Shown here in pieces: positions 1 through 34,770 of a stretch of DNA of 34,770 nt. This DNA comes from a virus (taxonomy: Duplodnaviria > Caudoviricetes). The notes beneath the pieces are model-generated. The model was not told the DNA's origin. It made no database searches and saw only the letters and a program-made list of their open reading frames with translations. The translations under genes were made by a program, and so were the position numbers. The stretch is taken from IMG/VR virus record IMGVR_UViG_3300044775_000056, positions 1 through 34,770 of that record. One strand, 5' to 3'. Position 1 is the first letter of the stretch. Every line of letters begins with the position of its first letter.

Positions 1-47
1 GGTGCAGGAGTCGGCGGTGTGGCTTAGCGGCCATCGCTTCCTCCGTC

Positions 48-87
48 GAACGCCGGCTAGGCCACTCCTAGCCGGCGTTCACATTTT
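48..87 (+). terminator. Probable intrinsic terminator (14-bp perfect hairpin)
   Basis: gaacgccggctagg (48-61), loop ccact, cctagccggcgttc (67-80), then acatttt; intergenic, upstream of the polymerase. Confidence 0.6.
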
Positions 88-162
88 AGCAGGTCGTTCG
101 GTGTTGGCGAACGCGGGCGAATCCGCTTCCCCTAAAATATAGGAATGATAAGATAGCCTCGG

Positions 163-3012
163 ATGGAACCGGGGCGCCCCAACATGGCGTTGATTTCAAT
201 AGATATCGAAAGCTATTACGACCAGGACTACTCGCTCTCCCGAATGTCGGAGACGAGTTACATCCTTGATCCGAGATTCGAGACGATCCTGGCGTCGGTC
301 AAGGTCGGCGCCGGCGAGACACAAGTGTCCGTCGGGCACGACGAGGTGGCGCGGCGGCTTGCCGAGATCGACTGGGCAAACTCAGCGTTATTGAGCCACA
401 ACATCAGGTTTGACGGCGCGATCTTGGCGTGGCGGTTCGGCCACGTCCCCAAGCTGTACCTCGACACGCTGAGTCTCGCGCGAGCGACGACGCACTGGGT
501 GATCGGGCGATCGAGTTTGGCGAAAGTGGCGCAGTACCTGGGCCTTCCTCCCAAGGGGGAGGAGGTAGTACGAGCAAAAGGCAAGCGGCTAGCGGATTTC
601 ACTCGCGACGAACTGGCGGCATACGCCGCCTACTGCATCCGCGACAACGAGCTGTGCTACGCCATCTTCCAGAAGATGCGGCGCTGTTTCCGGGCCAGCG
701 AGCTGCACCTGATCGACCTGGTGGCGCGGATGTTTATCCTGCCGCAGGTCCGGCTCAACCCCGACATTCTCGACCGGAACTATCAGGAGGTCTTGGCTGA
801 GAAAGAGCGGCTGATGGCCGAGGTCGAGACCATCCCGAAATCGCAGCTGTCCTCCAACCCGCAGTTTGCCGCGCTGCTGCGCGAGCACGGCGTCGAGGTG
901 CCGATGAAAACCTCGCCAACGACCGGCCAGGAGATTCCTGCCTTAGCCAAGGGCGATTGGCAATTCAAAGAACTCTGCCAGGACGACGAGTTGCCGGCGT
1001 TTGTTCAGGCGCTATTGGCCGCGCGGGTCGCGGTCAAGTCGACCTTGGAGGAGACCCGGTCGCGCAACCTGCTGGCGCTGTCAAAGACAGCGTGGCCGGG
1101 CCAAGGCGTGGGTTGGTTTCCGGTGCCGTTAAAATTTAGCGGCGCTCGTACCCACCGGCTCAGCGGCGACGGCGGTATAAACTGTATGCACCCCGATATT
1201 GAACTGCTCACACCCGCTGGCTGGCAACGAGTCGAGGATTGGCAGCCGGGAACTGCGTTGATGCAGTGGTGGCCAGACGGACAGTTGAGTTGGTGTACCG
1301 ACGCGATAAAGGTACGCCGCGAAAATTGTGAAGAACTGGTGTGGTTCGAGGGGCCGGCAATTCGTGGAGGGTTTACTCCCGACCATCGAATGGTTTCGGT
1401 ATCTTCTTATACGGGGGAGATTAAGGAGAGGTCTGCGGGTTGGATTGCTGACCACAGTGGTGGACTAGATAACGTGCCGAAATCCGGTATATTCACGGGT
1501 AATGGTTTAATAAGCCAAGTACAAGCCAGAGTGTTATGTATGCTCGCCGCAGATGGGCATTTTACTAACAAAGGAAACATTACGCTAGGGTTTAAAAAGT
1601 TGCGTAAGATCGAACGTTGTGCTGCGCTGTTAAAGGCGGCCGATATTACATATACATGCAATGTTAACAACGATGTAACGACGTTCAGAATAAAGAAAAC
1701 TGACGTTGCGTGCTGGATGGTAAAAAAATACGGTAGTTGGGTAATTGATTTACAACCTTGTAGTGCGGATGCGTTATTAGACGAACTAATCCACTGGGAC
1801 GGGCACCCAAACTCGCGTACCGAGGCGTGTACGTTCTTTACGATTCATAGGGACCAGGCTGAGTGGGTGCAGACACTAGGCGCGATTCGGGGGCGACGTG
1901 CAAGCCTATACGAATACGAATTTGCTGAAGCGTCTACCGGAAGGAAGTTCCATGTTTATTTTGGGACCTCACGGTACGCGTCGACTCGAAAAGGAGGTGT
2001 AACACGACAAAGTTATGGGGGAACAGCCTATTGCCCATCAGTTAATAGCTCGTTCGTATTAGCCCGCTACGATAGTAGCATATTTGTTACTGGTCAGTGC
2101 CAGAACCTCCCACGCGGCAGCCTGATCCGGCAAGCGGTCGAGGCGCCGCCGGGTTACCGGATCGTGCACCGCGACGCGTCGCAGATCGAAGCCCGGATGC
2201 TCGCCTGGATGGCGCGGTGCGACTACCTGCTCAAAGCATTCGCCGAAGGGCGCGACGTCTATTCTGAGTTTGCTAGTATAGTTTATCGAGAAACAGTATC
2301 AAAAGAAGATAAACTTAAAAGATTTGTAGGTAAAACTGCAATTCTAGGACTGGGCTATTCTTGTGGTGCCGAGCGATTCAGGCAGATGCTCTTTATCGGC
2401 AACGGAGGTATTAGTGTCAAGATAGACGAAGCGCGGGCGCAAGACATTGTCTACGCGTACCGAGATACGTTCCCCGAAATCCCGAGTCTATGGTCCCACT
2501 TCGATTGGGTGGCACGGTACATCATCGCGATGAACAGTAAGACCCGCTACCACTACCCCCCAACGACCGGCTATTACGCTCACATCCCCATCGAGCCTGA
2601 CTTCGACAGCATCGTGCTGCCGAACGACCTGCGTATCTCCTACCCCGACATTCGGGAAGGCGAGTACGACCAGCTGCGCAACCGCGCCGAGCTGGTCTAT
2701 AGCGATCCCCACACCAAGACCCCGAAGAAAATCTTTGGGGCAAAAGTGGTGGAAAACATAAGCCAGGCGCTGTCGCGCATCATCGTCACCGACATTGCGA
2801 TCCGCGTTTACACGAAGACCGGCTATCGGCCGTTTCTTTCGACGCACGACTCACTGGACTACTGCGTCCCGGCTGAAGAAGCCGAAGCGATAGACGTCGA
2901 GCTGACGCGCCAGTTCGCCATCGTACCGGCCTGGGCTGAGGGGCTACCGCTGGCGAGCGAAGGCGGCTGGGGCGCCAACTTGGCGGCTGCCGAGCGGGGG
3001 GCGAACCAATGA
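163..3012 (+). CDS. polA: Phage family-A DNA polymerase (3'-5' exonuclease + polymerase), intein-containing precursor; true start possibly ATG 184
   Basis: ExoI IDIES, ExoII HNIRFD, ExoIII YCIRD; RTHRLSG..N[intein]CQNLPR; motif A DASQIEARMLAW; motif B RFVGKTAILGLGY; motif C THDSL. Confidence 0.93.
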   Translation: MEPGRPNMALISIDIESYYDQDYSLSRMSETSYILDPRFETILASVKVGAGETQVSVGHDEVARRLAEIDWANSALLSHNIRFDGAILAWRFGHVPKLYLDTLSLARATTHWVIGRSSLAKVAQYLGLPPKGEEVVRAKGKRLADFTRDELAAYAAYCIRDNELCYAIFQKMRRCFRASELHLIDLVARMFILPQVRLNPDILDRNYQEVLAEKERLMAEVETIPKSQLSSNPQFAALLREHGVEVPMKTSPTTGQEIPALAKGDWQFKELCQDDELPAFVQALLAARVAVKSTLEETRSRNLLALSKTAWPGQGVGWFPVPLKFSGARTHRLSGDGGINCMHPDIELLTPAGWQRVEDWQPGTALMQWWPDGQLSWCTDAIKVRRENCEELVWFEGPAIRGGFTPDHRMVSVSSYTGEIKERSAGWIADHSGGLDNVPKSGIFTGNGLISQVQARVLCMLAADGHFTNKGNITLGFKKLRKIERCAALLKAADITYTCNVNNDVTTFRIKKTDVACWMVKKYGSWVIDLQPCSADALLDELIHWDGHPNSRTEACTFFTIHRDQAEWVQTLGAIRGRRASLYEYEFAEASTGRKFHVYFGTSRYASTRKGGVTRQSYGGTAYCPSVNSSFVLARYDSSIFVTGQCQNLPRGSLIRQAVEAPPGYRIVHRDASQIEARMLAWMARCDYLLKAFAEGRDVYSEFASIVYRETVSKEDKLKRFVGKTAILGLGYSCGAERFRQMLFIGNGGISVKIDEARAQDIVYAYRDTFPEIPSLWSHFDWVARYIIAMNSKTRYHYPPTTGYYAHIPIEPDFDSIVLPNDLRISYPDIREGEYDQLRNRAELVYSDPHTKTPKKIFGAKVVENISQALSRIIVTDIAIRVYTKTGYRPFLSTHDSLDYCVPAEEAEAIDVELTRQFAIVPAWAEGLPLASEGGWGANLAAAERGANQ
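1183..2097 (+). mobile_element. Intein (305 aa) with LAGLIDADG homing endonuclease, in frame in polA
   Basis: Starts CMHPDIELLTPAGW (block A), has TPDH (block B), LCMLAADG and DELIHWDG (endonuclease blocks), YCPSV (block F), ends VTGQ followed by Cys+1. Removal restores GGIN-CQNLPRG. Visibly more AT-rich than the flanks. Confidence 0.92.
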
Positions 3013-3365
3013 GGCAAGCGGCTAGTCTCAGTGTTGCCATACCGCTGCGGCGGAAGTCGGTTCGCGTGAACAACCCACTTATTCGGAAGTTTGAGCTATA
3101 CCACGCCAAATACCCGAATGTGTATCTTCTATTTAGCGACCTGACTCGACAGACGATCAGGCGCGGTAAGAAAGTATCGGCGCAATTCATCATCGAGCGC
3201 ATCCGGTGGGAAATTATCATGGGCGCAAAGGATGAGGACGGCTTCAAAATAAACGCTAATTTTGCCGCGTTCTATGCCCGGATGTTTATGAAAGATTTTC
3301 CCGGTTACGCCGGGTACTTCCACCTACGCACCAGTGTCGCCGACGAATGGGTGATCACTTACTGA
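3009..3365 (+). CDS. Conserved-looking phage hypothetical protein (start may be GTG 3066)
   Basis: ATGA overlap with polA stop; IIERIRWE...FKINANFAAFYARMFM resembles a phage hypothetical family I recall; AT-richer codon usage. Confidence 0.65.
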   Translation: MRQAASLSVAIPLRRKSVRVNNPLIRKFELYHAKYPNVYLLFSDLTRQTIRRGKKVSAQFIIERIRWEIIMGAKDEDGFKINANFAAFYARMFMKDFPGYAGYFHLRTSVADEWVITY

Positions 3366-3387
3366 TCCAACCAGAGGAGTTCTTAAA

Positions 3388-4101
3388 ATGGCTGTAGCTC
3401 ATAGCGAAAACCCTGTCGTTGGGGGCTTTGTCTATCCGGTCGAGCCGATGACCCTGCTCGATCTCGACGCCGCCGGACTCGACCCGACGCAGCCGGCGCC
3501 CGCCGAGTTTATACAGTTCCTATATGATTCCAGCCGGACCGGGTATCTCACCCTGTGGTCGTCGCACCTGTCCCAGCCCGGCGGCGCGTCGTCGATTCAG
3601 CAGTGGATCGAGGCAGCGCTGGCGGTCTATCACGCCCGCGCGTTGCAGACCCAGTACGCACCGGCAGGCGACAAGCCCACGGGTACCAACATCACTGAGG
3701 TGACCTATTCGGGGCCAACCGCGCCGCCGGCGCCGGTCGTGATCGACGTGCCCCACGTCAGCGGCGACGCCAATGTCGGCGGGCTCTTGACCTGCACGAT
3801 GGGCAACTGGGGCAACACACCGACCAGCTATAGCTACGCGTGGTCGAGCGGCGGCACCGAGAGCACCTACACCGTCGCTGCTGCCGACGCCGGCACGTCC
3901 ATCACCTGCGTCGTCACCGCCACCAACGCCGGCGGCTCGACCGCTGCCCCGCCGTCGAACGCCGTGACGATCGCCGGCGCAGCCGCGACGGCGGCCGCGA
4001 CCGAGGCTCGCGTGCCGCGTCGCGAAGAGCCAAAGGAGGAGGCTAAGGTTGAAGAGCGTCATACTACCCGTAGTAACGACGACCATAGCCGGCGGCGCTA
4101 A
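3388..4101 (+). CDS. Hypothetical protein with an Ig-like beta-sandwich domain and charged tail
   Basis: RBS gaggag; pattern P.VSG.ANVG..LTCT.G.W...PTSYSYAW....YTV..ADAG.SITC.VTATN..GST is typical of bacterial/phage Ig-like repeats. Confidence 0.7.
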   Translation: MAVAHSENPVVGGFVYPVEPMTLLDLDAAGLDPTQPAPAEFIQFLYDSSRTGYLTLWSSHLSQPGGASSIQQWIEAALAVYHARALQTQYAPAGDKPTGTNITEVTYSGPTAPPAPVVIDVPHVSGDANVGGLLTCTMGNWGNTPTSYSYAWSSGGTESTYTVAAADAGTSITCVVTATNAGGSTAAPPSNAVTIAGAAATAAATEARVPRREEPKEEAKVEERHTTRSNDDHSRRR

Positions 4102-4125
4102 TTAGACTTATTCCAAGGCAGCCTC

Positions 4126-4794
4126 ATGGCAAAATTCACCTGGTCGTTCAGCGCGTTGTCGGCGTTTTCGACGTGCCCTAAGAGGTTCTTCCATTACAAC
4201 GTCATCAAGGACATTCAGGAACCCGAATCCGCTGCCCTCCGAGAAGGCAGCGAGATGCACAAGGCATTCGAGAACCGGGTGCGTGACGGCACCCGGTTGC
4301 CGTTGCCCTACGTGCAGCACGAGCCCTTGCTGACAAAACTGATTGAGGCCCCCGGCACGACCTACGCCGAGCAGAAACTCGGATTGACTCGCGACTTCAA
4401 GCCGGCCGGGTTCTTCTCCAACAACGTGTGGTTCCGCACCGTTATCGACTTCTGCAAGGTGCGGCCCAAGTCGGCGGTCGTCATCGACTACAAATCGGGC
4501 AAGGTCACCGAGGACGAAACCCAGCTGTCGTTGATGGCCGCCACGATCATGCACCACGAACCGGAGATCGCCGAGGTTAAAACGGCGTTTCTGTTTGCCA
4601 ACCGAGACACCCTGATCACCCGGAATTTCCAGCGCGACGACCTCGACACGATCTGGGGTGGGATATTGCCGCGCGTCGCCAAGCTGGAGGAAGCCAGTAA
4701 GCGGGAGGAGTACCCGCCCAAGCCGAGCGGCCTGTGCGTCAAGTATTGTGCTGTGACCTCCTGCCCGCATCACGGCACGGGAAGCCGATGGTAA
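4126..4794 (+). CDS. PD-(D/E)XK exonuclease, Cas4/RecB-like, probable Fe-S cluster
   Basis: WSFSAL...CPKRF, G.EMH, IDF...IDYKSG, C-terminal CVKYCAVTSC (1+3 Cys arrangement). Confidence 0.85.
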   Translation: MAKFTWSFSALSAFSTCPKRFFHYNVIKDIQEPESAALREGSEMHKAFENRVRDGTRLPLPYVQHEPLLTKLIEAPGTTYAEQKLGLTRDFKPAGFFSNNVWFRTVIDFCKVRPKSAVVIDYKSGKVTEDETQLSLMAATIMHHEPEIAEVKTAFLFANRDTLITRNFQRDDLDTIWGGILPRVAKLEEASKREEYPPKPSGLCVKYCAVTSCPHHGTGSRW

Positions 4795-4988
4795 TTAAGA
4801 ACGAGCCAAGTCTTTATTGCCGCCGCTGCGGAAAGCGGTTGCAGAGGTATTATCATGAGTCACTACGTCGTTTTAAGCAACGGCAGTATTGCAGCCGGGT
4901 ATGTTCTGCATATGCCCGCTCTCACAGTCAAGAACGACCGATGCGTGGCAACGCTTTGGATTGGGTAGATGACGATATCATTAGGTAA
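4788..4988 (+). CDS. Small basic Cys-rich (zinc-finger-like) protein
   Basis: ATG 4788 overlaps the end of the previous gene; CRRC...YCSRVC; AT-rich patch. Confidence 0.5.
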   Translation: MVIKNEPSLYCRRCGKRLQRYYHESLRRFKQRQYCSRVCSAYARSHSQERPMRGNALDWVDDDIIR

Positions 4989-5226
4989 AACCCCTATCGA
5001 GCAGATCCGGGCGCAGCTGCCCGAGCGGGTGCGCGACCGGTTGACGCTTACCTTCAAGTCCGACCCCTACTTTCTGCGGGCCGAGGTGATTCATGTCCAC
5101 GGCGACGAGAAATTCACCTGCCCGGTCGAGTGGGAGTGGCGAGGCCGAGAGCGGATCGGCTGCAAAATACCCGACTGGTTCGTCGCGCATCTCCTCACGG
5201 TCCCGCTTGAAGCTGCGCACGATTGA
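4969..5226 (+). CDS. Hypothetical protein
   Basis: 85-aa ORF tightly packed in the operon, with GC-rich third positions. Confidence 0.6.
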   Translation: MTISLGKTPIEQIRAQLPERVRDRLTLTFKSDPYFLRAEVIHVHGDEKFTCPVEWEWRGRERIGCKIPDWFVAHLLTVPLEAAHD

Positions 5227-5227
5227 C

Positions 5228-5536
5228 GTGACGAAGATCGTCAGCGAGCGCGCCGTCAAGCGCCGGATCAAAGAGGTGCTCGATAAATATAAGAGCTATC
5301 ATATCTACGTGTACATGCCGGTGCCGGGTGGCTACGGCACCAGCACCCTCGATTACCTGGGGTTTCTGCGCGGGCGTGGCTTCGCCATCGAGGCCAAGGC
5401 GTCCAACGGACGAACCACGCCGCGCCAGGACGGCACCATCGCCACCATCGAGGCCAGCGGGTGTCCGGTATTCATCATCCGCGACGACCAGGAGCTGCTC
5501 CTGCTCGACGAATGGTTGGCGTCGGTCGTGAAATAG
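5228..5536 (+). CDS. VRR-NUC domain endonuclease (Holliday-junction-resolvase-like)
   Basis: SERAVK...G.STLDYLG...FAIEAKA..GRTTPRQ; GTG start 2 nt after the previous stop; typical position before the helicase. Confidence 0.82.
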   Translation: MTKIVSERAVKRRIKEVLDKYKSYHIYVYMPVPGGYGTSTLDYLGFLRGRGFAIEAKASNGRTTPRQDGTIATIEASGCPVFIIRDDQELLLLDEWLASVVK

Positions 5537-5544
5537 GAGGCGCA

Positions 5545-5760
5545 ATGTCAGTCGATAGGCAAGGCGGCGTTCTTTGGTTCGAGTGCGACGATTGCGGCGA
5601 AACGCTCGACACTGGTGAGAATGACTTTATGCGGGCCGTCGAGGTGATGCGCGAGGAGGGTTGGTGGGCCATTGGTCCCACACACGACAGTGACGAGTGG
5701 ACCCACCAATGCCCCGACTGCAAGCCGCAAAGAGCGCAGCGGGGGTGGAGCCGACCGTAA
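5545..5760 (+). CDS. Small zinc-ribbon protein
   Basis: RBS aggagg; ECDDC...GW...HQCPDC; TAATG overlap with the helicase start. Confidence 0.75.
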   Translation: MSVDRQGGVLWFECDDCGETLDTGENDFMRAVEVMREEGWWAIGPTHDSDEWTHQCPDCKPQRAQRGWSRP

Positions 5761-7154
5761 TGGACACGATCACCCCCACGCCGCCGCTGCTCGGGTATGA
5801 CTGGCTCGGCAAAAAACCCTGGGACATCCAGCGCCACACGACAGGGCTGCTGACCAAGAACACGCGTGCATACTGCCTTAATGCTTTCGGCTGCGGGAAG
5901 ACCAGAAGCGTTATCTGGGCCGGCGACTATTTGCGCCGCGCCTCGGGGGTAGGTCCGGTCCTAGTCGCGGCGCCCCTGTCTACCCTCGGCCCGGTGTGGG
6001 AGAGCGAGCTGTTCAAGCTCGACCCTCGGGCAAGAGTACAAATCCTATACGGCACCAAGCAGCAGCGCCTCGACGCGCTGGCCGAGGACGCCGACTGGTA
6101 CGTGATTAATCACCACGGTCTCGACCTGATAACGGCCGAACTGGTGCAGAAGGGCTTTCAGGTTTTCGTCATCGACGAGCTGGCGGTGCTACGCAATAGC
6201 CGGACCCAGTGGTGGCGGGCTGCCAACCGGATCGTCCATAGCGGGGTCAAGTATGTCTGGGGTTTGACCGGGTCGCCCACCCCCAAGGCCCCGACCGATG
6301 CCTGGGCGCAGATCAAACTGCTGACCCCGGACCGCACCACAAGGAGCTTCACCCGGTTCAAAGACGCCACGATGCGCCAGGTCTCGCCGTTCCGCTGGGT
6401 AAAGCGGGCCGGCGCCGGCGCCCTGATCCACGAGCAGATGCAGCCGGCCGTCAGGTTCGCGCTCGAAGACGTGATGGAGCTGCCGCAATCGGTCTATCGC
6501 ACGTTTCAGATCGACCTCGAACCGGTAGCGGCCAAAGCCTACAGGCTGATGGTCGACAAGCTGCGGATGCAGACCAACAATGGTGAAACAATCACCGCCG
6601 CCAACGAGGGGGTGCTACAGTCGAAGTTACTACAGGTAGCATGTGGCTTTATTTACACCGACACCAAAGGCGTCTTTAAGCTACCCGTTAAACCCCGCCT
6701 CGACGCGCTGCTGTCCATCGTCGAGCAAACCACCCGCAAGTTTATCTGCTTTGTCCCCTTTACCCACGCGCTGGAAGGCGTGGCGGCGCATCTGCAAGCC
6801 GCCGGCGAGACGATCGCCGTGGTGCATGGCCAGACCCCGGTCGGCCAGCGCAACCGGACCTTTCGGGCGTTCCAGGAAGACGACCAGCTGCGCGGGATCG
6901 TGGCGCACCCCGGCTGCATGGCGCACGGACTGACTCTGACCGCCGCCAACACGATCATCTGGTATAGCCCAGTCAACTCGTTCGAAACCTACGAGCAAGC
7001 CAACGCCCGGATCGTGCGGCCCGGCCAGACCAGCAAGACCCTGATCGCGCACCTGCTAGGCACGTCGGTCGAGCGTGCGGTGTATCAGCGTTTGCAGGAC
7101 CGCAGTTCTTTCCAAGGTCTTCTATTAGAGCTGTTCCACAGGCAAGAGCGGTAG
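5760..7154 (+). CDS. SNF2-like superfamily-2 helicase
   Basis: Walker A FGCGKT, Walker B IDEL, LTGSP, HGLTLT, QANARIVRPGQ. Confidence 0.9.
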   Translation: MDTITPTPPLLGYDWLGKKPWDIQRHTTGLLTKNTRAYCLNAFGCGKTRSVIWAGDYLRRASGVGPVLVAAPLSTLGPVWESELFKLDPRARVQILYGTKQQRLDALAEDADWYVINHHGLDLITAELVQKGFQVFVIDELAVLRNSRTQWWRAANRIVHSGVKYVWGLTGSPTPKAPTDAWAQIKLLTPDRTTRSFTRFKDATMRQVSPFRWVKRAGAGALIHEQMQPAVRFALEDVMELPQSVYRTFQIDLEPVAAKAYRLMVDKLRMQTNNGETITAANEGVLQSKLLQVACGFIYTDTKGVFKLPVKPRLDALLSIVEQTTRKFICFVPFTHALEGVAAHLQAAGETIAVVHGQTPVGQRNRTFRAFQEDDQLRGIVAHPGCMAHGLTLTAANTIIWYSPVNSFETYEQANARIVRPGQTSKTLIAHLLGTSVERAVYQRLQDRSSFQGLLLELFHRQER

Positions 7155-7183
7155 TTGACATTTGCACCTTATGCCCCTATTTG
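7155..7183 (+). promoter_or_regulatory. Putative sigma70-type promoter
   Basis: Perfect TTGACA (7155-7160), 17-bp spacer, TATTTG (7178-7183), in an intergenic AT-rich gap. Confidence 0.55.
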
Positions 7184-7237
7184 TAACTCGGTTGTTGGGC
7201 TGTTCATACAGTCCAGGTTCCATCCGAGTTACCTATA

Positions 7238-7271
7238 ACGGGGCCGGTTTATTCCGCGCCCCGTCTTTTTT
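7238..7271 (+). terminator. Intrinsic terminator
   Basis: acggggccgg / tttatt / ccgcgccccgt followed by c and six T. Confidence 0.7.
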
Positions 7272-7284
7272 ACTCGGAAAACCA

Positions 7285-7665
7285 ATGACACCAGCCCAGA
7301 TGATCGAGAAATACTTACAGCTGCGGCAGAAACTTCGTAACATCGAGGCTCGCCATAAGCTCGAACTAGCTCCGTACCTTGAGATCAAGGAGCGGCTTGA
7401 GATGGCGATGCTCGACCACCTGAACCGGGAGGGTCTCGACTCGCAGAAATGCGAGGCAGGCACGGCGTTCAAATCGACCGTGACCTCGGTCACCGTCAGC
7501 GATTGGGCCAAGACGCTCGACTTCATCCGCGCCAACGAGATGTGGGAATTGCTCGAAGGTCGGGTCGCTAAAGGGGCCGCCGTCGAGATCGTGCAGGAGC
7601 GTGAAGCGCCTATTCCTGGGGTCGAAATTTCTCAGATGACCGTCTTGCGAGTCCGCTCCGGCTAG
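7285..7665 (+). CDS. Conserved phage hypothetical protein (coiled-coil N-terminus)
   Basis: ATG 7285 after ggaaaa; YLQLR..L...DW..TLDFI...LLEGRV...IPGV pattern seen in phage replication modules. Confidence 0.75.
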   Translation: MTPAQMIEKYLQLRQKLRNIEARHKLELAPYLEIKERLEMAMLDHLNREGLDSQKCEAGTAFKSTVTSVTVSDWAKTLDFIRANEMWELLEGRVAKGAAVEIVQEREAPIPGVEISQMTVLRVRSG

Positions 7666-7720
7666 GCGTAAGCTGAAAATATAGACGTTATAATGCCACC
7701 CCATCGGAGGGACCTACGAC

Positions 7721-8746
7721 ATGGCAGGCCAACTGATCAGCCTGGATAACCGGCCGTCGGCGTTAGCGCGCAACCGGCGCTCGTCGCTCAACAGCAACGC
7801 CAAGCAGGGCATCCAGGCAAGCTTCGCGGTGCTTGGCTACAAGGGAAAGAACTGGCGGCTAAAGGTCAAATCGGCAGAGACCGTGTTGCACGACGACCGG
7901 AACCAGCCTCTGACCAGTATCGAGGCTGTCATCGTCGGGATTAGCCCGGCGATCTCGCGGCAGTATTTCGGCAAGTCCTATTCGGAGGGCGACAACGACG
8001 GGCCGGACTGCTACTCGACCGATGGCATCAAGCCCGACGCGGGAGCGCCGCACAAGCAGAACCCGGTATGCGCCACCTGCCCGCAGGGTCAGTGGGGCAG
8101 CCGCATCACCGATGCCGGCAAGCGCGCCAAGAATTGCCAGGACACCCGTCGGATCGCGGTCGTGCCGCTGACCGACCTGGAGCAGAACGTGTTCGGCCCG
8201 ATGCTGCTGCGGGTGCCGCCGATGTCGCTGAACAATTTGTCGAACTACTCGGACTTTCTCGACCGCAAGGGCGCCGGGTTCGAGTGCGTCGGCACGCGCA
8301 TCGGGTTTGATGTCAGCGTTGCCTATCCCCGTCTGACCTTCGATGCGATCGGGTGGCTGGACGAGGATCAGCAGCGGCTCGTTACCGGCGACGACGGCAA
8401 TGGCGGGCTGTGCGCCGACCCGTTGATCGAACGGATGCTGGGCGCCGACCTGACACAGACGGAAGAAGTTGAGCCGCGTCAACGCCGTTTGAATCTGGGG
8501 TCCGACGCACCCGAGCCACAGCGCGCGCCACCGCAGCGCGAGCCGATACCGCCGCAGCCGGAGCCCGATGAGCCGGACGACGATGACGACAGCGCCGTCG
8601 CCGTCGCCGCGCCGCCGCGTGCGACGCCGTTCAATGCCGCCGCCGCCCGAAAGACGCCGCAGCGCAAGCCGGCGGCACCGACCGTGCCGAACGACGAGGA
8701 CATGGAGTCGGCGCTCGACGACCTGCTGGGTGACACCGCTGCGTAG
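7721..8746 (+). CDS. Putative ssDNA-binding/annealing protein
   Basis: Strong RBS ggaggg; PDCYS.DG..P...CATCP..QWGS....GKR.K.C core, Pro-rich linker and acidic C-terminal tip; lies between helicase and primase. Function is inferred. Confidence 0.6.
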   Translation: MAGQLISLDNRPSALARNRRSSLNSNAKQGIQASFAVLGYKGKNWRLKVKSAETVLHDDRNQPLTSIEAVIVGISPAISRQYFGKSYSEGDNDGPDCYSTDGIKPDAGAPHKQNPVCATCPQGQWGSRITDAGKRAKNCQDTRRIAVVPLTDLEQNVFGPMLLRVPPMSLNNLSNYSDFLDRKGAGFECVGTRIGFDVSVAYPRLTFDAIGWLDEDQQRLVTGDDGNGGLCADPLIERMLGADLTQTEEVEPRQRRLNLGSDAPEPQRAPPQREPIPPQPEPDEPDDDDDSAVAVAAPPRATPFNAAAARKTPQRKPAAPTVPNDEDMESALDDLLGDTAA

Positions 8747-8760
8747 CCGACGCGCGTTCC

Positions 8761-11700
8761 GTGCTCGATGCGCAGGGCTACCTGTCCCGCGTCGTCGCTC
8801 CAGGCGCCTACTACGCGTTCGCCTTCCAGCGGCCCGGTCAGACAGGGATTACGCACCGGTTCTGGCCGCAGTCAGAGTTAACCGCGGCAGTTAACTGGCT
8901 GAGCCAAGTCAGCAGCACCCACGATGTCTGGGTAGGCGTCGCGAGCTATCGCGACGCCGAGATGCACGGCGTCGACGGCGCCGGCCAGCAGCGGTTCAGG
9001 GGGAAGCGCACCCAGGCCAATGCCGAGAACTTGAAGTGCTTCTGGTACGACGCCGATATCTCCCGGCCGGGTGACGGCAAGAACCCCGACCGGGTGTGGG
9101 CCAACGAGGTCGAACTCGGTAAGTGGCTGGCCCAGGCCAAGGCCGGCGGCTTGCCGATACCAAACCTCTGGATCAAGTCGGGTTACGGCATCCACTTCTA
9201 CTGGGTGCTGGACACCGCGCTATCGGCCGCCGACTGGCTGCCATACGCGCGGGCGTTCAAGACTATGCTGGCAACCCTGGGAGCCAGGGGCGATATCGGC
9301 ATATCGGCCGACAGCGCCCGTATCCTGCGGCCGCCCGACACCTTTAACTTCAAGGTGCCATCGTCGCCGGCCCCGTGCTTCGACCGGACGCCGGCTAAAT
9401 ACCAGTTGCCCCCCGAGTATCCATTGGGAAACATCCTCGCCGCTCTGCAACCCTTTGCTACTACTGGTAGTAACCCCCTCGGGAAACCGCCCGCCGGGGT
9501 CCGGGTTAACAGCGGTTTACTGAAAAACGCCAAGGCTGGCATCACCAAGCCGCCGCCTTACGACTTCGACACGATCGCCGCTGCGTGCCCGCAGGTTGCC
9601 CGCACCCTCGACGAGGGCGGCGAGCACGACACCTACGCCATGTGGCACCACATGAATAACCTGGCGTATGCCTGCCGCAACGACGAGGCGGCGCACCGCA
9701 TCGCCGTGAAGCACGCGACATACAGCCAGGCCGACACCGACAGAAAACTGGCGCTGACCAAAAAAGAACGGGGCCAGAAAGATTTCGGTGCGCCGCTGTG
9801 CACCAGCATCGACTTCGAGCGCGCCGGGGTCTGCCAGAGCTGCCCGCACTGGGGGAAGATCAAGTCGCCCTACTCGCTGGGCAAGCCGGTTTTTGTCCCC
9901 GGCGAGATGCCGCCGAACTACCGGCAGACCGAGGACGCCATCCAGCAGTGGGTCAAGGACGACTGGACCGAGCTGATCTCCGGCGTCATGTCGGACGTCC
10001 AGCTGTTGCGCTACGGCGACGGCACCTACCGCCTGACCTACGACTACACGCTCTCCGGGCAGTGCCACCACATTGCGGTTAACGAAGGTGACCTGTTTAT
10101 CGGCGCCGACCGAATGCGGCAGGCGCTAATTCGGCAGGGGGTTAGCCTCAACCGCTACAACACATCGCATTATGGGGACCTCCTCATGTCATGGATCGAG
10201 GAGCTGCGCCGCAACCGGATGTACATCGAGGCGCCGCCGCCCTTTGGTTGGGTAACCGACGAGGATGGCGAGTATCTCGGCCTCGCTGTCGCCGGCACTG
10301 TCTATCAGGTAGATGGCAGCGAGGCGCCGGCGCAGCCTGGCGACCGCAAGATCAACGAGAGCTACCGGCCCAAAGGATCAATCGAGAAGTGGCGCGAATC
10401 GGCCGAGTTCGTCACCAAAGACCGGCCGGACCTACAAGCTCTCGTCGCCGCCGCCTTCGCGGCCCCGTTGATGGAGTTCGTCGGCGAATCGGCAGTCATG
10501 AGTGTGTGGTCGAGCCGCTCCGGGGCGCGCAAGACCAGTGCGTTCCGCATCGGCACCAGCGTGTGGTGCAACCCGATCACCGGCATGAGCGCGATTCGCG
10601 ACACGACCAACTCGGTGCAGCATAGCCTCGGCGAGACCCGGATCATGCCGGTCTACTGGGATGAAATCCACGCCGCCGGACGCGACCAGATTGCGACGAT
10701 GGTGGAGATGGTCTTTAACATTACACAGGGCAGAGGCCGCAGTAGGCTCGATCCGACAATCCAACAACGTGACGTCGGATTCTGGCGCACCCTTATGGTC
10801 TTGTCGGCGAATCGGTCTATTGGCGAGATGATCGAGCAGGACCGGGCGCACACCAACGCCGGCGCTTTGCGAATCTTCGAGTTTCAGATGGAACCGCAGG
10901 GCAATGCTGCGCTGGAAGCCTCGACCCTGGTAGCCCAAGTCGAGCGCAACTACGGGCACGCCGGCAGGATTTTCGCCGCCTGGGTTGTCCAACATATCCC
11001 CGAGGTTAGGAAATTCGTCGAGGAGCTGCGCCGCCACCTCGGCCGCGACCTACACCACGTAGACCCCAACGAACGCTTCCACGTCGCGGCTGTCCTCGGA
11101 CTCGTCGCCGGCGCCCACATCGCTAGTAAGCAACTGAAGCTTCTCGACCTCGACGTCAAGGCGATCTACCGGTTCCTCGTCGATCAGCTGCTCGAACAGC
11201 GATTCGCCCGAATGGAAGATGCGCCGCTCGATGACGAGGCCAAGCACCTGGCCAGAACCTTCGAGCGGTTTATGTCCGATTGCGTCGACGAACTGATGGT
11301 AACGCAGTCGTTCAGCCCGGTCGGGCGCCCTAGGGTTGGAATGATAGGGCAGGACCGCGTCAAAGTAATCAAAAGTCCAGGACCGCAAAGCGCGCGGGCG
11401 ATGATCCACATCGGGCTAGACGAACAGAAACTGCATCTCGACCACAACCGGTTCAAAGAGTGGTGCTTTGAAAACAAGCTGTCTGCTAAGGCGATGTTTA
11501 TTCTAATGGACAAGCTATGGCCGGTACACAGGACGCGGGCTATCCTTGGCGTCGGCACAAACTGGTCGTCCGGCGCAAAGGTTAACTACTACGTAGTATC
11601 CCTGGCCCAGCCAGGATTGCGGCATCACCTGAAGTGGGGCACGCCCAACCCCGACACCACCAACGTCGTCGAGCTGCCGCTGCGCGACCCGGCCGAATAG
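8761..11700 (+). CDS. Primase-helicase (AEP/RepB-type primase, Cys-rich linker, DUF927-like ATPase)
   Basis: WYDAD, SGYGIHFYW, RILRPPDTFN primase motifs; CPQ...C...CQSCP; PFGW, SGARKT, VYWDE, G.GR.RL, NYGHAG. Confidence 0.85.
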   Translation: MLDAQGYLSRVVAPGAYYAFAFQRPGQTGITHRFWPQSELTAAVNWLSQVSSTHDVWVGVASYRDAEMHGVDGAGQQRFRGKRTQANAENLKCFWYDADISRPGDGKNPDRVWANEVELGKWLAQAKAGGLPIPNLWIKSGYGIHFYWVLDTALSAADWLPYARAFKTMLATLGARGDIGISADSARILRPPDTFNFKVPSSPAPCFDRTPAKYQLPPEYPLGNILAALQPFATTGSNPLGKPPAGVRVNSGLLKNAKAGITKPPPYDFDTIAAACPQVARTLDEGGEHDTYAMWHHMNNLAYACRNDEAAHRIAVKHATYSQADTDRKLALTKKERGQKDFGAPLCTSIDFERAGVCQSCPHWGKIKSPYSLGKPVFVPGEMPPNYRQTEDAIQQWVKDDWTELISGVMSDVQLLRYGDGTYRLTYDYTLSGQCHHIAVNEGDLFIGADRMRQALIRQGVSLNRYNTSHYGDLLMSWIEELRRNRMYIEAPPPFGWVTDEDGEYLGLAVAGTVYQVDGSEAPAQPGDRKINESYRPKGSIEKWRESAEFVTKDRPDLQALVAAAFAAPLMEFVGESAVMSVWSSRSGARKTSAFRIGTSVWCNPITGMSAIRDTTNSVQHSLGETRIMPVYWDEIHAAGRDQIATMVEMVFNITQGRGRSRLDPTIQQRDVGFWRTLMVLSANRSIGEMIEQDRAHTNAGALRIFEFQMEPQGNAALEASTLVAQVERNYGHAGRIFAAWVVQHIPEVRKFVEELRRHLGRDLHHVDPNERFHVAAVLGLVAGAHIASKQLKLLDLDVKAIYRFLVDQLLEQRFARMEDAPLDDEAKHLARTFERFMSDCVDELMVTQSFSPVGRPRVGMIGQDRVKVIKSPGPQSARAMIHIGLDEQKLHLDHNRFKEWCFENKLSAKAMFILMDKLWPVHRTRAILGVGTNWSSGAKVNYYVVSLAQPGLRHHLKWGTPNPDTTNVVELPLRDPAE

Positions 11701-11729
11701 CGTCAACTTTCCTTTGGGCAGTTGTCACT

Positions 11730-12227
11730 TTACTGTTCCACGTTGTCAACATTCAGGGTGCTGATCGCGGCGATGCTCCGTTCGTGCGCGGTCATGAAGG
11801 CGCCGGCAAAGGCGTTTGTGCCGGACCACGCCCGGAGCCGGGTCCACTGTTCCTGGTGCCAACGCAGGACCGCGTCGCGCATCGACTGCTCGCCTTGGGC
11901 GCGGCTCAAGGCGAGTTTATCGGCATATTCGCTGATGACCCGCTGTTGCCGTTGGTCGTAGGCGGCCATCCGATCCAGCGCGGCCTGGCTCTCGGTGAGT
12001 TCTGTCCGCTGTTCGGCGAGTAACCCTCGCAGCACCTCGATCTCTTTTCGCAGCGCTGGCTCGGGGGGATGCGCGGCAAGGGCGGCGTTCCAGCCGTCGC
12101 GGTAATTTTGGTTCTTTGAACGATCACCCGTGCCGTCGCAGATTACGCAAGGCGACCACACGCTCGGCCCAAGCATCACACGCCCTTGGTTACACGAGCA
12201 CGGGGTCGGTGGCGGCGCGCTCCACAT
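11730..12227 (-). CDS. Hypothetical protein (CxxCxGxG finger plus coiled coil)
   Basis: Starts 2 nt after the upstream stop; CSCNQG...CVICDGTG, YRDGWNAAL. Confidence 0.65.
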   Translation of the reverse strand: MWSAPPPTPCSCNQGRVMLGPSVWSPCVICDGTGDRSKNQNYRDGWNAALAAHPPEPALRKEIEVLRGLLAEQRTELTESQAALDRMAAYDQRQQRVISEYADKLALSRAQGEQSMRDAVLRWHQEQWTRLRAWSGTNAFAGAFMTAHERSIAAISTLNVDNVEQ

Positions 12228-12228
12228 C

Positions 12229-12378
12229 TCAACCCTTGGCCGTTTTGCCGGCTGCCGCCTTATCGGCTTTGACGAAGTCCCGCGCCACCTTCTGCGGGAT
12301 TTTTAGCTTCTTCGCGAAGGTGGGGTCGTGCGCCGCAGCTCTCATGGTCCGTGCCTGAACCTTGCTCACGGAAGGCAT
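12229..12378 (-). CDS. Small basic phage protein (49 aa; not in the ORF track)
   Basis: MPSVSKVQARTMRAAAHDPTFAKKLKIPQKVARDFVKADKAAAGKTAKG; RBS aggag; resembles a small phage protein family I recall. Confidence 0.8.
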   Translation of the reverse strand: MPSVSKVQARTMRAAAHDPTFAKKLKIPQKVARDFVKADKAAAGKTAKG

Positions 12379-12410
12379 ATGGATAGCTCCTATATGATAT
12401 ACTCGGCAGT

Positions 12411-12929
12411 ATGCGACGGGGCCAACGAACAGTCATTAAGATTTGCGCGTGTGGATGCTGGGAGTTGATTCAACCATACCTTAACAAGCATACCGGTCGA
12501 GTATCTAGTTATCCAAAGTATATTCCCGGGCACGGTACTATAGCCAAGAGCAGCCGTGAACGAGGCGTACCAAAAGGAGGACTACCAATCGGCACGATTA
12601 GTCTTCATCACAGCACTAAGTCATTAACATACCGTGTTATAAAGACAGAATTTGGGTGGGAGTACGAGCATCGAGTTGTCATGTCGTCTATACTTGGTCG
12701 TAGACTGGAAGCATGGGAGCACGTCCATCACGACAACGAAAATACGGTAGACAACTCACCAAATAATCTTGTGCTAACTACGAAATACGACCACCCCGGC
12801 ATACACGGCGCTCGAATTGGATGGGCTAAGGCCCATGAATGCTGCCGCGACTGCGGCACTACGGCCCGGCGCCACGTTGGTCGTGGGCTTTGCACGGCCT
12901 GCTACCAGCACTCCCGAAACAAAATATAG
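12411..12929 (+). CDS. Free-standing HNH homing endonuclease with Cys-rich flanking modules
   Basis: YEHRVVM...GRRL...EHVHHDNEN..DN...NL; N-terminal CACGC, C-terminal CRDC...GLCTACY; AT-rich and opposite in strand to its neighbours. Confidence 0.85.
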   Translation: MRRGQRTVIKICACGCWELIQPYLNKHTGRVSSYPKYIPGHGTIAKSSRERGVPKGGLPIGTISLHHSTKSLTYRVIKTEFGWEYEHRVVMSSILGRRLEAWEHVHHDNENTVDNSPNNLVLTTKYDHPGIHGARIGWAKAHECCRDCGTTARRHVGRGLCTACYQHSRNKI

Positions 12930-13109
12930 CGTCGTCCTTGCAGAACCCCCCCATTTGCGCGACCGATCACTCGTGTCGGCTGCTGGGCATCGGTGGGGGC
13001 CTCCCGACAGAGTCCCACAAAATACAGTGCGATAAGGATTGCGTGAATCCCTCTTCTGCGCGACCGTGTAGGACTTCTATTTCGCGGGGGTACACCAACG
13101 AGTTAGCCC

Positions 13110-13139
13110 AAAAGCAAAACCCGCCCTGGGAGGGCGGGT
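13110..13139 (-). terminator. Minus-strand intrinsic terminator (end of a putative antisense RNA)
   Basis: acccgccct-ggg-agggcgggt hairpin (13119-13139); the minus strand continues tttgctttt. Confidence 0.65.
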
Positions 13140-13296
13140 CCGCATTAGACCTCTTGGGGAGGAAACTCGACCTGGCAGTCGAGATCCTCCCCGATTTGAT
13201 CGGCCTTCGCAAGAGAAAAATTTTCTTGCCACGGACGAGCTGCGCCTGGAGCGGGCCTCCTCCCGACGCGGGTTGCTTTGCAACCCAAGGGGAAAC

Positions 13297-13827
13297 GTGT
13301 CCAGACAGACGATCTATCAAGGGTTTGAAGACCGCGTACCGCTAGACCGCGAGGCCAAGGTGCGGCTCATGCACCTGGCGCGGGCGCTGAAGCACCGCAC
13401 CGAAAAGGGCAAGCACTACGGCCGGCTCACCGGTAAGTTCTGCGACGTGCTGCACGCCCTGGTCTGGCTGATCCACGACGGCAAGACCGGGCAGTGCAAC
13501 CCCAGCTACGAGACGATCGCCGCCAAGGCCGAGTGCTGCCGCGCGACAGTGGCCACGGCGATTCGGGCACTGGAGGACGCCGGGCTCCTGTCGTGGGTGA
13601 ATCGGTTCGTCCGCAAGCGGCAGCGCGAAGGCGGGGTGTGGGTCACGCGGCTGGTGCGGACCAGCAACGCCTACATCCTCCGCCCGCCAAAATCCAAGGC
13701 TCCCGTAACTAAGTCTAAAATTCCGTCGGGACCCCTAGAGAAAATAAAAACTAACTTACCAATCACCCCCGAATCGGCGTGGGCGTTCCACCTCGAACAG
13801 CAGCGGCGGCTGAACCTCCGCGTATAA
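13297..13827 (+). CDS. Winged-HTH protein resembling small-plasmid replication initiators
   Basis: GTG start after aagggga; TGQCNPSYETIAAKAECCRATVATAIRALEDAGLLSWVNR...RTSNAY is the HTH_36/Rep-like signature. Confidence 0.75.
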   Translation: MSRQTIYQGFEDRVPLDREAKVRLMHLARALKHRTEKGKHYGRLTGKFCDVLHALVWLIHDGKTGQCNPSYETIAAKAECCRATVATAIRALEDAGLLSWVNRFVRKRQREGGVWVTRLVRTSNAYILRPPKSKAPVTKSKIPSGPLEKIKTNLPITPESAWAFHLEQQRRLNLRV

Positions 13828-13957
13828 AGGCGCGCCTAGACGGCGCTTGCGCCCGCCCACAGCGGGCGCTGATAAGGAAAAGATTGCATTCGATAAGAGG
13901 GACGGGCTTCATGTGGCCAGTTCCCCCGTCAACGTCCGAGTTAACGTGGGGAAACTT

Positions 13958-14311
13958 ATGGTCTACAACCTACAGGAAGCCGGCAACGCGGTCGGGATGA
14001 CAAGGACCGGCATCCTGAAAGCGATCAGGCGCGGCACCATTTCGGCGACCAAATCCGAGACCGGCGGCTGGTGCATCGAGCCGACGGAACTGCACCGGGT
14101 ATACGCACCAAAAGTGCCCGAGTTAATTCCAGTCAACCCGACGGATACCGTCCTTAATGAGGTTCGAGCGCGTCTCGCCGACGCTCAAGCCATAATCCGC
14201 GACCTACAGGCTCGCCTTAGCGAGTCGGACCGGGAGCGAACTCGGCTCACGACGATGCTGACCGACCAGCGACCGAATCGCCGGTCGTGGTGGCGATTCG
14301 GGTCAAGGTGA
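13958..14311 (+). CDS. HTH (excisionase/MerR-like) plus coiled-coil DNA-binding protein of the kind found after plasmid rep genes
   Basis: YNLQEAG.AVGMTRTGILKAIRRG.ISA.K...G.W.IEP.EL.RVY; coiled coil; C-terminal RRSWWRF. Confidence 0.78.
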   Translation: MVYNLQEAGNAVGMTRTGILKAIRRGTISATKSETGGWCIEPTELHRVYAPKVPELIPVNPTDTVLNEVRARLADAQAIIRDLQARLSESDRERTRLTTMLTDQRPNRRSWWRFGSR

Positions 14312-14575
14312 TTTGCGGTTCGCATCCTCGATCAGCTTCAGTACGGCGGCACAGGTTTCGGCAACGGCCAGCCGCGTCCCGACCAGATCGAGGATGCAGC
14401 CCGCCTTGGCGGTAAACAGCTTATTAGAGCCTCGGCCAGCCGACCCCAACGTGACCTGTAGAGCGACAATGTGCTGAGGTGAGACCGCGATCTCGACGCC
14501 GTCCGGCCGGTGCAGCACGATCAGTTGTAACCCGATCGCTGCAACGGCCGGCGACATTAGGTACCGGCCTCGCAC
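14303..14575 (-). CDS. Hypothetical protein
   Basis: 90-aa ORF co-oriented with the late arm; LIVLHRPDG.EI.V.P..I.AL...V.ETC..V pattern. Confidence 0.6.
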   Translation of the reverse strand: MRGRYLMSPAVAAIGLQLIVLHRPDGVEIAVSPQHIVALQVTLGSAGRGSNKLFTAKAGCILDLVGTRLAVAETCAAVLKLIEDANRKSP

Positions 14576-14588
14576 CGGCTTGGACCGC

Positions 14589-14822
14589 TCACTCGTCTCC
14601 CGTCAGGTTGTTCGCCGCCCACAGCAGCGCGCCCGCCGCCTCCAGGGGGGCGCACTCACCCCACGCTCTGACACCAGTGCTGATGACACCCGGTCGGCGC
14701 GACACTAGGACCGCGACGATAAAATCCAGGTCCGCGTGCTCGCCGGCGTCGATCTCATCAGCTAGCTCCCTCAACTTCGCCGGAATGTCGTTCGCCAGGC
14801 TCGGCAGTTTGACGATGTTCAT
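14589..14822 (-). CDS. Hypothetical protein
   Basis: RBS gagga; DIPAKLRELADEIDAGE. Confidence 0.65.
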   Translation of the reverse strand: MNIVKLPSLANDIPAKLRELADEIDAGEHADLDFIVAVLVSRRPGVISTGVRAWGECAPLEAAGALLWAANNLTGDE

Positions 14823-15042
14823 CGCTCACTTCCTCAAACCATTCCTTGGCATCAATCTCGACGACACGTAACGGCAGGTTGAGGTAGGCGGTAACGTCTT
14901 TCCCAAGGGCGACAATCCCTTCGAGCCTTTCCCGATCGCCGCGCTCCAAGGGCGCTCGGGCAAACACCGTGCCCGCCGGCACCGTCACGTCCATGGTCAG
15001 AGCGAAAGTCCGGTCGGGGTTTTTGGCGTAGTCCTTAGCCAT
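14758..15042 (-). CDS. Hypothetical protein
   Basis: RBS gaggga; overlaps the downstream gene by 65 nt. Confidence 0.5.
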   Translation of the reverse strand: MAKDYAKNPDRTFALTMDVTVPAGTVFARAPLERGDRERLEGIVALGKDVTAYLNLPLRVVEIDAKEWFEEVSDEHRQTAEPGERHSGEVEGAS

Positions 15043-15253
15043 TCGGGTTGTCCCTCTTTAATAGATGCCGCAGCTCGCCAATCACCCGCAGGGCAGGGTG
15101 CACCGGTGGTGATGCATCACACGCCTGATCACCCGAGCAGCAGTGATCAAAACCGGTGCCGCCGCAAACTTCGCAGGGGTAGGGAAACAATTCGTTGCCG
15201 GGCCAGCTCCGGCGCAGGACGTGACCGGTGCCAAAGCAGGCTTCGCACCTCAC
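15035..15253 (-). CDS. Small DnaJ-type zinc-finger protein
   Basis: CEACFGTG and CEVCGGTG repeats; GTGA overlap with the upstream stop. Confidence 0.65.
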   Translation of the reverse strand: MRCEACFGTGHVLRRSWPGNELFPYPCEVCGGTGFDHCCSGDQACDASPPVHPALRVIGELRHLLKRDNPNG

Positions 15254-15534
15254 CCCGGCACCTCGCGATTGGCTGCCTCAAGAAGCCTCTGGGCGTAGAC
15301 ACGCAGGACCTCGCGGCTGACGCTGATCCGCATCCGCGTTATCTCGTTCGCGCGGTACATGTCGAGATGGACGATGTCGCCGGTGCCCTCGTCGCTCACC
15401 TGGAGGCGGCCGGGGAATATCGTGCCTTCCATACCGGCCACCTCTCTTTCCATCGCCGCGAGCTTTTCTGGCCAAGTCGGAAAGCGCCACCAGAAGAGCA
15501 GCTCGGGGAGGCCGGAAGCTCGCCAAAACATCAT
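15250..15534 (-). CDS. Hypothetical protein
   Basis: ATGA overlap with the upstream gene; start may be an internal Met. Confidence 0.55.
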   Translation of the reverse strand: MMFWRASGLPELLFWWRFPTWPEKLAAMEREVAGMEGTIFPGRLQVSDEGTGDIVHLDMYRANEITRMRISVSREVLRVYAQRLLEAANREVPG

Positions 15535-15701
15535 CCCACCCCACCCCGTCGAGGCGGGGGGTCAGGTCTGGCATCTTGATCATCGCGGTCGATCTGAGCC
15601 TCGGCCAGGAGCCAGAACTCCTCGTCGCGATGCGGAGGTTTTCCAGCCTGCTCCCACAAAAGCTGCGCACGTTGACGGATACGTGTCTCGCGTTTAGTCA
15701 T
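15531..15701 (-). CDS. DUF2934-like small protein (56 aa; not in the ORF track)
   Basis: MTKRETRIRQRAQLLWEQAGKPPHRDEEFWLLAEAQI matches the RI..RA..LWE..G.P..RD...W..AE pattern. Confidence 0.75.
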   Translation of the reverse strand: MTKRETRIRQRAQLLWEQAGKPPHRDEEFWLLAEAQIDRDDQDARPDPPPRRGGVG

Positions 15702-15707
15702 CTTAAT

Positions 15708-15923
15708 TCACCGCAGGGCCGGGAAAGGCGACGTACCGCCGATGACCAATGTAACCAACCAAATCAACGCCAGTAGGGCGATGATCAACAGTCCAAATTT
15801 ATCAACCTGGGGCGGAATGGGTAGGCCGATGTACCGCAATACCCAAAGAACCGCCAGGAACACTCCGGCAAGCAGCACGACTGCCAATAAAACCCACAAG
15901 ACCCCAACGATTAAAGGCCCCAT
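15708..15923 (-). CDS. Small two-TM membrane protein (71 aa)
   Basis: TGATG coupling; two long hydrophobic segments separated by GLPIPPQVDK. Confidence 0.75.
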   Translation of the reverse strand: MGPLIVGVLWVLLAVVLLAGVFLAVLWVLRYIGLPIPPQVDKFGLLIIALLALIWLVTLVIGGTSPFPALR

Positions 15924-16066
15924 CACGTCCCCCAATAGGCCAGCGCGGCCAAGGACAGGATCAACACCAGCACCCACAGCCACAAGTCGACAAAAGCAGC
16001 AAAAGCGTTGTGCCGCTTGGGTGAGTGGAGGCTGCCCGCGATTATCAGCCGCTCGACCTTGGGCAT
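15923..16066 (-). CDS. Small protein with C-terminal TM helix (47 aa; not in the ORF track)
   Basis: RBS ggagga; MPKVERLIIAGSLHSPKRHNAFAAFVDLWLWVLVLILSLAALAYWGR. Confidence 0.65.
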   Translation of the reverse strand: MPKVERLIIAGSLHSPKRHNAFAAFVDLWLWVLVLILSLAALAYWGT

Positions 16067-16174
16067 TCGGTTCCTCCGAAAAAAGGCGCGGGGGCCACAC
16101 GTTACGAGGTGTAATGGGGGCCATCGAACCGGGCCGCCCGCGCGCCCCTCGCGGGGTTCTAAATTATAGGAATA

Positions 16175-16357
16175 CTATAATGCCTTCCGGCCGGTTTTGG
16201 CGAGGCGGAAAAAGTTTTTCGGGTCAAGTTCCGCCGCCAGCATCGCCGCCTCCAGCTCGCGGCAATAGGCTTCGTTCCGCGCCGCGTCGCGCTCGTCGAG
16301 GTCGAACAGATCGAGTTCGGGCGGCGAGACATTTACTACCGGTAGTACCGACCTCAT
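16175..16357 (-). CDS. Hypothetical protein (60 aa)
   Basis: ATGA overlap with the giant gene's stop. Confidence 0.55.
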   Translation of the reverse strand: MRSVLPVVNVSPPELDLFDLDERDAARNEAYCRELEAAMLAAELDPKNFFRLAKTGRKAL

Positions 16358-19300
16358 GGGTTGGCGAACCGGACCAGCTCGGTGCGCGAAGCGACGTCGC
16401 GCTTGGCGACGCCGCGCACCCCGTAGAGGTTTGGCTGCGCATTGATGCGGGCCTGCTCTCGGAGGCGCTGCTGAATCATCTGGCCGGTGATCGGATCGGC
16501 TGGGTTCTCGGTGTTGAACCGCTTGATCTCCTCGATGACCCCCTTGCGGTCGGCGGGCGCCGCCTGCACCAGCCGTTTGAGGATCTTACCGTGGGTGTGC
16601 TCCGACACCTGCTCGGCGAGCTGGATGACGCTGCGACCCGCACGCGCATCCGACACACTCGACGGGATAAACCCGAGGCCCTTAGTGATAGCAGCCCCGG
16701 CAGAGAACCTGTCGGCCGGCAGGATCGTCAGATCGCCGCGCGGCGTCGTCACCCCCCGGTCGCTCCAGACCCAAGCTTCCGCCGGGTCGCGAACAATGCG
16801 CGGCATCATCTTAGCGATAGTTTCCCGGCGCATGTCGCCGCCGATAATCTTGCCTGCCGACTCGACCATGCCGGCCGCCGTGTCGCCGGAGGCGCCGGTG
16901 ATAACCTGGACCGCAAGCTCCATCATTCCGGTCTTGTCGAACGACCTCAACTCGGGAACACCCAGGAGATTGGTGAACTGCAACGAGCGGTGCACATCGA
17001 GGCCGGCGGCCATCGGGACGCCGCGAGCAAACATATCGGCGACGGTCTTGCTGCCGGTCATGTCGCGGACCCAGTTGCGGCTCTGTGCCTCCCACATCGA
17101 GGCGGTGCTCGGCCGATCCCCACCGGACACCCAATCATATAGGCCAAGGCCGAACATCACCGGCAACGAGCCGAACACCGAGGCCGCGACGCCGCCGTAG
17201 AGGACGGCGTGGCTGGCCTGGAGGAGGGCGAGGGCTTTGTAAGCCTCGCGGCGCTCGACCGACCCAGCCGCATTGCGGATACCGGCCGCCAGCAGGTTGC
17301 CCTGCACACCGTACATGTGCAGCCCGAACTGCTTGAACTGGGTGACCAGCGGCGCGAACCTGCCGGCCGCCCCCTGCACCGTCGCGAGGCGCGACTTGTT
17401 GTGGAAGTTGTAGTCGGGCTGGCTGTCGCGAGCCATCTGCATGGCGTAGTCGAGCGCCCCGTTGACGTCCTTCCCGCCGTTCTTCTTCAGCTCCAGCACA
17501 AAGGCAGCCTTGGCGGTCCCGACCCGCATCATGCTGTCGAGCGCGTGGTCGCCGGCGCCGGCCACGTCGAGAAAGCGCGAGATAAACCCCAGCTCCTGAC
17601 CCAGAATCTTCGCGCCGAACCCTTGTGGCCCGGCCATGCGCTGAAGCTCGCGCATTTTTGTGTGGTCGATCAGGTTGGCTTGATTGAGCCGGTCGATCAA
17701 CAGGTCGACATGCGCGGCGGCGATATCGGAGCCGGGGCGCTTCAACCGGGCGCGGTAGAGGTCCGACAGAATCCAGTTGGCAGCCTTAAACTCGCGGTTC
17801 CACGCCGCCATAGCATTACGACCGGCGGCGCCGGCCGCCGTGCCGGACAGCTCGGCGAAGGCGCTGGTGACGGCACCAGCGGCGGCAAGATTGTGCCGCG
17901 CCGCAATGAGGCTGGTCGCGGCTATGTGGGTGCCGGCGAGGTTCATCACGTAATACGCCGGCCGCAGCAGGGTGTTCAGCACGGTCAGCGACGTTAGGCC
18001 GCGCGTTCCCCGACCGGTCCAGTCAGCCGAGACATCGCCATCGGCCGGGGCCATGCGGCGGCGCAACTCCTCGGCGCCGGTCTGCGCGATCGCTACATCG
18101 CGGGCGCTAGCCGGAGCTGACGCCGGACCACGATTCGGCCCCCGCAGACCCAGTACTTCACGGTCGACCTGATACAGCGTCCGGACCGCCTCGCCACCGT
18201 GCGTCAGGTGCCCGATGCGGGCGGTGTGCGCCAGAAAATCGACGAGCAGGTTGCGCGCCTGGTCGGTCGAGGCGCCGGCGATACCTTCCCGCTTCATCGT
18301 GCGGGTCGCGGCGCGGGTGCCCTGCTGGATCAGCTGCCCGGCGTACATGTCCCGCAACACATCACGCGCCGTACCGGTCAGCCCAGCGCGGTCCATCGCC
18401 CGGTCGAGGGTGGAGAGCGCCTGCTGCGGCACCAGGTCTCTGGGCAGAGCCTTAGATTTTACAAAGACTTGGCTCACGTCGCTGCGCTTCGTCAGCAAAT
18501 CGTCCCGGAACAGCCGCGCCGCCGAGGCGGTCTCGAACATCTGGACGATGTAGTTCGACTTGCCGTGCTCGCCGGCCGAGACGATGTACTCGCCGTGCCG
18601 GCGAAGTGGGAAATAGTCGCCGTCGACAAACCCTGCCTTCTGCGACTCGGCGATCAGTTTGACCAGATCGGACTTGGTCTTCCACCTCTCGCCCATCATC
18701 CGGGCAACCGGAGTAGCATCAGCCCGGGCCAGGACATCCTCAACGCCTTGGCGGGTCCGCATCTGCTCGCGGATCACATCGTGCTCGGCAGCTTTCAGGT
18801 CCGGGAACGACCGCTCGACGAAGTCCTTGACCGCCGCCTCGCGCTCGGCCCGGTACAGCTCGTTGTGGTACTCGTTGACCTCGCGGTAGGTCTGCCGCGC
18901 AGCGGGGTCGAGCGCGTCGAACCGGTCCTGTAATGCGCGCTGAATATCAATCTGATCCTGGGTCCGCACATGACCGTTGCGCGACGGCTCGATCACCGAC
19001 ATCCCGGCCTGTGTCGCATCGGTCATCAGTATGTTGACCGCCCTCGCGTCGGGCCCTTCGGTCAGCTCCTTGCGCAGCCGCATCGCCTTGTCGATGCTCG
19101 CCTCTTTCCGCGCCTCGCCATTGGGACCATGCGTCGTGATCTCGCGCATCCGCTCGGTCTCGGACGTGCGCGTCACGTTTTGCAATGCCCTGCGATGCGC
19201 CGTGACCGATGGCGTCAAGTGCCTAATAAAATCGTGGATCGCGCTCGTCGTGGCGCCTTGCATCGCGCCGCGCAACCCGACGCGCCAAACCGTATCGAGC

Positions 19301-22300
19301 TTGTCGCCGGCGGCAGTCCGACCAACTTCACGCAGGTTCTTGAGGCTAAGCTCGTCCCGCAACTCGGGCCTAACCTCAAGGACATCACGGTTAGCCTTGA
19401 TGCTCTCGGCGCGGGCCTTCATCAGCTCGGCCCGATAGTGGCCGCCCATCTCGGTGATATCAGCCAGCGGCCGAAAGACGTGGTCGAGGATCGAGTCGTT
19501 ACCCGGCAGCCCGAAAATCTGACGGACCGTGCGCTTGAAGGCGTCCCACAATGACGAGACGCCTCGCGACCCCAGCCCGGCGCTGTCCAGCATCGCCTTC
19601 AGTTGCGGGCTGGCCTTGGTTTGGGACAATACCCGGGCGACCCCAGGCTCGGTAAAGACCTGGGTGATAATCTCGTGCGGCGCCCCCCCGACATATTCGC
19701 GCGTCGCGTACCCGACCGACCGCCGTTCCGCGTCGGTCATCGAGATATTGCGGTCGTTGAGGACTTGGGTGATCTCGTCGGAAATCGCGCGCAACGCGGT
19801 CTTGTGCGCCACCTCGCGGGAAGACAGGTTGATCTCGGGGGTATTAAAAACTCGGTGGACGTAATCGACCGTGGCGCCGTGCAGTCCCTCGTGCAACAGC
19901 GTTGTCAGGGCGCTACTAGAGGGTCTCTTCCGGATCGCCTTGGCGTTGAGTTCAAGGGTTCCAGACGCCGGGTCGTACCGGCCGTAAACCCCGTCGCCAA
20001 GGTCTTTATTAACGACCTCCAGGTTCGGCAGTATCCGCTTTAGAACGCTGGCCAGCGCGATATGCTGCGGCACAAACAACCGCGTCGGCCCGCTATTAAT
20101 TACATCGTCGAGAAACCCGTGGAGTTTGCCGCCTTCGCCTTCCAGCCGCCGCAGTATCGGCTCGTTAACCTCGGGCCGCGTCGCCCGGTACGCCATAGCC
20201 TGCCCGGTCGTGTCGCCCAATACGCGCGCCTCGGGCATCGGCGGCGGCACGCCGCTTTCCTCGGCCCGCCGGAGTTCCTCGAACTCGCGCAGCGCCGCTT
20301 CGTAGCGGGCGCGGTTCGCCCGCACCGCGTCTTCCTGCTTGAGCAGTTGCGCGACGCGCTGGCGCAACTCATTGCGCACTTTAGAAGACCGCAGGTCCTG
20401 GCCGGTTTGCTCGGCGATAGAACGCAACGCCGTCTGTAGGTCGGCCTCGGTGCTAGGCTTCTCGACCGTCTCCAAAGCGGCACGCAGATAGTCGCCCAAG
20501 TCGCGGTGCTGGCGCGGCGCGCCAGGCCCCCGCCCGGCCTCGCCGACGTCTTTCTGGACGCCGTACTCGCGGTGCGCCCTGGCGACCGACATGCGGCCCG
20601 CCACCACCTCCGACATCAATGCTGGGGCGATGCGCTCGGAGACATTGGTGCCGACCGGCCGCTCCGACCCCGGTCTCGGCTGCGGTACGTCGCGTGCCAC
20701 GCCGGTGCGGATGCCCGCCTTATCCTCGATTTCGACGCGCGCGCCGCGGGACATTGGGGTCGAAGTCGACCTGGTCGACTGCGCCGGCTGAGTTGTTACA
20801 TCCGCCGCCTCGCCAGGGGTGGCGTAGGCGCCGGCTTTGGTGCGCGGACCGGTCGTCTCCTGACGGTAGAGGTCGCGCAGCTCGGCGACTTTCATCGTCC
20901 TGGTGTACGACGGCCCCAGCCCCAGCTCGCGCAACGCACCGCGCAGTTCGGTCGCGGTCATCTGCTCGGCGGGCTTGGCGGCGGCGCGCTCAGCGGTGCG
21001 CAGCGGCCCCGCCAGACTGCTTCCCGGGATACCGCCGCCGCTACTACGCGTAGTAGGGGAGGGGCTATTTTTCGTACGATCTGACTCGGCACTTGTTACA
21101 GTTGTTTCGGTCTCGGTTTGTTCAGGTTTCGCCTTTTCTGCCCGCCGCGCAGCGCCCTTAGCCTTGACCTCTTCAGCCTTGGTAGGTGTTTCACCTGACG
21201 GTGTCTCAGGCACCGCATCACGACCCACTTCAGCCGCCGGCTTAGCCTCAGCAGCTGCCGGCGGCGCTTCTTTTACAGGTTCTATATTTTCGGGTCGCCG
21301 TGTCGCCTCGGCCGACCGGGCACGGGCAAACTCGACTGCTTGCTGCGGCGTGTCGCCAACCGAGATCACATGACCGTCGGCGGCTTTGACCACATGCCCG
21401 ACGCCGCCATGGTCCGGCTCGACCGTCCAGCCCTCGGGGGTACGTGGCCCCGGCGGGGTGGCGGTAGGACCGCGCGTCGAAGGCTCGGGTGCTGCCGGCT
21501 GCTCGACCGTGCCGATCGGGCGCAATGCCGCCTCGCCCGGCTGAAACGGACGCGGTGCGGCAGGGGTCGGCTCGACCGTGCCGGGCAATTCCGGCTGTGC
21601 ACCGGGTGGGCGCGCGCCCAGCTGCGGCTCGCCCAACCCCGGGATCGGCGGCTCGGCCCCCGGCCGTGGCACAGGCGGCTCGTTGCGCGGGATGTTCAGC
21701 TGCGTCTCGGCGATCGGCAGTTCGAGCTGCGGCCCGCCGACCGGCGTGGGGCGCACAGGCCCGCCGCCTGAAGGCGAAGGCGGGGGTGGCGGCGGCATTG
21801 GTTCTGGTCCGACGGGCGGCGGCACGGCGGCAGTCGCTTCCGGCGGGCGCCCAGCCAGATCGAGTTCGCCCTGCACCGGCTCGGGGCCTCGGGGGACCGG
21901 CGGCACGATATCGCCCAGCGGCTGCCGGCCGGGACGAATGCCCGGTAACTCCATCTGCTCGCCCTGCACCGGCGGCCGCTCGCCGGTGCCGGAGGGCAGA
22001 GGCAATTCCATCTGCCCGGTTGGAGTCACCGGCGGCGGCCGCTCACCCCGGCCGCCGGTCAGCGGCAACTCGCCCTGCGTCGGCTGCGTCGCGTCGAGCG
22101 CCGCCGCCTGGTCGTCGGCTATACCGGGCGTAGCAGCGCGACGACGCGAGGCCGCGTAACCAATAGCGCCAACCGCCGGCCCGGCGATCACACCGGTTGC
22201 CGCCGCCTCGGCGAGCTGCTCCCCGGTCGGCGGCGTGTACTGACCGGTCGCCGCCGCCTTCGGCAACGGCTGCGCCAACTCGCCAGCGACATTGAGCAGA

Positions 22301-23196
22301 GGCATACCGACGGTCGCGCGAGCGACGTTGTTGGTAAAACTCTTACCAGCCGCGCCGTGCAAAAATGGCGCCGGAGCACCGGCTACCGCCGCCCCGACCG
22401 CTGCTCCAGTGGCAACCGCAGCAAGATCGCCTTCGTTTTCTTCCGCCGCACGATTGGCCCCCTCCATCGCGCCAAACACCACCATGCGCGGTACGCCAGC
22501 AAGCACATAACCCGCCAGCATCGGGACCATTTCACCGACCTTACCGGCGATATAACGCGGCGCGTTCGACGGGTCGTTAAAGGCCGCTACGACGCTCGGA
22601 ACAGTCGCGCCATACTCCTTAGCCGCCTCCTCCATGCGCTTTGCCAGCGCCGCCTTGTCGCTCTTAACGGTCGCCGCCATCCACTCGCTGCCGGTCCAAT
22701 CGGCTAGCTTCTGCTCAACGGCGTTGGCCACGCCTTCGAGCTGGTGCAGAGCCGAGACGGCGCCACGTTGAATACCGCGCCCAACCTCGCCGACGATCCC
22801 GGGTGGTGTCGGCGGCTTCTCTTCCTCTGCCCCGACGAGCTGCAACTCGGGCGCGTCCGGCACCCGCATCCGCTCCAACGCCGCCGGGTCCTGGCCGATA
22901 GAACCAAAAGAGGGGCGCGCGGTAGCGACGGCCTGCTGCCGCGATTCCGCCGCCAGGATCTCCTGCTGTAGCTTGGCCCGCTGCGACCCTTCGGGGTACT
23001 GACGCGACGTGCGTGCCCGAAGGTCGGCCATAACCGACGACGACGCCGGCAACGCCAGATCGCCACCGCCGCCAAAATCCTCGGCTACATCGTCGTCACC
23101 ACCGAGTGCCGATTGCGCAGGTAATGCCTGTAATGTCTGCCCTTGCGCGTACCCCAGCGAGGTGGACGGATCGAAGCCGTCTTCGAGCGCCGGCAC
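16354..23196 (-). CDS. Giant internal virion/ejection protein, large-polyvalent type (zincin HExxH, PLxRFG-like region)
   Basis: 2280 aa; last of three internal-protein-like genes; GVYGRY...LLHEGLH...HEII; YFPLRRHGEY; long Pro-rich low-complexity linker. Confidence 0.8.
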   Translation of the reverse strand: MPALEDGFDPSTSLGYAQGQTLQALPAQSALGGDDDVAEDFGGGGDLALPASSSVMADLRARTSRQYPEGSQRAKLQQEILAAESRQQAVATARPSFGSIGQDPAALERMRVPDAPELQLVGAEEEKPPTPPGIVGEVGRGIQRGAVSALHQLEGVANAVEQKLADWTGSEWMAATVKSDKAALAKRMEEAAKEYGATVPSVVAAFNDPSNAPRYIAGKVGEMVPMLAGYVLAGVPRMVVFGAMEGANRAAEENEGDLAAVATGAAVGAAVAGAPAPFLHGAAGKSFTNNVARATVGMPLLNVAGELAQPLPKAAATGQYTPPTGEQLAEAAATGVIAGPAVGAIGYAASRRRAATPGIADDQAAALDATQPTQGELPLTGGRGERPPPVTPTGQMELPLPSGTGERPPVQGEQMELPGIRPGRQPLGDIVPPVPRGPEPVQGELDLAGRPPEATAAVPPPVGPEPMPPPPPPSPSGGGPVRPTPVGGPQLELPIAETQLNIPRNEPPVPRPGAEPPIPGLGEPQLGARPPGAQPELPGTVEPTPAAPRPFQPGEAALRPIGTVEQPAAPEPSTRGPTATPPGPRTPEGWTVEPDHGGVGHVVKAADGHVISVGDTPQQAVEFARARSAEATRRPENIEPVKEAPPAAAEAKPAAEVGRDAVPETPSGETPTKAEEVKAKGAARRAEKAKPEQTETETTVTSAESDRTKNSPSPTTRSSGGGIPGSSLAGPLRTAERAAAKPAEQMTATELRGALRELGLGPSYTRTMKVAELRDLYRQETTGPRTKAGAYATPGEAADVTTQPAQSTRSTSTPMSRGARVEIEDKAGIRTGVARDVPQPRPGSERPVGTNVSERIAPALMSEVVAGRMSVARAHREYGVQKDVGEAGRGPGAPRQHRDLGDYLRAALETVEKPSTEADLQTALRSIAEQTGQDLRSSKVRNELRQRVAQLLKQEDAVRANRARYEAALREFEELRRAEESGVPPPMPEARVLGDTTGQAMAYRATRPEVNEPILRRLEGEGGKLHGFLDDVINSGPTRLFVPQHIALASVLKRILPNLEVVNKDLGDGVYGRYDPASGTLELNAKAIRKRPSSSALTTLLHEGLHGATVDYVHRVFNTPEINLSSREVAHKTALRAISDEITQVLNDRNISMTDAERRSVGYATREYVGGAPHEIITQVFTEPGVARVLSQTKASPQLKAMLDSAGLGSRGVSSLWDAFKRTVRQIFGLPGNDSILDHVFRPLADITEMGGHYRAELMKARAESIKANRDVLEVRPELRDELSLKNLREVGRTAAGDKLDTVWRVGLRGAMQGATTSAIHDFIRHLTPSVTAHRRALQNVTRTSETERMREITTHGPNGEARKEASIDKAMRLRKELTEGPDARAVNILMTDATQAGMSVIEPSRNGHVRTQDQIDIQRALQDRFDALDPAARQTYREVNEYHNELYRAEREAAVKDFVERSFPDLKAAEHDVIREQMRTRQGVEDVLARADATPVARMMGERWKTKSDLVKLIAESQKAGFVDGDYFPLRRHGEYIVSAGEHGKSNYIVQMFETASAARLFRDDLLTKRSDVSQVFVKSKALPRDLVPQQALSTLDRAMDRAGLTGTARDVLRDMYAGQLIQQGTRAATRTMKREGIAGASTDQARNLLVDFLAHTARIGHLTHGGEAVRTLYQVDREVLGLRGPNRGPASAPASARDVAIAQTGAEELRRRMAPADGDVSADWTGRGTRGLTSLTVLNTLLRPAYYVMNLAGTHIAATSLIAARHNLAAAGAVTSAFAELSGTAAGAAGRNAMAAWNREFKAANWILSDLYRARLKRPGSDIAAAHVDLLIDRLNQANLIDHTKMRELQRMAGPQGFGAKILGQELGFISRFLDVAGAGDHALDSMMRVGTAKAAFVLELKKNGGKDVNGALDYAMQMARDSQPDYNFHNKSRLATVQGAAGRFAPLVTQFKQFGLHMYGVQGNLLAAGIRNAAGSVERREAYKALALLQASHAVLYGGVAASVFGSLPVMFGLGLYDWVSGGDRPSTASMWEAQSRNWVRDMTGSKTVADMFARGVPMAAGLDVHRSLQFTNLLGVPELRSFDKTGMMELAVQVITGASGDTAAGMVESAGKIIGGDMRRETIAKMMPRIVRDPAEAWVWSDRGVTTPRGDLTILPADRFSAGAAITKGLGFIPSSVSDARAGRSVIQLAEQVSEHTHGKILKRLVQAAPADRKGVIEEIKRFNTENPADPITGQMIQQRLREQARINAQPNLYGVRGVAKRDVASRTELVRFANP
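21580..22077 (-). repeat. Array of Q-x-E-L-P/D-L-like peptide repeats
   Basis: QGELPL, QMELPL, QMELPG, QGELDL, QLELPI, QLNIP and QPELPG within a Pro/Gly-rich stretch. Confidence 0.85.
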
Positions 23197-23199
23197 GGG

Positions 23200-25545
23200 T
23201 CAGCGCCCCGCCGCAGGTGGCGGCGTAGCGCCAATGCGGGGCGGCGGCGCCGCCGGCGCCGCCGGGGCAAACCGCTGCGCCGCATAAGGACTGAGGTAGG
23301 CAACCGGTCGGTTGGTCGCCCGGTCGACCACCAGCCCGCCGCCATCGTTAGCGGCTTCTACCTTGAACCGGCCGCCCTTCGACCTAGTGGTGAGATCGAC
23401 GGCGATGTCCTTACTCACACCGCCACCCATCCGGTCGTTGTTCAACATCATGTCCTTGAACAGGTCGATCTGCTGGGCCAGCGCCGGGGTCATCTCGGTC
23501 TTATTCCCGGTCAGGTCTTGCAGACCGAAAAACTTTTCTACCTGGCTGTCGATATGGGCGACGCGCGGATCGACCTTACCGGCACCGGCGCCGGGTGCGG
23601 CTTTGCCCGCCAGCACCGCGCGGTAGTGCAATGTCTGTGTTTCGGCGCTCTGGTCGGCGCGCCGTTCAAGCGACGGTAAGAGATTCCGCTTGTAGTGAGC
23701 GTCGGCTTCCTTGTCGGCGATCTCGGCGTTGGTCTTCTGCGACTCGCGGACCGTCTTCATAAATGCTTGCGGATCGCGGGTGATATTCATCATGCCGAGG
23801 AGTTTTTCCTTCGTGACCTCGAACGGGGCACCGGTCGGCTTGCGGGTATCTTCGTTGTACCGCTGCCCGATAATGCCCTTGGGCGTGACGTGAAACTGGG
23901 CGAGGCCGCCGTCGGGCGCGGCGAAGTAACCCATCGCAAGCTGCCGCGCGGCGCCCTCGTTGTCGCCCAGCTCCATCATCTTATAGGCGCTCATCAGCGC
24001 CTGGTTAGAGCCGACGTGCGACATCTGAAAGATCATCTCGCGGGCGCGCTGCGCCCCCTCGACGTCTCCCGTCCGCATAAACGCCGAAACCATCGAGTTC
24101 TCGATAGCGCGCCAACTGTCATTAGGCGTCATGCCTCGGGGGACGTTGTTGACCATGTAAGAAAAAAAGCCGCCGACATTGCCGGACTTAGACGCCTGGA
24201 TTGCCGCCTGCGCCGTCGCGGTCGGCGTCAATGTGCCGGCATCGGTGAGGCGCAGCGCCTGCGGCGCCGACCCGGGCTTGGCGTCCGGGTCGATACCCTC
24301 ACGCACAAATGTCTGAGCCTCGGCCGGCAGATGCCGCAGCTGCTCCTGCCGCGTCATGCGCGACAGCTCATTAACCCGACCGGGGTCAAGGTAATAGGCG
24401 GCGATGGAAGAGGGGGTCCGTGCGCCGTACATATCCCGGGTCTCGCGGTACTTCAGCGCGCCGACGATCAGGTTGGTGTGCGGGTCCTCGGCGGAAATCG
24501 GGTTACCCTGACGGTCCCGGAACAGTTCCGGACGTTCTTTTTGGTAGCGCGCAATATCGGCCTCGGTCAGCCCGGCTAGCCCAACCCGGCCTTTCTCGTT
24601 GTAATTCGGATCACCCTTACTGGCGGCATAGACCAGGTTGGCGTAGTCCCAAGAACCGATGCCGGCGGCCGTCGCCGCCTGGATGATGCCGTCGTGCAAA
24701 GCGGGGTCTGACTTCTCCAACTCGACCAGGAACCGCGGGCTGATCGACGCCTTCGCAGTCGCGTCGGGGTATTCCTCGCGGCTGCGGCTTCGGGTTGCCG
24801 ATGTCGGCGTACCCGGCGCGCCCTTTGGTTTGATCGGAGCCTTCGGGTCGAACTTCGGCGCTGGAGCTGGGGCGGGTGCCGCCGTCGGCTTGTCACTACT
24901 GGTAGTAACTGCCGCCGCCGCCGGTTTTCTGTCGCCGGGCGGCCTACTGCTATTGTCGACAACCGCCGCAACGACGTTGCTAAGAACGCTCGGCGCGCCC
25001 TCGACCTTTGGCTCGGCACCCGTTTCGCGCGCCTCAAGAATAGCGCGGGTCGCAGGGGAGGCACTGGCCGCGCCGGTGCGCTGTAGATACTCATCCTTTG
25101 CGCTCAAGCCGGGCCGGGGCGACGGCTGTTCCGGCGGGTTGATGTCCTCGTAACCCACGCGCGGCGTCGACGACGGACCCGTAGCCGAGGGCGCCGGCAT
25201 CGCACCTTGAACCGCGCCGGCGGCCTGTGTCGCCATGTCGCCCAGTGCCGAGGGCGTAACCCGGGCAATAGGCGGCGGCGCGACACCCGGCTCCTCCTGG
25301 TCCGACACCGCCTGCATCCGCGACGCAGGTTGCTGAGCCGAAGTAGGTGGCAACTGTGCGGCCTGATACATCTGCTGGGCGGTACCAGCCAAAGACGAGG
25401 GCGTGATCCGATCGGGCATCGGCGGCGCCAGGGCCGGCTCCTCCCGGTCAGACACCGCGATCATCCGCGACGCGGGTTCCCGCGCCGAGGGCGGCGGGAT
25501 CTGAGACCTCGCCCATTCGTACAGATCGTCGAGCGCGCTCGGCAT
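23200..25545 (-). CDS. Internal virion protein with degenerate SLT-like transglycosylase domain
   Basis: IIQAA...GI......LVYAASKGDPN......GLAGL...DPHTNLIVGA...SIAAYY follows SLT motif order. Confidence 0.7.
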   Translation of the reverse strand: MPSALDDLYEWARSQIPPPSAREPASRMIAVSDREEPALAPPMPDRITPSSLAGTAQQMYQAAQLPPTSAQQPASRMQAVSDQEEPGVAPPPIARVTPSALGDMATQAAGAVQGAMPAPSATGPSSTPRVGYEDINPPEQPSPRPGLSAKDEYLQRTGAASASPATRAILEARETGAEPKVEGAPSVLSNVVAAVVDNSSRPPGDRKPAAAAVTTSSDKPTAAPAPAPAPKFDPKAPIKPKGAPGTPTSATRSRSREEYPDATAKASISPRFLVELEKSDPALHDGIIQAATAAGIGSWDYANLVYAASKGDPNYNEKGRVGLAGLTEADIARYQKERPELFRDRQGNPISAEDPHTNLIVGALKYRETRDMYGARTPSSIAAYYLDPGRVNELSRMTRQEQLRHLPAEAQTFVREGIDPDAKPGSAPQALRLTDAGTLTPTATAQAAIQASKSGNVGGFFSYMVNNVPRGMTPNDSWRAIENSMVSAFMRTGDVEGAQRAREMIFQMSHVGSNQALMSAYKMMELGDNEGAARQLAMGYFAAPDGGLAQFHVTPKGIIGQRYNEDTRKPTGAPFEVTKEKLLGMMNITRDPQAFMKTVRESQKTNAEIADKEADAHYKRNLLPSLERRADQSAETQTLHYRAVLAGKAAPGAGAGKVDPRVAHIDSQVEKFFGLQDLTGNKTEMTPALAQQIDLFKDMMLNNDRMGGGVSKDIAVDLTTRSKGGRFKVEAANDGGGLVVDRATNRPVAYLSPYAAQRFAPAAPAAPPPRIGATPPPAAGR
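25225..25503 (-). repeat. Tandem 49-aa (147-nt) duplication
   Basis: QIPPPSAREPASRMIAVSDREEPALAPP..RITPSSL versus QLPPTSAQQPASRMQAVSDQEEPGVAPP..RVTPSAL. Confidence 0.85.
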
Positions 25546-25548
25546 GGC

Positions 25549-26829
25549 CTACCTCGGAAAAAGAGCGGAGTTGCGCCCAGCCAGCGCGGCCTTACTCGCG
25601 TCATCCGCCCTCCGATCAGACTCCAGGTTCCAAGCTCGAACGCTTGGGTACCATTTACCGCCGATCACGACGCCTTTGTGGCCGGGAGCAGTGATCTCGC
25701 CAGGTGCTGGCGTGAACGGCGGCGGTGCATCCTGTTGCTGCCGCAGCTGAGACAAAACCGGGCGCGGCGGCGTCTCGACCTTGATTGGCGGTGTTGCTGT
25801 CGGCGCCGTGGGAGCCGCCGGCGTCATCGCCGCCGCAGCTGCCGCTGCGTCCGGGCGGGGAGTCAAAGCCGAGATAGCCGATGGGGTCGACACCGGGTTG
25901 GGGGTCGGCGGCGCGACCGCCGGCGGGGCGTACATCTGCGCCGAACCGTCCGCCATCGTGGGTGCCGGCGGCGCCGATACCGTCGACGCGGGCAACGCCT
26001 TTATCGCAGCTGTCGCCGCCGACGCCAGCGACGGCGCAGCAGCCGGGCCGGATGCCGCCTTGGCGCGCTGACCCTCCAGATCGGGAGCAGGCGCCGTCAA
26101 CCCGCCACCGAGGTCGGCAGACGGTTCCATGTTGAGTGCCGAGGGTGGTTTAGCAGCGCCAGCGCGTGCCGCCGCCGTCGCCGCGCCGCCTAGCAACCTC
26201 TCGTTAGCCAGCGCAACCTTTAGCTTAGGGTTATACGGCACCCAGTGCCGCAGCCCATCGACGACATAAGCCTTCTCCGCGACTGCGTCCTGGTCGGCAG
26301 GCAGCCTGAAATTAGGCGCCTTACCGGTCTCCTGCTCGACCATCCTGGCGTATTGCTGCCACGTCCCTGGCTGAAACTGGTAAAAGCCGGTCGCACGAGA
26401 ATTATCGACGCTCGGCCGATCGGGAAACCCGTAAAATCCCTTCATGTCCGGGAATTTAGTGGTGTCGCCGACACCATACCCCACGGCGTAATCACCGTTA
26501 CTTTCGTACTTCCCGATGAGCGGCTTAATCTGCGGCCACAGATTCGGATCGCCAGGAGTAGACCGCGACGACGCCTGGTATTCCGGTGGCTTAATCTCGG
26601 CTGGGGCATCGGCCGGTGGCGCCGTCGAGGTGCCGGTACTCGGCTGGACCGTATCGGTACCTTCGGGGTTGAAGGTTGCTTTGATCGTAGCCTGATCGTT
26701 GGCCAGCGCCTCGGCACGCTTAGCCGCCGCGTGCTTCTCGGCGTTGCCCAACATTTTTTCACGCGTTTCCATCAGCGCGGCGGTCGCCTTCGCCCCCTCG
26801 AACAGACCGTCGACAAACGAACCAAGCAT
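25549..26829 (-). CDS. Internal virion protein with lysozyme-like (Rpf/lambda-lysozyme-like) muralytic domain
   Basis: IGKYESNGDY, ATGFYQFQPGTW, PADQDAVA, GLRHW. Confidence 0.8.
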   Translation of the reverse strand: MLGSFVDGLFEGAKATAALMETREKMLGNAEKHAAAKRAEALANDQATIKATFNPEGTDTVQPSTGTSTAPPADAPAEIKPPEYQASSRSTPGDPNLWPQIKPLIGKYESNGDYAVGYGVGDTTKFPDMKGFYGFPDRPSVDNSRATGFYQFQPGTWQQYARMVEQETGKAPNFRLPADQDAVAEKAYVVDGLRHWVPYNPKLKVALANERLLGGAATAAARAGAAKPPSALNMEPSADLGGGLTAPAPDLEGQRAKAASGPAAAPSLASAATAAIKALPASTVSAPPAPTMADGSAQMYAPPAVAPPTPNPVSTPSAISALTPRPDAAAAAAAMTPAAPTAPTATPPIKVETPPRPVLSQLRQQQDAPPPFTPAPGEITAPGHKGVVIGGKWYPSVRAWNLESDRRADDASKAALAGRNSALFPR

Positions 26830-26830
26830 A

Positions 26831-28114
26831 TCAACCTCCCAACGCGCTCATCGTGGCACGGTTGTAGTCGACCGCCCGGTACCCGCTATCGGTCATAGCG
26901 ACCGCGCGCGGGTCGATCCGCGCGACCTCGTCGGCCATGTAACCAACGTGACGCTCGGGGTCGCCGCGATATCGGAAGGAGTGAACCGGCAAGGCGCCGA
27001 TATGACCGACGATCTCGTCGTCTTCTTTCAGCCGGCGATCGGACATAATCCACGCCGAGCCAAGACCACCGACGATCTTACCGATGCCATTCCACAGGTT
27101 CTGCTGCTGCTGGACCTCGGATTGGTAGCCCGCCATCTGATTCTGAAAGCCGCTATTGAGTGCGCTGGCGCCGACATTCAGCGCCGCCGCCTGATTGCCC
27201 AACGCCGTGGTGCCGCCGCTGTAGAGACCGCCCGCCGATGAACCGTACTGGCCGGCGAGCGTCGTGCCAGTAGTCGGACCGCCGAGGTAACCATACGCGG
27301 TCGGGCTGCCGCCGGCCGTAGCACCGGTACCGTAGACCGCGTTGGCGCCACTAATGCCGGCGCCACCGACCTGCCCGGCTTGTAGACCGCCGGAAGCGCC
27401 GCCGGTCGCCGCCTCGATCTGGCCGAGCGCAACCGTCGGGAGCTTCTGACCTATCGCTATGGCCTGTTGCTGTAATCCGAACCCGGTCAGCTCCTGGGCG
27501 CGGCGGGCCTGGGTCCCAGCCGACGCCTGGGCGGCGGCCTGACTTATGTCGGCTAAAGCCGACTCGCCTTGGTAGCGAGCCTCAGACGGGTCGATACCAT
27601 AGGATCTGAGCTGGTCCTCGCGCGCCTTTTGTTGCTGCGCGAAGGCGCTGGAGACGTCGGCTTGCGCCGCCGCCGACGCCTGATCGGCCCGAGCCGGCGT
27701 GTTGTACTCCTGCGCCTGCCGGGCGAACTCAGCCTCCATCGGCGCAAACTGAGACATATACCGGGTGTAAGTATCAGCCGATTGCTCGCGGTTCTGCCGG
27801 GCTGCCAGCACCGCCTCGCTGGCGTTCTCGCCGGCGAGAGTAGACAGCGCCTGTTGCGACGACAGGTACTCCGTGGCAAACGGCCAGACCGTATTAAATT
27901 GCTGGCGCGCCCAGTCCTGCGCCTCCTTCGACATTTGAAAATATTCGTCGCTGCGCGCCGTCGCCTGGTCGGCGTACCGGGTCTGCGCTTCGAGCTGCTT
28001 CAAACCGAGATCGTACTGCATCTCGGCGGCAGCCGCGTCGCTGGCAGCCGCGTTGGTGCTCGCCGTAATAAAGGGCGTGTAGTCGGGGGCAGGCGGCGGC
28101 GATTCTTTGCCCAT
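26831..28114 (-). CDS. Putative DNA-injection/pilot protein with C-terminal peptidase-S74 chaperone domain
   Basis: MGKESPPPAPDY start, Ala/Gln/Gly-rich body; SDRRLKED...GYMADEV....P.AV...GY..VDY. Confidence 0.8.
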   Translation of the reverse strand: MGKESPPPAPDYTPFITASTNAAASDAAAAEMQYDLGLKQLEAQTRYADQATARSDEYFQMSKEAQDWARQQFNTVWPFATEYLSSQQALSTLAGENASEAVLAARQNREQSADTYTRYMSQFAPMEAEFARQAQEYNTPARADQASAAAQADVSSAFAQQQKAREDQLRSYGIDPSEARYQGESALADISQAAAQASAGTQARRAQELTGFGLQQQAIAIGQKLPTVALGQIEAATGGASGGLQAGQVGGAGISGANAVYGTGATAGGSPTAYGYLGGPTTGTTLAGQYGSSAGGLYSGGTTALGNQAAALNVGASALNSGFQNQMAGYQSEVQQQQNLWNGIGKIVGGLGSAWIMSDRRLKEDDEIVGHIGALPVHSFRYRGDPERHVGYMADEVARIDPRAVAMTDSGYRAVDYNRATMSALGG

Positions 28115-28119
28115 TTTTA

Positions 28120-28596
28120 CTACCGTAGTAAGGGGTCGTCGTCGCTTATAGGAGCTATAATATTAGACCTGAAATGTCTCGGGCGATAGTCCAGCCAGGG
28201 ACAGGTATCGCGGGTCATCGACAAAATGAGAGCGTGAACCCCCGGCGCGAACAGATCGTCGATCGCCGTCTCGACCTGCCAGCCGCCCCGCAGGTCGATC
28301 TCCAATACCTTCGGCCGGTCGGACCGCACGCAGGTCACCAGCTTGTGGCAGCCGCACTGGTTGAAGGCGTAGTCGAATACCAGCCAGGCCAGCTCGCGGC
28401 TAAACCAGCGCTTGTCCTCGCCGGCCATATGCGCCGCCCAGGAGTTGCCGAGGTAATCCATCAGTACGATGCCGCCGAGAATCTTCCCGTCGCGGTGCGA
28501 GGAGAAGCTGTGGTCGCAGCCCTCGTTAAAGCGCCCGCCGGCCCGCTCCATGATCCAGGCACCGGCCCCCGGCGCGTCGATCAAAATCTCACGCAT
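28120..28596 (-). CDS. GNAT-fold acetyltransferase-like protein of the tail module
   Basis: TGATG coupling at 28596; FDYAFNQCGC.KL...V..........GGW..E pattern (RimJ-like). Confidence 0.75.
   Translation of the reverse strand: MREILIDAPGAGAWIMERAGGRFNEGCDHSFSSHRDGKILGGIVLMDYLGNSWAAHMAGEDKRWFSRELAWLVFDYAFNQCGCHKLVTCVRSDRPKVLEIDLRGGWQVETAIDDLFAPGVHALILSMTRDTCPWLDYRPRHFRSNIIAPISDDDPLLR
28146..28160. promoter_or_regulatory. Perfect copy of a dispersed palindromic site (TTATAG-GAG-CTATAA)
   Basis: Related copies at 138, 3512, 7680, 12382, 16165, 21274 and 32592. Confidence 0.6.
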
Positions 28597-29729
28597 CACC
28601 AATGCCACGTCTGAACGCTGACGGCGTATTGTCGAGGCGAACGTTGCGCGGCGGCGAGCGCCGCAAGCTGGCTCATAGCCATGATACGACCGCCAACCAG
28701 GGTCGCGACGACACCGCCGGGACCCCCGTCGCTAGGGTCGCCGCCCCCGCCGCCACCTATACCCCCATCACCGAAACCGATCCCGCCATCGTCAGGGTCT
28801 ATCGGCACGATCGGCGTGCCGCCGGTCGACCCGTCGCCGTTGATCCCCGGCGGCGCCGAGTAAATCCCCAGGAACGTATTGCCGCCGGTGCCGGCGCATA
28901 CCTCGGCCGCCGACGGAATGTCAATTGCCAGAACCTGACCGGGGGTAAACAACCCGGTGTTGATCGCGCCGACGACCGAACCGCCGCCACCTCCGCCGCC
29001 GCCGGTCGTCAGCCCGCCGTTCTTGCCGCAGCCGCCGGCCCCGACGATCAGCACGGTGTTGTTGGTCGTGCTCCAGTCGAGCGGGAAGGTGAACGGACTG
29101 GGCGAGTCCTTGGTAAGGACAATGACGATAGGCCCGGTGCCGGGGTCGTACTGGAGATAAATTACCCCTTCACCACCCAAAGCACCAAGACCGCCACCAG
29201 CATGACCCCCACCGCCGCCGCCACCTCCACCGCCATATAACCCGCCGACACCGCCATCGCCGCCGTGACCGGTGTCGCCCCAGTTCCCGCCAGACCCGCC
29301 TGAGCCGGAGCCAGAAGTGCCGTCCCACTCGGTGCCAAGGAAGCCGGTCGTGCTGGGGGTGGTCTGTCTCGGCGTGTGAAAGAGATCGCCCGACCCACCG
29401 TAGCCGCCAGTGCCGTCGTACTGGCCGCCCTGACCGTACTCCCCGATCCCGTATAATCCCGCCGCCCCACCGCCGCCAGCCCCGGCGGCGACACCGGTAA
29501 CGCCGCCGGTGATGTTTAATAAAGCCTCGATGGACGATTTGGCTTTTATCCGACCATTGAGGTTCTGGACAATATCCAGATAGCCTCTAACCGACGACTT
29601 GGCAGAGACCCAGCCGTCGACGCCAAAGCCGGAGAGAAGGGTTTCGCGGGCGATGCCGCCGATGCGAACGACCCCGTCGGAGCTGATCAGACCTTCGCGG
29701 GCGACGCCGCCTATCCGGGCGTCAGTCAT
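28596..29729 (-). CDS. Glycine-rich tail-associated protein
   Basis: Poly-Gly tracts, GxGGxG..I.I.Y and IVGAGG.G motifs; N-terminal RIGG.ARE.L duplicate. Confidence 0.7.
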   Translation of the reverse strand: MTDARIGGVAREGLISSDGVVRIGGIARETLLSGFGVDGWVSAKSSVRGYLDIVQNLNGRIKAKSSIEALLNITGGVTGVAAGAGGGGAAGLYGIGEYGQGGQYDGTGGYGGSGDLFHTPRQTTPSTTGFLGTEWDGTSGSGSGGSGGNWGDTGHGGDGGVGGLYGGGGGGGGGGHAGGGLGALGGEGVIYLQYDPGTGPIVIVLTKDSPSPFTFPLDWSTTNNTVLIVGAGGCGKNGGLTTGGGGGGGGSVVGAINTGLFTPGQVLAIDIPSAAEVCAGTGGNTFLGIYSAPPGINGDGSTGGTPIVPIDPDDGGIGFGDGGIGGGGGGDPSDGGPGGVVATLVGGRIMAMSQLAALAAAQRSPRQYAVSVQTWHW

Positions 29730-29732
29730 GAG

Positions 29733-31247
29733 TTAGCTGTCGATTTTCAGGCCGCTGGTAGCGGCATCGAGATTGGTCCGGGTCCACACCGCTGACGTGT
29801 TCGGATCGGTTGGGAAGAAGCTCCCCAACCAGCCAAACGTCGTGCCCATCGCCTGCCCGGTGAGTGACCCGCCGCTATCGGTCGCGCCGGATTTGGTGCG
29901 CATAGAGACGGTACGAGTGCCACTGTCGGATTTCTGGACGTAGGCTTTGACCGCGACCGAGTGGATCGTGGCGGGTGCCGGCAGAGACAGAGGGGTAAAG
30001 GTGTAAAGATCTTCGTGGTTGACGGTGGCGTCGTATACGTAGGAATACTGACCGTCCGGCGGTTGGTTGTTTACCTCGTCGTAGTTAACCGCGATGCCGG
30101 TGAGGTTGCCCCACAACAGAAAACTTCCTTGGCCTGATGTCATCGCAGGAGCCGTACCCGGCGCACCGGAAGCAAAAGTGGAGTTTGCACGATATCCTAA
30201 TGAATTAGCATCCGCCGTGGCGACACCATTAGTCATTGCTAGGTCGTTCATAAATCCAATCCAATACGGCGTTCCAGCCGAAAGACTTTGCGGCGTCGTT
30301 AAAGGTAAGGTAACCGCAACTCCATTTGTAACTCCGACTACCGTCGTGCCAGATGACAGCAAAGTCCCGGCTGCCCCGGCACTATCGGCATAAATAACCC
30401 CCCGCAGGTTAACCGAGCCTGCGGTGGCACTTGGCATTAAACTTATCGAGTTAATGGTACAGGCAGCTGACGGAGTAAACCGGCGTAGCGTCAACGTATT
30501 GACGACTGTTGATAGATTAGCAGCCACCCGCTGCACACTCGACCCTAATATCCCCGCGCCAAACACAAACTGTACCGCGCTATCGGATGCCGGGAACGTC
30601 GTCTCGATGCGCGGGCTGGTCAGGAGGACGGCGTTGTTGGTGCTACCTGTAGAATCGAACAGATAAAGGTCGTCAAATGTAAATACCTGAGCGCTGCCCG
30701 CCGCGCCGGTTAAAACAAATTGATTCGCGGTGTTGTTTGCGGTTGCTGTCGTGTCGCCGGTTCCACTGAATAGAGATACGCCGTCAAGCCACACTTGATA
30801 CGCCGCCGAATTACCGAAGGTGATATCCCATTCAAGATAATGGGTGCTGTTGGCTGATATCGAAGAACCCGATGTTGCTATCGCGGTTCCGCCGACAGCG
30901 CCGTTGCGGAGACTGATGGTCCCGGCCGGAGTGGCGACTATCGAACATTGCTGCGTGCCAGAATCCGCAAACGACACACCCGCATTAAACGAGCCGACGA
31001 GGTTAGTAGCGAACCGGACCCCGCCAATTAGTCGTGCGTAACTTGCGCCGAGGGACTTAACAAACGGTTGCGCCGAGCTGAGCGTGGCAGACAACGCTTG
31101 CCCCGTCGCGCTGAGCCCCGCCACAATAGCAGCGCTCGTGCTACTGCCAGAAGTCCACTCCCCTGCCGTCAGCATCGCCACAACCGACGTCGCATTACTG
31201 TTAACGCCGCCGTACTTATCAAAAGACTCTAAAAAAATACAAGTCAC
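29733..31247 (-). CDS. Virion/tail protein (ConA-like N-domain, internal inserted domain)
   Basis: RBS aggag; FLESFD, HYLEWDI, FDDLYL, FPTDPNT..W C-terminus; beta-rich. Confidence 0.72.
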   Translation of the reverse strand: MTCIFLESFDKYGGVNSNATSVVAMLTAGEWTSGSSTSAAIVAGLSATGQALSATLSSAQPFVKSLGASYARLIGGVRFATNLVGSFNAGVSFADSGTQQCSIVATPAGTISLRNGAVGGTAIATSGSSISANSTHYLEWDITFGNSAAYQVWLDGVSLFSGTGDTTATANNTANQFVLTGAAGSAQVFTFDDLYLFDSTGSTNNAVLLTSPRIETTFPASDSAVQFVFGAGILGSSVQRVAANLSTVVNTLTLRRFTPSAACTINSISLMPSATAGSVNLRGVIYADSAGAAGTLLSSGTTVVGVTNGVAVTLPLTTPQSLSAGTPYWIGFMNDLAMTNGVATADANSLGYRANSTFASGAPGTAPAMTSGQGSFLLWGNLTGIAVNYDEVNNQPPDGQYSYVYDATVNHEDLYTFTPLSLPAPATIHSVAVKAYVQKSDSGTRTVSMRTKSGATDSGGSLTGQAMGTTFGWLGSFFPTDPNTSAVWTRTNLDAATSGLKIDS

Positions 31248-31249
31248 AA

Positions 31250-31411
31250 TTAAATACTCCTAGCCTTACGAAGCACCCAAGCCGATTTCAATTTCGCGTT
31301 ATGAGCATTGCGAGCTTCGATAGATAGGCAGGCCCACCACTGCTTCATCTTTTCGCCCCGACGCTTGAGAGTTTCCAGTGATGGCGGCGTGTTTGTCCAA
31401 CTCTGACGCAT
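31250..31411 (-). CDS. Possible small basic ORF or endonuclease-tail remnant (53 aa)
   Basis: MRQSWTNTPPSLETLKRRGEKMKQWWACLSIEARNAHNAKLKSAWVLRKARSI fills an AT-richer gap; no clear RBS. Confidence 0.35.
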   Translation of the reverse strand: MRQSWTNTPPSLETLKRRGEKMKQWWACLSIEARNAHNAKLKSAWVLRKARSI

Positions 31412-31453
31412 CCGTAAAGCAGACTCGTCCTTACGCCATTGCGGACTTACCTG

Positions 31454-32113
31454 TCAACTCGACGTAATAACAAACGACGACGGCGGGAACGTCGCCGACG
31501 CGCCGTTGATGATTGACTGAGCGATGAGTTTACGAACCATGCCGCTGCCGGCGGTGCTGGTATTAACCGGCGTACCGCTATTCGTCACGGTGAACGTGTT
31601 AGCGGTTGGAGATACCACCGTCAGTATGCCGGTAAAATTACTCGCGGAGAACGTCGGGTTGGTGCCACCGTGCTCGACCGTCCACTCGACGACGTCGGCA
31701 GCGGCAAACCCGTGCCCCGGCGCGGTGATCACCGCCGGCGAGGCAGCGCTGACCGTCGCCGGCAGCCAGAGATAATTGCCAAAATAGTCCCAGCACAGCA
31801 GGTTCCCGCTGCTAGACGCGTCGTAGAGGCCAAACCCAATAACGATCCCCCAGTCGGCGGTAGCCGTGGGGAAGTTCAAGGTCGCGACGTTGGAGATCGT
31901 GCTAGGTCCGGTGCCTGTAGCGGTGTTCCAGTCGGCCGCCGCCGTGACCTTGCGGGCGTAGGAGCCGCCGGTCACCTCGGTGAACCCGGTCCCGGCGTCG
32001 GTACCCACCGCAGTAAACAACGCAATGTACGCCGTCGGGATCGTAAATATCGCGGTCTTACCCGTGATGTGGTTGAGTATCCCTTGAGACACCCGGTTGG
32101 TGAATCCTGTCAT
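31454..32113 (-). CDS. Virion structural/tail-fibre-associated protein
   Basis: YIALFT...G.EV.GGSYAR, FPTATADWG...FGLYDA...GNLL; ATGA overlap with the upstream stop. Confidence 0.75.
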   Translation of the reverse strand: MTGFTNRVSQGILNHITGKTAIFTIPTAYIALFTAVGTDAGTGFTEVTGGSYARKVTAAADWNTATGTGPSTISNVATLNFPTATADWGIVIGFGLYDASSSGNLLCWDYFGNYLWLPATVSAASPAVITAPGHGFAAADVVEWTVEHGGTNPTFSASNFTGILTVVSPTANTFTVTNSGTPVNTSTAGSGMVRKLIAQSIINGASATFPPSSFVITSS

Positions 32114-32589
32114 GTCTCAAAGCCTGTCAAGGTCGCGGCGAAATCGCCAAACGTCAGGTCGAACGCCGGCGGCCCCACCAGCGCCAACGTGTCGCCTTCG
32201 GCAAAATTGAGCGGCACCCCGCCGCTCGACAGTGTGCCGAGCAGCGCGCCGGCAGCGAAAGTGATCGTGCCGACAGTGGTAAAAACCCCAGGCGCCGCCT
32301 CGGTCGCCTGCCGGATATCCACCGTGACGCCGGCCGTCGCCGGCAACCCGCCGCGCGCCTCGCTGCTGTGACCGAGGTAGTCGCCGAAATCTATCGGGAA
32401 CGTGACTGCCTTGGAAAAGCGGTGCAGTAACAGGGCTTGGCTGTTGATCAAAACGTCTGGCACAAAACACGCAACAACGTAACGTGGGTGTGCGCTAGCC
32501 ACATCCCACTTCACGCCGTCCCAAATCCAACTGGACCTGTGGCCATTGAAAACCTGTCCGATGGTCGGGGAATCGGGAAAATTCAACAA
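32110..32589 (-). CDS. Tail-associated protein
   Basis: LNFPDSPT.GQ.F...W.WDG.KW N-terminal motif common in tail proteins; TTG start after aggaa. Confidence 0.7.
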   Translation of the reverse strand: MLNFPDSPTIGQVFNGHRSSWIWDGVKWDVASAHPRYVVACFVPDVLINSQALLLHRFSKAVTFPIDFGDYLGHSSEARGGLPATAGVTVDIRQATEAAPGVFTTVGTITFAAGALLGTLSSGGVPLNFAEGDTLALVGPPAFDLTFGDFAATLTGFET

Positions 32590-32599
32590 CTAATAGTTC

Positions 32600-32971
32600 C
32601 TATATTTTACGGTTACTACGCGTAGTAGGCGGCAAGCGGAACGGCGCCGCGTCACCGACTGCGCCGTGCGGGCTCTCGACGGCCTGCTCCGACAGCAGAC
32701 CGAAATCAACGAGGTCCTTAAAAATCACGGCACGGTTCGGGCGGTCGCCGCGCTGCCCGGCCAGGCTCTCGACGCAGGCTTTCAGCGCGCTGACAACCGC
32801 GCCGATATTCCTGATCTGGCCAGTCTCGTCGAACACCAGCGTCGGAATGGCCGGCGTATAAGGGTTGGACAGCGGCAGGTCCGACCCAGTCACCGCCCGC
32901 GACACGACCTGGGTGTTGGGTTGCCGGGGCGTCGGGCGCGGCCTGGGGTTGAACGCGGTGCGGGTTTTCAT
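32600..32971 (-). CDS. Hypothetical tail-module protein
   Basis: TGATG coupling at 32971; ALK.CVE.L.GQRG....RAV.F.DL...GL. Confidence 0.7.
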   Translation of the reverse strand: MKTRTAFNPRPRPTPRQPNTQVVSRAVTGSDLPLSNPYTPAIPTLVFDETGQIRNIGAVVSALKACVESLAGQRGDRPNRAVIFKDLVDFGLLSEQAVESPHGAVGDAAPFRLPPTTRSNRKI

Positions 32972-34743
32972 CAGACGCCCCGCAGCTCGGTCATCGTGGT
33001 GCTGAGCTGCACCGAGTAGACGCTGGCCATCGAGACAATCTCGACCTGATGGTCGAAAGCGCGGAAACCTTTGGGTAACCGGAAGAGGTTCTGCTGCTTT
33101 GTCAGGTTGGCCTGCATAATTAGTTGGAAGTCGGGGCCGGCGTAGTAGCGCAGGACGCCCCACACGCCGTCGGGTAGAGCCAGAGACGGGTCGCCGTTGG
33201 AAAGCGGCGGCGTCGAGAACTGGCCGGTACGCGGGATCTCGACCTCTGGACCGAGAGTGACCTGCACCGCGCCCAGGGATATCGGCGTCGGGGCGAAGAA
33301 CCGCTTCGAGCGCCAGCGGTACCGAAGGCGCGGTTGCGAGACATCATCCCAGCGGTAAACTTTCTTATCGGCGCAGATGTAGGTATCGCCGAAATACTCG
33401 TCGTTCCATATACTGGTTGCGCCCTGGAAGGTTGACAGATCCTCAAATGCCAGTCTCTGATCGGCGTAATCCAGAACAAAACCGCTATTGGTGCCGTTGA
33501 TCGCCAGATATTGTGAGCGGTGCCGGGCGCAATAAATATCGCGAGCCCGGTAGTAGGTATTCCACTTCTCCTTGTCGACCAACTGCAAGGTCTGGTTGGA
33601 CATGCCGTAACCGCTGATCTGGATCAGCCCGTTCTGGCTGGCGTAGTAAACCGCCAGGAGGTCAACCACCACTGAGCCGCGCGACACGCACGGCTCCGCC
33701 ACCTGCGACTGGACGATAACGAAATTACTGGGAGAGTTGCCGCTACCGGTCGACGGGTAACCCGTGGTCAGGATCATCAGGTATTGCTGCCAGACCGCCA
33801 AGGCGATGACGTTGTAATGGACCGACTGGTCGTAGAGGCTGGGCCAGGTATGCGGCCGGTCGGGCTCGCAGAAGTGGATCGTGTTGCCGGTCCACCCGAC
33901 CAGCATACCGCCCGGCAGCGCGGTCAGCCCGTCGAGGAAATCGGGCGGGTTCTCCCAGCCAGCGGAAGGCAGCGTCAGGTTGCCGACGATCTCAGTGTCG
34001 GGGATACTATCGAGGTAAGTCGCCGGCGGCGGGTTGCCGCCGGGGCCGTAGTTGAACCGGGCCACCTCGAAATACTGCGTCCCGGTGTCCTGCCCGGTCA
34101 CCGTGCGGTAAAGCACGACCTGCGTGATCGGCAGGTAATTCCGCCCGGTCGTGTTGGCCGGCGGCGCCAGCGGCAAACCGGTAATGCTCCAAACACCGTC
34201 AGGCGGACCGTCGAACACATTGCTGGGAGGCGACGGGGCACTCTCCTCGCCAAACCCGTTAACGTGGGTATAGAGGTAAGCTCGGGAAATCTTGGGCACC
34301 GTCGTCGTACCGCCGGTCACCCCGGTGATCGTCAGCGCCGTCGTGGGGTGGATCGTCCCGAGGGACCAAGGCGGTACTCCAGCCTTTATATCGCCGTAAG
34401 TAGACCACAACGGCGTCGGCACGCCGGGGGTCGTCCAATACAGCCGGTTCGTGTCGTCGTTCGCCAGGGGCGAACGAACAACAGAGGTAAATTTAGACGG
34501 CAGGGGCACCCAGATCGGGTCGTAGGTACCGTCGTCGGCGATCGGCCCGAGAAACAAATAAGCCTTCTCGACCGGTCCCGGTGTGGCGCTCAGATCCTTG
34601 ACCAGCACCGGCGCGAACAGGCCGTGCAGCTGACCCGAAGTCAGATCGCAGTTGACCGACGCCTCCGCCATGTTGTCGCCCAACAGGCGGGGGTCGATCA
34701 GCGGGATCATCCCGCCAAAGCCTTTGACTTCCCAGGCGGGCAA
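32971..34743 (-). CDS. Tail tubular/DNA-stabilization (nozzle-like) protein
   Basis: FGGMIP..DPRLL, YLYT.V..FGEESAPSP, FCEP..PH.WP, YAS.NGL, WRSK.F; typical of podovirus stabilization proteins. Confidence 0.8.
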   Translation of the reverse strand: MPAWEVKGFGGMIPLIDPRLLGDNMAEASVNCDLTSGQLHGLFAPVLVKDLSATPGPVEKAYLFLGPIADDGTYDPIWVPLPSKFTSVVRSPLANDDTNRLYWTTPGVPTPLWSTYGDIKAGVPPWSLGTIHPTTALTITGVTGGTTTVPKISRAYLYTHVNGFGEESAPSPPSNVFDGPPDGVWSITGLPLAPPANTTGRNYLPITQVVLYRTVTGQDTGTQYFEVARFNYGPGGNPPPATYLDSIPDTEIVGNLTLPSAGWENPPDFLDGLTALPGGMLVGWTGNTIHFCEPDRPHTWPSLYDQSVHYNVIALAVWQQYLMILTTGYPSTGSGNSPSNFVIVQSQVAEPCVSRGSVVVDLLAVYYASQNGLIQISGYGMSNQTLQLVDKEKWNTYYRARDIYCARHRSQYLAINGTNSGFVLDYADQRLAFEDLSTFQGATSIWNDEYFGDTYICADKKVYRWDDVSQPRLRYRWRSKRFFAPTPISLGAVQVTLGPEVEIPRTGQFSTPPLSNGDPSLALPDGVWGVLRYYAGPDFQLIMQANLTKQQNLFRLPKGFRAFDHQVEIVSMASVYSVQLSTTMTELRGV

Positions 34744-34770
34744 GTTACTTCACGAGGCCGGGGGAGTTGG

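Follow-up and report, generated by a model that had tools for sequence, protein, structure and literature searches.

The DNA analysed here, from an uncultured phage (34,770 nucleotides, hereafter the window), carries on its minus strand an ORF of 2280 codons at positions 16354..23196. A match to NCBIfam family NF032893, several fold matches and the position of the gene in the virion module indicate that its product is a giant virion-type polyvalent protein, resembling a gp16-like ejection protein with N-terminal cargo. The gene is the last of the virion module and is preceded by genes for proteins of 427, 426 and 781 amino acids with virion-type matches. These upstream genes (23200..28608, also minus strand) comprise the 781-aa ORF, a transglycosylase-like ORF, a virion structural ORF and a GNAT ORF, with matches to PF06737 (weak), PF13884, phrog_8003 and phrog_4470. 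The giant gene is also the last and largest of a three-gene ejection module, whose gene order is shared with relative L002 and with Rhizobium phage RHph_TM27A. The phage has replication genes of its own, which code for a family A polymerase, a helicase and a DUF927 primase.

All features of the giant protein described below lie on the minus strand. Its C-terminal part contains the PLxRFG domain, a gp16-C-like helical body (16441..18618) for which NF032893 scores 165.6 bits against a cut-off of 100, and a C-terminal profile of the family collects 7,406 cluster representatives. In a structure comparison of the model, T7 core chain 9jyy_I matches the PLxRFG region with Z 7.4 and rmsd 4.8 over 198 aligned residues, and T7 and E1004 core chains make up three of the top four rows, with Z values of 5.8-7.4, which fall short of what is considered reliable for helical proteins. 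The BFVD match of this region is 'internal virion protein D' (E 4.2e-6). Foldseek searches of the PDB with both models of giant protein regions never gave an E value below 0.001, and neither Pfam nor PHROGs provided a match for the whole protein. Pfam LPD39 is not matched by the window protein itself, and its cut-off is reached by 14 of 20 relatives. The protein is classed as a PLxRFG/LPD39 polyvalent protein.

The domain that precedes the helical body (19468..20211) carries the sequence HEGLH at aa 1102-1106. The H, E and H of the HExxH motif and a downstream E are invariant in 23 of 23 aligned sequences, and three strands precede the HExxH helix in the AlphaFold2 model. The fold matches PhiM1 ejectosome chain 8vb2_A with Z 10.2 and rmsd 3.5 over 152 aligned residues, and this is the only chain with Z of at least 8 among the 48,161 compared. 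There is also a weak match to the profile of N4 gp50 domain C1 (probability 37, E 3.6e-4). Thus, the zincin domain named in an earlier sequence-only reading is well founded, with its protease activity being putative, and the resemblance to the folds of known ejection proteins bears out the ejection-protein identity proposed there. The 2280-aa protein probably enters the host by ejection; its gene context and folds are consistent with packaging and delivery.

The N-terminal part is built from smaller elements. Hydrophobic Gly/Ala-rich helices at aa 223-276 (22369..22530) are a candidate inner-membrane anchor: Kyte-Doolittle windows exceed 1.5 at aa 223-244 and 258-276, the segment is helical in the model, and the only other hydrophobic windows of the protein are at aa 1997-2020. 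A short helix, ADDQAAALDA (aa 361-370, 22087..22116), is found in the model and in the consensus of 23 sequences, and its GV-x-[PA]-[DE]-x-x-AL-like stretch is present in relatives both with and without the motifs described below. It lies directly N-terminal of a Pro/Gly-rich linker (aa 370-581, 21454..22089). The linker is followed by a small module of three strands and a helix (aa 588-632, 21301..21435, pLDDT about 90), which is present twice in relative G003. Family searches assigned this module to no known family, and its best ESM Atlas match (0.76) leads to clusters without names. Neither the linker nor the module was found as a separate copy in the window or in the genomes of four relatives. 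A SAP/HeH-like helix-extension-helix (aa 744-782, 20851..20967) is folded in the model and matches Pfam SAP with E 6.4e-5 and 22.9 bits, short of the 23.9 cut-off. This segment is likely DNA-binding, as judged from the profile and the model.

The linker holds a row of peptides that resemble bacterial clamp-binding motifs (CBMs). The sequence-only reading had described seven of them, and all seven are present in the minus-strand translation, starting at residues 374, 395, 414, 442, 490, 499 and 534. Four are of the hexamer type: motif 1 (QGELPL, 22060..22077), which is the same peptide in relatives L004, L007 and P0002; motif 2 (QMELPL, 21997..22014), the closest to QLSLPL of Hda; motif 4 (QGELDL, 21856..21873); and motif 5 (QLELPI, 21712..21729). 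Motif 3 (QMELPG at 21940-21957, or 21937..21957 with the Ile that follows) might represent a heptamer type, Q-x-x-L-P-G-hydrophobic, in which the Q is zone-specific. Alignment with L004, the closest relative, pairs motif 6 (QLNIPR, 21685..21702, with QLNIP at 21688-21702) with QMPLPL. Motif 6 misses the family pattern and is likely decayed. An eighth site that has decayed, EPPIPGL (21634..21654), is aligned with QPELPGL of L004. Motif 7 (QPELPG followed by Thr, 21580..21597) is of a weak type and is identical in L004. Five of the seven peptides fit the family-wide CBM pattern, and QLNIP and QPELPG(T) are weaker. Gln occupies position 1 in all seven and Leu or Met position 2 in four. The CBM end rule, L/M at position 4 with F/L/I at 5 or 6, is complete in QGELPL, QMELPL, QGELDL and QLELPI, and the three departures are QMELPG-I, QPELPG-T and QLNIPR.

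The linker had been judged probably disordered, and is predicted to be so: Pro makes up 28-30% and Gly 14-15% of aa 401-600, and in the AlphaFold2 model aa 370-581 are without secondary structure, with pLDDT mostly below 50. The motif flanks are mildly acidic (D+E 0.12 vs K+R 0.06), and a comparison of the linker with PDB sequences returned no matches. The pattern Q-x-[DE]-L-[PDF] occurs at six sites, compared with a mean of 0.034 in shuffled linkers (six or more in none of 20,000 shuffles) and 0.12 in shuffles of the whole protein (none of 2,000), although the pattern and the zone were picked after the motifs had been seen. At the DNA level, the units of motifs 1 and 2 span 46 nucleotides, are 74% alike and are spaced by 63 nucleotides, and motif codons are varied across the array. 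A recent DNA tandem repeat was considered and rejected, as there is only one 27-nt two-copy match along with old duplications that are 71-83% alike.

The motifs recur in relatives, which are not independent of one another. In residues 330-800 of 95 full-length representatives of 50% clusters there are 139 motifs, compared with a shuffled mean of 9.1 and a maximum of 17 in 300 shuffles. At least one motif is found in 46 of these proteins and at least two in 40, whereas the zone lacks a motif in the other 49. In a scan of 50 close relatives that covers the whole proteins instead of a zone, Q-x-x-[LM]-F is found 51 times against 13.4 expected, and 35 of these matches fall in residues 400-600. Hexamers over whole proteins are not enriched (85 vs 75 expected) and stand out by position only. 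The Gln anchor is specific to the zone. It lies three residues before [LM]F at 59/117 zone sites vs 25/590 sites outside, before L[PD][LIF] at 50/81 vs 15/170, and before LPG[LIFMV] at 10/16 vs 0/13.

Relatives mix pentamers such as QGDLF and QPDLF with hexamers such as QGELPL, which correspond to the two known CBM classes, and distant relatives carry the other motif class at the equivalent site. Asp or Glu occupies position 3 in 48 of 59 family pentamers, and position 2 is mostly Gly, Pro or Gln (Gly in 31 and Pro in 9 of the 59) and seldom Leu. There is also an either-or rule: where position 5 is F, L/I/F follows at 2 of 59 sites, and where position 5 is P, D or G, it follows at 70 of 148. 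At the sequence level, Q1, the acid at 3, L/M at 4, F5 or L6 and the either-or rule reproduce published rules for the clamp pocket. Portions of PMC11139829 define pentamer and hexamer CBMs with the consensus QL[S/D]LF, give as clients Hda (QLSLPL), Pol IV (QLVLGL) and Pol III alpha (QADMF), and report that position 2 is tolerant and that Gly there lowers affinity. The array resembles these clients in Q1, L/M4, F5 or L6, in having both classes, in its disordered setting and in its mildly acidic flanks. In contrast, five to ten motifs follow one another, position 2 holds Gly or Pro, there is a possible L-P-G-hydrophobic class, and the carrier belongs to the virion and is no enzyme of replication or repair.

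The array varies among relatives. Copy number ranges from 2 to 10 among close relatives, and sister proteins differ, with five motifs in the window protein and none in P0003. Four cultured phages contributed five giant ORFs, one of them gp85 of RHph_TM27A, which is syntenic, and none has a motif; the closest cultured phage is without the array. In GTDB genomes there was a single locus, with four motifs, on a contig of a Polyangia MAG, which is too little to name a host. Because it is absent from 49 of the 95 relatives, we regard the array as an accessory tuning module that is often gained and lost. Neighboring cargo in relatives includes inorganic pyrophosphatase, SNF2 and methylase domains. 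The expectation that homologues keep the Q and L positions while the linker diverges holds at the family level, both for the Q anchor and for the L/M-F or L-x-L end. In pairwise alignments, however, excess conservation of key positions is clear in only one of three relatives (L007, 13/21 identical vs 60/192 for the rest of the linker; L004, 17/21 vs 129/192; L009, 8/21 vs 67/192).

Several other peptides were considered. Q[YF]GP and LALP[AP]P are also repeated in the linkers of relatives, the latter 24 times vs 9.5 in shuffled sequences (maximum 20). LALP-type peptides were rejected as a CBM replacement in motif-less relatives, as they are not exclusive to these (3/49 vs 2/46). The k-mer enrichment among proteins selected for motifs is circular and was set aside as evidence. 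Two more candidates were rejected as CBMs: the upstream 781-aa protein has QIDLF (23472), and its counterpart in L003/L004 has QGNLF. Both fall within a helix of a C-terminal domain that is folded, and eight other aligned relatives do not conserve them.

Complex prediction with E. coli DnaN as a stand-in for the host clamp favors binding, though weakly. The ipSAE is 0.58 vs 0.00 for the best of three controls, contacts agree by at least 71% between runs, and partner pLDDT is 51-52. Of the solved pairs, 51 of 78 pass the mark used for this score, as do 2 of 108 mismatched pairs, whereas passes at 0.60 or less include only 5 of the 78 solved pairs but all four passing mismatches of 180. The score may also reflect memory of solved CBM-clamp complexes. 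No phage-encoded clamp of the DnaN family was found in the window and four near-complete relatives, or among five in another count, and the motif pattern is absent in frame from the polymerase, helicase and primase of the phage. Overall, we consider that the peptides probably bind the DnaN clamp of the host. Since many relatives carry the motif row, it is likely that the phage uses it to catch the host clamp at the point of DNA entry.

Phage proteins that engage host clamps have precedents. Parts of PMC12867686 report a Mor/C family consensus Qx[D/E][L/M]F, clamp binding by Mu C and Mor shown by two-hybrid assays and mutants, and QPDLF tested and functional in Mu C. QPDLF itself occurs in relatives P0004, P0024, P0061 and P0099. 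The Mu proteins share with the array a phage origin, more than one CBM and a non-consensus position 2 (QHDLF, QPDLF). Thus, the notion that clamp motifs normally occur once per protein is not strict. However, Mu C and Mor are transcription factors, which are small, are expressed and have two motifs, whereas the array resides in a 2280-aa virion-type protein that likely acts before gene expression. Twort Gp168, as presented in portions of PMC8565349, is likewise aimed at the host clamp, but this inhibitor is an expressed, folded protein and acts by plugging the DNA channel, unlike a virion-borne linear motif that binds the pocket. We found no virion-borne clamp-motif array in the literature searched.

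The architecture is reminiscent of other injected proteins. Polyvalent MPTase/LPD39 proteins, as described in sections of PMC5512222, are also giant and multidomain, with a virion module, an HExxH zincin, LPD39 in relatives and variable cargo. Here the cargo is a linear-motif array and not an enzyme, and the words 'clamp' and 'sliding' do not occur in the main text of that paper. The part of PMC13434306 that covers N4 gp50, the virion RNA polymerase, describes an anchor (224-278), cytoplasmic cargo, an HExxH domain and a helical body, with 4 +/- 1 copies. The window protein has the same order of anchor, linker, cargo, HExxH domain and helical body, and resembles the PhiM1 ejectosome (PDB 8vb2) and T7 chains in the fold of some regions. 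Unlike N4 gp50, T7 gp16 and the PhiM1 protein, it has no RNA polymerase or transglycosylase, and the parts of PMC13434306 and PMC8954989 that concern these three describe no clamp motif for them.

By analogy, the array appears to occupy the slot that the N4 ejection protein uses for cytoplasmic cargo, and its exposure to the cytoplasm is argued from this correspondence. Anchor 223-276 has no detected sequence homology with residues 224-278 of N4 gp50, and profile comparison found no match for the gp50 N-terminal domain or C2 (probability 2.6 and 0.4). A T7 gp16 model in a section of PMC8954989 assigns to the periplasm the segment that precedes the putative first membrane region (243-410). That region corresponds by position to the zincin-like domain of the window protein, a placement that would leave the array outside, and for this reason the membrane regions of T7 gp16 were dropped as proof of a cytoplasmic array.

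With somewhat less than even confidence, we propose that the array is a multivalent tether that is anchored in the membrane and has low affinity, and that it holds host DnaN at the entering phage DNA. The hydrophobic helices would fix the protein to the inner membrane and, as for N4 gp50, the array, SAP-like domain, zincin and gp16-like body behind the anchor would hang in the cytoplasm. Peptides of the form Q-x-[DE]-L-x-L or Q-x-[DE]-[LM]-F might each enter the peptide pocket of the clamp, as is weakly predicted. Gly or Pro at position 2 would make single sites weak, and five to seven sites in each of about four to six copies would provide avidity that favors clustered, DNA-loaded clamps over free ones. 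The array may hold one pocket of the clamp dimer while the other stays free, and the SAP-like and gp16-like parts may hold DNA. The new genome could thereby be tied to clamp-dependent gap filling and ligation by the host for end joining and the first rounds of repair, before the PolA and primase of the phage exist. A broader version, which we regard as speculative and somewhat unlikely, is that in many short-tailed phages the cargo slot of the largest ejection protein serves as an anchored multivalent clamp hook. A clamp loaded on the incoming genome would then be kept at the mouth of the channel, where it would act as a ratchet or an anchor for DNA entry and as the point at which host polymerase and ligase take over.

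Clamp binding could serve other ends. The array, perhaps freed by the zincin, might fill the pockets of DNA-loaded clamps and exclude Pol III, Hda and repair or defence clients, locally or throughout the cell. The invariant HExxH would suit such a role, and a phage with its own motif-free replication enzymes may not need the clamp. Furthermore, sections of PMC12867686 report that overproduced Mu C, with its two CBMs, is lethal, and Gp168 (PMC8565349, in part) exemplifies a phage product that targets the clamp. However, an inhibitor is expected to favor Leu at position 2, where it is rare. A cell contains hundreds of clamp pockets, against which some 20-40 weak sites would be delivered by about 4-6 copies, the number for T7 and N4 ejection proteins, with 5-7 sites each. 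Thus, the sequestration of host clamps that the sequence-only reading envisaged would be hard to achieve on a whole-cell scale, particularly with weak Gly/Pro sites, and a global clamp sponge is unlikely because few copies are injected. Blocking in any form is, in our view, unlikely. Newly made protein, which is surely cytoplasmic and unlimited in copy number late in infection, could instead be recruited to clamp-coated replicating DNA for packaging or soak up clamps, and part of PMC12867686 notes a T4 link between clamp and packaging. Half of the relatives assemble without the array, however, and the pyrophosphatase, SNF2 and methylase cargo is of the delivered-effector kind, which makes late binding quite unlikely.

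The peptides could also be genuine short linear motifs for another pocket, such as that of a portal or core assembly partner, a maturation protease or another host protein. Q[YF]GP and LALP[AP]P show that these linkers hold further repeated peptides, the LPG-hydrophobic class is not among the CBM types described in portions of PMC11139829, and the complex score lies within a range where passes are often wrong. We nevertheless find this reading somewhat unlikely, given the match of the residue pattern and the either-or rule to the clamp pocket. If the peptides were an assembly signal that is essential, 49 of 95 relatives would not be expected to lack it. The maturation proteases of T4 and phiKZ cleave at Glu-specific sites, whereas Glu at position 3 of the motif is freely replaced. 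Finally, in-frame duplication within a low-complexity linker might have created the array as a neutral by-product, as the old duplications in the DNA and the variable motif number would allow. The varied codons, the other motif class at the equivalent site of distant relatives and the zone-specific Gln speak against this, and with the enrichment across the family the neutral reading is largely refuted and very improbable.

Little is known of what the large proteins injected by short-tailed phages contact in the host during the first minutes, and publications on polyvalent proteins list enzymes rather than linear motifs. If the anchored hook proves true, the array would be the first virion-delivered clamp client and would introduce a new Q-x-x-L-P-G-hydrophobic motif class. 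Natural multivalent clamp binders would be relevant to antibacterial design, as portions of PMC11139829 treat the clamp as a drug target. If the array binds DnaN, the CBM rule would be widened to include Gly or Pro at position 2, arrays and possibly a heptamer. A host partner would then be named for a very large protein family, and DNA entry would be linked to a hub of host replication ahead of phage gene expression.

All seven clamp-motif-like peptides that the sequence-only reading had placed in 21580-22077 (QGELPL, QMELPL, QMELPG, QGELDL, QLELPI, QLNIP(R) and QPELPG) are present there, in the linker (residues 370-581) of the 2280-aa giant protein. This linker is 28-30% proline and structure-free in the predicted model, with pLDDT mostly below 50. 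The pattern Q-x-[DE]-L-[PDF] fits six sites, compared with 0.034 expected from shuffled linkers (0 of 20,000 shuffles reach six) and 0.12 from whole-protein shuffles (0 of 2,000). An old in-frame duplication is visible in the array DNA (46 nt, 74% alike, step 63 nt), despite which the codons are varied. Five of the seven peptides also carry the family pattern Q..[LM](F|[PDG][LIF]|PG[LIFMV]); QLNIPR and an eighth site, EPPIPGL, appear decayed when compared with the closest relative. Ahead of the linker (22087-22116, minus strand) is a short helix, GV-x-[PA]-[DE]-x-x-AL, seen in relatives whether or not they have clamp-type motifs; it may be a boundary mark, or a site of processing or of partner binding.

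The giant protein is the final gene (16354-23196) of a virion module on the minus strand; plus-strand genes code for a family A DNA polymerase, a PD-(D/E)XK nuclease, an SNF2 helicase and a DUF927 primase. The record is about 56% complete, with a GC content of 62% over 34,770 bases. The nearest cultured phages by tblastn, Rhizobium phages RHph_TM27A/27B/29/TM3_14A, share its gene order and show about 26% identity in giant protein and primase alike; an alphaproteobacterial host is plausible. By inspection, the polymerase (163-3012, plus strand) carries an intein-like insert at about residues 341-646, which begins with Cys, finishes with Gln-Cys and has an endonuclease-like core, with no match to Pfam and NCBIfam intein families. 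Two plasmid-type helix-turn-helix genes (HTH_36; weak NF038291, plasmid replication DNA-binding protein) lie at 13273-14311 (plus strand), where both transcription arms meet.

We infer on good grounds that the giant protein is injected into the host, because of its family matches, an invariant HExxH and folds resembling ejection and core proteins. It scores above cut-off for NCBIfam NF032893 (PLxRFG domain), the Pfam LPD39 cut-off is reached by 14 of 20 scanned relatives, and HExxH with a downstream Glu is invariant in 23 of 23 sequences. When a model of residues 100-1260 was compared with 48,161 solved chains, the single match with Z of at least 8 was the PhiM1 ejectosome chain 8vb2_A (Z 10.2, rmsd 3.5, 152 aligned), across the zincin-like domain. 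The C-terminal model (pLDDT 75.6) matched 'internal virion protein D' in BFVD (E 4.2e-6), and in a second look against PDB, T7 and E1004 core chains took three of the top four rows, at Z 5.8-7.4, modest values for helical proteins. Between array and zincin, on the minus strand, are a SAP-like domain just below the Pfam cut-off and a well-folded module of 45-55 aa (residues 588-632; 21301-21435), which matched no named family and whose type is duplicated in a relative's protein (G003 C1 16135-16743). Several relatives carry inorganic pyrophosphatase (InPase) domains in the cargo region, beside the array in three (P0007, P0058, P0077), and the motif-less RHph_TM27A gp85 has an InPase-like stretch by inspection.

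A C-terminal-region profile found 7,406 representatives at E <=0.001; the best 150 were taken, and excluding 55 under 2000 aa left 95. Residues 330-800 of these relatives hold 139 family-pattern motifs where shuffling gives 9.1 on average and at most 17; the count is flattering, as pattern and zone were fixed only after viewing the data. The firmer test is the contrast between this zone and elsewhere: Gln stands three before [LM]F at 59/117 zone sites versus 25/590, before L[PD][LIF] at 50/81 versus 15/170, and before LPG[LIFMV] at 10/16 versus 0/13. Motifs occur in 46 of the 95 relatives (at least two in 40), with a median spacing of 33 residues. Zone-free, Q-x-x-[LM]-F is found 51 times in the 50 closest relatives, where 13.4 would be expected, and residues 400-600 hold 35 of these; hexamers, loosely defined, show no overall enrichment (85 versus 75) and also peak in that bin. 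The expectation that homologues keep Gln and Leu while the linker diverges holds at the level of the family, but in pairwise alignments with the window protein key-position identity clearly exceeds the rest of the linker in only one of three relatives.

Among close relatives, the one protein of loci L002-L004 has 10 motifs, L006/L007 and P0004 have 8, P0002 has 2 and P0003 none. More distant loci (L013-L018, 27-31% identity) carry QGEMF, QGNLF, QGGLF and QQEMF at the array's position; the L010 and L011 linkers have no motif. Other linker peptides also repeat. EQ[YF]GPP occurs three times in motif-less P0003 (residues 387-410) and adjoins clamp-type motifs elsewhere (L009/P0051; P0092). LALP[AP]P-type repeats (P0059, P0106, P0110, P0065, P0156) number 24 in the 95 proteins versus 9.5 shuffled (maximum 20); clamp-type motifs and these repeats are not mutually exclusive. 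In L006 (7571), L007 (13701) and L008 (3849), all plus strand, the giant gene is directly followed by a small ORF with QLELF close to a Met; the window has none.

The available text of PMC11139829 describes two types of clamp-binding motif (CBM): both begin with Gln and have Leu/Met at position 4, position 2 is aliphatic though tolerant, and Phe/Leu stands at either position 5 or position 6. The giant-protein family reproduces both types and this either-or rule: L/I/F is at position 6 in 2/59 motifs with F5 and in 70/148 with P/D/G at 5. The same text gives QLSLPL for Hda, lower affinity with Gly at position 2, and avidity from several CBMs. Family pentamers have G/P at position 2, and D/E stands at position 3 in 48/59; this profile is nearly identical to the Mor/C consensus Qx[D/E][L/M]F in the portions available of PMC12867686, where QHDLF and QPDLF of phage Mu C bind DnaN. 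The DnaN domain families compared had no match in the window or four near-complete relatives, so the partner would be the host clamp. When E. coli DnaN was modelled together with residues 370-403, support for a complex was weak (ipSAE 0.58, against 0.00 for the best of three controls), with contacts agreeing at least 71% between runs and partner pLDDT of 51-52; this pass may be recall, because solved CBM-clamp complexes exist. The mark is passed by 51/78 solved and 2/108 mismatched pairs, and passes scoring <=0.60 include only 5 solved pairs, yet all 4 passing mismatches of 180.

Hydrophobic windows at residues 223-276 precede the array. N4 gp50, as described in the accessible part of PMC13434306 (4 +/- 1 copies), has the same part order: predicted membrane-spanning helices (224-278), a low-complexity linker, RNA polymerase, an HExxH domain and a helical body, with everything after the N-terminal domain placed in the cytoplasm by the authors. 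The array fills the polymerase's slot, and by this analogy would be cytoplasmic. The profile match to N4 is weak and confined to the HExxH domain (probability 37), with no match for the other gp50 parts. However, the T7 gp16 model, in the text seen of PMC8954989, puts the segment before residues 243-410 in the periplasm; these residues correspond by position to the window protein's zincin-like domain, a topology that argues against a cytoplasmic array. As the zincin-like domain resembles part of the PhiM1 ejection protein (8vb2_A 277-506) and, by position, this proposed first T7 membrane segment, the latter may have a zincin-type fold and not form a membrane helix.

Of the two roles proposed earlier for a virion-delivered multivalent clamp binder, whole-cell sequestration is unlikely, with 20-40 weak sites facing the hundreds of clamp pockets in a cell. 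The favoured reading is a tether: a few chains anchored in the membrane, each with many weak sites, would capture clamps that are clustered and loaded on DNA. Host enzymes could still use the second clamp pocket, and the array would lie next to likely DNA-binding parts. The array could possibly block clamps locally instead, or newly made giant protein might act on clamps late in infection. It is also possible that the peptides serve another partner. Evidence against the favoured reading is that 49 of the 95 relatives lack a motif in residues 330-800, sister proteins on the tree differ in having them, and none of five giant ORFs from four cultured phages (of 24 tblastn-matched records), gp85 included, has one.

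No virion or polyvalent protein with a CBM array was found in the literature searched, most subscription papers being outside its coverage. 'Clamp' and 'sliding' are absent from the main text of PMC5512222, whose external supplementary files could bear on the point. Clamp passages in the available text of PMC7824862 and 10.64898/2026.04.20.719267 concern phage-encoded clamps, and the phage clamp attack in the accessible part of PMC8565349 differs in mode from the putative docking array. The seven-peptide array is real and selected, and probably represents clamp docking in a new setting.
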